NCBI GenBank assembly: GCA_004431415.1
Contig: QPMI01000039.1
Location: 434,001-498,000 of the forward strand
From: Cyanophora paradoxa CCMP329
Lineage: Eukaryota; Plantae; Glaucophyta
Length of the DNA stretch: 64,000 bases
Direction: 5' to 3'
Positions within the stretch are counted from its first letter, which is position 1, and every line of letters begins with the position of its first letter. Positions 1 through 64,000 of the stretch are shown one piece after another. The notes under the pieces were generated by a model. That model was not told the DNA's origin and ran no database searches. It worked only from the letters and a program-made list of their open reading frames with translations. The position numbers and the translations under genes were made by a program.

Positions 1-342
1 CCTGGCTCATCGTCCTCCAGTCCTCAGCCTCGATGTCGGCGTATGTGAGGTTGTCCAGCGTGGCCTGCAGCGCGTCGACGTCCACCTGGTGGCCATGGGC
101 GGTCAGGGCAGATCGGGGAGGCAGCAGCAAGCTCGAGGCGAGGCCATAGCCCGGCGACCCTGGTGGCCCAGTGGCGGTCTCACCTCGCGCACGACGCGGT
201 CCACGTCGACTGCGGCGATTGTGCGCCAATCCAGCCGCCCACCGCGTCGGCGAAAGAAGAAGCCCTGCGGATAGGCATCCAGGAACGCGCTCTTCCCGCG
301 AGGCTGCTGCGGCCCGCCGCGCTCGACGGCGCGGGCGGGCAT
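1..342 (-). CDS. DZIP1: DZIP1/Iguana-like ciliary protein, 5' exons (continues off the window start)
   Basis: Exon 1 (ATG 342) spliced GT-AG to the next exon gives FFFRRRGGRLDWRTIAAVDVDRVVRE|VDVDALQATLDNLTYADIEAED, matching the Dzip-like N-terminal domain pattern. Confidence 0.8.
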
Positions 343-475
343 CCTAACGCTAACGAAGCTGTCGCAGACTAGAATGCTACTTTGAAGCTCGCTGGGGCCC
401 GAGAAAGGCTGGAATTTGAACTACAAATTCGGCCAGGGGTACGCTTGGCACGAGCTTGCAACTGTACCCAACTCC

Positions 476-1874
476 ATGGAGCCAGCTTTCGCCCTTGTGC
501 TGCCAGCGCCGCGGCCGGCCGCGGGTTTTGCCGTAACGACGGCGGCTTCTGCTGTCTCCAAACGCCCGGTAGCGCGGACTGTCAGCCAGCCCGCCAATGC
601 GTTCCTCGGCCAGCGCCGGCTCCGGCCGGCGGCCTCATTCGCGGCGACGGCCGTACGACGCCCTGTCTTCTTCGCTCCGGCCCTCCCGGCGCGCGCCGCT
701 GAAGCGACCACTTCGCCGAGTTTGAAGCCCAGTGACGAGGCCCTAAAGCACAAGCGGGCGCTCATTGAGCTGATTGAGTGCGTCTCTGTCCTTGGTATTG
801 ACCGGGGAGCGAGTCTGATCGCGGCGCGGCCGAAACGCGCGCGTCCAGGTCGGCCGAGTCGGTCGGAGAGATGCGCAAGGACGCGTTCAAGCAGAAGGCA
901 GAGGCGCTCGCGCAGGAGCTCGCGAAGAATACTCCGTGCGAAGATCCGGCAACCAGGTGCCCCGCCCTTACCCTGCCAGTGCTGCCACGCCGGCGCCGGC
1001 CGCGGGCCCCGCTGAGCTCCCCGCGCCCGCAGCGTCTTCCTGCGGGGCACGTGGCAGCTGATCTTCACTACTGAGACGCCCCTGGACGCCATCATGGAGA
1101 ACGGCCTACCCCCCTTCTACAGCAGCGTGCGCCCCGGCGCCCTCCGCCCTGCCCCGCCCCGCCCCGCGCCCCCCGACCGCCGACCCCTCCTCCGCAGGGC
1201 TGCATCCTCCAGGCCCGTCCTGCGCCCGCCCGCCCGCCCCCCCGCCCGCCCGCCCGTACCCTCCCGAGCGCTGACCCGCCCCCCGCGCCGCAGGAGGTCC
1301 AGGGCGAGAACCGCGGCGAGGCGAGTACCCCGTACCCCATGGCGCGGCCGCGTACCCCTCACTCGCGCCGCAGATCACAAACATCATCGAGCTGGTGAAG
1401 GCGAGCAAGAAGGATATCGGGCCCGTATCGCCCGAGAGCGACGAGGTCGACGCCCGCTTCATCGTCTTCGTCGACTACGAGGTAGCCCCCCCCCATCCCG
1501 GACCGCGTACCCCTGGAAGCCGAGCCCGCGTACCCCCACAGGTCAAGTCCGCCAAGCGCCTGCGCTTCCAGGTGCGGCCGGCCGAGCCGCGCGCGCGAGG
1601 GGCAGCTTAGTACCCCCCTTGCCGACGCAGTACCCCCGCAGTTTAAGAGGACGCTCGTGAAGGCCGCCGGCTCGGGATTCCACATCAGCATCCCCCTCGC
1701 CCTCGGCTCCGGCTCCCTCGACACCATGTACCCCCGGCCCCCCCCCCCCCCCCCCCGCCGTCCGCACCTGTACCCCCGCGCCGACTCCCCTCGCCCCCCA
1801 GGTACTTGGACGAGGACTTCCGCGTGCAGACAGACTCGAGGGGCTGGCTCTCGGTCTTCAAGAAGCTCCGGTGA
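476..1874 (+). CDS. Plastid lipid-associated protein / fibrillin (PAP_fibrillin) with plastid transit peptide; about 9 exons
   Basis: The spliced product contains LAKNTPCEDPATSVFLRGTWQLIFTTE and GSLDTMYLDEDFRVQTDSRGWLSVFKK*, both fibrillin motifs. The N-terminus MEPAFALVLP is followed by an Ala/Arg/Ser-rich transit peptide. Micro-exons at 1198-1212 and 1294-1320. Confidence 0.85.
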
Positions 1875-2749
1875 TTTTAATCCGATGATCCGATGATCCA
1901 CCCCTGTACCCCGCCCGGCCCGCCGCCGGAGGTGCCCCCCGCCTTTTGCCTGTATGTATACTTGCCCGTTTTACGTATACGCTCTCTGAGCTCGAGGCTC
2001 AGAGGCTTGGGCTTCCGTATCTAGATCTAGAGAGCGCGTCCACACTGCCGGAGACTGCTGTTTTCTTTTTGCGAATTCCCAGCCGGAAAATGGTCGTAGT
2101 GAGATCCAACACATGCACAGCTTACCCGTCGATCGACGAAGGGCGAGGGGGCAGCGAGCGCCCAAGGAAGCGCTCTTGTGCTCTGAGACTAGGATAGGGG
2201 CGACGTGCTACTAGTATCTTCTCTTCTTGATCACGAGGCTTGCCGATCGCAAGGCGAGCGCGAGGGAGCGCAGGTATCTGGTGATCTTGCCCTGTAGGGA
2301 AGGCGCTCTATATCTACTCCCAGGTTGGGCCGGGCGTGTGAGGCGGGTCGGAGAAAGGAGAAGAGAGGGGGGGTGGGGGTGGGGGTGGGCCCGGGGGGGG
2401 GGGGGAAGGGGAAGGGTCTCGGAGGAAGTAAAGCTTACTGCATGCCGCGGCCCGAGCGCCGCCGCTTGCTGCCTAGTTTTAGTTTCGCACTAGACTCGAG
2501 ACCGCGGCGGCGCGGCGCCGGCGGCGCCGCCGCGGCGGCCGGCCGGCGGCCGACCGTCGGACGGACTCGGACCGTCGGACCGTATCGGCGTTATCGCTAC
2601 GGTGTCGACGTCGGGCCGTCGGATTAATAATATCCCGGGAATGACAGAGTCCACGAGGCAGATCCGCGGCCGGAGCTAGCTATATAGTGCTCGAGCCTAC
2701 CGTGGACGACTTATATACCGCGCTGACTTAAGTTCACTTAACTACTCAG

Positions 2750-2975
2750 TACCGCGCTGCCAAATTACCGCGCTCAAAATTTTTAGAACGCAGTAATTTG
2801 GTACCGCAGTATTATATATAATTATTTTTTTGGTGAGCGCAGTATTACCCCCTTTTCTAACAAATTAATAATACATTTTCGAAGACGAACGCGGTAATTT
2901 GGTAGCGCGGTAAAGCGCATTATGCTGCGCATACCGGCGCCGAAATTTTATAACGCGGTAATATGTGGCGCGGTA
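2750..2975. mobile_element. MITE with TA|CCGCG terminal inverted repeats (Tc1/mariner-type)
   Basis: taccgcgctgccaaattaccgcg at 2750 versus cgcggtaatatgtggcgcggta ending at 2975. An internal copy of the repeat lies at about 2890-2912. Confidence 0.6.
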
Positions 2976-2977
2976 TT

Positions 2978-3202
2978 TACTGTAAACGTACGAATTTCCG
3001 CCAGCGTTTAATTTCGACTATATTCGCCAGACCCTCGCGCTGTCGAATATTCGACGCTGGCGAATTAAGCCTTCGTATGGAGAGAGGGGTACCAGTCGCA
3101 GGGTGTCGAAATCAAGACGTCGACGCTGGCGGACTAATTTTCGACAGGATTTTCGGGTTTTGTCGAATTAAAGTGCTGGCGGATATTAGTACGTTTACAG
3201 TA
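2978..3202. mobile_element. MITE, TA|CTGTAAACGTA family (Tc1/mariner-type, TA target)
   Basis: 28-bp inverted ends with 26/28 identity (tactgtaaacgtacgaatttccgccagc / gctggcggatattagtacgtttacagta). Relative at 24495-24747. Confidence 0.85.
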
Positions 3203-3259
3203 AGTCGTCTTAGACTCGTCTACGGTACCGGACCCGTAAGACGAGTCTAAGACGACTTA
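3201..3259. repeat. Near-perfect inverted repeat / hairpin with about 25-bp arms
   Basis: taagtcgtcttagactcgtctacgg ... ccgtaagacgagtctaagacgactta. Confidence 0.8.
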
Positions 3260-4556
3260 CTTCGTCTACGTTAGTCGTAACTGTTAACAGTAGAACAATG
3301 AACTATACTGCAGTAGCCTGCCAGTAGGTCCGAGCCTCGAGGCTCTCTTGAAATTTCTTCAGAAAATCCCTGCTTTCCTCCTTTTTTTGCACATCACTAA
3401 AAAACTCACTCGCTGCCAACTTGTGCCAAGTACCACCGAGGCACTGCAGCGACGGACGGCGAGTCGGCGACGGTTGGTCACCGGGTCGACGTCGGGGGCC
3501 TGATTCTAATTACATATTATACGCAACTATATATATATATAGCTCGTACCGTAGTACCGGGTAGTACGGACTGGACTGTACGGTATGTCACTGAGAGTCA
3601 CGTGCACTGAGTGCCACTGACTCTGCCACGGAGTGCCACGTGCACAGTCTGCCAGTGTCGAGTCACTGTCGACTCACTGTCGAGTCACTTTCGACGTCTG
3701 CCACCGAGTGCCACGTGCACCGTGCACGCCGCGGCCGTGGCACAGTGCCACACTGTGATCATGAATCCGCGGCGCCGTGGGGAGTCCAACTTGGCAACTG
3801 TGACATGTACATACAATGATAATTTTAAACGCGTACGGTACGGTCGGTAGTACTCGGTACCATGACATACCAGTATCCAAGTACTGGTACTAGTACTAGT
3901 ACCGTACTACGGTATACGTACTAGCACAATAAGCACATCCACTGGGCCAATGTCATCCATATGTACATGTACTGTACACGGTGACAGGCCTAGGTGATGA
4001 ACCGTGATGTACTTAAGTGCAGTCGACGTCACTGATCATGAGTGATGACCGTGCATGCATATGCGCAGGCAGGACCGTCGGACTGTGCACTGTGACTGTG
4101 TGCAGTCGACGGAGACGTCGACTCGGCGACTCGACGCCACTGAGTCGCTGCAGCTGCATGCCACAGTTCGCTGCAGGCCACGATGTGCAGGCACAGTGCA
4201 GCAGGCTGCCAGCAGCTGCAGGCTGCAGCTGCATGCAGCCAACGTGATAATTAACTCTGCCGATCGAGGCTCGCGATCGGGCCGCTCAGCGACTCGACTC
4301 GGGCTCGCCGAGCGGCCCGATCACGACTCTCGGCGAGTCGCCATTTGCGCTCGCACGCGCAATATACGAATACGCATACGTACGCGCGCGTAAACGCCCC
4401 ACGGTCGTTCATCAGCTTACGTACTACTGTTCAACGGTTGGCACTGCCGCTGCAAGGCCTCCGATCCGGGCAGCTGCAGGATCCATCCTGCCGCAGTGCA
4501 GCTGCGAATTGCGAAATGCAGGCTTTCAGCCGCTGAGCTCCGCGCCGTCGATATCG

Positions 4557-7500
4557 ATGGGAGTCCCCGTAGCGGCGCTCGGGCGCTTCGAGGAAGCTCG
4601 CATGTCGATTTTTGCAGGGAAGCTCGGGGCGGTCGCGGCGGCGGCGTCGGCCGCCGCCGCGGCCGTCCTCTAGATCTGGGCGGCGTGGCGCCTGCTGTGC
4701 TCGCAATCGCGGTCGGAAAGCGTCGCCGACGAGATCCCTGGTCCCCCGGTGCACTGGCTCCTCGGCAACCTGAACCAGCTCTCGCAGAACAGGGGCGAAG
4801 GTCCGCAAATTTACTAAAGTTACATGTGTGCATGCTCTTCTTTCGCGCCTTCGCGTATCGGGCCCCCGAAGTGCTGTCGATAATAACAATTCGTAGCCAC
4901 ATGTACAACATGGACATCTAATGAGCGAAAGCCGCCTCTGCAGACTTCACGCGCCTGGCGGCGGAGCACGGCCCGGTGTTCCACTTCTACATTCTGCGGC
5001 GGGCGGGGGTCTTCGTGGCGGACCCCGACCTTCTCCGGCACGTGCTCGTGACGCACGCCGCCCGCTACGGCGTCGGCCCCCGGCGCGTCCTCCGCCCCGT
5101 CGTCGGCGACTACAGGCGAGCCGCCCACGTCCTCCAATTAGCTATCGTTGAATTTGCGATTCACGTGGGGTCCTTTTCATCGTCGACGCCCTCCTTAATT
5201 ATAATCTCCGGATCGAAGCATGCTGCGACTGGAGGGTGAGGAGTGGGTGAGACTCGATCCCGCCCCCTTTCTTCCGGCCCCTTCCAAGATGCCATGATGG
5301 CCCAAGTCCTGATCGCGAGTCTGGGTACAGCTGGCGCACCGGCGCCTGCTCTCGCCGGCTTTCCACCGGGAGAAGCTGCAGCGCATGTGGCCCGAGTTCC
5401 AGCGCGCCGCCGCCCAGCTGGCGGACCTCTGGGCCGCGGAGGCGGCAGGGGCAGGGGCGGCGGGCGGGGCGGCGACAGTGGACGTGCCGGAGCCGCTGAG
5501 CCGCATGACGATCGACGTGATCGGGCGGGCGGCCTTTGGGGCGGAGCTGCGGGCCCTGGAACCCGGGCCCGGGCCGGGCCACAGCGACCCCGTCGTAGCC
5601 CACCTTCTCGCCTTTCACGCCCTCGCCCGGTGCGAACGAAGTCTTCGAGCGAATATATATATATATATCAAGCGAAGAATAATTATAAAGGTTGGAATAA
5701 CTAATGCAAGCCATCTTCGACGTCTCACGGGGTCGTGGTGAGCAGTGGGCGCCCAGCGGCAGTCTGGCGGAGAATGCAGCGCATGATCTACCTGCGCGAG
5801 GCGCCTTCCCCCCCCCCCCCCCTTCCCCCTCTCCCCCCTACCCCCAAGGCCTTCTGCATGGGCGTGTACCCTCCTGAATCCAGCCCTCCCCCGCACCCCC
5901 AGGCCTTCGATTCGCGCCTCCTCGAGCTTCTTGCAGCCCTCCGCTTCCGCGCGTTTCGGGTACCCATCCATTCTCTCCCCCCTTCCTCGCCCTTGACTTC
6001 CCTACGGCCCACCCTGCAGCTCCTCGCGATCGTCCCGGTTCCTGACACGCCGTGCAGGCGGAGCTGAGCGGATTAAAGGAGCGCACCCGGCGACTCGCTA
6101 GGGAGCGCCGCGCCGCGTGGCTGGCTGGCTGCCCCGTTCCCCAGGACCTACTCCAGGTGGGAGTACTAGAACCCCATCGAAAACCCGGATCGCGATCGGG
6201 CACCCCCGCTGTTTCCTAATGTTTTCTCCGGGGGTACAGCTGATGGTGGAGGCGAGGGACGAGGAAACGGGGCGGGGCCTCACGGAGGATGAGGTACCCC
6301 CCGCAATGTTCATTCACTCATGATCAGTGTGCTCCCGCGCCTCCCGATCGCGGCCATCCACGCCCTCAGATCGTTGACGAGGCAGTGACGTTCCTGGCGC
6401 GTCCCGCCGCGCCGCGCCGCCGTACCCCGCGATCGGCTGATCGAGACGGTACCCCCCGATCTGCGGCCGTAGATCGCGGGGCAGGAGACGACTGCGGTGC
6501 TGCTCGGGTGGACGCTGCGGGCCCTCGTCGACCACCCGCACGTCCAGGAGAAGGTTCGAATTCGATTCCCCGCTGTTGAATCACCGAATCTCCCTGCGAA
6601 TCCTCGTTTAACCAGGCGGATACGCTGCTTGAAACTGCCAGGTGCATGCGGAGGTGGCGGCGGTGCTAAAGGCGGGCCCCGGGGCGCGGCCGCGGGCGCC
6701 GGAGCTGGCGGACTTCGACCGGCTGAAGTACACGCGCTGTGTGCTCGCGGAGGTGCTGCGGCTGTGGCCGCCCGCCCCCTCCAGCTCCCGCCTCTGCCTC
6801 CGCGACGACCGCATCGGGGGGTAAGACGTCCCCAAGGGCACCCTCGTGCGTGGCCCCGCCCTCCGGCCCGGCCCGCGCAGCCGCACATGGGCCATACTAT
6901 ATGCATCCCTCGAGCTCACCGCCGATTGCAATTGCACGCGCATATATAATTACGATCAACCACCGCGCACGTGCAGATCCTTTTCTCTGCCTATCAGGTG
7001 CCCCTGTCAATATTAATGCAATATCAACAATCAATTGCAAGCATTTTTTGCATCGCGTGCGCTCCGAATCATTGAATCAAACGCGTCGCAGATGCACCGG
7101 AGCGAGACGCACTGGCCGCAGCCCCTCGAGTTCGATCCCTCCCGGTGCCGGCGCCCTTTCTATATCGATATACCTTCCCGCCTGTCCGACTGTGCGCATA
7201 CCGACCGACACCTGTCGCCAGGTTCGAGGGCTGCACCGAGTCCCCCGGGCACCCCCTCGCCTACATCCCCTTCGGAGCCGGGCCCCGCAAGTGCGAATCA
7301 CCGTTCCGCATGCCGCAGAGCATGCGGCCATGCCGGCCTGACGCTGATGGCTGCGCCGTGCACGCGGGGGCAGGTGCATCGGGCGCAACCTGGCAGTGAT
7401 GGAGACCGTGGCGGTGGTGGCCACGCTCGTATCCCGCCTCCGCTTCGAGCGCGCCTGGTGTCCCCGCCCCGGCCCTGGAACGGGACGCGAGCGCGAGCGC

Positions 7501-7569
7501 GAGCCCGAGGTCGCACCGGGCGTCGCCCTCCGCCTCGCCAGCCTCCTTCTCCGCGTCTCGCCCCGCTAG
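4557..7569 (+). pseudogene. Cytochrome P450 (CYP4-clan-like), multi-exon, apparently inactivated
   Basis: IPGPPVHWLLGNL; DEAVTFL/IAGQETT I-helix; AEVLRLWPP (ExxR); FGAGPRKCIG haem motif. In-frame TAG at 4671-4673 and TAA at 6822-6824 (IGG*DVPKG, where Tyr is expected). Confidence 0.8.
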
Positions 7570-8517
7570 CTACATAATACATGTAGCCCCGCGGCCGCGG
7601 CGGATTATTGTTTCTCATTTTCGCACAATTGGTAATTTATGAACAGCCACGCGAGTGTGCTTTGACTCATTGAGTTCTAGATCTCGAAGTTCCGGATTGC
7701 ACTTATAATTTGAGACTCGAGCTCCGGATCGGATCCTCGACATGCACAGCTCCCGATCGTGATGAAAAGCTTCATCACGATCATGCATTTGCGTATGACC
7801 ATGAATTGAAAATTCCGAAGCTCGCGGCCCGCGGCCGGGCAGACTGACTTGCCGTGAATCCGGACGCGTCATCATGATAATGAACTTTCGTATGCTTCAA
7901 GTTCCAATCCAGAAACCGCGAACGCGCGGACGATAGGCACGGCGGACACAAGGGAGCCGGCGAGGGAGCAGAGCTGGCCGGCTGACTCAGTGAGGTATGG
8001 CTGCGAGTGCACGTGGCCCACTCCGCGAGCTCGCCTCAAGATCAGCGATCGCGAGCCGCTCCGATCCGGGGACAGGCTGTCATCGCGAGGCTGTCAGGCT
8101 CGACGCAGAGGAAGGTGAGGCGGGTGCCGGGTCCTTCTATATAGCTAGCTTATGCGGGGCGAGAGGGACCGGATACCTAGCTCGATCGCGAGGTCCCCGC
8201 AGACCTCGAGCAGCACGCCGATGTACCGCCGGCACTCGCGATCGCCGATGCCGGTGAAAAATTCGAGGATGCATATGGTGGAATTGGAGCGGGAAGGGAG
8301 AGCGAAAACGAGCAGACTCGATATCCTCTTTCGCCATCTCGGCGCCGCAACCGCGCTGAATCAGAAGCTCAATCGCTCTGCTGACGTCGACCTTTTGTTT
8401 TTGATACTGCAGCTCGTCAGGGTCAACGCCGCTGTTGACTGGCGGGCCGTGATGCCACTACTAAAAGGGGGTTCGCCGGAGCCTTTTTCAGCCTGATTTA
8501 ATTCAAGCTTAAAGCAC

Positions 8518-8561
8518 GCTGGAAGCAGGCTGACTCAGTGAGCCTTCAGCCTGCTTCCAGC
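8518..8561. repeat. Perfect 16-bp inverted repeat
   Basis: gctggaagcaggctga-ctcagtgagcct-tcagcctgcttccagc. Confidence 0.75.
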
Positions 8562-10429
8562 CTGATTGCTCAACTTGGCAATTAAGAAAGCAGGCTAGCC
8601 TAGGCCTGTTAAGCAAACAGCTTGCTTGGCCATGTGGTCACCGGGTAAGAAAGGTTGTGAATCCGGCGCCACTTGGTCGAACGCTTCTTCCGAATTAATG
8701 GCTCCGACAGGCCTAGGGGAACCAACAAAGGGGGCGCCGACAGGGAAAGCAACAAAAGGGGGTGATATCGATATCCTTCTCAACGTACGCGTCCTGCCGC
8801 GCCACGTCGATGTGCTCGAGGGCGGAAGGCTGCAGCTGGGAGAGCTCGAGGGAAATTGCAGAGAACCAAGGGCCGCGGTACTGCAGCGGGAAGCCGTGGG
8901 CGAACCCGTGTAAGAGGCGGGCCCGGCGGGCGGCAATTGTAAGGGAGGAATCGGGATGGCTCTCCGGATCCATGGCCAGGCCTAGGGCTGTACATGTGAC
9001 GATGCGATCGGGCCGCACAGGTGTGGGGCCGGGGCCAGACCTGCAGACAGGCCTGAAATTCGAAGGAGCTCCTCGGCGTCGAAGTCAGGGACCTCAATGG
9101 AGAAAGGCGGCTTCGGCGGCGGGCCGGGGGCGCCCTGCCCCCGGCGAGGAGGCGTGGCCCGGCGTCCGGAAGGCCCGACGCACTAGTACTGGCATGGGGC
9201 AAGGTGGCAGTGGCATGGGGCTCATGCCATGATGATAGAGCCTCGAGAGCGGCATGCGCAGGCTGGACCCGCGAAACCAGCGCGGGAGGCGGCGCTGGCG
9301 GCGCCCGCCGCGGGGCCCGGCCGCGCGGGGCCGGCGGGGCGGGCGCGCGGAGAGGCGGCAGCGGCGCCTCCAGAAACGCGAAATTGAGGCGGCTCGGGCG
9401 CCGCGCTTGTTTGCAAAAACGCGTTTAATTTGGGTATGCAACACAAGTTGACTATAGCTACTTGAATCAAATTCGGAATTTGAAGTTTAAGACTGCGAAA
9501 TCGGTGACCTCAGTAAGTCTACTTTATATTTACAACCCATAAATATTGGTAAAGCTCCCTCGACTCACCCGGGCAAAGTGCGCTGCTTTGGCCATTAAAC
9601 CAAAGATGCAGAGATCCGATCCAAATCTGCAATTTGTGTTTCTGGCGCTGCGCATGCCGGCGCCTGTTAACACTCGCGATCGCCGCATTGCATTGTACAT
9701 GTGATATTCAATGTCATAATTGCAATGTCATGCGCTGGACCATGATCCCGCGAATCCGAACTTCAAATCCTCAGAGTCTTTGTTTTCCAATTTCTATACA
9801 TGCCGGGGCGCCTAGCTGCATGCCATGCTTACACGTGCACCGGTACCGTAGTACCGTGGCACGACTGTCTAAAGCTGTGCGCATTCTACACTATAGCTAG
9901 TACTCAGTGCGACACGAACGTAAACTTGCCATGGAATCGCTAGATCATAATCAAGCCGCGAAACCATAAATTAGCTTCAAATAAATCCATCGATGTCTAT
10001 CTATAACTCAGCTGCAAATAGATCCATCTATAGCACTAACGTTGCAATATAATGGTACAAGGAAATATTACGGTACAATAAGCTGGCCGTATATACGGAT
10101 ACGCGTGCTTCTATGCATTACGTTGATCGCAATTCATGATGCGCCCTCTATATATAGCTATATATGTACGTCGCGGCGTCCGGATTCGTAGCTTCGCCTG
10201 AAGATGTAAAGGCATGCGCATGATCAGTATTCGAATTCAACGATGCACGAAAAACTTAGATGTGAACGGCGGGCACCGGAGATGTGCATTGTAAGGCTCG
10301 CTTAAACGACTCGAGCGTTGCATTCCTCGGGGCACCTGCAACAATATAAATTTAAATTGTAAGTAATTGCAGCCGCGGCTCACACGGCTAGCGCTGGCGC
10401 TGGCATACGCGCATTTTATATCGACGATA

Positions 10430-11775
10430 TATGGAAGTAGAAGCGAGATATGCCCACATTCAATTTGTATTTAGGTGCCGTCCTCCGCCGCCTGGCAACC
10501 GGCACTGGTCCCGGGCAATCTGCGTTCTCAAACCGATCACAATTTATTAGATTTATAGATAAACGGCTTATGAACATACCGAAAGTTGTGCGAGATTAGA
10601 GGGGGTGTAGTCTGGCACTTGATAGAAGAATTGGATTCGGAAATCGATTCGGAGACTGGCAGACGGCAAGACGTCGACCTTCGAGCAAAGGCTGTAACGA
10701 CATTTGCACACGTCAGGCTTGCGATCATCGTTCTATGGCTGGGGCACTAGTACTGCGGCATATGGATGACTCTAAAGTGCACGTGGAGTCCCGCACCGGA
10801 ACGGGGTGAAGTTCCGGAAGGTTTCCCACTCGCAAAGTCGTTCTCCGCGTATTGATGTCGCTCCAGGGGGAGCTCCGGATCCGCCGCGTCGTCGGAGAAC
10901 CCGCAGCTGAGAAAACGTGAGCGCTCGCGAGCCAGCGTCGAAGGGGTGCGAGCCTAGGCCTCCAGGCACATTGAATATAGACAAGTGGAAATTGAACGAC
11001 GCCGTTGGGGCGGGCGGACTGTTGAACAAGAAAGAAACAGACCTGCCCTGAATGACGGCATCGACACTGCAGAGCTCTAGATCTCCGCCAAAACGCTCCT
11101 CGAGCTGAACGCGTAGGGGCTCTGCAGCTGGTCGCGAAGTTAGACTTAGAATTCAGAAATTCGGGGACCGGAGATTAAGCGTCGCAATTTAATATTGCGC
11201 GCGCGTTGACGTTCGTACACACCTTCGAATTCGCTGCAGTCCAGGAAATCCGCGAACTCGAACGGGCCGAGTAACCTCGAGCTGTCCCGCCGAAATCCAT
11301 GCATGCGCATGTGCGTTGATCCAGATCTAGAGCTGCCCCGAGCAGATGCGCTGCCGAGGATCCTTGGAGAGCCGGTTCCTCCTTCGTCGTCGGACTCGGC
11401 GACATCAATGCAGAGAGGAACCTGCAACACGCAGGCCGATTGCGAGAGCTGGTCCGAGCTCGAGTCCGGCCGCAGATCCGGCGGCGCATCCGTCGGGGCC
11501 GGGACAGCAGTCGGGGCCGAGTAGCTGGAGGCACGGTCCGCGAGGGCTGCGAGCAGGCCGTGGCGGAAGCCTATGCCCGGCGGAATCCGGCCGCGCGGGC
11601 CTGGGTCGGCGCTGATTATCAAATCGATGCTGAAAGGCTCGGGCTCGGGCGCGATGGGCGACGCGGGTGCTCGAGCAGCTGCAGGCCCCGCCGTGGCTTG
11701 CAGCTGGAGGAACGCCAACGCGTCTCGATCTATTTCGCGGTCCACTGCAGCTGGCCGCGGCTGCGGCCGGGTCAT
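10430..11775 (-). CDS. Hypothetical multi-exon protein, possibly decaying; 3' end uncertain
   Basis: ORF 11146-11775 plus GT-AG-bounded downstream exons (LEERFGGDLELCSVDAVIQG; NDDRKPDVCKCRYSLCSKV). No family recognised. Confidence 0.35.
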
Positions 11776-12485
11776 TTAGAGAACTTCAGGCCGGAGCCTT
11801 GGAGTCTTGGACCCGCGCGCGCCGGCGCCGGCGCCGTGCAGCGTGCCGAGGCTCGCCGCGGCGCCACGGAATTTGTGACGGAACTTCGGAAACGTTGAGC
11901 TATCCGACGATCCGATGGTCGCTGCAGCTGGCGATCGCTGAGCCACGCCGGATGCAAATTCAACACGCACTGCACTGCGGCATGCACATGCGCGCGCTGC
12001 AGTCGAGCCGGGAAATCGGGACCAACGACCGTCGGTCGGCGTCCGACGGTCGGACCGTCGGAAGTCGAATTCGATGCTGATCGATGATATTCGATATGAG
12101 GCTGCTGCCTCAAGTCCTGCTGGCAGGCTGCTGCACTGCACTGCGGCATGCGCAGTCTGCAGGAGCATTTGCAGCGGCATATGCATGCATGCGCATACGG
12201 ACGATGATCCTCACTTTGGGGTACATGTACCGGTACATGCATGATTTAAAATCGTCTATAGCTACGCCGCGTAGTACGCGGCGGGGCCGGCGGGCCGGCG
12301 GCGGCGACTATAGCTAGCTACGCGGTAGTAAGCGCGCGTCGACGTACTACTAGCACAGTAATAGTAGTACTGTAGTATTACACTACTACTAGTAGAACAG
12401 TTTATTATACTACCGGTATTACAGTTTACTACCGGTAGTACTATGATACTCAGTGACTGTACTAGTCACTGAGTGCCAGTGTTAC

Positions 12486-12754
12486 TACCGTAATGCAGAA
12501 TATTAAGGTCTGCACTTTATTATGTCATCCCCAAATTATGTCGCCTCTCACGTGACTCGTGACGTGAGATAACGACATAATTTGGGACCGTCATAGCAGG
12601 GCACGCTCAGTAGTACCCCATGAAATTTACAGTCCCATATACAAGCCTGAAAATTGCATGCCGACATAATTTGGGGACGTCATATTTCGCATAGAGAAGG
12701 ATCCCGTTTTAAAACGACATAAATTTGACCGTCATATTATTGTGTTTTACGGTA
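12486..12754. mobile_element. MITE, TA|CCGTAA family (Tc2/pogo-like termini)
   Basis: taccgtaa...ttacggta ends and internal cgacataattt repeats. Homologous to 56688-56941 (reverse orientation) and 58086-58333. Confidence 0.85.
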
Positions 12755-13106
12755 GCTATAGCAGTGTAGGCGTATCTAAATTACCGTGGAATTAATTTAC
12801 CGAATTCGCCCAAGCCCGGATGGAATTGCCGCGGCGATAAATTGCCGAATCCAGAGTTAACGTTCTCCAGACTGCAGTTTCAGTGCAGATACTACTATCA
12901 TAATAGTACTTCTGCTCTATGACTGGCTAAGAAAACACCTACCCCCAACACAATTGCCGTGATGCTAGATTGCCGAATTCGGCCTCTCGGCAAATTACAG
13001 CAATTATTTACCACGGGCCACGGGCCACGGCCCACGGGCCCTGCAGCTGGCCGCGGGGCCGGCGCGGGCCTGGCGGCCTGGCCCCATCGAAATCTGGGCC
13101 CATCAG

Positions 13107-13410
13107 TAGGGGTGCGGCTTGCCGGCCAAAAAGTCGGCTCAAGCCAAGCCAAGCCCCGAGCGCTCACGGTCAAGCCAAGCCAAGCCGGCCGGCCGGCCGG
13201 CCCAAGGGCTTGGACTCCCGGCGGGGTCAAGCCCTTGGCTGGGCTTGCGGCAAGCCTAAGGGGGGGTACCCTTCCGCAGGCCCTTGGCGCAGTGGCGAAA
13301 TGCTTATAATATAGCCTTATATTTAGCTTCGAATTCACAAAGAAACGCATGTACAGATACTCTTTTCATCTTTGCTTGGCTCAAGGGCTTGCCTGCAAGC
13401 CGCAGGCCTA
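13107..13410 (+). mobile_element. Non-autonomous hAT-type element with 8-bp target-site duplication
   Basis: TIRs taggggtgcggcttg / caagccgcaggccta. TSD CCCATCAG at 13099-13106 and 13411-13418. CAAGC subterminal repeats. Homologue at 58391-59008. Confidence 0.9.
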
Positions 13411-13829
13411 CCCATCAGCCTGCCAGCCTGGCAGGCTGGCAGCTAGGCTGGCAGACTCAGTGGCAGTGGCAGGCACTGGCAGCAGGGTGGCGGCCCGGTG
13501 GGCGGGTGTGGCCCCATCATGATCATCAGAGTCGGGACAGGCTCCCATGATTGCGACTCGGCGAATCGGCAGTGATTCCCTGATTCGGCACTAGTACTGA
13601 TTCGGCATGCAGCTGCAGCGAATGCCAGCGATTGCGTACCCGTTAAAAAAACAAAATAAACAATGGCGAGTTCAAATTCAAGTGACTCAAAAACTTCATG
13701 ATCATCCCATGGAGTTCATCTGCCCCGTACACTACCCCCCAAAATTTAAATTACCGCCCCATACAAGCCTGAAAAGGTTGCGGTCCACTAATTTCGGGCT
13801 CCAGTGTACACGGTAGTGCGCACTGCGCA

Positions 13830-14071
13830 CAATATATTTTAGTGCGTTTATAAATCCGGACGTCGACCTCGAGTCCTCGACCATAGTAATTAGTTCGGTC
13901 TCCAATTAGAGCGTTTTCTCGATTTCGGCATGCGCGTCGTATGGGGCGGGAGGTACACGCTGTACCCCAATGGTATTTCCTTAGCCACCTTTTATTTGTG
14001 CGGTCTCAAATTAGTGCGTTTTTAGATTATTTAGATTAAACGTTAACGCACTAATATTCTGTCTTACGGTA
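13830..14071. mobile_element. Degraded TA|CCG MITE with damaged left end
   Basis: Right end taatattctgtcttacggta. The internal segment tagtaattagttcggtctc...gtatgggg...ggtacac is shared with 23295-23410. Confidence 0.6.
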
Positions 14072-15159
14072 CTACCAGTGTGATGAACGGATCATGAAGT
14101 CTCATCAACTCACATGAATCCGTCTTAACGGGGAACCGGTACGAGTTCAACGGGAACTTCATGTAATTCAACCGAGTTGAACCTTAACGTTAACCGTCGT
14201 AATAACCGACCTCGCCGTCAGTCACGGTCAGTGCCCGTCACCGTGCGTCACGGCGTCACCTGAGACTCACCTCGGTGAGGCTCGGTCCGAGATCTAGACT
14301 CGAGTCACTCGATTGGACCGAGAGTCGGTCCGACTCGGTCGACGTACACGGTACACGTCCGACGACGTCGACGATTCCGGCAACGAACCGCTTCAGATCT
14401 AAGTTTCGTTCATCACCAGGATGACAGGATCACCTGAGTCATATGAGCACGACAATACTGGTATTATGAGATCTCCCCAATGACTCCCCATGCGTGATGG
14501 CCAGCGACCGCCCCCCCCCCCCCCCCCCAGCAGTACTAGAAGTAGAAGTAGTCTAAGCTAGTTCTAGTAGAGAGCACCTGGCGGGCTCGGCCGCGGGGAG
14601 AGGAGGGCGTTCGAATTCGCGCGCGGCAGAACTTGGAGCAGAGGCGCGGCGGATGCGAGGCGGGCCACGGGCCAGCTTCATGATCAGGGCCGGGACCGTC
14701 GGACCGGAGGGGTGCCGGGTCCGGACGACAGGATGCAAGCTTTCGGATCAGCTGCAGGGGTCTATCTGCAGGCGGCGCAGCGCTTATTCGTTTTGATCGC
14801 TTATTTGATCGCTGAGTCAGGCTGAGTCAGTCTATCTGCAGGCGGCGCAGCGCGGGCGCCGGCGCCTGCCGGGGGGGGGAAGGGGGGGGGGGGGGTGGAA
14901 GCCATGCATGCGCAAGCCCCGGGGCACCGCGATCCCGAGCACCCCACGCCTGCTGCAGCTAGCGCTGGAAACCCCGTCCAGCCTCCGAGGCTCGCCGCGG
15001 CGCTTCACCGACCCCTCCAAACGCAAACATGAGCCCTGCACGCGTTTTCGGTATAAAGCTTTTTCGCGCCTCGGTGTTTGAGGGACAGGGCTCCAGTCTC
15101 CCCCACAGGGCAGTAGTCGCCGGCCGGCCTTGGCTCAAGAGTTTGGGGGGCCGGGGGTA

Positions 15160-16385
15160 CCTTGGCGTCGCGGTCGGGGAGGCGGGCGGCGAGGCGGGCG
15201 GCCTCCTGCACCGCCCCGCCGGCCGCCGCCGCCTCCACCAGCGCCTCCAGCGGCACCTGCGCCCCGGGGCCCGCCCCCTCAGCGCCCCCGCCGGCCCTGC
15301 GGGGCGGGGCGGAGGCGGGCGGGCGGGCCTTGCCGTCCTTCGCGAGGGCCTCGAGGGCCGGCCAGTCGCGCCGCCGGCACGCCGCCCGCGCCCGCAGCCG
15401 CGCCGAGCGCGCCGGCGAGAGCCCCATCGCCGCCGCCAGCTGCTTGTAACCCCGCTCGTCCCCTCCTCCAGCATCTCCGCCAGGCCCTCCGCCGGGCTCT
15501 GCGCCGGCCGAGGCGCCCGCCCGGCCGTAAGGGGGGTGGGGCTCGGAGGGCGGGCGGGCGCGGCCGGCGCACGGTGCGGACGGGCGGCGCCGGGGCGCCC
15601 CGCGGGGGCGGCGGCTGCGCCCTGAGCCGGGCCGACTCGGCGGCGAGGACCTGCGGGGCGGGTCGGGGGCGGGGGCGCGGGGCGGGGCGGGGCGGGGCGG
15701 GGCGGGCGGGGCGGACGCGGGCGAGGAATGGGTCGCCGGCGAAGAAGTCGGCCGAGCGCTGCGCGACGGCGGCGCGCTCCGCCGCCTCCGCCGCCGCCGG
15801 CGACGCCAGGAACTCCGCCAGCGTCCCCAGCCCCGCCTCCTCCCTGCCCCAACCCGTCAGCGAACGAGGGCGGGGCCGGGCCGGGCCGGGGGGCGGGGCG
15901 GGCGGGGGGCGGGCCGGTCGCCGGAGTGGAAGGCGAGGGTCTTGAGGAGCTCGCGGTCGCCGGCGCGGGCGGCGAGGGCGGCGAAGAGCGCCCGCCCGCG
16001 CCCCGCCACGGGGTCCGCCCCGGAGAGCAGCGCGAGCAGCTCCGCCGCCGCTGCAGCCGCAGCAGCGTCCCCGCCACTGCGCCCGACATCGGCCGGTCCG
16101 TCGCACAGGTCGCTACGAAGCGGCGGGCGGCGGCGGAGCGCGAGCGCACGGCAGAGGTCGTGCGCGGCGGACGCGTGCTGCGCGGCATCGACGGCGTGAG
16201 CCCGAGCTGGGCGGGCGGGGCGGGGCGGGGCGGGGCGGGGCGCGGGGGGACCTGCAGGGCGGCGTGGTCGTCCTGGAGGTCGAGGAGGGCGTGGGCGCCC
16301 CGCTCGGCCAGCGGCTCGCGCTCCAGCAGCAGCGCCGCCAGCCGCGGCCGCCCGTGCGCCACCGCCGCCCCGGCCAGCTCCGTGA
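15160..16385 (-). pseudogene. Inverted partial duplicate of the VPS16 3' region, introns included
   Basis: The reverse complement is near-identical to about 19270-20488. It has a 10-nt deletion near 16045 relative to the main copy. Confidence 0.85.
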
Positions 16386-16605
16386 GGAAGACGTCAACGC
16401 CTGCCGGCGAATAGAGGGAGCGCACGCATTCTTAGAATCAGCTTCTTCGCCGCGGGTGCTGCACGAAGCCAAGGCTGTGGAGTTTAAAGTGTGTCCCTAC
16501 CCCCCCCTGGCCACCTTGCAAAGTCATTCTCAGCGACACAGAGTGTCAAATCCGCTGCGCGAGTCATTCAATATCGTGCGCCGTGAGCCGTGAGCCGCGG
16601 GCGCG

Positions 16606-17104
16606 ATGGAGAGCGACGCGGTGACGGTGCGGCTCGAGGGCGACTTGTACCGCCTGTACGAGGTCTTTTCGCTGCCGTGGTCTGCCCAGGAGCTTGAGGA
16701 GAGCATCGTCGCCGTCGCACCCTTCGGTGGGCCGCTCGCCCTCACGCGCGACTACCGCAAGCTTGTCCTGCTGCATGGCCCGACGGACCGCGAGGTCCTC
16801 GGCCCACGCCGCGCCTCGGGGCGCCCGCTGACCGGCCCCGCAGATCCGCACGTACACTGCCGCGGGCGACCCGCTTGCCGCCTTCGAGGCGCCGAAGGGC
16901 CGCGCGCTGGCCCTCGGCTGGACGCGCGACCTGCAGCTCGCCGTCGTCGCAGAGTGCGCCGCCCGCCCCCTCGCCCGTCCGCTCGCCCCGCCGCGCGGCC
17001 GGCGCCCCGCCGAGCGGCGCGCAGTGACGGCGCCACATACCTGTACACGATGCTGGGGCAGCTCCTCCGCACCGTCCCGTTCCGCTCCGTGCGCTCCCCG
17101 CCGA

Positions 17105-17136
<32 letters not shown>

Positions 17137-20100
17137 AGCCCGCCCCGCGCGCGCCGCGGCCGGTGCCGGCGCCGCAGAAGCCCTCCGGTCCTATCGTCGA
17201 CGCCTGCTGCTGGGTGCGCGCTCGCGCCGCAGCGCACCATCGCCCCGCCGCGCGGCCGCCGAGCGCCCCGCAGGCGGACGGATGCGCCGTGTTCGCTCGG
17301 GAGGCGGCGGGCATACGGCCCCACGCGGTGCGCCCGGCCCCGCCCCGCCCGGCGGCCGCCCGAGCCTGCGGGGTACAGATCGTGGATCTCTCCGCCGGGC
17401 CCCGAACCGTACCCCTCGCCCCGCTCGCCCCCGCAGGTCCTTTCCCCACGCGCCCCCTGCGTCCCTTTTGACCTTTAATTTCCAGCGCCCGAACCGCCCG
17501 CAGGTCCACCGGCGCTCGACTGGGGCGTCACTGCCGCCGCCTGCCGCCGCGGCCCGTCCGGCGCCCCGGTACCACCACCCCCTCTCCCCCGCCCAGCCCC
17601 CGGCCCCGCGCCCCGCCCCGCCCCGCCCCGCCCCGCCGAGCGCCGCCGCAGGAAGCGATCGTAGTGCTGCGGGATGGGTCCGGGCGCGTCGCCGTCTGCC
17701 GCTCTACCCCCGACGCCGCCAGTGACGTCACGGTCCGCCCTGCGTTTTCCCCCTGGACCCCTCCGCGGCTGAGGGTGGAGCAGGGGAGCCTGGCCGGGGG
17801 CGAGGCGCCTTCAGCCCTGGCCGGCCTCGCCCTCTCCCCCTCCGGGGGCTCCTCGCCTTTCTCGTCGCCGTGCGCTGCCCGCCCGCCCCGCCCGCCCCGC
17901 CGCCTCTGCCAGCGCGCCGGCGAGCGGGGCGGCGCGCAGGAGGCCCGCGCCTCCGCGTCTGCCCCCGCGTGGCGTCTCCGCGTCGCCCGCTCCGATTCGC
18001 TGCAGGCGACCGCGTCTCACCCCCCGCCCGCCGCGCCGCGCGCCCTCACGCCCCCGCAGGTGGTGACGGACGTAGCGCTGCCTCCGGCGGCCGGCGCCCG
18101 CCCCTCGGTCCAGTGGCGCGCGCGGCCGCCCCCGCCGGCGCGCCCTCCGCCGTCTCACGGGCCGGGGCGGCAGGGTGGGATCCGACGCCGTGGCCGTGGC
18201 CGGGGAGGGGGAGCTGCTCCTTGCGGCCGCCTCGGGCGCCCTCGCGCGGCTCGAACTCGGGGCCGGCCCCCCCGCCGCCCTCGGCCCCGAGCCCGACGGC
18301 TCCGCCCTCGTCACCCCCGACGCCCGCCTCTTTCTCTCCCGCCTGCCCCGTGCGCCCCGTGCGCCCCACGCCCCGCCGCCGCTGGCTGACGCGGGGCGCA
18401 GCGGCGGCGGCGGAGGCGGCGGCGCCCGGGAGCACGGCCCCCGGCGCCCTGCTCCTCGACGCCTCCGACTCGGCCGAGGCGCGCCGCCCGCGCCCAGCCC
18501 CGCCCCGCCCGAACGAACGCCGGGGCGCAGGAGGAGCCCGGGGCGGACCACGTCCTCCGCCGCCTCCGCTCCGCCGGCGACCTGCCCCGCGCCGTGCGCG
18601 CCCCGCCCCGCGCCTCCCGCCCCGCCCCGCGCCTCAGATCAGATCGAGCCCCGCCTCAGATCGACTCGCTGCTGGAGGCCGCCCTCCACGAGCCCTCCCC
18701 CGCCGCCCAGAAGCGCCTCCTCCAGGCCCGTTTCCCCCCCTCCTTTCTTTCGTGTACCGCCGCCCCTTCGAACCCGCACCCCGCAGGCGGCGTCGCTGGG
18801 CGACTCGTACAACCGCAGCGCGTCGTCGCCGCTCGTCGCGCAGGCCCGTCCGAGCCTGCTCCAGCCCAGGCCCAAGCTGAGCCTGCCCCCCGCAGGCGTG
18901 CAGCGTGCTGCGCCTGATGAACGCGCTGCGGGCCGAGGGCATCCCCATCACGTACCCCCAGTCCGCCGCCCGTCCCCTCCCCTCCCCTCCCCTTCCCCCC
19001 CGCCCGCCCCGGTCTTCGAGCGGGCCGGCCGGGCCGGGCCGGGGCGCAGGCTGCAGGCGGCGGGGGCGGCGGGCGTGATAGGCCACCTGATGGCGCGGCG
19101 GCAGCACCTGCTGGCGGCGCGCCTCTGCGCCCACGCCGGCCTGCCCTCGGAGGGCGTCCTCCTCGACTGGGCGGCGGCGCGCCTCGCGGGGGAGCCCTCC
19201 GCGCCCGACGCGGCGCTCCTCTCGGCGCTCGTCGAGAAGGCGCCGGCGCCGCCGCCACCGGGACTCTTCGCGGAGCTGGCGGGGGCGGCGGTGGCGCACG
19301 GGCGGCCGCGGCTGGCGGCGCTGCTGCTGGAGCGCGAGCCGCTGGCCGAGCGGGGCGCCCCGCCCTCCTCGACCTCCAGGACGACCACGCCGCCCTGCAG
19401 GTCCCCCCGCGCCCCGCCCCGCCCCGCCCCGCCCGCCCCGCCCGCCCAGCTCGGGCTCACGCCGTCGATGCCGCGCAGCACGCGTCCGCCGCGCACGACC
19501 TCTGCCGTGCGCTCGCGCTCCGCCGCCGCCCGCCGCTTCGTAGCGACCTGTGCGACGGACCGGCCGATGTCGGGCGCAGTGGCGGGGACGCTGCTGCGGC
19601 TGCAGCGGCGGCGACCGGCGGCGGAGCTGCTCGCGCTGCTCTCCGGGGCGGACCCCGTGGCGGGGCGCGGGCGGGCGCTCTTCGCCGCCCTCGCCGCCCG
19701 CGCCGGCGACCGCGAGCTCCTCAAGACCCTCGCCTTCCACTCCGGCGACCGGCCCGCCCCCCGCCCGCCCCCGGCCCCGCCCTCGTTCGCTGACGGGTTG
19801 GGGCAGGGAGGAGGCGGGGCTGGGGACGCTGGCGGAGTTCCTCGCGTCGCCGGCGGCGGCGGAGGCGGCGGAGCGCGCCGCCGTCGCGCAGCGCTCGGGC
19901 GACTTCTTCGCCGGCGACCCATTCCTCACCCGCGTCCGCCCCGCCCGCCCCGCCCCGCGCCGCCCCGCGCCCCCGCCCCTGACCCGCCCCGCAGGTCCTC
20001 GCCGCCGAGTCGGCCCGGCTCCGGGCGCAGCCGCCGCCCCCGCGGGGCGCCCCGGCACCGCCCGTCCGCACCGTGCGCCGCGCCGCGCCCGCCCGCCCTC

Positions 20101-20868
20101 CGAACCCCACCCCTCTCACGGCCGGGCGGGCGCCTCGGCCGGCGCAGAGCCCGGCGGAGGGCCTGGCGGAGATGCTGGAGGAGGGGGACGAGCGGGGGTA
20201 CAAGCGGCTGGCGGCGGCGATGGGGCTCTCGCCGGCGCGCTCGGCGCGGCTGCGGGCGCGGGCGGCGTGCCGGCGGCGCGACTGGCCGGCCCTCGAGGCC
20301 CTCGCGAAGGAGGGCAAGGCCCGCACACCCGCCTCCGCCCCGCCCCGCTGGGCCGGCGGGGGCGCTGACCGGGCGGGCCCCGGGGCGCAGGTGCCGCTGG
20401 AGGCGCTGGTGGAGGCGGCGGCGGCCGGCGGGGCGGTGCAGGAGGCCGCCCGCCTCGCCGCCCGCCTCCCCGACCGCGACGCCAAGGTGCCTCCCCAAAA
20501 CTCCTCCTCCCCCTCCTCCTCGTGGGCCCAAACGTGCCGCAGATCTTCTACTTCCTGCAACTTAACTGCCTCCGCGAGGCCGCCGAAGCCGCCGCGGCCG
20601 CCCGCGACCCCGTCGCCCTCCAGGCGCCCCGGGCCCCGCCCGCCCGCCCCGCCCGGCGGCGCGCCCCGCCCTCGCTGAGACGCGCGGGGCGCGCAGGCGG
20701 TGCGGGCGCGGGCGACGGACCCCAACCTCCTCCTCCTCATCGACCGGGCCCTGCAGGTGCCCGCCCCGGGCCCGCGGCCGCGCCGGGATCCGCCGCGTCC
20801 ACGTGCCCCAGCACGGGGAGCCGGTGCCCGCCGCCCTCACGCCCCGCATGCGAGCGCAGGCCGCGTGA
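16606..20868 (+). CDS. VPS16: Vacuolar protein sorting 16 (HOPS/CORVET subunit), many introns
   Basis: The N-terminus LYRLYEVFSLPW...IVAVAPFGGPLALTRDYRKL...IRTYTAAG is the Vps16_N signature. Later LRLMNALR, GIPITYPQ and LMARRQHLLAARLC. The apparent 1-nt frameshift near 19360 is probably an assembly error, since the duplicate reads GAHALLDLQ. Confidence 0.85.
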
Positions 20869-21530
20869 CAAGCAAGTGGCCGCTATAGCTTTAGCTAGTA
20901 CTGCCGCCTCCGTCGCCCTTCCTCCTCCCCCCCCCTCCGCTCCCCCCCCCCTAGTACTCAGCACGTATACGTATATATATAGGGGTGTAGAGTACCTACT
21001 GTGCGTATGCTTCGGCTGGTTCTCGGTACCGTGGATGGGGTCTTAGACTCTTAATTAACTTAGCAAGCTTGGCACAAGTATACGTACGAGTACTAGTACT
21101 ACTAGTAGCTGTAGCTGGCCCAGTGGACCGCTACATAGCTAGTAGCTACTACTAAGTACTGGAGACTCAGTGGAGAGCTAGAAATATATTTAAAAATTAG
21201 AATGTACGTTGCATTTAAATTTACTACGTTTTGACCGATCGATATCCACTAATTCCCGCCATTTTGAACATTTCGAATTCCCGCCTCCTGCAAGTTGGCT
21301 ACAATTAGCGGATCCGGAGGGGTACTACGATACCAATACACCGCTCGCGCTACACAAATTTAAGCGCCCGCCCGCCCGGGGCCGCCCCTAGCTGGAATTA
21401 GCCTGGAAATATAGGCCTGCGCATGCGCATGCGCGCGAATTTACCTACTTATTATAAGTTCAATTATGCTTCGCATGCCATGATTATATATGCACGTGCA
21501 CTGAATTATGGATGCCCAGCTGCCCAGATC

Positions 21531-22928
21531 CCCTCTAGTTCAGAGAATCCTCCGGATCCAGATCCTGTGCCTCCTGCCCAGCGCCCCCGCCTCCAGTCTC
21601 CGGATCCGGCACCCCCAGTGCTTGCTCCAGCTCCTGCAGCTGCGGCTACATATGCCGAGCCCCGTCAGCCTGTTCCGACTTTGCGACGGATTCGCTCCCC
21701 TGCACCCTCACCGTCGCCACCTGCTCAGCGGCTCCGTACTTCCCTGCCCCCCCCTAGTCCTTCTCTGATACCTTCCGTTTCACGAATCCGCCGCCCCCGG
21801 TCTCCGTCGAATTCAACCTTGCCTCCCGATGCCGATCCGTCCCCTGTCCATGTGTCTCGGCGCCTGCGGCTTTCCTCTCCTGTACCTTCGGCTTCCCCTC
21901 TGGCTGTCCCGCCAGATCCACCTCGCCCGCCGGTTCCTGCATGGCCCCCTTTGATTCATGATAGTCTTGTATCAATCTTCGCTTCACCTCAACTTAGTTT
22001 ACCCTCAGTTGTTTTGCCGTCACCTCCATCAGATGCTTCATCGATGTTAGTTAGGAGCACTGGCCCCCTCCACCTTCCAGTTCCTCGTGTATTCCATGCC
22101 TTCCCTGTACCTTTGATTCCGTTCCCTTTGTCGTTAGCTCTGCCTCTTCCTCCTCCATCTCTCACTGTTAGCCCTCAGGCAGTTCCGCCTCTTTATCTTC
22201 AGCGACCGTCAGACCGTATAGTTTTTGGCAGCGAGTATTTTGTGTATGGTGACGTTCCTCGTGTGTACCCTTCTCTCTCTTCTACTTCGCTATATTTGCC
22301 TCTCCCGCCTGGTTCAGCCCCATCGTCTGCCTTCCCTGTCACTACTGGCTTGCGTTTCGCCCCTCCTCTTATACTGCCGATTCCGAGTCTGCACCCGAGC
22401 TCTGCCCCTTTCCTCGTGTCGTCCCCAGTTCCTCAGATTAGTCTTCAGCCGTCCATTGTTTTACCAACTCTACAATCTCGATTCCGTTTAGACACTCCGC
22501 CAGCTTCGACTTTCCCCTCTAGTGGTGTCCTACGTTTCGCCTCTCCTACTGTTCTACCGCCTTTGCCTCCTGCGACTACGTCTTCTAGTTCTGCTGTTAG
22601 CTCTGTCTTGTCGTCTTCGTCTAGATCTTCGTCTTCGACTGTAGTTCCTCGTGCTCGTTCTCCTTATTTGCTGCGTCCCCGTGCTCCTCGTCGTTCTAGT
22701 GTGACTAGTACTTCTGCATCGACGCCCTTGAGCTCTTCTACTCCTTCTCCTCGTGCTCGTTCTCCTTATCTTTTGCGTTCTTCTGATCGTGTCCCTTCTC
22801 GTGATCCCTCTTGATTCTGTATATATTTTGTGCTAGTTTACTGTATCTTTGATTTGTGATTGCTTTGTTGTCTTTAATATCACTACCTACGGGGGGTTCG
22901 CCCCACCGTAGTCTCTCAAAAAAAAAAA
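21531..22928 (+). mobile_element. 5'-truncated poly(A) retroelement (LINE-like 3' part) carrying a Pro/Ser-rich ORF that ends at 22814
   Basis: A 3' stem-loop (ctacgggggg-ttcg-ccccaccgtag) is followed by an A-tail. Flanking direct repeat tgcccagatc at 21521-21530 and 22929-22938. Second copy at 59340-59689. No RT domain visible. Confidence 0.7.
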
Positions 22929-23294
22929 TGCCCAGATCTAGAAGCCGAATTTTCGAGCTTCTGCTGAAGTGGGCCAGAACTTCCCAGAAGCTCGAACTCG
23001 GAAGTTAAAGGCCCAGAAGTTGGGGGCCAGAACGTACCGATCACAAGATTCACGACGTACTAGGAGTCGAGGTCCCGCGGGCCGCGGCCGAGGACACTGT
23101 AGTGACTAGTACTGTACACGCAAGTTACCCGTCTAGTACTTTCTTGGTACCAATCGTGTGGTCGGTACCGCGTGGCGGATCGCGGCCTCTTTGGAGGTTG
23201 TCTCAGGAGGCTCCGACTCGCCTCCGAGCCCTGACAACTCCTACGTATACGTATACGTATACCCTAAGAGGCTAAGACCCCGACCCCGACCATA

Positions 23295-23410
23295 TATAGT
23301 AATTAGTTCGGTCTCAAATTTGGCAGTGTACGTAGTAATTAGTGTTACCGTGGCAGTGTATGGGGTGAGGGGTACACACGGTACCCAACGACATTTTCTT
23401 AGTGTCCTGT
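23295..23410. mobile_element. MITE fragment related to 13880-13995
   Basis: Shares tagtaattagttcggtctc and the gtatgggg...ggtacac...gtaccc core. Confidence 0.5.
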
Positions 23411-24494
23411 TATAATAGCAATTACACGGTAACTTGGCAAGTTCCGAACTTCGCGCAATTCGGATCCGAAAGTTCCGCCGGGCCGGCAACTTCGAATTAA
23501 TATTACTATTCATTCCGGCCCGCGGGCCCGCCCCGGCCCGGCCAATATTAATTCCGGGCCCTCCCAAGTTTATGCTTAATTATAAGCCGCCCAACCGCGT
23601 GGTAACTTCCAATTCAATGATTGATGATCAGGTACCCGGTTCGCAGGAGCCTCGGAGTCAGGAGCAGTGATGGCATTTTTTCTAGAAACATTTCTATAAA
23701 CAATTTCGAAATCAATTTCGAAATTGTTTCCGAAAAGGTCCCGAGAGACCCCCCTAATTAGGAATTGTTTCTATTTAAGGGGGGGTACTCTTGTTTTGCC
23801 ACATTCTGCGCAAAACACGGCGAAACAACGCATTAGAATGATAGGAAACGTGATAGAAAGGTTAAATAACACGATAGGAGTCTATCGTAGACGTCTAGAA
23901 CCGGAACTCAGCCACCAACAAGGCTGGCAGGGGGTACGAGGTGTGAATTTCCCTTTCGTACTGTCGCATGTTCTGATGATCCGGAAGGCGCGAAACTGGA
24001 CAGTTACCAATAAGGAAAGCATAAGAAGGTTAAAGGGAGCGTCAGGCATCAGCAGAAGGGCCCTCGGGAGGGGCCCCTGATTTCGGAAATATTTCGGAAA
24101 TATTTCCGAAATATTTCGGAAACGTTTCCGAAATGGTCCATTTTTGGGTTAATTCGGAATACCATCAGGGAGTCGGGAGTCGGGACGTACTCCGACGGTA
24201 CTCGGGACTCCTTCAGAGTCGGAATTCGAAGCTTCGATCTAGCTTATATTTAATTATAATTTAAAAGCTTCAGCCGGCGCAGCTTCCTTTTTTTTGAGAG
24301 CTTCCGGGGATCCTCGAGCCTCGGAGCTCTGAGTCTAAGTCAGCTCCTAGAAATAGTAAGTTAGTAACACCTGCACTCAGTGACTGTGACTCTAGTCTGT
24401 GAGCTCTCGAGTCTGTGACAGTGACGCCGCACCGTGCGGCCGGCCGGCGGCCGCCGCCGGCCCGCCGGGCGTCATGCATCATGATGCATGCGCA

Positions 24495-24747
24495 TACTGT
24501 AAACGTAGAAATTTTCGTCGAGACTTAATTTCGACAAAACCCGAAAATCGTGACGAAAATATGATTCGACAACATCATATTTTCGTCAGCCCCGCGAATC
24601 CTCCATTGACGTGTCAGCCGTTAGTACCCTTCCCCATACAAAATTTCAGTTCAAGAGTATCAAATATTCGTCAAAGCGCATGCAGGTCTGACGAATATTA
24701 ATATAGACGAAATAAAGACGCTGTCGAAGATTCCTACGTTTACAGTA
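24495..24747. mobile_element. MITE, TA|CTGTAAACGTA family
   Basis: tactgtaaacgtag ... ctacgtttacagta; same termini as 2978-3202. Confidence 0.85.
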
Positions 24748-25270
24748 TGATCACTGTACAGTGTACATGTATACTAGTATACGTACAATGTACTACGGTA
24801 CATGTGGCACTAAGTACTAAGTAGTACCGTAGTACTGGCGGTCCAGTGGCGGAGTCTGGCGCCGGCGCGGCGCCGGCTCCGCCGCTCCGGCCGGCGCGCG
24901 GCGGCCCGGCGGGGCCGGCGCCGGCGCCGGCGCGCGGCAGCAGCTGTGCAGCTCTGAGCTGCAGCGGCGCTGCACGCAGTGCCACGCACTGCTGGCATAC
25001 GCGTACGTTAATACGTATACCGGGAATCGGTCCGGGATCGGAGCTGTCATCGTATACTGTAGCTGTCGTCAGAAGTTCTCATCAGAGGCAGCCGCTGAGC
25101 ACTGTAGATATAGATCTAGTTCTTCGCTGCTGCACTGCGGCAGTGCAAGGCTTGATTAGCTGTAGTAGCTTTCGAATTCATCGGCCGCGCGCGGCGTCGG
25201 GCTTCGGGACCGCAGACGGGCTGACCTTGGCTGCAAAGGAATTTCGCACGAAGCGGCGGCAGCAGTCTAG

Positions 25271-26598
25271 ATGGGAGCGACGATGTCCTCTTCCGCGCAC
25301 CCGCGCATGAGGGTTGTCCCGACTTCGGCGGCCGTCGACGTTCAGCTGCAGGGACCAGCTGTAGCCGCTGCATTGCCGGCAGGGGAGCAACCGGCGAAAC
25401 TCGGGAGCGATCGCATTCTCGAGGCGGCACCCGTCCCAGAAAAGCAGAGGTCGCGCTCGCCTCCACGGACGATCCACGTCCTGGCGGCTGAGGATCTCAA
25501 TAATGAACCGGAGCTGATTTCGGCTATCGTGCCCTCTGTTCCCGACGCTGTGCCCACCTGCAAGGTCCGCGCACCCTCCGACTCGAGCTCGCCCACGTGC
25601 ACTTTGGAGGCCGCGGCCATTGACCGCCGTCGTCGCGTGTGGCAGGCGTCGGAGCCTTCAGAGGAGCCTGCTGCGCAGCACGATGTCGAGGTGTTGCTAG
25701 ACAAGGTCTGCGCTTCCGCGCGGCGCATGATGGATATCATGATCAACCTGTTCGGAACCTGATTCCCCCGGCGCAGTTCTGGGCCGCCATAGTTCGCGGG
25801 ACCGTGAAATCTGCTGCGCGCGTCCCTGCAGTCAATTTTGAGCGCTACTCTGCGTTCCACCTGGTGCGCACTTCCGCCGGGCCCCCCCGTGCACGTGACG
25901 TCGCACCCGGCCCAGCTCGCGATCGCCTGACCGGCCGCTCTGCGCAGGCCCTCTTCCGCGCCCTTCGGTCGAAGTGGACGCGGGCGGAGGCGGTTTCGCT
26001 GGCCCAGGCGGACTGGCTGAGCGACTCGGTGCGGGACGGGAGCGGCCAGTCGGTGGTCACCCGCAGGCACGTCCAGACCAGCCTCGTCAACCTCGCTCTC
26101 TGGTGGGGCACCCCCGAGGGCGGCGCCGGCGAGCTCGGCGAATGCGCCCCGGCGGCCGAGCCGGCGGCGCGGGGCGTCTGGTGCCGCGACTTCCTCTCGG
26201 TCCTCCTCAAGTGCATCGCGCGCCGCGACGCCGCCAGCGGCGCCTACACCGTCGCGCCGTTCGAGGAGGTCGACGTCGGCTGCTGCGTCCGCGCCGCCGT
26301 CCGCCTGCGCAAGGCGAGCGCCTCGCCCCGGGGCGGCTCCTCCGACGGGTCGGACGGCGAGTCCTCCGACGCCTCCTCGTCGGCCTCGTCGGGCCTGCGG
26401 GACCCCGCCTGGTCGGAGGCAGTGGCGCGCGCCCTCCTCAGCAGCCTCGAGCGCCCCGACGTCGTCGTCGGGGACGACCGGCGGCGCCTCTGGGACCGCA
26501 CGCACCTCCGCCGCCACGTCCTCGCCAACCGCCTCCGCGGCCGCCTAGAGTCCGGCGACCTCGACGCGTACGTCGTCGGCTTCGACTTCCAAATATGA
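25271..26598 (+). CDS. Hypothetical protein, about 4 exons
   Basis: GT-AG introns at about 25565, 25706 and 25864 join the ORFs. The last exon has strong GC3 bias and ends DAYVVGFDFQI*. Confidence 0.6.
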
Positions 26599-28150
26599 GC
26601 GGCCATGGCCGGCGCTGGCCCCATTTTTCTGCCTTCGCGTACATTCGACTATAATTATCCCGGTGCACCACATTTCGTGCATTTCGTGAACACCATAATA
26701 ATTATAACTGTACTGCTTTGTTAGAGTAGGTCTAGATCTATGCCTAGGTTTCATTCAGCTGCAGCCCATGGCCAGTGCAATCGATCCCGGCCAGCTATGC
26801 ATATGATACTCGCCAAATTAGCGTATACTGAGCGTCCTTTGCGATCGGTGCACCGGTACCTGAGCGTCCCTCTCGAGCTCGCGCACATCATATATATCGA
26901 TATTTGTATTGCGATCTTTCTAAGAATAGGTTTAGGCCTCGCGATCGCCAGCCAGCCACAGTTTCAGAGTTTTTGATACTTGCCGACAAAGGCAACAGTT
27001 TCTTCGGTAGGTCAAAATACCTGATACCTCTTAACGTATACGTAGACTCGCCTCGCTCGTGCTTGCATACCCCAAAATGGTGTACAGTTTAATCGGGTTG
27101 GTCGTTTTGCTTGTCAGTGTGATTCGAATTCAATGCATACTATGATATGAAATGAAATGCTTCGAATTCCCTGAGGCTCTCCGATTCCGAGGGGCGCCGC
27201 GGCGCATGCGCAGGGGGACGATCTCATGCCATGATGCTGCCGGCGCCTACCACATAAATAATTACAAGTTAGCTATATAGTAAGATCTAGACTCAGTTTC
27301 GCAGCGCACTCGAGCTCCTGCGCATGCACTGCAGCTGGCTGTCGCGAATGATCCTATGATCGATATCCGGTCTGACGGTCGCGCCCATCATGATCACGAC
27401 GTCGACGTCGACGGTCCGACTCGGCGATGCCGTGGTGGTCCGCCGGTACCGGTCTTAGCTTGTGCATACGACTAGACGACTGTTGACGACGCCACAGCTG
27501 CAGCTGCAGTCTGCAGTGATCATGACTCTGCACCACTGGCCATGGGCAACTGCCATCATGCCATCGATATCGCGATCGGGTCAAGCTTGCAATTGGAATC
27601 TTAAGCTTAAGTCGACGTCGAGTCGCTGTAATCATTGAATCGAATATATATAGCTATATATAGCTATATAGGTGTGTAGCTATTGAAATGTACTACGGTA
27701 CATGCCATGATGCACGCGCGCGTCTATTCGTCTAGCCCGCGCCTGCGCCTGCATGGGAGCCGCCGTAGCCGATCGCGCGTGAGGCGACAGGGAGGCTTCC
27801 TGGCCCTCCCCGGGCCCCCTGGGCGAATTGGGCAGCTGATTATAAGATGCTGTGAGGCTCATGATCAACGGATTTGGACATGGAACTCGAAACTACCACT
27901 GAAACGCGGGGTACGTATACGTAGCCCGGCAGCGCCCCGCTGGGCCACTGCACGCGCGGATACCTACTAGTAAGGGGCGGCGGCCACCCCGAGAATTGAA
28001 CTGAAACGTTCTAAGAGCCTGCATCCACGACATCCAAATAGCCGCGAGGGCTGCTCAGCGGCTTGAAATCACGCAAAAAGAGCTACAAACCCGTCCTACA
28101 TAAACCCTTGCCCGGCAAACAAAACTGCGACGCGGCCATTACGCGTCTGC

Positions 28151-31100
28151 CTACGCGGCCGGCTTGCTGCCCTTGGCGCCGGAGGTGGGGCCGGCGCCGG
28201 CGGCGCCCGGCGCCCGCTCGGGCCGCTCGCCCTTGCGCGCCTCCGGCCGCTCCCGCCCCGTCTCGATCTCGATCTCATCGACGTCCAGGGCGGGAAGCGG
28301 CGTCTTCCAGTAGGACCTGCCGCGGGTTCGGCTCCGCGCGGGCCCCCAAATTCGAATTCGAATTCGTGCGGACCACTCGTTGAAGTTCTCGTCCTCCTCC
28401 GCGACGGCCCGCTTGAGGGGGGGGAACATCTCGTTGTAGAGGCGGTTCAGCGACGCGTACCTGGGTACGCGTTGACTCGAAGAGGCGAGGAAAAAAGGAC
28501 CGGAGCCGGGAGTGGCGCACGTCGCGAGGTAGGTCTTGTTGTAGGATCGAATCTCCCCCGAGGCGTTGATGATGAAGATCTTGCCCTCCGGCACTCCCAC
28601 CGCCCGGTACGAGACGACGTCCTGTGGCCCCGCCGCGCGATTCAGGCGAGGAAGAGGGGGAAGAGGCGCGGGGAAGGGCGGGGATGGCGGGGCGGGCCGT
28701 GGGGCGGTTCCCAAAGCCGGCGTAAAAAGGGTTGTGGTCCTCCGGGAACAACGACCGGATGTCCCGCAGCGCAGCAATCTTGAACTCCTGCGGCGAAAAT
28801 GTAATGTACGCTTGCAGACCCGGGGGGGGGGGAGATCGGGTGGGGGTACCTCGGGCTTGCGGCGGATGACCTCGCGGGTGAGGCTCTCGAAGAGGCGGTC
28901 CGGGGACATGATGACGGGCCCGGGGGGTAGGGCCAGCCCGCCCTGCTTCAGGCCCTGCAGGTACCCCCGCGTCGTGTTCGCCTGCCCGATCGCCCGTGAC
29001 GTGAGGTACATCATGTTGTACCCGTTCTCCATGATGTTCCTGCGCCCCCGCCGCGGTCGGGCGCGCGCCGGGGCGCGGGCGTGTACCCGTCCGCGGGGGC
29101 GCACGTGTAGAGGGCGGTGACGCCGGAGTGGGACCAGTCCTTGCCGACGATGGGGAGAATGTGCCCCAGCACGTCGGAGCGCGTGATGGTCCCGTCCACG
29201 TCGGAGACGATGACCTTGGTGCGCCAGGGCCACACGTACATCGTCGACTCGACCCGCTGCGTCCCCTGCAGCTTGCTCGCCACCGAGAACACGATCGTGT
29301 TCGTCCCGTACCGCAGCTCCAGCGCCTTCAGCTGCCCCGGCGACGGCCGCAGGCTCTTCCGCTGGTACGTCGCCCGCTCCGCCCGCGCCCCCGCCGCCGC
29401 CTTGGCCGGCTCCGCCGCCGCCGCCGGCGCCTGGGGGATCTCCTCCGGGCCGTCCTCCTCCTCGTCGTCCCCGTCCCCGTCCTCGCCGGCCGCCGCGGCC
29501 GGGGCGGCGCCGCGGCGCGGGGCGCGCGGCGAGGCCGGAGTGGAGGAGGGCGGCTCGACGCGGTCCGAGCGCGGCGAGAGCGCCGCGTCCGCCGCCGCGG
29601 CCGCCGCCGCCGCGTGCGGGGCGGCGCCCCGCCCCGGCCCCACCACCAGCGCCACGAGCGGCCGGAGGAGGCGGCCGGCTTGGCCTCGGCGGCGGCGGCG
29701 GCGGCGGCGGGCGGGGGCGCGGGGGCGCGGGGCTGCGGGCAGAGGCGCTGGAGCATCTCCTGCGGCGGCTGCCGCCCGAACGCCATCCAGTACATAACCA
29801 GCGGGGAGGCGACGCTCCAGGGGAAGAGCCTGGGGTCGTTGAGATGAGGCCGACGAGAACGGAGGCAAGGCGGGGGCCGCACCGGTCGCCGATGCGGCAG
29901 AGGAGGCGGGGGTCCGAGGCGAGGCCCGGGTCCTCAGCCAGGCGCTCCGCCTCCACCCGGCTCGCCTCGAACGTCCCCTCGAACTCCTGAGGATGAGGAT
30001 GAGGGGGGGGCAGGGCAGGGGGGTGGAGGGGCGGGGCGGACGGGGAGGAGGGAGAGGGCGGTGCCGGCGTGGGCCCCGGGGGGCAGCAGGTGGGCGCAGA
30101 GCGAGAGGGTCAGGCCGTCCTCGAAGGGCAAGGCCGGGGCGCCGGCGGGGCCCGCCCGGGGCCCGCGGCAGCGGCGACTCGAGGGCCGCGAGCGGCGGCG
30201 TCACGGCCGCCGTCCCCTGCGGGGCCGCCGCGGCGGCGAGCGGCGGCGTGACCGGCTCCTTGTCGGCCGGGTCGCGCGGGGCGGGGTTGTAGGCGGAGGA
30301 GGAGGAGGAGGAGGAGATCGAGGGGGCCGGCGAGCGGGCCGAGGGCGACGCCGGCGGGGAGGAGGAGCGCGAGGCGCGGCGGGGTACGGCCGTCGTGAAG
30401 GCGGTGGCGGGGGACGGGCCGGGGAGGGGCGAGAGGCGCGGGAGGGAGGGCGCGTCGGGGGCGGGGGCGGGGGCCGGCGGCTGCTCGGGGGAGGCGGGGG
30501 GCGAGGATGAGCCGGAGGACGAGGAGGAGGAGGAGAAGGCGGGGAGGGCGGCGCCAAGGCTGCCGGAGACGGGCGGGCGGGCCGGGGAGGGGGCGTTGGA
30601 GGCGGGGCGGAGCGGGACGGGGCGTAGCAGCTCGGGTGCAGCGGGGGCGGGGGCGGCCGGGGAGGCGTAGGCGTCCGACTCGGAGGCGCTGCGGCGGCTG
30701 GCGGAGGTCCGCGGCTTCATCTCGATGCGGAACTGCAGCTCGTCCTCCTCCTCCTCGCCCTCCCCGTCCCCCTCCGTCTCCTCCCCGGCAGCGGCGGCGG
30801 CCGGCGGCGGGGCGGGCGGGGCGGGGAGGGGGCCCTGCGGGGGCGACATGGAGGCGAGGAGGCCGTCCGGCTCCTCGTCCCCGTCCGGGATCCGAGGCGA
30901 CCCCTCCTCGACCAGGGGCGCCAGGGCCGCCTCCCCGCCGGCCCCCTCCGCCTCCGCCTCCGCGGGGGCCGCCCCGCCGGCCCGCCCCCGGCCCGGCCTC
31001 GGCCTGCTGCGCGGCGCCGTCCGCGGGGCCGGGCCCGGGCCGGGCCCCGGGTCCACGCGCTTGACGGGGAGGCCGCCCCATCGCCAGGTCCACCAGGTCC

Positions 31101-32473
31101 GGGACTCGGCCTGCCCGGGCTTGGCCGGCTTCGCCGGGCTGTCCGGCGGGCTGCTGAAGGGCGGCGGCGTGCCGAGCTCGGGGCTCAGGCCGGCGATCAC
31201 CGGCGGCGAGCCGAGGCTGGCCGCGAACTCCGAGTCGGACAGGAAGCCGCCGCCCCGCCGCCGCCGGGGTACAGCCGCCGGTGCGCCTCGTCGGCCGGCG
31301 AGACGCTGACCGCGGCGCCGCCGGCGGCGGCCCCGACGGAGCTGAGCTCGGCGGCGCTGCCGGCGAGCGAGTCGGCCGGGGACGGCTGCTGCGTCGGCGT
31401 CGGCGTCGCGTGGATGGGAATGGGCTCCGACGAAGTCCTCCCGCCGGCCGCCGCGCCTGCCGCAGCGGCCCGTCGTCAGAGGCCGCACCGCGGCGGGGCG
31501 GGACGTGCGCGTACGCGTACCAGGGGAAGGCGCGGCGAGGGCGGCCGCCCCGCCCACGACGACTCCGTCCACGACGACGGCGCCGGCCGCGACCGACACG
31601 CCCCCGGCCCCGGCCCCGCCGTCGATCTCCTCCTGCACGCGGATCGAGATCTGCGGCTGCGGCTCCAGCAGCGCCTCCGCCGCAGCGACCGCCGCCTGCT
31701 GCTTCTTCTGCGGGGCGCGCGTGCGGGATCAAATTCGGGCCCGGCGGCGGCCGGCCGGCGCGGGCCGAGGCATGCGCACCAGCTCCTCCGTGAGGTTCGA
31801 GGTCGTCGGAATGGGCGAAGCCGACTCGCTGTGCGGCACGGGTTCCTGCGGGGCGGGTGAGATTCGGAATGGATGCGGGGCGGCCAATCGTCGCCGCGAC
31901 GGCCGGGGCGCGGGGAAAAGCCGCAAAGCAGCACACATCTGTCTCCTCGACGAAGTACGCCTCCCCTGCCGACCCCAGCTTCATCACAAACGGCGCCTCC
32001 TTGCCATTCACGGAGATGGTCACCTGAGAGGTGGCGGGGCGTCAGCGCGCACGATCGGGGAAGGATGGCAATTGAAACAGGGTGTAAAACCGCGAGGCGC
32101 GCCGACACAACCGCCGGGGCGGCGGCTAGCGCGTGCTCAGCGATCGGGCGGAGAACACGCACGATCTTCTCGCGGGCCTTGAGGAGCTTGAGCTTGCCGA
32201 ATCGAACGTGGAATGGAGTACATCGAAAGCTGCCGTCCGGCTGCTCGATCACAATGATGTCGATGGCGCCGCTGAGGGTCGCCTGCAGGACCGCGCGGGT
32301 AAGGCGGCCGCCGGATCGGCCTGCGCGCGGTGGCACTGACCGTGTTGATGTCCTTGAGGAACCCTGCGGAGGCAGCGGCGCGTGGGCGCAACGGATCGAA
32401 GGCCGTGAGCCAAGCGGAGGCGGCGGGGGGCAGAGATCCACGCACCCGTGACATAGCTCAGGGCGCTCGTCAT
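28151..32473 (-). CDS. PAH1: Lipin / phosphatidate phosphatase
   Basis: N-LIP domain [34 protein letters not shown]...[18 protein letters not shown] domain with the DxDxT motif: [18 protein letters not shown]...GKDWSHSGV and [10 protein letters not shown]. Confidence 0.95.
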
Positions 32474-32566
32474 CCTCCGCGGGCGGCCGCCCGCCGGAGG
32501 CGGCGCTGCAGGATGCTCGAGGGGTACGGTTCAGCTTTGCCGGGGTACAGGCATCGCGTCGTCGAA

Positions 32567-35500
32567 ATGCTGCGAGCAGCCGCCGCCGCGCGGCGGGTGC
32601 GTCTCTCCGCCTCCTCCGTTATTTAGGAGCGTCTTAGAGTGCCGCCGCGCGGCTGCGGGCGTCGCGTCCCGTCCGCGCGTGCCGCCCCGAGCGCGGTTCC
32701 TGAGCCGGCCGCCGCAGGGACTGGGCCTGGGAATCGGTCGCCGTGCGTACGCGACGAACTATGGCAAGGGCGTGCTCGCCAGTGCGAAGCCGGACACGGG
32801 GCCGAGCCAAGTCCGTCCCCGCATCTCGGCCGCGCGTCCGGCGGCGGGCCGCCGTTGACGCTTGCGCAGGGACAGTTCTCTCGCGCCTACCCGGTGACGG
32901 ACCACACGTACGACGCCATCGTCGTCGGCGCCGGCGGTGCCGGCCTCCGCGCTGCCATCGGTCTCGCGGAGAATGGCTTCAACGCCGCTTGCATTTCAAA
33001 GGTGTATCCTACGCGCTCGCACACTGTGGCTGCTCAGGTGGGCGCGGCGCCCCGCTTGCCAATCTCGTCATCGCGTGAACAAGCGCAGGGCGGCATCAAC
33101 GCGGCCCTCGGCAACATGACGGAGGATGACTGGCGCTGGCACATGTACGACACGGTCAAGGGCAGCGACTGGCTCGGTCCGCAACGCACGCCGCGCTCCG
33201 CCGGGCCGCCGGACGCCCGCTGACGCCACCACCGCAGGCGACCAGGACGCTATCCATTACATGTGCAAGGAGGCCCCGAACACTGTGATTGAGCTCGAGC
33301 ACTACGGCGTTCCTTTTTCGCGTACGGACGACGGCCGCATCTACCAGCGCGCGTTCGGCGGCCAGTCGCTCAAGTTCGGCAAGGGTCCGCCGCCGGCGTC
33401 GCCGCGCCGCCTGCCGCTCTTGCGGGCAGCTAATGCGCACGGAATGCGCGCGGCAGGCGGCCAGGCGTACCGCTGCGCGGCGGCCGCGGACCGCACGGGG
33501 CACGCGATCCTGCACACTATGTTCGGGCAGGCGCTGCGGCACAACGTCAACTTCTTTAACGAGTACTTCGCTCTGGATCTGATTACGGAGAACGGTGCGC
33601 CCCGCTCTTTCTTTTCCCGCGCCCCGCTTCCTTTTCCGACGCGCGTGCGGCGTGGCAGGCGCGTGCCGGGGCGTCATGGCGCTGTGCCTGGAGGACGGCA
33701 CCCTCCACCGCTTCCGCGCGCACTACACGATCCTCGCGACCGGCGTGCGCGCGCGCCCCGCGCCGGCCGGCCGCCCGTCGCGCCGCCGACGCGGGCGCGG
33801 CGCAGGGGTACGGACGCGCATACTTCTCGGCGACATCGGCGCACACGTGCACGGGCGACGGCAACGGCATGGTGGCGCGCGCTGGCCTGCCTCTCGAGGT
33901 CCGCCATTCGATCCGCGCGCGATGCAATTTGATCGCTGGTTTGATTCGATCCGCGCTGGGCAGGACCTGGAGTTCGTGCAGTTCCACCCGACCGGCATCT
34001 ACGGGGCGGGCTGCCTTATCACCGAGGGCTGCCGCGGCGAGGGCGGCTACCTCAAGAACGCCAACGGCGAGCGCTTCATGGAGGTGGGCGTACCCCCCTT
34101 CCTCTTCCCCTCCTCCGGAGCGGCCGCCCACGCCCGTCCCGCGCCCGTCCGCAGCGGTACGCCCCGACGGCGAAGGACCTCGCGTCGCGTGACGTCGTCT
34201 CGCGCGCCATGACCATCGAGATCCGCGAGGGCCGCGGCGTCGGTACCCCACCCCCCTCCAGCCGAGCCGCGCGGGGGGAAGTCTTAGGGTCGTGTTTCCC
34301 CCGCAGGCCCCCTGAAGGACCACATCTACCTGCACCTGAACCACCTGCCCCCGGAGGTCCTCAAGGAGCGCCTGCCCGGTACCCCCCTTTCCCTCCTCTC
34401 CCCCCCTCTCTTCCCCTCTCTAACTCCCATCAGGCATCTCCGAGACCGCCGCCATCTTCGCCGGCGTTGACGTCACGAAGGTGCGCCCCGCGCTCCAAAC
34501 GGCCTGCAGCCCGCGCCAGCCAGCTAGCCGGCTCGCCGTCCCCCTGGGGTACGCCCCTCGAGCTCGCTCGCCGCGCGCAGGAGCCGATCCCGGTGCTGCC
34601 GACCGTGCACTACAACATGGGCGGCATCCCGACCCTCTACACCGGCGAGGTCGTCACCAAGAAGGCGCGCGAGCCTCGCCTCTTCCGCCCCGCCAGCCGG
34701 CCGGCCTGACTGCCGGCCCGCTGCGCGACAGGACGGCAACCCGGACTACATCGTGCCGGGGCTCATGGCCGCGGGAGAGGCCGCCTGCGCCTCCGGTGCG
34801 CCCCTGCGCCCGCGCCCGCGCCTGCGCCTGCGCCCCCTCACCCTCTGGCAGTGCACGGGGCGAACCGCCTGGGGGCCAACTCGCTGCTGGACATTGTCGT
34901 CTTCGGGCGCGCCTGCGCCCTCACCGTAGCCGAGCGCATCAAGCCCGGCGCGCCCCACAGGCACGCGCCCCCCGCCCCTTTTTTGAGTGCCCCGGGCCTC
35001 CGCGGTCGGTTCCGAGCCGCGCGCCAGGCCGCTGCCGCCGAACGCGGGGGAGGACGCGATCGCGAACCTGGACCGGATCCGCTACGCGAACGGGCCGCTC
35101 TCGACGGCCGAGGTCCGCCTCAACATGCAGCGCACCATGCAGGTGCCCCGCCGTCACCCGTCCGAGAGGGAGAGAGAGGAGGGGAGAGGTGGAGACCGGG
35201 GAATGCTGACTTGCGCCCCGCCCCGCCCCGCCCCGCCCCGCCCCGCCCCGCCCCGCGCAGGACCACGCGGCGGTCTTCCGGACGCAGGAGACCCTCGCCG
35301 AGGGTGCGCTGTACCTCCCCCCCCCTCCCCCCCTCCCCCACCCACCCAACGCGCCTCACGCTTCCCCGCAGGGTGCGTGAAGATCGACGAGGTGGCGCGG
35401 ACCTTCAAGGACGTCCGCACCACCGACCGCTCCCTCATCTGGTCCCCCCCGCCCCGGGGGCCCCTGGGAGCACCCCTCCTCCCCCGCCCTCCTCTGACCC

Positions 35501-36042
35501 CTGCCCTCCTCCCCGGCAGGAACACGGACCTGGTGGAGACCCTCGAGCTCCAGAACCTCCTCGCCAACGCCCAGGCGCGCCCCCGTCCCTGCCCGGCGCA
35601 CCGCCCCGCCCCGCCGGCGCCCTAGAAGAAGCCCGGGGCCTGTGCCTGCCTAAATTCTTGAGACCTGCCGGCTCTGGCTGACCCCTCTGGCCGCGCAGAT
35701 CACGATGCACGGGGCGGAGCGGCGGAAGGAGTCGCGGGGGGCGCACGCGCGGGAGGACTTCTCGAAGCGCGACGACGAGAACTGGATGAAGCACACCCTC
35801 GGCTGGGTCGACAAGGACTGCAACGTCACCATCGACTACCGGTCCGCCCCTGCAGCGCCCCTGCCTCGCTTCTGGCAGTTCGTGATTGTACCCCCTATCG
35901 CAGTCCGGTCCACAAAGAGACGCTCGACAAGACGGAGGTCGACGCCTTCCCCCCGCAGGGTACGCACTCACTCCCCTCGCTCCGTCCGCCGCATTGGATG
36001 ACCAACTTCGACGCGCCGCGCCGCGCAGCCCGCGTGTACTAG
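32567..36042 (+). CDS. SDH1: Mitochondrial succinate dehydrogenase flavoprotein subunit; more than 20 introns
   Basis: [72 protein letters not shown]; ends PPQARVY*. Confidence 0.97.
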
Positions 36043-36418
36043 GCGGCCAGGGCCCCTTTCCTTTCATCGTCATGCACTTAGCCCTAGTGTACAGTACCCC
36101 GAGCAATAATATAACTGCAACGAAGCAGACGTGCAGTTCTCCGCTCCCATGCTTATTCCGGGGCGCCGTTTACACACAGCCGCGGCGCGTGTGCACTGTG
36201 CCGTCGTCGTGAACCGACGCATGCGCGTGTGCTACAACCGTGGCGCGTGTGCACTGTGCCACATGACTCGCGCATGCGCAGCGCCGGCCGCGGCGCCAGG
36301 CCTAGGCCCGGCCGCGGCGCGGCTTTATGCGAGTGTACCCCAGAATTCGAACTTCGAATTCCGCCGCAGCTAGCACGAATTCGAATCGCTTGCAATTGGC
36401 CTCGCAAACCCACTCGGA

Positions 36419-39128
36419 ATGGAGGAGCGCTGCGTTTCGATGCCTGAAGGTCTGCGAACGGTTGCGAAGCATCAGCACCGGCGAGATTGCTGATTTTGAC
36501 GCGCAGGCGTCTACGAGCGGCTCAGGGAGTACGCGCAGAGCGGCGGCGAGCGGACGCTCGCGGACGCGGTCGCAGCGCTGCTGGACTCGGATGCTGGCAT
36601 AGCGCCCGCGTCGTCGTCCTCAGACGGCAGCGCCACCCGCAAGCGCAAGAGGCATCCGGATACGGCGGTCGCGGCCGTTCTCGAGCACCACGAACAGCTG
36701 TCAATTCTCCCTCTGCCGGAGCAGCTGCCGGACGTGATTCTCTCGGAGATTCTCGAGCACCTTGGCCTGCAGGCCGCCGCCGCCGCGCGTGCCGTGTGCC
36801 GCCGCTGGCGCGACGCGGTCGAGGCGATCCGCTGGCGCCGGCTCGACGTCAAGCTGCCCTCCGGGCGCGCAGACCAGCTGGCGGGCCTTGCGGTCGGCGC
36901 TCAAGCCCTAGGCCTGGACTTGAGCCGGCTGGATTACGTTGCGCGTGCAGACGTCTTCTGGCAGCTCGCGGCTCCTGACCGCGGCCGCGTGGGCGGCTCC
37001 CGCGTGGGCGGGCGGTGGATCCGCGTCGCCTCGGGCGCGTCGCTGCGCCTGGATGTCACGCCCGCCGTGGAGGATGCATATGGCTGCAGCAAAGCGTGGC
37101 GGTCCACTCTCTCCCTCCTCACGGCGTTCTCGGCCACGGCCGGCGCGGCGAGCGGCGCCAGCGCCGGCGGCCTGGGCGAGGTCGAAGTGGACTGCTCGTG
37201 CGCCCCAAGTGGATGCCTCGCGGAACTCCTCAAAGCCCTCGCGCCGCCAGGCGCTGCTGCGTACCCCGCTCTCCGGCGACTCGCGCTGCGGGAAGGCCAT
37301 CCCTCCGACCGCGAACGCCACTCTATCTCTCTCGGGGTCGGGCCCGACTTCCCTCCTTTGGTCTTCCCGAACCTCGACAGCCTCTCCTGCGACATTTGCT
37401 GCTGCTCCCCTGGCCTGCCCCCCGCGGAGGCCCTTGCCCTGTGCCTCCCGAACCTCAAGCGGGTGCGCAGCCCCCCGGCCCCCTTCCCGCCCCCTTCTTC
37501 CCCCCCCACCCCCCCCCCCACCCCCCGCACCTCCCTCCCCTAACGTACCCCCTCCCCTTATCCCGCCCCTCCCCTACGTGTACCCCTCCCCACCCTCCGA
37601 TTGCAAGCGACTCGAACTCACTGTGGGCCGCAGCTGGAAGTGAGGCTCGAAGGCGAGTATTCGGAGGAGGGCGTCGTGTTCAGCGGGCAGCCTGCAGCTG
37701 TCATCGGCAGGGCCGCAGCCGCCTTCCCCTCGCTCCAGGTCTTCAAAGCGACGGATCCGGCAGAGGGAGTTGGCGCCGCTCCGGATGAGACGGAGGTCAA
37801 CGTCGTGCCCCTCATCGAGACCCTAGCCTCCGGCCCGGCCGCCCTCTCGCTTAAGGAGTGCGTGTACGGATTCGTCCTCGCTGCCCGCACCCTGCACCGC
37901 GCGCCCGCTGACCGCGCCGAGCTCAGGATTGTACTGGACTGGTCGAACGGCGCATTGTCGATCGGGCTCCATCCGCCGGTCCTGCGCGCCCTCGGACGCT
38001 TCCCAGCCCTCGAGCGCTTCGACGGAATCCCCGCCTTCAAGGTCTGCGTCTTGATCTCGCGCCCGCTCGCTCCCCCCGACTCACGCACCGCAGGTCCCCT
38101 CGGACCTGTGCGAGGACGATCTGGCGGCGCTCGGGTCTCTCCCATCGCTCAAGGGCCTGGGGATGCTGCACTTCTACGAGGACGGCTTCCACCTTGCCGC
38201 GCAGTTGAACGGCCTCGCAGCCGCGCTCGAGCGCTCCTCCTCGCTGGCCGATCTCCAGCTGGTCATTTGTGCGTCCTGCTCCTTAGCTCAAGCGTTCCCC
38301 GCTCCGGCCTTCAAATCTTAACGCGCACAACGTTAATGCGACAGGGGAGACGCCGCCTCAGGAGGCGATCCCGGCGCTCGCGCGACTGATCGTGAAGGCC
38401 ACTGCTCGAGGGCGCTTCACTCTGCTGGTTTGCTGGGATCCGCATCCGGCCGCGGGCGAGGATGTGCTCGCTGCGCTGGGCTCCTGCCCTGCCCTCACGA
38501 GCCTGGGCCGGCTGAGCCTGTACCACGAAGACGGCCTCGCGATTGCCGGCCACTTGAACAACCTTGCGGAGGCCTTCGAGCGCTCCCGCTCGCTCGCCAG
38601 CCTCGATCTGGAATTCGGTGCGTCCCTTAAGCTGCGGTTTATGCGTCTCCTTCTCCGTTCTTAAGATGAGATCTGACGGGTGCGACGCGGCACGGCAGTA
38701 TCTTATCTGCCGAAGGAGGCGCTCCCGGCGCTGGCGCGGCTGGCCGGCGCGGCCCGCGGGGGCCTCTCCCTCCAACTGCGGGTCGAAGTCACGCCCGAGT
38801 GCCCCGGGCACGCGGAGGTCCCTTCGGCGCTGGCGGCCGCCCCGCCCCGCCGCCTCGCCCTCAACGTCTACGTGAGGAACGTGAGTGAGGAGAACGCCGT
38901 CGCCAGGCTGGGCGGCCTCTCCGCCTTCGCCGGCTGCTCCACAGGGGACATCAAGGTCCGTCCGCTTTCGCCCCGGCGCCGGGCGTGGCTTCGGCGTCGA
39001 GGTCCGCTTTCACTCAAGGGCGCCCGCAGGTCCGCCTGGACGCGGCCGAGAGCGTGTGGGACGCCGCGCGGGCGGCTGTGGCCCGGGCCCTCCCCGTGGC
39101 CCGCGTCGTGAGGTGGGCGGCGGACTGA
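36419..39128 (+). CDS. F-box protein with degenerate LRR-like repeats
   Basis: F-box LPDVILSEILEHLGLQAAAAARAVCRRWRDAV, and FPxLxxL / CPALTSL repeats. The C-terminal module is internally duplicated (38090-38270 vs 38450-38620). Confidence 0.75.
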
Positions 39129-39437
39129 GGCCCCCGATGTGCTACAAGTCGCCAGCTGCGGCCTGCAGCTGATGCTTGAGCTTCGGGCGAATACGTACCC
39201 CACCGAACCGTTTCAATTAGAGCGCGCGGGTGGTCGTTGGGAGAGAAGGAAAGAGGCAGTAGAGGCCTAGGAGAGCCTCGGAGGCCCTGATCAGCGTCAG
39301 CTTGCAGACCCCGGCTTTAAAGCTTTAATTTGCTCTTCAACCACTTCGAATTCAGCCGATTTCGAGAGATAGTACCAAAAATAATACGACAAAAAGAAAT
39401 AACAGGCGGGGTCACAAAGAAATAACAGCCGCCGAAG

Positions 39438-42400
39438 TCAGCGGCGGAGGGGCGGGGCGGGCCCCCCCAGGAGGGCGGGCGTCTGGGAGCGGCCCGGGAC
39501 CCAGTCCCGCGTGCGCTGCAGGACGCGCTGGCGCTCCTCCCGCCGCGCCCGCTCCGCCGCCTCCAGGCTCTCCAGGAAGAGGGGCGAGCCCGCGGAGGAG
39601 GCGCCGCCGCCCGCGAGCCTTCGCGGCCCCGGCGAGGGCGCCCGGCCCCCGTCCTCCCCGTCCTCCTCCTCCTCGTCCCAGGCGGGGGGTACGCCCCACG
39701 AGCCGACGGCGAGGAGGCCCGGGGAGACTGTACCCGCCCCGAAGAAGCGCGCAAGGCCGCCGCCGCCGCCGCCGCCGCCGCTCCCGAGGGGTACCGAGGC
39801 CGAGAGAGCCGTACCCGTGCGCGAGAGCGGCTCGTACCCCCAGGCGCCGAGGGGCCCCTCCTCGTCCAGCGGCTCGGGCGAGGCGGCGTACGGCGACGGG
39901 GCCGTTAGGGGGGAGAAGCGCTCGGGGGGTACGGAGGCGGCGCGGCGCATGCCGCCGCTGCTCGGGGCGGCCTCGGGGCCGGCGGGGGGCAGGGCGGCGT
40001 GGGAGCGGCGGCGGGGGTCCGCGGGGGGCCCGCCCGGCGCAAGAGCGCGCCGGCGGCGGGGCGGGGCCGGTGGCGGGAGCCGCGGAGGGCGCCGGGGCCG
40101 CGCGGGGAGGAGGGCGGGGAGGAGCGCGCCGTCGAGCCGACTGAGAGGGACAGGGAGGCGGAGAAGAAGGAGGGGGCACCCGAACCCACCGAGAGGTCCC
40201 CGGGGTTGGGGCCGGGGCCCTCCCGGGGCCGCCCCCGGCCCGCCGCGGGAGGGGGGGAGGAAGCCGCCGCCCCGGCCGGCCGCGGCCCCGCGGTGGAGGG
40301 GGGGCGCGGGGCGGGGGGGTAGGCCCGCCGGAGGAGGCGGCCGTGCGGGCGGTGGACTCGGAGGGGAGGGCGGCGTGGAGGGGTACGTACTCGCGGCGCG
40401 GGGGCGGCGCGGGCGGGGGGCGGGGCGCCGTGTCCCAGTGCTCGGGGAACGGCCAGGCGGGGGGTACGGTCGGCGGCGACCGCGCCTCGATGCGCTCGTG
40501 GACCGTCGCCACGCCGCGTTGCTGCGGGAGCGGGGCGCGTTCAGGGGGGGCACACCTGCAACGCGAAAGGAACAGCGGGGTACCCGGGATCCGAGGGTGC
40601 GGGGGTCGTGCACGGGCATCCACTCCTGGACGATCGTGCCCTCCTCGAGGGGGAAGGGGTACATGTCGCGCGTGGGCGGGGGCACCCGCGGGCGGCGGGG
40701 CCGGCGGCGCCGGCGCTCTGCGCGGCGGCGCTCGGCGGGGGTCATGGACGAGAGGTCCTCCTCCTCCTCCTCCTCCTCCTCCTCCGCGGGGGCCGGCGGC
40801 TCGGGCTCGGGGGCCGGGGCCGGGGCCGGCTCGGGCTCCGGGGGCGGCTCGAGCTCGGCCTCCGGGGTCGGCCGCCGCTGCTTCAGGATCGACTTCTTGG
40901 GCGCCGGCGGGGACGTGGGGGTCCCGGGCGAGGGCTCGTGGTGCCGGAGGGCCCCCGAGCGCGCGAAGCTCTCGGAGCGGGCGAACGTTCCCCCGACGAG
41001 CGAGCCGGCGCGCCGCAGCGAGGCGTGCGAGCGCGAGCTCCGCGCCGTCTCCGCGCCGCCCTCGCGCGCCTCGAGCGCCGCGTCCCCCGCGAGGTCGTGC
41101 CTGCGGGGCGTCCAGAGCAGGCGCGCCGAGTGCTGCCCGCCCGTCCGCGAGCTCCGCGCCGTCGAGGGGGCCGAGAGCGTCCCCATCCCGCCGGCCCCGC
41201 CGGCCTCGCCCTCCGAGCTGGAGGCCGGGCCGCCCTCGGGCGGGGGGCGGAGGGGGCCCCCCGGGAAGAACCGCGCGCTCCGGCGGCCGACGGTCTCCAG
41301 CGGGAGCGGGGGCATCTCCCCGGCTCGTCCCCGCCTCCGCCTCGACGATCTCCGCAGTCGCAGGGCGCCGCGGCTCGCCGGGGCCCGGGCGCGTGGCGGG
41401 GCGCGAGGCGGGGCGCGAGACGGGCCGCGAGGCGGGGCGCCCGAAGGGCCCGGCGTAGGTCAGGACGGTGAAGCCGCCGGCGGGCGGCGGCTGGGAGCCG
41501 GGGCGTGCGCCGGCCCGCGAGGGCGGCGAGGCGCCGCGGGAGGCCTCCGAGGGCGACGAGGAGGGCGGGCCGTGGCGGACGAAGGAGCCCGGCGGGGGCG
41601 AGAACTCCCCGAGCAGTCCGGCAAAGGCAGGGAAGGAGCCCGGGCCAGGGGCCTCGGCGGGGGCCGTCCCGGCGCGCCCGTCCGACGCCTCCCAGGGCCC
41701 CAGCAGGAACGAGACGGACTGGGGGGAGCTCCGCGGCAGCTCGAGCGAGGGGGCGGAGACGGGGTACCCCTCCGCCGGGGCGCTCGCTCCGCGGCTCAGG
41801 GCGGCGAGGGCGGCCGCGAGCTCCGAGGCGGGGGGGCCGGGGCCGGCGCTGGCGCGCGCCGCGTTGAGGGGGCGGGGCCCGGGCCGGCGTTGAGCGGGGC
41901 GGGGCCCGGGCCGTGGGGCGGGGAGGCGTCTCTGAAGGAGCGAGGGGCGCGGAAGGAGACGGGGCGCGAGGGGGCCCGCGAGCGGCTCGTCGGCGACCCC
42001 CGCGACGACTCCTGCGCCCCCGCCTCAGCGGAGGGGAAGGGGGGGGAAGGGAAGGGGGGTACGGCGCACCGCGGCGAGCGGGGGCCCGCCCTCGGGGGCG
42101 AAGACGTCCCCCAGCAGGGCCGTCGAGGTCGCCAGGGGGGTAAGGTTCGCGAACTTCTTCGTGCTGCCGTAAGCCCCGGGGGGCGTCAGGGTGGTGAGGA
42201 GGGGTACACAGAGACGGGCCGACCTGGAGGCGAGCGGGGAGCGGGCCCAGTCGCCGGCGCGGGGCGAGCCGAGGGGGAGCGCGAGGTCCGGGCACCCTCG
42301 GGACCGGCCGCCGCCTCGCCCGCCGCCGCCGCCGCGGCCGCCGCCTCGCGGGCGAGTATCGCCTGCCTCTCCACGAGCGTGAGGCGCGCCTGCGACAAGG

Positions 42401-42719
42401 GCCGCGCCATCGCCGGGACCGACGCCGGCGGGGGCGGCGGGGCGGAGGTGGAGGGGAGGGGCAGGGGGCTCGGCGGGGGGCGGGGGCGGCTCCGGGGCGC
42501 CCTCGTTGAGCGCGAGGGTCAGGGCCCGCAGCGCCGGCGCCGACGCCGGCGGCGCCACCGCAGGCGCCGGGGGCCGCTTGGCCGGAGAGGCGCCAGCCGC
42601 GCCCGCGCCCGCGCCGGTGGACGGGAGGCGCCCGCGGCCGCGGCCAGCGGCGGCCACGGCGGTGGTCGCCGCTCCCTCGCCGCCCTCCCCGCGGACGGGG
42701 CTCGCGGCCGAGGCGCGCC

Positions 42720-42752
<33 letters not shown>

Positions 42753-44855
42753 GCGGCGCGGGCGGCGGGGCCGGCTTCTCCCTGGGCGCCCGGCCCCGTG
42801 GCCCCTGCGCGCCCGCGCCCGCGCCGGCCTTCTTCTCCTTCGCCTCGGCGGCCTCCTCCCGCGCCTGGCCAGCCCCGCCCGTCATTCAAGCGGTCCAAGA
42901 ATTCGCAGAAAGAGAGAGAGAAGCGCACCGGACGGCGCGGCGGGGAGCGCTTCTTCTTGCCGGCCGCGGGGGACCTCGCGGCAGCAGCCGCCGCCGCCGC
43001 CGGCGGCTCGGGCTCGGGCTCGGGCTCCGGCTCGGGCCCCGGCGAAGCGGCCTCAGGCTTCGTCGCCTCTGCCTCGGACTCGGCCTGCAGGTCCAGGGGG
43101 CGGGCGGGGCGGGCGGAGGGGGCGGCGCCGGCGGCGGCGGGGTCGGCGGGGCCGCCGCCGCCGGCGCGGGGGCCGCATCCGGGGCCGCCGCCCGCTGGCT
43201 CTTGGCCGGCCGCAGGACGTTCTCGCGGCGGCGGATGCCCCCCGCCGCCTTCCCGCCGGCCCCCGCCCCGCCCTCCTCGCCCTCGCCGCCCCCGCGCCCG
43301 CCTCCGCCTCGCCCTCGTGCATCAGCGCCCTGCGCCCGCCCGCCCGCCTCAGACGCGACCCCGGCTCGGGCTCAGGTGAGCGGCCGGCTCAGGCTCGCCT
43401 CAGGTGAGCGTCCATGAGCTCGGCCATGCGGCGCCTGCGCTCCTCCTCGCTGTCGCCGGGCGCCCCCGTGCGCTCCGCCTGCCGCGCCGCCTGCCCCTCC
43501 GCGTCCTCCCGCGCCATACGGTCCCGCTCCGCCGCCTCCCGCGCCCGCTGCTCGGCCCGCAGCCGCCGCCCCTCCGCCAGCCGCGCCGCCCGCCGCCGCT
43601 TGCGGGCCCCGACCCGGCCCTCGCCCGTCGGCCGCAGCCGGCACGTCCCCGACTCGGGCCCGCCCTCCTCCCCGCTCGCCAGCCGCCGCAGCTCGAACAG
43701 CTCCAGCTCCTGCGGGGGCGCAGCCCCTCAGGAAGGGCGGGGGGTACGGCGCCCAAGAGCTATTTTTGGAGGGGCGGACCGCCTCGTTCTCCTCGAGGAG
43801 GCGGAGCAGGTCCCAGAGCGTCGGGTCGGACTCGCGGAGGCCGATCAGCGCCCGCGCCCGCGCCGCCGCCGCCTCCGGGTCCTCCTCCTCGTCCTCCGCC
43901 GAGCGCCGGCGGGAGCGGCCCCGCTTGCTCGCCTGGCGGTACCGCTCGGGGGGGTACAGCTGCGCCGCCTCCTCCCGCGCGGCGCGCTCGCGGCGCTCCC
44001 GCAGCATCGCGTCGACGGCCGACTTGACGGTGCAGAGCAGCCGCACGTGCCACCAGCGCTCCGTCTGCCCCGCGCGCGCGCGCCTCAGCAGAGGGCGGGC
44101 GGGCGGGCGGGCGGGCGGGCGGGCGGGCGGGCGGGCGGGCGGGCGGGGGCGATCTAAGGGGCAGGGCCGCCGCGCACCGCGGAGATTGGGTCCCCGGGCT
44201 TGCGCGCGTGCGGACCCGAGATGCTGCGCGGGAACCGCTCGGCCGCGGGCGGCGCTCGGGGCCGGAGAGGGGCGGCGAAGGCGCACCTGAAGGGGTTGGA
44301 CTTGACGCCGCGCTGCACGCGGAACCAGAGGAGGCGGTCACGTTTCTCCTCCACGCAGGCCCTCCGCTCCGCGGCTGCAGGCGCAGCGCGTCAGCAGCGC
44401 AAGCAGCAGACAGCGAACGCGGACGGGGGCGCGCACCCTCGAGCCGCTGAAGGTCCCTGTGAAAATCATCGCCTAGCGAAAACAGGGAGTCCGCAATGCC
44501 GAAAACGGGACTCTGAGCCCGCTCAGCTTCGGCCTTCTCCTTGGCGGCGCGCTGCGCGTCGAGCAGAGAAGCGATTTGCTCGGTCCGCTCTGCAAAGCGC
44601 CGGGTCCCCTTCCTGGCCTTGCGCTTTGAGGGGCTCCTGAACTCTGCGGGGTGCTTCGCTGCCTCGGCATCCTCGAGGTTCTTAGCGGCGAGCAGGAGCG
44701 CGAGCATCGCAGCTGTCTGGAGCGCCGCTGGCCGTCACTCCGGCTCAGATGGGGGTTCTCCTAACTAAGCCGCCGTTGGCATGAGCCGCTGGCTGGCGCG
44801 TCGCTCCGACTCAGACCGCGGTCCTGCAATCCAAGCTGCCGTTGACATGATCCAT
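39438..44855 (-). CDS. Large hypothetical low-complexity / coiled-coil protein
   Basis: Series of GT/GC-AG-bounded exons on the minus strand (e.g. WHVRLLCTVKSAVDAMLRERRER; MYPFPLEEGTIVQEWMPVHDP). No family recognised; start approximate. Confidence 0.55.
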
Positions 44856-45072
44856 CGCCGTGTACGCATGCGCGGACCCACGCAGCGCGCCGCGGCCTCC
44901 CGCCGGCGCCAGTGGGCCAAGCGACGAAGTTGGACGCGCCGAGGTTTGCCTGTACCCCAGATCATCGCTGCAAAGCGGCTGCTTCTCGTCTTCGCCGCAC
45001 TTGCAGCCTCATTTCTTTCAGAACAGACGGAAGCCGCAACACAACCAGCACGTCCCAGCCGTAACGCGCCAG

Positions 45073-46532
45073 ATGGTGGCCGCCGAGGCCGGCGGTGCAC
45101 CGTCGGCCGCTCGAAAGCGCTGGTCCATCCTGCGGGGCGCACTCCTTCGCGAGGCTGGCAGCGCGGGCGGGGGCGCCGAGGCGGATGACGTCTCCGTGCG
45201 GCGGCACGCGGGATTCGGGCTCATCCCGCGCTCGCCGGCTGCGAGCGACGGGCCGAAGGACCCGCAGTTCGAGCACATCGCTTACGAGCTCCCCGGAGGC
45301 CGGCGCCTGCTGCTGCGGTGCTCTCCAGCCCGGCATACGTCGCACGCTGTCGACGTGCCGCTGAGCTCCGAGCGCTTGCGCAGGCAGCGGGTCGCGGCCT
45401 CGCCGCAGAACTTTGCGGCTACCCTCAACGACTTCCGCGTCTCGGCGCAGAGCGGCGTCGACAACACGGGCAACGTCTGTGAGTGCACGCTAGCGCTCAT
45501 CTCCAATCCGCCGTCTTCGACCGCCGACGCACCGCACGCAGGCCTCTGGCCCGCGGAGGAGGTGCTCGCGTACTACATCGTTTCGAACCCCGCACTGTTC
45601 CGGCGCGCGCTCTCTTCGCCCTCCCGCCCCCCGGCCCGCGACGCCAGGCGCGCGCCCCTGACTCCGGATTCGAACGCGCAGCGACACGCGCGTGTGCGAA
45701 CTCGGCGCCGGAGTCGGCCTCGCGTCGTTCGCGCTGGCGGCTGCGGCGAGTCCGGCGCGGGCGTGCGCGACCGACGGCAACCCGCTCGTGGTGGAAAGTG
45801 CGCGCCGCCCTCTTGCAGGCCCGCCCTCCTAGCTTTGAACGAAAGCCGACGCCCCTGGTGCGCGCAGACCTGGCGCACAACGCGGCGGCGTGCGGGGCCG
45901 ATCTACCTCGGCCCCTCGAGGCCCGCTGCCTCCCCTGGCAGGACCCCGTACCCCCCGACATGCGCGGCGCCTTCGACTGGGTCCTGGCCGCCGACTGGCG
46001 TGCCCTGGCCTCCTACCCCCCGCCCGGTCTTCCCCTTCGCCTAATTTGCCGTACCCCCACAGCTGCTTCTTTGAGCAGTACCACGACGGGCTACTCGAGA
46101 CCGTCTGGAACCTCCTGGCGCCCTGTACCCCCCCTCCCCACTCCAGCGACGACCCCGACGAGACACCCGTCCACTACGTCGTACCCCGGGTCCGCGGCTT
46201 CTCTGTGCCCCTAGCGACCAGCCGCCGGCATCTGATTTCGCCTCAGCCGCCAGCGGCGCTTTTCGTCGCGCCGCGCCGGGGCCGCACGCTGGAGAACTTC
46301 GTGCGGCGGGCCTCGGAGCGCGGGTTCGACACCGAGCTGGTCCGCGCGCCTCGCCGCGGGCCTGGGCCCGCCCCGCGCCTTATCCAAACGCCGGCAGCGG
46401 GAGGAGTACGACGGGGAGGTGTGGCGGAGGCACGAGGCGGAGCTGCGGGCCGGGGGCGGCCGCTACGACCCGGGACTCCACTACCCGCTCCTCCTCGTCC
46501 TCACCCCCCGCCGCTTCGCCGCCACCCTTTGA
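45073..46532 (+). CDS. CAMKMT: Calmodulin-lysine N-methyltransferase
   Basis: ARKRWSILRGALL, SVRRHAGFGLI, DNTGNVCLWPAEEVLAYY, VCELGAGVGL, TDGN, FDWVLAAD, FVAPRRGRTL, YDPGLHYPLL. Confidence 0.9.
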
Positions 46533-46953
46533 TTTCTGTCCTCTCATTGCCGCTTCGCCAATGCTCGTGTGCGTTCCGCTTTTAATGCTCGTTTACTGTT
46601 AGATTCAAGAATCCAGCCTTTATTCAAAAGCCATGAGCATTCAAAAAGCGGAGCGCACTTTTAAGCATCGCTTTTTTAATGCTCGCTTTCGAAAGCGATG
46701 CCACCAGGCTTGCAAAATCCCCGTGCATGCGCACGAGTCTCCGCAGCACTTTCATTTCTGTCGACGTCCTCTTCCGCTCGTTTTGTGCTCGTTTACTGTT
46801 CATTCAACAATTCAGCTTCGCTTTCAAAATCAAAAGCGTTGCCTTCAGGCCTGCTAAAACATTTCCTCGCTATTCATGCCATGAAAATTGAGGGACTGGC
46901 GGGAGGTCATATCCTGTCGACATTAAGTCGATCGATCTAGCTATAGAATTTAT

Positions 46954-49156
46954 TTAAATTATGCGGACAGTGTTGCCCTCGAGGCGGCAGCCCGTGCAGT
47001 CGGGCGCGACGTTTACTGCGTCCTCCAGCATGCTGCTCGAGACGGCGCCCTTGCCGCCGTCTCGCACAACGATCCCGAACTTCTGGTCATGGATCCTGCA
47101 GGAGACGGGCGGTTCACGACGGGGTCTGCGCCCTCTTCGATCACGATGTCTGAGAGCGCGTTGCCGTAGACGTCGTTCGCCTCCGCGACGCCCTTCGCCA
47201 AAGTGTGGAAGAGGATGCCCGCCTGGCCGCAGTCGTGCACCGTGTTCCCTGCGCAGCACGGAATCGGTCAAACGAAGGGGCCGGGGGCGGGGCGGGGCGC
47301 CCACCGCGCAGCGTCGGGGTCGTCCCCTCGTCGCGGGCTTCGATGCCGTTGAGGCCGGCGCTGGAGACGTCGCAGCCCTCCACGACCGCCCGGCTCCCGC
47401 CCGTGATCCACACCGCACAGCTCTTCGGCGCCGTGCACCGGATCGTGATGCCCTTGACGGTCGGCGCCGCGGGGCCCGTGCATTTCAGCGTAGAGCCCTG
47501 GTCCCACTTGAGGACGGCCTCCCGCGGCCCGACGATGTGCACGTCCTTGTCCAGCGTCACCTGCTCGTTGTACCTGGCCCCAGCAGCCAATACTCAAGCT
47601 ACGGACGGCAGGGAAACAAAAGCATTCAGAAGCGCACCGGCCGGGGGCGAGGAAGATTGTCTGGCCAGGCTTGGCAGCCCGCACGGCATCCATGATCATG
47701 GTCGACGTCCCCGCTTTCGCGTATATGTCGAAGTTTCCAAGCAAAGCGGCCTGCGAGCGAACATAGGCATATTTGAGCAGCATTGAAGCGGAGGATGCCG
47801 AGAAGAAGACGCGTCAGAATTTAAGCAACATTAAGCATCATTTATTTTAAGATTTGAATTTGACGCGCCTTCTTCTCGGCGTCCTCCGCCCGCTTCCGCT
47901 GCGCCGCCGCCTCGCGCTCTGCAGCCTCGAGGCGAGTCTGATCACAAAAAATCAAGGCCTGTATCATCAGCGCACGCCGTCTCGTCGTAGTGGAGAATTC
48001 AGGCGCACGGCGAAGACGCTACGCTCTGTCTCCATTGCCCGTTCCGAAGTGGTTGCGCGCTCCGATGCAGCCGAAGCCTGCGAAATCTAACTTCTGCATG
48101 CGCAGAAATCCGATACGAAACAGTGCAGAAATCCGATACGAACCTTGGCTTCGGCGTCCTGGGACCGGCGCTGCTGCATGGCTGCCTCTGCCCCCGCAGC
48201 AGCCAGACGCCCCTGCGCGAAATTTAACGCGAAATTCAAGTTTGGTGAGATCCGTTCGTGATCCAATGACCATATACAGCAATATCGATCCGATGCATTA
48301 CGTAATATGACTAATTTGAGTTCGATCATGCAAAGCACTGAAGTGCACGCACCGCGAGGTCGCGACGCTCGGCATCCGCGATGGCGGCCTGGTCCTCGGC
48401 CGCAGCTGCACGCTCAGAGGCAGATGTGGCCTGCATTTAATTTGCGCATTTCGGAATCAGCTCGCCGAGTCGAGAAAAGCGGAAGGCGTAAATCTATACT
48501 AGTGCATAGTATTCGCACCGACTTCGCCGCCTCCTCTGCGGATTTCTCGGCCTGCGCGGTCGGTTTCAGTTTTCCGAAGCGGCGATAAGGCTCGAAAATA
48601 TCAAACTCGAATTTTCTTCCATGGCGTGGCACATGCACATAACGCGAGCGATTGCGCGGGTTTCGCAGCTCTAGCCAGAATCGCACCGCCTTGGCCTTTT
48701 CCTCGGCGGCGGTGACGAGCTCAGAAGTCATCGCGGCCCGCGCGGCGGCCTGATACACGTAAGAGCGACATCGATCGACATCGAAAATCGCACCGCCATC
48801 ACGTCCTGCGCGACGGCCCCAACGCTCTTGCACTGCAGGGTAAGCGCAGCACGCGCGATAGCGTCGAACAAGAACCGAAATCAGCGGACCGCATTGATCG
48901 CGGCAAGGATCGCATCGATATCGCGATCGGTGTCCTGGAGAACTCGAGTTGAGGCCTGCGAAAATGGCTCAACGCGCGCACAAACTCCGCGGCGCGAAAT
49001 TTGAAATCGCGACAAGCACCTGACGTGCGGGACTAGAGCCCTCCGGATCCGCTGTACCTGCGCGCGCAAGTCGTCGTCGTCGCTCGCGATCGCAAGCTTA
49101 ATTTTATAAGCTGAGAATACACTCACCGACGCTGAAGGCCAGGCGCTTCTCGACAT
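46954..49156 (-). pseudogene. Coiled-coil + right-handed beta-helix (PbH1, FBXO11-like repeats) paralog 1, probably damaged
   Basis: NTVHDCGQAGILF...NDVYGN repeats. It lacks one repeat unit and the last splice donor (about 47115) that its paralogs have. Start approximate. Confidence 0.6.
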
Positions 49157-49750
49157 CGGAAAGCTGATCACGAACGAGAACCATTTTCGAGGCGCCCGGC
49201 GGCCCCGCGAAATCTTTAATTTCGAAACGAAGGAAATGAGAGGCGATCGAAGGATAGATAAAGAAAAAGAATCCTCAGAGTTCACAAGGAAAATGGAGGG
49301 AAATACAAGAGCAGAGAGAAAATGGAGGGAAATACAATGGAGTTCACAAGTTCAGAGTAAGAGCAGAGAAAATACAAGGGGGCCAGAAATAGCAGAGGAA
49401 ATACAAGGGGGCCAGATATAAGACGAGAGGGGAAGAGGGAATTCAAATTTGAAAGGGAGACTCTGAGCTCGAGAGCAAGGGGCCATGCTGAGCTCGAGAG
49501 CAAGGGGCTCGAGATATATATATATATAGGCGACCAAAATGGGCAAGCTGAAGGCGGACTTCGGAAGGGCCCGGGGGGCAGGGCCGAGAGGCCCCGGAAT
49601 ATCGGCAGTGCACGAGATTGCAATTGCAAAATTGCGAGCGTCAGCTACATGCTATAGCTACATGCACGGGATTGCAACATGCTACATGCGCGATCGACCG
49701 AAGTCGGCGTCCGAAAAGGGCCGGGCTCGTTCTCTGTATCTAAATTCAAT

Positions 49751-52146
49751 CTAGCGGACGGTGTTGCCCTCGAGGCGGCAGCCGGCGCAGTCGGGCGCCA
49801 CGTCGATCGCCTTCTCCTCCCCGCAGCCGTGGCGCTCCAGAACGTTCCCCGCGATGGTCCCCTCGCCGCCGTCTCGCACGAGGACGCCCCACTGCTGGTC
49901 GTGGATCCTGGGCAAAGTCGGGCGAGAAGGAGGGAGGGAGGAGGAGAAGGGGGAGGAGCTCGAATCGAAGGCGCACCGGTTGCCCTTGACGGCGGGGTCT
50001 GCACCCAGCTCGATGTGCACGCCCACCTCGGCGTTGCCGTACACGTCGTTGGCCTCGACCGTGCCCCGCCCGCTCTCAAGCACGTGGATGCCGGCCGCCT
50101 TGCCGTCGTGGACCTTGTTGCCCCGCACGACGGGGTCCGCGCCGGTCTGGATCGCGATGCCCGCGCTCCCGTTGCCGTAGACGTCGTTCGCCTCCGCGAC
50201 GCCCTTCGATGACTCGTGGAAGAGAATACCCGCCTGGCCGCAGTCGTGCACCCAATTATCTGGGCAGTGCAGAATCGGTCAAAACATTAAACGTTAACGG
50301 AAGGCCGCGGGCAGATCTAGAGGGCCGGGGGCGCCCACCGCGCAGCGTCGGGGCCGTCCCCTCGTCGCGCACTTCGATGCCGTTGAGGCCGGAGCTGGAG
50401 ACGTCGCAGCCCTCCACGACCGCCCGGCTCCCCCCTGAGATCCACACTGCACAGCTGTTCGGCGCCGTGCACCGGATCGCGATGCCCTTGACGCTGGGCG
50501 CTGCGGGACCCTTGCAGCGAAGCGTGGTGCCCTTCGAGCACTCGAGGACGGCCTCCCGCGGCCCGACGATGTGCACGTCCTTGTCCAGGGTCACCTGCTC
50601 GTCGAACCTGGCCCGCGCAGCCGGCCCGCGGCCGACAATTGCAATTAGTCAAGAAGCTTAGGTTGAAAATATTCGATAGACGTCAACAGCGGTTGAATGT
50701 TTCGAAGCTTGTGGGTGCGCATGCGCACCGGCCGGCGCCGAGAAGGATAATTTGGCCGGGCTTGGCGGATCTCACGGCATGCATTATTGTGGTCCCCGCT
50801 GCAGGTTTGACATAAATGTCGAAGTTTCCAAACAAAGCGGCCTGCAATGCGAGCCGCGGCATATTCGAGTTCAGAGCAAAAATCAAGTACGCCATAAGCT
50901 TCCGACGCGCCTTCTTGTCTGCCTCGTCCGCGCGCTTCCGCTGCGCCGCCATCTCTTGCTCCGCAGCCTCGAGACGGCCCTGATATCGAGCGTGAGAAGG
51001 TATATATATATTCCTTAGTACGCAAGATCTAGACGCGGAATCGCCATGAAGCGGGTAAGTATTTAATTCAGGCTGAATTCAGAACTCACAGCGAGGGCAC
51101 GACGCTCAGCTTCCGTGAGGGCGGCTTGGTGCTCCGCGGTGGCGGCGCGCTCGGAGGCAGCGGCAGCCTGCCGTAGAAAATTCGAACTTGACGCATAAAC
51201 TGAAATATTAAAGAGAGAGGGCGGCGGTCGTCGAACCGCACCGCCTTTGCCGCCTCCTCGGCTGATTCCTCGGCCTGCAAGGCTGGTTATATCGGAGCTA
51301 AAGTGCGAAAATTGTCCCAACTATAAATATATACGATTCAAAATCGCAGCCTCTCAGCCTCTCACCGCCTCCGCCTTTTCCATGGCGGCGACGAGCTTCC
51401 TTTGCGCCGTCGCTTCGCGCTCCGCGGCTTCGAGGCGCTCCTGTGCATGTTTGAATAACTTCAAGTATTTCGGTTTTTTATATAGCCCAGCCCATGGTCT
51501 GATATGAGAGTGGCACCGCCTTGGCTTTTTCCTCGCGATCGGTGGCGATCATGAGCTCTGAAGCTACCGCGTCCTTCACAGCGGTCCGCACGCCCTGACA
51601 CGAGCGAAATAGAAATTGCCCGAATTTCACGAGCGCGGTAGCTATAGATCTAGACCACATGCATCAATATCCGCACCGCCAGCTCCGAAGTCATGGCGTC
51701 CCGCGCAGCGGCCCGCACGCTCTAACCCAGATCATTAGCGGCGAAAAACAAGCGCAAATCGCAGATCATTAGCGGCGAAAAACAAGCGCAAATCGGCCGA
51801 CCTCGCTGATAGTAGCAAGGAATGCGTCGGAATCGTCTGGAAAAGGCGAGCTCGAGGCCTACAAGAAACGTTTTCGAAATGGACCGGATCAGCGCGCGAA
51901 AAGTAAACAGAGGTGCGGCGTGCGGCGCAGCAGCAGGCCTATATCTAGGCGCACCTGGTGCGCAGCTTCCGCTCCGCGATCGATCTCTGCAGCTGGCTCT
52001 GCGGCTGCGTATGTAATTTAATGTTTGCGCGGGTCGACGTCGGAATCAATTTACAGCGCGCGCGTCATCGATATCGATCATGATCAGAGTCGCGAACCGG
52101 GCGAATCATGATCCGCGTCGCGTGCGCGCACGATCTTGAGCACCAT
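49751..52146 (-). CDS. Coiled-coil + right-handed beta-helix (PbH1) protein, paralog 2
   Basis: GNKVHDGKAAGIHVLESGRGTVEANDVYGN repeats, VTLDKDVHIVG, and upstream EAAE-rich exons. Start approximate. Confidence 0.7.
51728..51795. repeat. Perfect 34-bp tandem duplication
   Basis: cagatcattagcggcgaaaaacaagcgcaaatcg x2. Confidence 0.9.
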
Positions 52147-52659
52147 CTTCGAGGTTTGCCGCGCTATCTGGATCGCGTGCCGCAGAGGAGCTATAGCTAG
52201 AGGCACGTTCAAAGCGATCGCGATCGCGATCGGAGGAAATTAACTCGATTGCAAGGGCCCCGGGAGCTCGAGACTCTGAGAGGAGGAGACAGAGATCGAT
52301 ATCTAGCTAGAGGACACCGGGATCTCCGGGAGTAAGCTAAGAGGGAGGAAAGAGAGGGAGGCCCTGAGGAACTTCGGAACTTCGGAAGCTTAAGGGAGTT
52401 ATATATATATAAGAGTATAAGATGGGGGCCGGTGATCGACTGCAGCTGGATCGACTAGCTAGTACTGGGGGGCCCTTGATGCAATGCGTGAGTGCAATAT
52501 CAGGAAAGAGAGGGCCGAATTCGAAGGAGGGAGCGTAAGAGGATCATGCTGCTATACTGGATCATATCGAAATCGACATCTGTCACAGTGTTATGACATA
52601 TCAGGGAAGGCCTCCTCTCAGAGTCAAGCGAACAGTGTTCTCCTCCTAGGCCTGGCCAA

Positions 52660-52828
52660 GGCGGCAGCCGGTGCAGTCGGCCCGGCGGTCACCGGGTGCT
52701 TCCCAGACGGCCTTCGCCTTCCCGCAGCCGAGCACTGTCGCAGTGCGGCAGCTCCAGCACGTTCCCCGCCCGCGCGCGGTGCCCTTGCCGTCCTTCGCAC
52801 GAGGATACCCCACTGCTCGCATTGGATC
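52660..52828 (-). pseudogene. Degenerate last-exon fragment of the PbH1 family
   Basis: Aligns by eye to 49775-49905 (ggcggcagccgg.gcagtcgg...cgcacgagga..ccccactgct) with several indels. Confidence 0.6.
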
Positions 52829-53649
52829 GTCGACGTCGGATTGGAAATGGCTTAATCCCAGGAAAAGGCATGTTAGTGGATTATTACTAAGTTAACAGGC
52901 CCTGAGGGGTGATCATGACACCTATGGACAGCTAAGCTTGTAATCAGAAAACAGCGCACACGACGGGCCCGGGGTCCGCGCTGGTCTCCCTGTTTTGACT
53001 GTGAGGCGGGGGCGAGCCTCCGGGCCGGCCGGCGGCGGTGGCGGCGGGCAGGCTGTGATGGGCGGCGGCTGCCGCCGAGCTCGCGCCGCGGCGTCGGCGG
53101 AGCGTCGGCAGAGCTCGAGACAGCAGTGACACCGGGCGTCTGCGCATGCTGCATATGCATGCGCAGCCGGCGCCGTGGCTTGCAATTGGGGATGTCTTAC
53201 AGCCGGCAACTTGGCAACATCGCTCACCTGTCTTCAAATTTATTCGATTCGATGTTATTGTCACACACAACTAATCGATAATATGGCGGCACTACGCGCG
53301 AGCAGCCATGGCCGCGACTGCCACTGCCAAAACGCTCAAAATCGCGCCCACCGTCCCCTGATCGTAAAAATGCAGCGTCAGACCGTAATGACGCCGGCGC
53401 GAGCTCGAGAACTGATTATATTGCTTTGCTTTGATTCTCACCGGAGCCGCAACGAAGGCACTCGACAGCAAAGGCCCTGCGCACGCGCGAGCTCGGATCG
53501 TCAGCACGGGACGACCAGGTGGCGGCACGCATGCGAGCACGCACAGTTCGGGACGACGCCCGCTGGTTGCGACGCCGGAGCGGATATCCAGCGAACGGCC
53601 TGCCCGACCGGGTTGCCCCATATAAGTTCGAATTCGAATTTGAAGTGAT

Positions 53650-56367
53650 CGATGGTTCCCGCATCGCGATCGTGATCCAGTAGGCTATAGCTAGCTAAAG
53701 GAAAATACGCGTGCGCACCCGCTCGAAGACTATGGGGTCGAACTCGCGAGTCGCCGAACCCGACTCGATCCGCAGGTGGTACTGGCAACCGAATCCAAGT
53801 TAGCGCGGCTTTGATTTGGGGGCAGGGGGGTTTTCGAAATAGGCGCTTGTAGAATTTGCGGCACTGCGGCACGGAGAGCGTGTTCCGCACCGTGCTGCCG
53901 GCGATGAACTGCAGCAGGGCGCGCGTACGGCTGGTGCCCTTCGGAAGTGGGGGGATCTCTGCGAGCCAGGTTATTGGTGAGCCGAGCGTCCCTCTTGCGA
54001 TTGCGAGCCGCGGTTTGAAGAGAGGTCGGGGCGCACTGAACCGCAGCGTCTGCGAGTCGGGGATAGACGGCTCGAGGGCGGGGACCCTCTGGTTGCTGTT
54101 GCTCGGATCGACGATGAAGATGTTCACATTCTTGTTCGCCTGCGAGGTGCGAAATAATTATATAAGCATGACCCGATTGCTGGTCATGAGACTCTCGGAA
54201 TTGCGGACCGGCAAATTTGAACCCTTGATGATGACGAAGTCCGTGCTCCCGGTCTGCGCCACGTGCACGCGTACGACGTTTATTTCCCAGTCCCTGTCCC
54301 CGGAAGGGCGGAAATGAAAGCTATGTCGGACTCGCCTCGGCCGGCACTTGAAGCTCCCTCCCAGCCAGCGAGATCCACGTGGCAACCGATCCGTCGGATT
54401 CCTGCTCAAGATCGATTCTTTGTTAGTGTCGAAGGAGCGCTATGAGCTCGCGATCGAGCACCAGCTGCAGATATATTATTTATGTATAATTGCATATAAT
54501 TATAAGGCGCTGCTCCAAAACTCAAAAAGCAATGTATTCGAAAGCCCGAGGCACCTGTACCGGCCGTGTAGAAACCCCGCCGGAATTCGAAATATTGACC
54601 TGTCGATCCCACGCGTACGAGACTGAGCAAATTTGAATATATATATATATATATTAAGATGCTAAGATGTCAGAGGTCATTAAGATGTCATGCATCCGCA
54701 TATGATCACAATTGCAAGTCAGAGTTAACGTTCGGCCGACAGTGACCATAATTGATATATAACTTCCTCGGATTCGAAGCCTTTGCAGAGGCGAGGGCTG
54801 GCCGGGCCATTTCTCACCGTCGTGTTGCTGAAGATAAGCTGGACGATCTCGGGCCGGGGAGGGCTCGCGGTCGGGGACGGGCTGCGAAACACGCGCGCGC
54901 AACAGTCAACGACGGTGGATCCCCGGAAGGCGCCAGCCGGGATGGATGTCCACGGGGGGCGCGCACCTGGGGGTCGGGGTCCGGATGGTTGGGTCCATGC
55001 AAACGCCGCTCACGTTGCGGAAGCCGGCGGTCTCGTTGCAGAAGCAGACCGGCAGCTTGTACAGGGTTGTCCCGTAGAAGCCGCTGTCGCGACTAGATGC
55101 TGTAGACGTCTGATAGGGCCGCACGGCCTCGATCGGCTGATTATGTGTGCAGGGGGCGACGCAGAAAACGTCCGGAGTGTTGGATCCGGAAGCGTTGTAG
55201 TACCCGAGTACGTATCCGAGGCCCGCAGGGCAGAGGCAATCCGGAGGCGCAGCGGGCCATACGCCCATGGACAGCTCCGTCCCCGAAGGACTGATTGCCA
55301 CGCTCTCAGGATTAATTCTCTTTTCGGACCGTAGATATTTTGTATTGAAGATAGGGTACAGCCCATCGCCTAGCATGGATTGCGTCAAGAGTTGTAATAC
55401 AAATTTGATAAACGTTTGATAAACGTAATTAATATAATAAGTAACGCGATCGCGCACCGCTTGAACAAGAGCGCATGCAGAAGTCCTTGTTGGTGTAATT
55501 AGACGTTGGTGGGCCGTTCGTATAGTTGAATATCCGATTCGCGGCCTTGCTCTTCCGACCGGGTGAGTTCTCGAACAGGTATCCATCGGGGAGGCTCGTG
55601 TTGCAGAAGCAGCGTATGAAGTTGGCTTCATCCAAAGGAGCCCACTGGTTGACACTTCCTTGAATATGGTCACCCGGTTCGCAGTTTCCTACCGGGGATG
55701 CAGCCGGCCTGAAATCTGGGTCCGACTCGGGATTCCGGAAGAGGCAGTAGGAATCTCCCTTGTACGTCACAAGTTTCGTGTCCATCCAGTTCGAGAGGCA
55801 GCCGCACCGCGGGGTCGTCGCGCCAGCGGGAAGATACCTTTCGAAACGGCCAGTTGGAGCGAGGCTGTACGTTTTTCCAAGTTCTTGGAAATAAACGTCT
55901 GTGTACACGGAAGACTCGTCGTTGCAGAGGTTCTCTTCGCAGTAGAGCTGGCCACTGACATTGACCAAATAATCGCTGTACCTTGTGACAAGTGAAACTG
56001 AACTTGGCAGGGTGCGGCTGCGACAGAAGCATGCAGGGACACCGTTGCTGATAGGGATGGGCCCAACGCTCGGGCAGACGCTGCTGTTCGAGATGCAGTA
56101 CGACTTTGCTGCAAGCGACCCAATAGATGCAGTGGGTGGTCCTATGTCATGATTATTCCCAGAGTTTGTCATTCTTGGGCTGAATACGACGCCTCCAGCT
56201 GCCGTGCAGTCATTGTTCAAGACGCAGCCCGAGGTGCCCGACGTGTTGCGAGAATCGATCTCAACCGGCAGGTTGGTGCACACGGCGCGCGCCGGCTGGA
56301 GAACGCTGCTGGCGGTCGCGAGAGCCACGAGCGCGACGAGGAGGGCGCTGAAGCCGCGCGCCTCCAT
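53650..56367 (-). CDS. Secreted cysteine-rich protein; 3' end uncertain
   Basis: Signal peptide MEARGFSALLVALVALATAS, repeated CFC/CxC modules, many N-x-S/T sites and a Pro/Thr linker. GT-AG introns join the ORFs in frame. GC content is lower than in neighbouring genes. Confidence 0.65.
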
Positions 56368-56687
56368 GCTATAATACATCGCTGCCGCAGGACTGCGCGG
56401 CGCCGGAAGCTAGTTAGCCCGGCGGCCTGGATCCGGCCCGGGATTACTGCAAGTTAAAACTAGGCTGCAACTACGACTCGTAGTTCTACTACCGGTAGGC
56501 TAGGCTAAAGGTTCTAGCTACTAGTGTCACAGTGTAACGGTAGACGTCGGTAGTATAACCGCCGCCGCCGACGCGTGACGGGGACGGTCGTGCCGGCGGT
56601 GCCGCAGTCTAGATCTGCCGCAGTGCCGCTGTCTGCGGCACTGCGGGCCTGTACAGGCTGTACCGTAGTACTTGTTTACGACTCTAC

Positions 56688-56941
56688 TACCGTAATCCAG
56701 GAAAATATGACGGTCAAATTTATGTCGTTTGAAATCCGGACCCTTCTCTATGAGAAATATGACGCCCCCAAATTATGTCGGCATGAAATTTTCGGGCTTG
56801 TATGGGGCGGTAAATTGGGGGGGTAGCACTAAACACGCCCTACTATGTCGTCCTCAAATTATGTCGTCATGTCAAGTTTTCGGCGACATAATTTGGGGAT
56901 GACATAATAAAATGCAGACCTTAATATTCTGGATTACGGTA
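56688..56941. mobile_element. MITE, TA|CCGTAA family
   Basis: Perfect taccgtaatccag / ctggattacggta ends; reverse homologue of 12486-12754. Confidence 0.9.
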
Positions 56942-57234
56942 GTACGCCTGGCACAGTGGCGCGGGCACTGCGGCAGAGACTGCCGCAGAGTACAAGTCTC
57001 AGAGTCTGCGGCCGGGCAGCTGCAGGCTGCAGCCTGCAGGCTGCAGCGGCAGTGCTGCGGAGCCTGCGGCACTAATTTAACTCAGTAAGTGACTGCGGCA
57101 CTTTGACTGCGGCAGACGCCGGCAGTCACTGAGTGCCGCAGTGAGTGCAGCTTAAGTTAAGCTTGCACTGTTGGCAGTCTGTTGCACAGCCTTGCAGGCA
57201 ATTGCAAAAGTTGCAGCCAAGCTGAGCCAACTAG

Positions 57235-57483
57235 TACCGTAGAGCAGGAAAATAGTGGGCAGGAAAATAGTGGGCCGGAAATTGGGGGAAAGTGGCTTGT
57301 CAGCTAGCTAGATCATCAGCCTAGATGGGGCGGTAAATTTAGGGGGTACTGTATGGGGCAGCTTACTAAGTTAGCAGCAGGGAAATACTGGAGCCCGAAA
57401 TTAGTGGACTGAGTCAAATTTTCGGTCCACTAATTTCGGGCTCCACTAATTTTCTGCGTCCAGTATTTTCCTGCTCTACGGTA
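57235..57483. mobile_element. MITE, TA|CCGTAGAGCAGG family
   Basis: Perfect 20-bp inverted ends taccgtagagcaggaaaata / tattttcctgctctacggta. Confidence 0.9.
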
Positions 57484-58085
57484 ATGGCAAGTTCAAGGTT
57501 GCAGGCAGCAGGCTGCAGCTGCCGCACAGCCTCGGCACAGGCCCGCATGCAGTGGCGGCAGTGCCCCGCAGTGAGTCCAGTGACACAGTACACTGACTCA
57601 GTCTCGGTCCTCTCGGAGTCTCGGACTCCGGGACTCCCGGCCCGAGTCCCGGGACTCCGGGAGTGCCGCAGTGCAGCGCTAGCCTGTGCAGGGCCACTGC
57701 AGGCTCTGCCGCAGTGCTGCATGTGCACTGTGCACTGTGCAGTGTGCACTGTGCAGGCCCTGAGGCTGACAGTCACTGAGTGGCAGTGAGTGCAGCTCGC
57801 GCGGCGTGGAGTCGTGGTCCGACGGTCGCGCCGCGCCGCGCCGCGCGCGGCGGCCGCGGCCCGGCGCCGGATCGAACCGGCCGTTACCGGCGGCGCCGGG
57901 GCCGGCGCCGGCGGGCGGGCGTGCCGCGTGGCGCCGGCGGCGCGTGCCACGCCGCAGCCACGGCCCCGGGCGGGCCGCTGCCACTGCCTGCCAGTGCCTG
58001 GCAGTGTGCCTGCCAGGCCCGCTGGCCATGCCATGATGGCCGGCGTTGGCCGCCCGCTGCATTATGCATCAGCGTGCATAAAAAA

Positions 58086-58333
58086 CAGAATATTAAGGTC
58101 TGCACTTTATTACGTCGATCGTCCCCAAATTATGTCGCCGAAAACTTGACATGACGACATAATTTGGGGACGACATAGTAGGGCGTGTTTAGTGCTACCC
58201 CCCAAATTTACCGCCCCATACAAGCCCGAAAATTTCGTGCCGACATAATTTGGGGATGTCATATTTCGCATAGAGAAGGGTCGGTTTTTATAACGACATA
58301 AATTTGACCGTCATATTATTGTGTTTTACGGTA
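58086..58333. mobile_element. MITE, TA|CCGTAA family, left TIR lost
   Basis: Collinear with 12495-12754; ends gtgttttacggta. Confidence 0.85.
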
Positions 58334-58390
58334 TGCATGGCGCCGGCCGGGCCGCGGCCCGCGGGCCGCGGTCCGCGGCGCTCCCGGAGT

Positions 58391-59008
58391 TAGGCCTGCG
58401 GCTTGCCGTCAAGCGCTTGAGCCAAAGCTCAAGCCGGGCTGGGCGGTCAAGCGCTTGACCGGCTTTTGGCCGGCTCAAGCCGGCTCAAGCCCTGGCCCCG
58501 GGGGGGGGGCAGGGGAGGGGGGGATCGGCGCGCGGGGGTACTTCGACGCAGCTGCAGCGAATTCGAAGCCGGCGCCGCGCGGCACGCGCGCGCGCGTGCC
58601 TGCGATCGATGGCATCGCGCGCAAACGTTAACGTCGGACCGGATGTAGATCTAGAAGTCTGATCATGAAGAGCGTGCAGGTATCATCGATATCGCGCCGG
58701 CGCCGACGGCCGGCGTCGCGAGCTCCAAGCTTGCCGAGTCGATATATTATCAGCTCATGATCAGTGTTTAGATGTGTTTCTTTCGAATTCAAAACAAAAT
58801 AAGCTCTAGCTAGGGGCTTGCGGCGCTGAGGGCTTGCGGAAGTGTACCCCCCCTTCGGCTTGCCTCAAGCCGGGCCAAGCGCTTGACCCGGCCAAGTGGC
58901 CAAGCGCGCTTGTCCGGGCCGGCCGGCCGGCTTAGCTTGGCTTGGCCGCGAGCGCCCTGGGCTTGGCTTGACTTGAGCCGACTTTCTGGCGGTCAAGCCG
59001 CACCCCTA
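58391..59008 (-). mobile_element. Non-autonomous hAT-type element with 8-bp target-site duplication
   Basis: taggcctgcggcttg ... caagccgcacccta. TSD CCCGGAGT at 58383-58390 and 59009-59016. Homologous to 13107-13410. Confidence 0.9.
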
Positions 59009-59339
59009 CCCGGAGTCCGCGCACGCGGGCCGGGGCCCCATCATCATGGCATCATGGCATGCAGCCATGATGCAGGCGGCGGTAACGTACGAACTTCGAA
59101 TTCGGAATTTTTGCCAGCGTTTATACTAGTAATTTCGACAATGTAATGTACTAGTATACGTATATATAGCAATTCGCCGACTCGGCGAATTAATATTAAA
59201 CCTTTGTTTCGAATGAGGGGTACAGTACCAGGCCCGTCTATGGCGAAGTTAAAATTGTTAAATTGACTCGCGGCGCGGCGTCTCGAGCTCGCGCCGCGCG
59301 CGAGTCGCGCGCCGGCGCCATCATGATCATGTCAATTCG

Positions 59340-59689
59340 CTGCGTCCCCGTGCTAGCTATATAGCGCTCCTCGTCGTTCTAGCTGCATATAGTGTGACTA
59401 GTACTTCTGCGTCGACGTCGAGTACGTCCTTGAGCTCTTCTAGCTCCTTTATATTAGCTTCTCCTCGTACTCGTTCTCCTTATCTTTTGCGTTCTTCTAG
59501 ATCTGATCGTGTCCCTTCTAGATCTCGTGATCCCTCTTGATTCTGTATTTTGTGCTACCGTAGTACTTTACTGTATCTTTGATTTGTGATTGCTTTGTTG
59601 TCCTTAATATCACTACCTACGGGGGGCCCGGGTTCGCCCCACCGTATACGTATCAGTATATCATAGTATACGTAGTCTCTCAAAAAAAA
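59340..59689 (+). mobile_element. Short 5'-truncated copy of the poly(A) retroelement, riddled with palindromic micro-insertions
   Basis: Collinear with 22671-22928, including the A-tail. Confidence 0.9.
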
Positions 59690-60399
59690 CATATATAGCT
59701 ATAGTCGATCTGTATAATGTAACTTATAATGTAAGTTTAAGAGTCAATTAAAGACTGTAATTATATAACTCGTTCCATACAATCTACCGTAGTACCCCCC
59801 AACATCCGCCCCTTACAAGCCCAAATTGTTTAGTCTGTTAATTTGGGACTCTGTTATTTCGCCTAAGATTTTATACCCTGTTAATTAACGTTAACGGGCT
59901 GTTAAAATACGTGCGCTTGACGCGGCACTGACGCCGTGACGGCGGCTCTCACGACTCTCGACTCTCGAGCCCTTGAACCAAGCGACGAGCGCTCTCTCGA
60001 GCCCTTGAAGCAAGAACTCGAGCTGGGTTTTTTCGCCTTCAAGTTCGGTTCAACAGTGTGTTACAGTGAATGTTTTTAACTTGTACAATTGTATACGTAC
60101 GCCACGGTACGCGTAGCGGTAATGAAAAACCTCTGTTTTCTAATTGGCCAACATTGGCAGTCTCTCAAAAGCCTGGCGCTAGCTATATAGCGGGGAGGGG
60201 GGGGGGAGGAGGAGGAGGGGGGCGGGCGAAGTTTAAGCCCCCCCTCCGGGGATCCCCCCCCTGCTTGATAGCGCCCACGTGCACGCACGTGCACTGCGGT
60301 GCGAGCGCCGCGAGCTTGAGGGCCGGACATGTACAGGGCTAGCGGAGCCTCGGATCCGGAGGGCCTTCCAGGCCAAATGCAAATGGCAGCTTCGAGGCT

Positions 60400-61770
60400 C
60401 GGCTCGGTCCGGCGGGGCAGGGGCCGGCGCCCGGCGGGGCCGGGGCCGCGAGCGCCGCGGGGTCCGCGAGCTGCAGGCTGCAGTTGGCCATGGGTGCTAG
60501 CGGGCGGCCCTCCAGGGGGCGAGCTCGAGGCGGGGGCGGGGCCGGCGGGGCCGGGCCGGGGCCTGCGGCGGCTCGCCGAGGCAGAGGAAGGAGCGCCAGA
60601 GCTCCCCCAGGAGGCCGCCCCCCGGGGTGCACTTCTCCCCCCGCCCGCCCCCGGGCCCCGCGCCCCCGGCCCCCGCTGCAGCCCCGGCCCGGGCTCTCCG
60701 GCCGCAGCCCCAGCGACGCCAGCGCCATCGGCTCCACCCTGCGCCCCTCGCCCGCCGCCCGCCCCGCGCCCCGCCCCGCGCCCCTCCGCGAGCCGCCGCG
60801 CCTTCTCCTCCACCCGGCCCCGCACCTGCCCCGCCCCGCGCCCCTCGGACCGGCGGCCGCGGGCCGGGATCGGATGGGATCGGGTTTGGGCGGACCTGGA
60901 CGCGGGCAAAGCGCCAGCCGTGCTCGACCTCGGCGATGCGGGCGGCGCCGTCCACGGCCGCCTCCTTGCCCCCGGCGCCCCCCAGGCCCAGGATCGCCCG
61001 GCACTTGGCCGCCAGCGCGGCGCGGAACTCGGGGCTCACCGCCCCGCCGTCGCCGACGCGGGGCCCGCCCCGCCCCCGCACCGGCCCCGGCCCCGCCCCG
61101 GCCCCGGCCCCGGCCCCCGGGCCGAGGCGCTGGAGGACGTAGCGGGCGGCCTCGGCGCGCTGCTGGCCGGCCCGCGCGGCGGCGGCGCCGGAGGGGCGCT
61201 TGGGCTTGGCCCGGCGGGCGGCGCCGGCTCCGCATATCCAGCAGCATATCCAGCATCTGCTGCCCCGCCCCGCCCCGCCTCAGAGCCGGCGGGGCGGGGG
61301 CGGGGGCCGGAGCGGGGGCGGGGGCCTGGAGGCGGAGGACTTCGGCGGCGGCGGGGCTCTCCGGGCACGTCACCGCCACCGTCTCCCGGTTCTGCCCCCC
61401 GTCAACGCGGCGCGGGGCGGGGCGGGGGAGGAGGGAAGGGGGGTACCTGGAAGAGGACGCGCCCCTCGCGGCGGACGACGTACTGGATGGAGAGGGGCGG
61501 CGGGCCCGCCCCGCCCCGCCCCCGCCCCCGGCGGGCCCCGCACGATGAACCCCGCGATGGCCTGCGGCGCGCGTGAGGCCGGAGGGGCGCGGGGGCGGGG
61601 GGCGGGGCGCGGGGGCGGGCCTCGCCGGTGCGGGCGACGGGGACGAGGGCGGGGGCCGGGGGGCGGGGCAGCTCGAGGGTGTAGGGGGGCGAGACGGCGA
61701 GCTCGAAGAGGAGCGTCGCGGAGTAGAGGAACGAGGCGAGCGCCACCGCCTCCAGCTTCTGCTGCATCTC
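60400..61770 (-). CDS. Hypothetical multi-exon gene or gene fragment
   Basis: GC-rich exons with C-rich introns on the minus strand (MQQKLEAVALASFLYSATLLFELAVSPPYTLEL...; AEVEHGWRFARVQ). Ends uncertain. Confidence 0.4.
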
Positions 61771-62250
61771 CGCTGAACGAAGCATGAAGCTGAAGCATGC
61801 GCTGAAGCTCCTTCTGAAGCTGACGCATCCCGCAGTGCGCAAGCACTATATATAGCTAGTGCAATAAATGAAGATCCAGATCTAGATGAAGATAAGATAG
61901 CATGCGGAAACTAACATGCAAATTATATCATAGCACATAATATATATGTTAGTAGTCCTTCCGATTGCAAATCATTTCATTTGCGAACGATATTCAATCC
62001 GGATCCAGTCACAATTGTTTGTTTGCAACCAATCCAATCCAATCCAATCCGAATTAGAGCCCCAATTGTTTGCAACATCTGCGATTGAAGAGCTTATGTT
62101 ATTACGTATACTAAGTTAGACATTGAGTCGAAATCGATGTCGTCTTCGGTCGGCCAGAAGTCGTCTTCGTGTAGCCAGTTGCCCGGTCGGAAGAGCTCGT
62201 CACGTAGAACATTGATACCTGCGCAGTGATGTATCAACTTCAAATCGATG

Positions 62251-63650
62251 TCACTCATGAAAAACAAAACCGGCAGTTGCGTCCATACCGTCGACGATAT
62301 ACGTATTGCCGTCGAGATGGCAGCACGTGCAGTCGGGGCCGACGTCGATCGCGTCCTTCAGGCGGGGGCCGAGCCGCTCCAGCGCGTTCCCCGTCACAGC
62401 GCCCTTGCCGCCGTTGCTGACGAAGATGCCCCACTGCTGGTCGTGGATCCTGCGCAGAGGCAGCCGTACACGTCCACGTGAGATGGCCGCGGGGTGGGGT
62501 TAGAGGGCGATCATGAGGGAGACATAGAAGAGTACAATTGCAAGCTTAAGCTGAAGGGCGTACCGGTTGTCCAACACGACGGGGTCCGCCCCGGTCTTGA
62601 TCTCGATGCCCGAGCGCGCGTTGCCGTAGATGTCGTTTCCCAAGAACGTGCCCCGCCCCTTCTCCCGCACGAGGATGCCGCAGGCCTCGCCGTCGTGGAC
62701 CTTGTTGCCCCGCACGAACGGGGCCGCGCAGGTCTGGATCGCGAAGCCGCCGAACCCGTTGCCGTAGACGTCGTTGCACTCCGCGACGCCCTTCGCCGAT
62801 TCATGGAAGAGGATGCCGGCCTGGCCGCAGTCGTGCACCGTGTTCCCTGCGCACGCGGAATCGGTCAAACAGAGGGCCGGGCGCGGGGTTGGGGCGCCCA
62901 CCGCGCAGCGTCGGGGCCGTTCCCTCGTCGCGAACTTCGATGCCGCTCAGTCCCGCACCGAACACGTTGCAGCCCTCCACGACCGCCCGGCTCCCGCCCG
63001 CGATCCACACCGCAGAATTCTTCGTAGCTGCGTTTCGGATCGTGATGCCCTTGACGCTGGGCGCTGCGGGATCCTCGCAAAGTAGCGTGACGCCTTGGTC
63101 CCACTCCAGCACCGCCTCCCGCGGCCCGACGATGCTCACATCCTTGTCCAGAACCACCTGCTCGTAGTACCTGGCGCCCGCGGACGACAATATTAATTTC
63201 GCCAAAACGGCGACCGCCAGCAAACGCCATAGCTATAGCATTCAAATGTACATATACACGTGCACCGGCCGGGGCTGAGGAGGATAGTCTGCCCGGGCTT
63301 GGCGAATCGCACGGCATCCATAATCGAAGATCCGGGGCCAACATTAATCTCAAATGTGGCGTCCTGCGATCCAGTCATCGTTGTCACGTGCACGGAAAAT
63401 TAAATTGAATATCTCGATATTGATTGCACTTGACGCGCCGTAATTTCTACATCCTCAACGGGTCGCGGCCTCCACTGCATCGCAGCCTTTCGCTCAGGAT
63501 CCGTAATCTCAATTGCAAGGATCCCCTGCTTCAAAGGCGTCGCATTCTCTGCGTCCTCATTCCGCTTGCGCTGAACGGCTGCCTCTCGCTCCGCAGTCTG
63601 GAGGCGATCCTGAAGAGAAGAGCAGTGAGCAATACGAAGTACGTATACCG
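62251..63650 (-). CDS. Right-handed beta-helix (PbH1) protein, paralog 3; 5' end uncertain or outside the window
   Basis: GNTVHDCGQAGILFHE...GNKVHDGEACGILVREKGRGTFLGNDIYGN; same intron positions as the paralogs. Confidence 0.7.
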
Positions 63651-64000
63651 AAGAACGCTGGCCATATGCATGGAGCGTACAGCCAGGGCACGGCGCTCTG
63701 CATTTATCGCGGCTGTATACTTGCGCGCGTGTTTGGATGCGACGGCAACCTGCGAATATCGTACCTAAGTTCAAGCATACAGGTGCACGTGAATTCGAAT
63801 CGATTTGGCAACTCAAAGAACATGAACCGCGGTTTCCGCCGCAGCCAGACGCTCCTGCGCATCGGATCGGCGACAAAATTGTTGAAGCTAACATGTGCGA
63901 AAATAATTCTGAACCGAACGTAACGCACAGCGAAGGCACAACGCTCGGACTCGAGCTCGGTGTCCGCGCGCGCGAGCGCGTCGACGTCGGCGGCTGCACG

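Follow-up and report, generated by a model that had tools for sequence, protein, structure and literature searches.

The window, a 64,000-nt stretch of the Cyanophora paradoxa genome, carries numerous short insertion scars that follow two exact rules. Under the first rule (R1), a word X becomes X-rc(X)-X, where rc(X) is the reverse complement of X, with a gain of 6 nt; under the second (R2), X becomes X-C-rc(X)-G-X, with a gain of 8 nt. In both rules X is always 3 nt long. The insertions are real, the two rules share a strict 3-nt unit, the two junctions of each scar are coupled and strand-symmetric, scars are nested within one another, and they lie largely in non-coding DNA. We favour, at a probability of about 0.5, the reading that they are excision footprints, produced via hairpins in the flanking DNA, of a transposon that duplicates 3 bp at its target and has C...G ends; the transposon, the hairpins and the joining step are what we infer behind the scars. 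The known kind of event is the transposon excision footprint, and what is remarkable here is the exactness of the grammar, its density and its recursion. No published description of R1 or R2 scars was found, either in the Cyanophora paradoxa genome papers or elsewhere, and the genome papers make no mention of palindromes or of such scars. This agrees with a first-pass annotation of the same DNA, which had proposed a palindrome-writing insertion process not previously described as a genome-shaping force.

Individual insertions can be read from two copies of one repeat, referred to here by position as the 22-kb copy and the 59-kb copy (Table 1). A pairwise local alignment of 22666-22925 with 59335-59689 covers approximately 257 shared bp and contains four or five substitutions, the count being set by the alignment of the insert at 59556. 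The 59-kb copy carries an extra 99 nt relative to the 22-kb copy, distributed over 12 gap blocks at nine or ten loci. The 22-kb copy has a single gap block relative to the 59-kb copy, a 4-nt TATA that could have arisen by slippage or by a 2-nt version of R1. The first-pass annotation had aligned the two copies by eye and had reported few substitutions, many inserts and a TATA insert in the 22-kb copy; all of this is borne out. The 59-kb copy is 355 bp long compared with 260 bp before the insertions, an expansion of 37% at a divergence of at most 2%, and the pair records at least 15 events against at most five substitutions in 260 bp, or at least three events per substitution.

Table 1 Coordinates of the repeat copies, scars and compared repeat pairs in the window.
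Feature	Position	Strand	Details and basis
Retroposon, 1398 bp, pyrimidine-rich, non-coding, poly(A)	21531-22928	+	Ends in stem-loop, TCTCTC and A11
Target-site duplication, left copy, 10 bp, TGCCCAGATC	21521-21530	+	Perfect; directly before element
Target-site duplication, right copy, 10 bp, TGCCCAGATC	22929-22938	+	Perfect; directly after A run
3' segment of young retroposon, near-ancestral reference	22666-22925	+	Alignment
Older, 5'-truncated retroposon copy	59335-59689	+	12 insert blocks (99 nt); alignment
TATA insert, TA to TATATA, sole insert private to 22-kb copy	22820-22823		Alignment
Substitutions, 22-kb/59-kb copy	22669/59338; 22718/59411; 22755/59469; 22873/59603		Alignment
Possible fifth substitution, G/C	22836		Only if 59556 insert is R2; alignment
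14-nt compound insert	59352-59365		Readable as R1(GCT), then R1(TAG), then extra TA
10-nt palindrome-rich insert	59380-59389		Outside the rules
R1 scar GTC-GAC-GTC, GTCGACGTC	59411-59419		Within compound 9-nt insertion; reverse peeling
Compound insert, palindrome-rich	59418-59427		Not reduced by exact rules alone
Inserts of 1 nt and 11 nt	59443-59457		Outside the rules
R1 scar TCT-AGA-TCT, TCTAGATCT	59496-59504		Ancestral state TCT; alignment, exact
R1 scar TCT-AGA-TCT, TCTAGATCT	59517-59525		Ancestral state TCT; alignment, exact
R2 scar TAC-C-GTA-G-TAC, TACCGTAGTAC	59556-59566		Requires G/C difference at 22836; reverse peeling
R1 scar GGG-CCC-GGG, GGGCCCGGG	59624-59632		Enlarges loop of 3' stem-loop; alignment, folding
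28-nt compound insert	59643-59670		GTATACGTA twice plus R2 scar; about 14 nt outside exact rules
GTATACGTA (GTA-TAC-GTA), at each end of 28-nt insert	59644-59652; 59666-59674		Exact match
R2 scar TAT-C-ATA-G-TAT, TATCATAGTAT	59659-59669		Inside 28-nt insert; reverse peeling
Other repeat pair	56688-56931 vs 58333-58086		15 substitutions, 4 small indels
Other repeat pair	15153-16388 vs 20494-19265		22 substitutions, 8 indels

The inserts of the 59-kb copy are local inverted copies, as had been claimed: at the clean loci the word between the two copies of X matches rc(X) in full. With the 99 inserted letters permuted among the inserted positions in 5000 rounds, none of the shuffles reached the 20 palindromic hexamers of the actual copy (6.1 +/- 1.4 in the shuffles) or its nine R1/R2 motifs (1.1 in the shuffles). 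The proposed excess of insertions over substitutions, and with it the proposed dominance of the insertion process, holds for the 59-kb/22-kb pair but not for the other repeat pairs of the window, which differ mostly by substitutions and have zero clean R1/R2 indels between copies. In a three-copy family (47k, 50k and 62k), segments with AACGTTAAC and AGATCTAGA are private to one copy.

The difference between the two copies is best explained if the 22-kb copy is part of a recently inserted element that still shows its source sequence, and the 59-kb copy is an older, dead retroposon copy that gained small insertions after landing. The element has the traits of a non-LTR poly(A) retroposon, with an A11 tail, a 10-bp duplication and a 5'-truncated copy. 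A long ORF lying over it (21423-22814, 463 aa) is the stop-free CT-rich strand; since this sole long ORF has no Pfam match, and no reverse transcriptase is present, the retroposon is non-autonomous. A protein search with the CT-rich pseudo-ORF returned nothing, not even the query itself; an Rfam search gave no match, and a metagenome pattern scan for further retroposon copies found none. Other truncation points occur in the retroposon family, as contigs with loose ends at 59582 show. A target duplication was sought in the flanks of the 59-kb copy, where none is left.

Without the inserts, the retroposon sequence immediately ahead of the tail forms a 10-bp stem capped by a UUCG loop (dG -17.2, z -4.5), and folding indicates that this stem-loop is disrupted in the 59-kb copy by the GGGCCC and 28-nt inserts. 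Purines make up 48% of the inserted letters compared with 32% of the common backbone, in keeping with an origin of half of each insert by inverted copying of the pyrimidine-rich strand. No other kilobase of the window is as poor in palindromes as 22001-23000, which has 11 palindromic hexamers compared with 45-84 in most other non-coding kilobases. The young 22-kb element, its intact stem-loop, the purine shift, the segments private to one member of the three-copy family and the insert-free contigs described below thus support the original reading of the differences as derived insertions rather than deletions, and the 12:1 asymmetry of inserts is largely due to the position of the 22-kb copy within a young retroposon. 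The opposite polarity, with ancestral palindromes that the 22-kb lineage lost by precise deletion between 3-bp direct repeats, is very improbable. Slippage from X-rc(X)-X to X would be mechanically easy, and inverted triplications have been reported to be lost by slippage over hairpins (10.64898/2025.12.26.696596), but 12 precise deletions would be required in an element that is young and whose target duplication is still perfect. The clean stem-loop, moreover, belongs to the insert-free state, the inserts are purine-balanced within a pyrimidine-rich backbone, and other copies likewise have no TCTAGA inserts.

The clean cases named in the first-pass annotation (TCT twice, GGG, and GTA at both ends of the 28-nt insert) are exact. 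A forward search with the two exact rules regenerated only the three clean 6-nt inserts, and four of the nine loci reduce exactly (59496, 59517 and 59624, together with 59556 if one G/C change is admitted). At least seven exact events are recognized in the 59-kb copy (R1 at TCT twice, GGG, GTC and GTA; R2 at TAC and TAT), and by reverse peeling these account for 46 of the 99 inserted nucleotides. About half of the inserted letters lie outside the two rules, even with one mismatch allowed; the leftover inserts are palindrome-rich and need extra steps, for example the gain of TA or of a 4-nt palindrome. The insert at GCT, for which nested events had been suggested, can be read in that way if an extra TA is admitted, but the exact rules alone fail to generate it. 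The sole R1 motif of 22666-22925, ACTAGTACT at 22704-22712, is common to the 59-kb copy and is therefore older than both copies.

The insert at 59556-59566 also contains TA-CCG-TA and could alternatively be read as a mariner-type footprint plus 3 nt. The MITEs of the window resemble Tc1/mariner (Stowaway-type) elements in their TA duplications and CCGTA ends (TA/CCGTA), from which TA-CCG-TA would be the expected footprint. The full 8-nt insert, however, equals R2 with X = TAC. We prefer the R2 reading because R2 uses approximately 45 different words without TA, so that a mariner footprint does not account for the grammar in general.

An assembly, polishing or library artefact has a negligible probability as the source of the inserts. 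Contigs from public runs of 2012, 2019 and 2024 are identical to the assembly from 58984, at single-copy depth; the identity reaches 59498-59499 in three runs (X1, X5 and X6) and 59417 in a fourth (X20). The read-confirmed stretch 58984-59499 takes in the first insert loci, including base 59499, which is part of the first TCTAGA insert and is present in contigs of independent runs. Inserts beyond 59499 rest on the assembly, and the read tables hold no single continuous contig over 59500-59689, which is the point in favour of an artefact. Against it stand the independent contigs, the strictness of the grammar and the scarcity of scars in GC-rich coding DNA. Contigs of single-copy depth contain words specific to the 59-kb copy. 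At 59498 one contig has a loose end that goes on as a form without the TCTAGA insert, and after 59519 two contigs in each of three runs likewise continue without a TCTAGA insert. The four runs resemble one strain: 54100-56713 is without differences in X1, X6 and X20, and in X5 it has only two 1-nt gaps, in low-depth contigs.

The same grammar extends across the window. Counted in its 26.5 kb of low-GC DNA against dinucleotide shuffles, R1 was observed 288 times (13.3 in shuffles, 22-fold) and R2 69 times (0.5 in shuffles, approximately 130-fold), with 12 occurrences of the reverse spacer order G...C (0.8 in shuffles). Word lengths of 2, 4 and 5 did no better in this DNA than control patterns. 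Hybrids with a spacer at one junction only are at background in the whole window, at approximately 40 each compared with 487 R1 and 105 R2; among other spacers none is enriched, and the same is true of longer ones. Simple footprints of the form X-t-rc(t)-X were tested and are not enriched. Both R1 and R2 are strand-symmetric, giving the same reading on either strand. The words used comprise 63 of the 64 possible, with an approximately ten-fold usage bias: GTA/TAC, GAC/GTC, AGA/TCT and GAA/TTC are favoured, and AGC/GCT, CCA/TGG and CGC/GCG are avoided. Scar density is 11-12 per kb at GC <65% compared with 3.5 per kb in GC-rich coding DNA, and is uneven by kilobase, ranging from 1 to 31 per kb. 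Scars are also found throughout unique non-coding DNA.

This grammar bears on whether the scars could stem from template switching during replication or repair, as tiny inverted triplications (DUP-INV-DUP) that are FEN1/rad27-linked or short-range. The shape of X-rc(X)-X is that of an inverted triplication, and small inverted triplications and palindrome expansions are on record in yeast rad27 mutants and in cancers (10.64898/2025.12.26.696596; PMC5677150). These events, and the template switches of Loytynoja and Goldman, share with the scars the DUP-INV-DUP order and the copying of the opposite strand that makes or extends palindromes. The described triplications, however, measure approximately 184/160/184 bp, with a 30-bp spacer and a 6-bp junction (10.64898/2025.12.26.696596), whereas the scars have a strict 3-nt unit with no spacer or one fixed base, and neighbouring unit lengths are not enriched. 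In addition, a single polymerase that switched twice would have to place C at one junction and then G at the next without exception, and hybrids stay at background. Such an origin is accordingly improbable. Pol theta insertions and short template switches are variable in length, templated by neighbouring sequence and microhomology-primed, in contrast to the fixed length and coupled C...G of the scars. Although the first-pass annotation had listed template switching and Pol theta end-joining among the known sources of palindromic additions, neither a fixed 3-nt unit nor coupled C...G spacers are predicted by Pol theta-type or replicative template switching.

Iterative peeling of the 26.5 kb of low-GC DNA removed 333 scars, corresponding to 8.1% of its bases. 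Nested scars, visible only once an inner scar has been removed, make up 37 of the 333. Approximately 28 are predicted if events strike random positions, including old scars, compared with 0.2 without recursion; the process is thus recursive, as had been proposed, and through intact scars alone it makes a visible contribution to the non-coding DNA.

Two causes had been put forward for such a process, a repeat-degrading defence analogous in effect to RIP and the turnover of DNA transposons. The RIP-like defence has hardly any probability: the heavily struck 59-kb copy is indeed a repeat, but its sister 22-kb copy, in the young retroposon with its few scars, is almost untouched, the high-copy MITE copies that were compared have no clean scars between them, and the unique non-coding DNA is scarred throughout. 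RIP mutations fall on repeated DNA and are mainly C-to-T transitions; the four or five substitutions between the copies are too few to reveal any transition bias. Transposon turnover fits better, on the strength of the strict 3-nt word, the coupled C/G spacers and the strand symmetry.

In the transposon model, a cut-and-paste element with a 3-bp target duplication and 5'-C...G-3' ends, similar to CACTA/En-Spm, would enter at X to give X-element-X. At excision, both flanks would be sealed as hairpins. A cut exactly at the element boundary would lead to R1; a cut one base inside the element would lead to R2, with the terminal C of the element staying at the hairpin tip of each flank. Opening of the hairpins three bases from the tip would leave 3' tails ending in rc(X) or X, which could pair over three complementary bases and then be sealed. 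Further rounds would strike old scars too, and palindromes would accumulate. A unit fixed at 3 nt suggests that an enzyme sets a 3-bp stagger, as happens in target-site duplication. The C-then-G order, the lack of hybrids and the strand symmetry are expected from two identically processed ends of one break; the C-then-G order would not be expected from one polymerase switching template twice. At TCT (twice), GGG, GTC and GTA, the single ancestral X stands in the 59-kb copy as X...X around the scar, as a retained target duplication would.

Hairpins on the flanks have been shown for hAT, Mutator (Muta1) and Transib/RAG elements (PMC5499845). Footprints of this type (the Coen-type model for hAT, Mutator and Transib/RAG, and the P nucleotides of V(D)J recombination) resemble the scars in three respects: the duplication survives on either side, the letters that are added are reverse-complementary to the neighbouring flank, and the two ends are processed symmetrically. 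They differ in that known hairpin footprints vary in length and are often degraded. The scars of the window, by contrast, consist mainly of just two exact products and contain the complete 3-bp duplication in inverted form, with intact ones occupying approximately 8% of the low-GC DNA. CACTA elements are not known from biochemical work to form hairpins. Elements of this superfamily have 3-bp target duplications of variable sequence and CACT(A/G) ends (PMC4423477). The duplication matches the 3-nt unit of the scars, and the ends, which start with C and finish with G, agree with the C...G spacers of R2. For plant CACTA elements, the reported footprints are short and variable, with those of Tpn1 measuring 3-5 bp compared with the 6 or 8 nt added by the scars. 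Rice excision footprints are heterogeneous, with only 8 of 94 'perfect' (PMC4423477). Beside these plant CACTA and rice footprints, the regularity of the scars would be unusual.

Searches for the element itself covered the window. Pfam found no transposase among its 17 ORFs, where the only matches are FAD_binding_2 at 33126-33932 and a weak Vps16_N. No pair of CACT(A/G) ends with a 3-bp duplication lies within the window; the best CACT(A/G) inverted-repeat pair, 4030/6329, has no duplication. A scan for C...G ends with a 3-bp duplication returned six matches in GC-rich palindromic sequence, which we regard as chance; two of them, 20767-23530 and 58373-60460, enclose the two retroposon copies. 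A general scan for terminal inverted repeats with target duplications was swamped by GC-rich noise and dropped. In no repeat pair of the window does one copy hold an element at a position where the other bears a scar. Two further points weigh against the transposon model: about half of the inserted letters of the 59-kb copy lie outside the two rules, and at least 15 events in 260 bp, set against at most five substitutions, would need a very high local rate of insertion and excision, or local hopping.

A break-and-repair process that needs no transposon would produce the same grammar, the same symmetry and the same 3-nt unit. In it, a nuclease, possibly a domesticated or trans-acting transposase, would make symmetric breaks with a 3-bp stagger at arbitrary sites, and hairpin sealing and rejoining would yield R1 and R2; intergenic DNA would then be built by a genuinely endogenous mutational process. 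The absence of an element from the window, the very high ratio of events to substitutions at the 59-kb locus and the uneven scar density would suit such a process. The fixed C...G spacers, on the other hand, are most simply the end bases of an element, for which a free nuclease gives no reason, and no candidate enzyme was identified. We consider this origin unlikely. It is doubtful, though conceivable, that self-overwriting insertion, via a hairpin-forming nuclease or a transposase that acts in trans with no element resident at each site, is the main mutational input to the non-coding DNA, with much intergenic DNA written de novo from 3-bp seeds.

On a rough steady-state estimate in which scars decay by point substitution only, a density of 11 scars per kb would need an R1 rate of approximately 10% of the substitution rate per base. 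The insertion rate at the 59-kb locus is approximately ten times this steady-state estimate, which would suggest either that most scars are erased by deletions and by scars that arise later or that events cluster locally. Pack-CACTA elements are reported to insert in closely spaced clusters, and local hopping is cited for other cut-and-paste elements in the same Pack-CACTA paper. Clustered insertion of this type could account for clustered scars.

If the scars are transposon excision footprints, they record cut-and-paste transposition at single-event resolution, and each kilobase of non-coding DNA retains some 12-15 of them intact. R1 and R2 would then reveal how a superfamily whose mechanism has yet to be established cleaves DNA, namely with hairpins on the flanks and a cut either at the edge of the element or one base further in. 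Scars would also constitute a measurable part of the intergenic, and probably of the intronic, DNA, with intact ones accounting for approximately 8% here. Such a contribution bears on genome growth, on the palindrome richness of this genome and on the modelling of indels in the alignment and dating of its repeats. If no element is needed, the grammar would be a new mutational signature.

The window also holds 6-bp palindromes in tandem arrays, (TGCGCA)n at 21418 and (TACGTA)n at 23242. Such arrays would be expected from repeated R1 events at one word, although slippage could extend them too.

Within the older, 5'-truncated retroposon copy at 59 kb, the segment 59419-59615 has a summed contig depth of 23,530, compared with approximately 66 in single-copy DNA. 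A depth of this size suggests that the retroposon is a family with hundreds of copies, or that one sub-segment of it is very abundant.

Repeats, palindrome arrays and gene-like features of the window
Feature	Position	Details
Poly(A) retroposon, complete	21531-22928	1398 bp; pyrimidine-rich; no ORF; 3' UUCG stem-loop
Target duplication of the retroposon	21521-21530 and 22929-22938	10 bp; perfect
Tandem palindrome array	21418-21434	6-bp unit TGCGCA, x2.8
Tandem palindrome array	23242-23262	6-bp unit TACGTA, x3.5
Long ORFs in scar-poor low-GC stretches	54909-55688 and 55432-56409 on the minus strand	No Pfam match
Inverted duplicate	15153-16388 and 20494-19265	1.25 kb; approximately 80% GC
Three-copy gene-like family	47115-47780, 50126-50870 and 62713-63330	Conserved blocks, variable linkers
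Stowaway-like MITEs	56690-56939 and 57237-57481	TA target duplications; ends start CCGTA
Copies related to the MITEs	12473-12755 and 58086-58333

The two arrays are the product that would be expected of repeated action, at one word, of the 6-nt scar rule R1, in which a 3-nt word X becomes X-rc(X)-X. In the low-GC DNA of the whole window, the words used by R1 are unevenly represented, with an approximately ten-fold bias: AGC/GCT occurs at 0.08 of its background share, and GTA/TAC and GAC/GTC at approximately 2. This bias could reflect either target preference or differing scar stability. Scars are very sparse (1-3 per kb) in the low-GC stretches 55001-57000 and 46001-49000. These stretches may have been inserted recently, or they may be coding DNA that has gone unrecognised.

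The arms of the inverted duplicate, which is presumably coding, are 95% identical and differ by 22 substitutions and eight small indels, none of which is of the R1 type or of the R2 type (X to X-C-rc(X)-G-X, adding 8 nt). In the three-copy family, whose ORFs have no Pfam matches, AACGTTAAC and AGATCTAGA lie within inserts private to the 50-kb copy. A AACGTTAAC scar also adjoins site 58624, where one contig from each of two runs, at approximately single-copy depth, lacks 6 nt; this shorter variant, an allele or a paralogue, fits neither R1 nor R2.

The most frequent R2 scar in the window is TACCGTAGTAC (nine occurrences, counting both strands), and it overlaps TA-CCG-TA, the footprint expected of the Stowaway-like MITEs. 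The 57-kb MITE has a 22-nt terminal inverted repeat.

Follow-up and report, generated by a model that had tools for sequence, protein, structure and literature searches.

How did one copy of a repeated sequence in Cyanophora paradoxa (copy B) come to carry the heptamer TACCGTA at 59556-59562, where the other copy (copy A) has a simple TA? The preliminary description of this DNA, a stretch of 64,000 nucleotides that we call the window, took the heptamer for a mariner-type excision footprint. Its strings and coordinates are correct (TGCTAGT in A, with the TA at 22834; TGCTACCGTAGT in B), but it put the difference between the copies at 5 bases, and when A (22665-22935) and B (59335-59700) are aligned with affine gaps, B exceeds A here by 8. 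At the site, the alignment opens a 5-base gap and then a 3-base gap three bases downstream, which is equivalent to a single 8-base gap plus a G/C mismatch; either way, the net difference is +8 and not the +5 of TA-NNN-TA. In context, GTGC-TAG-TTTAC in A (TAG at 22834-22836) faces GTGC-TACCGTAGTAC-TTTAC in B. The sequence between the flanks in B is the 11-mer TAC-C-GTA-G-TAC (59556-59566), and the heptamer is its first 7 bases.

We hold with high confidence that the heptamer at 59556 belongs to a general class of the form X-C-revcomp(X)-G-X, in which a stereotyped insertion of 8 bases rewrites any triplet X (the +8 motif); a sister form with a 6-base insertion, X-revcomp(X)-X (the +6 motif), is commoner. 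As null model we simulated order-3 Markov sequence block by block (2 kb each), a conservative choice in that the scars' own tetranucleotides are retained. Against it, the window holds 105 +8 motifs where 10.5 are expected (maximum 18) and 487 +6 motifs where 91 are expected, while the mirror design X-G-revcomp(X)-C-X occurs 19 times (10.8 expected). The +8 design is confined to 3-base X, with no case for 4-base X (1.4 expected); the +6 form is found 40, 13, 7, and 3 times with X of 4, 5, 6, and 7 bases, versus 9.8, 1.3, 0.25, and 0 expected. As for the inner letters, the pair (C,G) alone is enriched and 14 other pairs are near expectation. Half forms, with the C only or the G only, reach just ~1.5 times expectation, and hence the C and the G arrive together; a class with two inner bases, CA..TG, was looked for in the window and is not enriched. 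The 105 cases span 44 different triplets, most without TA, and A or T is present in 86 cases; TAC/GTA contributes 9, exactly the nine 11-mers in the table. Site 59556 is an ordinary member of a striking, stereotyped scar class in non-coding DNA, and it had been read in the wrong register.

When both designs are stripped out iteratively, 3472 bases disappear (428 +6 and 113 +8 events), compared with ~570 in simulations, and the two motifs cover 11.1% of the DNA with local GC below 0.65, compared with 1.1% in simulations. Scars number 2-3.5 per kb in low-GC DNA versus 0.5 in high-GC DNA, which is mostly coding and in which they are 4-6 times rarer per kb. The ORFs at 28151-29956 (minus strand) and 33126-33932 (plus strand) encode LNS2 (lipin) and FAD_binding_2 domains and represent ordinary host genes of these high-GC blocks. 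The window also holds three paralogous gene segments with 75-82% identity (46954-47754, 49745-50845, and 62287-63325), among which one ORF matches the Pfam families Beta_helix and NosD. The C. paradoxa genome paper reports 29.4% repeats, with unknown repeats at 11.5% of the genome, and makes no mention of MITEs, footprints, or palindromes (PMC6704402); the full-text literature on palindromic sequence in the species yielded nothing relevant. Since both are silent, the +6/+8 design seems to be undescribed.

The repeat pair itself fits the design in part. Over ~265 aligned bases, A and B differ by 5 substitutions and ~12 indels, of which 10-11 are extra bases in B. Perfect +6 events, two on TCT and one on GGG, account for three of the B-specific indels, and an ACT-AGT-ACT scar is common to both copies. 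The strict grammar fits only 3 of the 10 A/B indel clusters, the others being complex, and a path from A to B built solely from +6 and +8 steps, even with +3, +4, and +5 variants allowed, explains the same number and does not reach site 59556 without a substitution. There, copy A has TAG where the +8 design predicts TAC, so that a clean reading requires one G/C substitution in one lineage. No third copy was found in the 64-kb window, and no metagenome contig matches a 33-base stretch of the repeat exactly; hence these two copies do not tell whether B gained the bases or A lost them between 3-base direct repeats. The 28-base extra segment of B at 59643-59670 has GTATACGTA on both sides of a 13-base core, with a +8 scar nested inside, and the grammar reduces only part of it. 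Both copies finish with CTCTC and an A-run of 8-11 bases (22913-22929 in A, 59680-59690 in B), which suggests a retroposed 3' end, either a SINE/LINE tail or a processed transcript.

Table. Features of the window discussed in the text, with positions counted from its first base
Feature	Position	Strand	Remarks
Repeat copy A	22666..22929	+	A-run at end
Repeat copy B	59335..59696	+	A-run at end; ~11 short extra segments relative to A
Matching site in copy A	22834..22836	+	single triplet TAG
+8 11-mer, X = TAC	59556..59566	+	X-C-revcomp(X)-G-X
+8 11-mer, X = TAC	3547..3557	+	
+8 11-mer, X = TAC	3904..3914	+	plus strand reads GTA-C-TAC-G-GTA
+8 11-mer, X = TAC	9844..9854	+	
+8 11-mer, X = TAC	24790..24800	+	as GTA-C-TAC-G-GTA; nested in a TGT-ACA-TGT scar
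+8 11-mer, X = TAC	24825..24835	+	
+8 11-mer, X = TAC	27690..27700	+	as GTA-C-TAC-G-GTA
+8 11-mer, X = TAC	56661..56671	+	17 bases ahead of MITE M2
+8 11-mer, X = TAC	59785..59795	+	downstream of copy B
+6 scar TCT-AGA-TCT	59496..59504	+	clean, B-specific; copy A has a single TCT
+6 scar TCT-AGA-TCT	59517..59525	+	clean, B-specific
+6 scar GGG-CCC-GGG	59624..59632	+	clean, B-specific
+8 scar TAT-C-ATA-G-TAT	59659..59669	+	B-specific, within the 28-base B-only segment
MITE M1	12486..12754	+	TA on both sides; ends CCGTAA...TTACGG; heptamers belong to the element ends and are not footprints
MITE M2	56688..56941	-	M1 family, opposite orientation; site TAC-TA-GTA
MITE M3	57235..57483	+	TA-flanked; 33-base terminal inverted repeats starting CCGTAG
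MITE M4	58085..58333	+	M1 family; right end intact at TA, left end lost or diverged
MITE C1	2978..3202	+	TA-flanked; ends CTGTAAACG; supplies two TACTGTA/TACAGTA heptamers
MITE C2	24495..24747	-	C1 family, opposite orientation; supplies two more TACTGTA/TACAGTA heptamers
TACTAGTA (TA-C-TA-G-TA)	2209, 12387, 21100, 24772, 27965, 59124, 59149; also 3888, 3894, 21091		

What, then, writes such a motif? The heptamer at 59556 is probably a +8 triplet scar of hairpin-mediated excision, neither a Tc1/mariner product nor tied to the CCG-ended MITEs. For the class as a whole, we lean slightly toward the excision, by way of hairpins formed on the flanks, of a cut-and-paste element that duplicates 3 bp of its target and has 5'-C...G-3' ends. 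An element of this sort would insert at a triplet X to give X-[C...G]-X. On its departure, each strand would be nicked one base inside the element, and that base would attack the opposite strand at the junction of element and flank, so that the left flank would be sealed as the hairpin X-C-revcomp(X) and the right flank as revcomp(X)-G-X, with the element's last base at the tip. The hairpins would then be nicked open and the revcomp(X)/X overhangs would anneal, since those of the two sides, having one triplet as their common source, would be complementary. Every join in a consistent register would give X-C-revcomp(X)-G-X, wherever the nicks happened to fall, and a path in which the base was not retained would give X-revcomp(X)-X. 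The hairpin path would explain why the unit is strictly 3 bases, why C and G come as a pair, why half forms are scarce, and why the outcome is uniform. Against it, when the window was scanned for elements that have C...G termini, inverted ends, and direct 3-bp flanks, the matches stayed at noise level, neither a filled site nor a transposase was found in the window, and 20 of its ORFs compared with Pfam include no transposase of the Tc1/mariner/pogo or any other type. Moreover, the scar density would demand a very large number of excisions, and this we count against an excision origin. With no CA..TG scar class, nothing ties the scars to CACTA-type ends beyond the C and the G.

The strongest competitor dispenses with transposons. 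A host nuclease, or an error of repair or replication, might write X-revcomp(X)-X, with or without the C and the G, through 3-base staggered breaks or template-strand switching; the +6 and +8 designs would then be the output of an undescribed host process in which 3-base staggered breaks are sealed by hairpins and rejoined. The lack of a donor element in the window and the extreme scar density (about one per 50-70 bases in low-GC DNA) both speak for such a process, as does the small excess of the +6 form with X of 4-7 bases. However, template switching would hardly yield an invariant C and G, a +8 motif limited to 3-base X, and no half forms, all of which fit element ends and a fixed target duplication. 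We regard a host process as unlikely, although it deserves to be kept in mind.

The mariner footprint must be judged very improbable. In Tc1/mariner excision, both strands are cut and 2-4 terminal transposon bases are left between two TAs (PMC6943129, PMC5499845); the canonical Sleeping Beauty footprint, TA-CAG-TA/TA-CTG-TA, has exactly the 7-base form in question (PMC6943129). The excision of a CCG...CGG MITE with 3-base staggered cuts would leave TA-CCG-TA, and MITEs of this description are present in the window: the TA-flanked MITEs at 12486, 56688, and 57235 do begin with CCG, as first proposed, and the NNN of the heptamer equals the terminal 3 bases of resident TA-duplicating elements, M1-M4 having the structure TA-CCG...CGG-TA. 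In the M1/M2/M4 family, the sequences beyond the right end part immediately behind the TA in three independent flanks, and the TA target duplication with ends CCGTA... is thus sound. No clean private scars were found in copies M1, M2, and M4. M2 and its flanks lie within a 364-base structure (56614-56977) with 20-base inverted arms (TCTGCCGCAGTGCC...), and a 63-base hairpin with 31-base arms (3199-3261) abuts the right end of C1, with a leftover TACGGTA (3221) at its centre.

The heptamer counts also look favorable to a mariner footprint at first sight. TACCGTA/TACGGTA occurs 22 times in the window, where 3.1 (order-2) or 2.0 (order-3 Markov) are expected; it is the commonest TANNNTA, with an 11-fold enrichment, but ranks only fourth among over-represented 7-mers, in a list dominated by pieces of short palindromes. 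TACTGTA/TACAGTA is found 13 times (2.5-3.1 expected). Every heptamer position listed in the preliminary description exists, and the TA-NNN-TA count that it proposed, when run in the window, bears out the enrichment of CCG/CGG and CTG/CAG; but the free TACCGTA/TACGGTA copies are mostly 11-mers, not footprints. TA-flanked MITEs supply, with their ends, eight of the 22 (from M1, M2, M3, the right end of M4 at 58333, and a solo end at 14065), leaving 14 free, and nine of these read TACCGTAGTAC (3547, 3908, 9844, 24794, 24825, 27694, 56661, 59556, and 59785), with flanks that have no sequence in common. In the CCG orientation, GTAC comes after the heptamer in these nine and before it in none of the 14 (p = 0.004 for the split of 9 versus 0). 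The base rate of GTAC after TA in the window is 1.5%, which gives p ~8e-14 for 9 of 14, and only 1 of 12 MITE insertion-site flanks has GTAC. A symmetric footprint such as that of mariner requires nothing of its flanks and leaves the one-sided GTAC unexplained, which counts against it. A mariner footprint would also add a net 5 bases, carry no fixed, oriented sequence outside, and be confined to TA targets; none of this is found, the A/B difference being +8 and the same grammar extending to 44 triplets, most without TA. Once MITE ends and 11-mers are removed, 5 heptamers are left (3221, 3579, 3834, 3900, and 10069, the last resembling a MITE end, TACCGTAAT) versus 2-3 expected, which is no more than chance. 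Hence the link to CCG-ended MITEs looks coincidental, and TAC-C-GTA appears to read as TA-CCG-TA by accident. The mariner reading is accordingly rejected, and the idea of excision scars may survive in another form.

As for TACTGTA/TACAGTA, 4 copies are MITE ends and 2 represent one site common to A and B, giving ~8 independent sites where ~3 are expected; a T/A-centred analogue of the +8 design was considered as their source and rejected (4 versus 1.2 expected). Two further observations concern the 11-mers. An 18-mer, AATGTACTACGGTACATG, is present at two loci 2.9 kb apart with unrelated flanks (24787-24804 and 27685-27702); without its +8 scar it becomes AATGTACATG, and the pair could stem from a small duplication or from a common word that was scarred convergently. 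The interval 24825-27700, considered as an autonomous element bounded by two 11-mers, has no further end similarity and no Pfam match in its ORFs, and it was rejected.

The wider proposal, that the deserts record repeated insertion and excision, fares better. It holds in the sense that they contain many small stereotyped scars, possibly of transposon excision, but these are not mariner footprints. The supposed rows of footprints at 3825-3935 and 12330-12490 are stacks of triplet scars, built on TAC, GTA, ACT, AGT, TGT, and ACG; when these are removed, 26 of 111 and 16 of 161 bases are lost, respectively, and 34 of 96 are lost from 24745-24840. The hotspots had been thought self-amplifying, each footprint adding a TA target in a TA-poor genome. 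TA is not scarce in the window (1908, versus 1936 expected from base composition), and although +8 motifs number 113 after the removal of inner scars versus 105 before, the eight extra nested ones are about what a scar density near 10% predicts and do not demonstrate self-amplification. Among the words found repeatedly in the deserts (3590-3760, 12440-12480, and 56950-57130) are CACTGAGTGCC and CTGCGGCA.

Could the 11-mer instead be a fragment of a MITE end, or a functional binding site with a GTAC core, spread by element decay or by selection? The ends of M3 read TACCGTAG, its repeat starts with CCGTAG, and the free heptamer at 10069 looks like the MITE end TACCGTAAT. The match to the M3 ends stops after 8 bases, however, the nine 11-mers have unrelated flanks, and the motif is one case of a grammar that covers 44 triplets; we find this origin scarcely credible. 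Least credible of all is an assembly or sequencing artefact that makes tiny palindromic insertions, since the pattern is sequence-structured and depleted in high-GC coding DNA, ACT-AGT-ACT is present in both old repeat copies, and, to our knowledge, long-read errors do not take this form.

Another possibility is that the TA-flanked MITEs leave a scar of their own. The palindrome TACTAGTA, or TA-C-TA-G-TA, is the analogue of the +8 motif on a dinucleotide; it occurs 10 times in the window (1.4 expected), compared with 3 for its mirror TAGTACTA, and 7 of the 10 lie outside triplet scars, where 0.93 are expected. Of the 16 dinucleotides, TA alone has a comparable excess. The resident MITEs resemble Tc1/mariner elements in their duplication of TA, and their ends are C...G; small as these numbers are, such elements may excise by flank-hairpin chemistry, leaving TA-C-TA-G-TA rather than TACCGTA. 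M2, within 56685-56944, is inserted at TAC-TA-GTA, the centre of TACTAGTA; since this is a palindrome of the scar type, triplet scars may create TA targets for MITEs.

If the triplet motifs are excision scars, they constitute a uniform and countable record of transposon traffic, and a main source of insertions in the spacers, introns, and promoters of this glaucophyte, amounting to 11% of the window's low-GC DNA; the grammar would also reveal a transposase that cuts one base inside each end, with a 3-base target stagger. If they have another origin, they point to an undescribed mutational process that would have filled about a tenth of the non-coding DNA with palindromes. In either case, the lesson for annotation is that short palindromes and TA-NNN-TA words should here be parsed by the triplet grammar before a transposon family is inferred.

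Among known systems, Tc1/mariner elements such as Sleeping Beauty offer one likeness: a small insertion in non-coding DNA whose first seven bases are TA, 3 bases, and TA, the middle 3 equal to the ends of resident TA-flanked MITEs. The insertion described here differs in being +8 rather than +5, in having an oriented extra G-TAC, and in using any triplet rather than TA alone; its inner bases are the reverse complement of the site, and only one C and one G are transposon-like. CACTA/En-Spm (CMC) transposons make a 3-bp target duplication and have the ends CACTA...TAGTG. They resemble the inferred element in duplicating 3 bases at any triplet and in ends that start with C and finish with G; the difference is that the window yielded no such element, filled site, or transposase, and no class of scars that keep CA..TG. 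The footprints of plant Ac/Ds, Tam, and En/Spm elements are of the flank-hairpin type, with palindromic (P) nucleotides, and in Hermes the first nick is placed in the flank, at a distance of one base, rather than in the element. Hairpins on the flanks that leave footprints are a settled feature of hAT, Transib, MULE, and RAG, and Tc1/mariner lacks them (PMC5499845). The likeness to hAT, Transib, MULE, and RAG, which can be read directly from the sequence, is that the target duplication is kept and an inverted stretch of flank lies between its two copies, the product to be expected of flank hairpins once opened. Where the scars of C. paradoxa depart from flank-hairpin systems is in their uniform rather than variable outcome, in the 3-base unit with one terminal base kept on each side, and in a density, 11% of low-GC DNA, far above that of reported cases.
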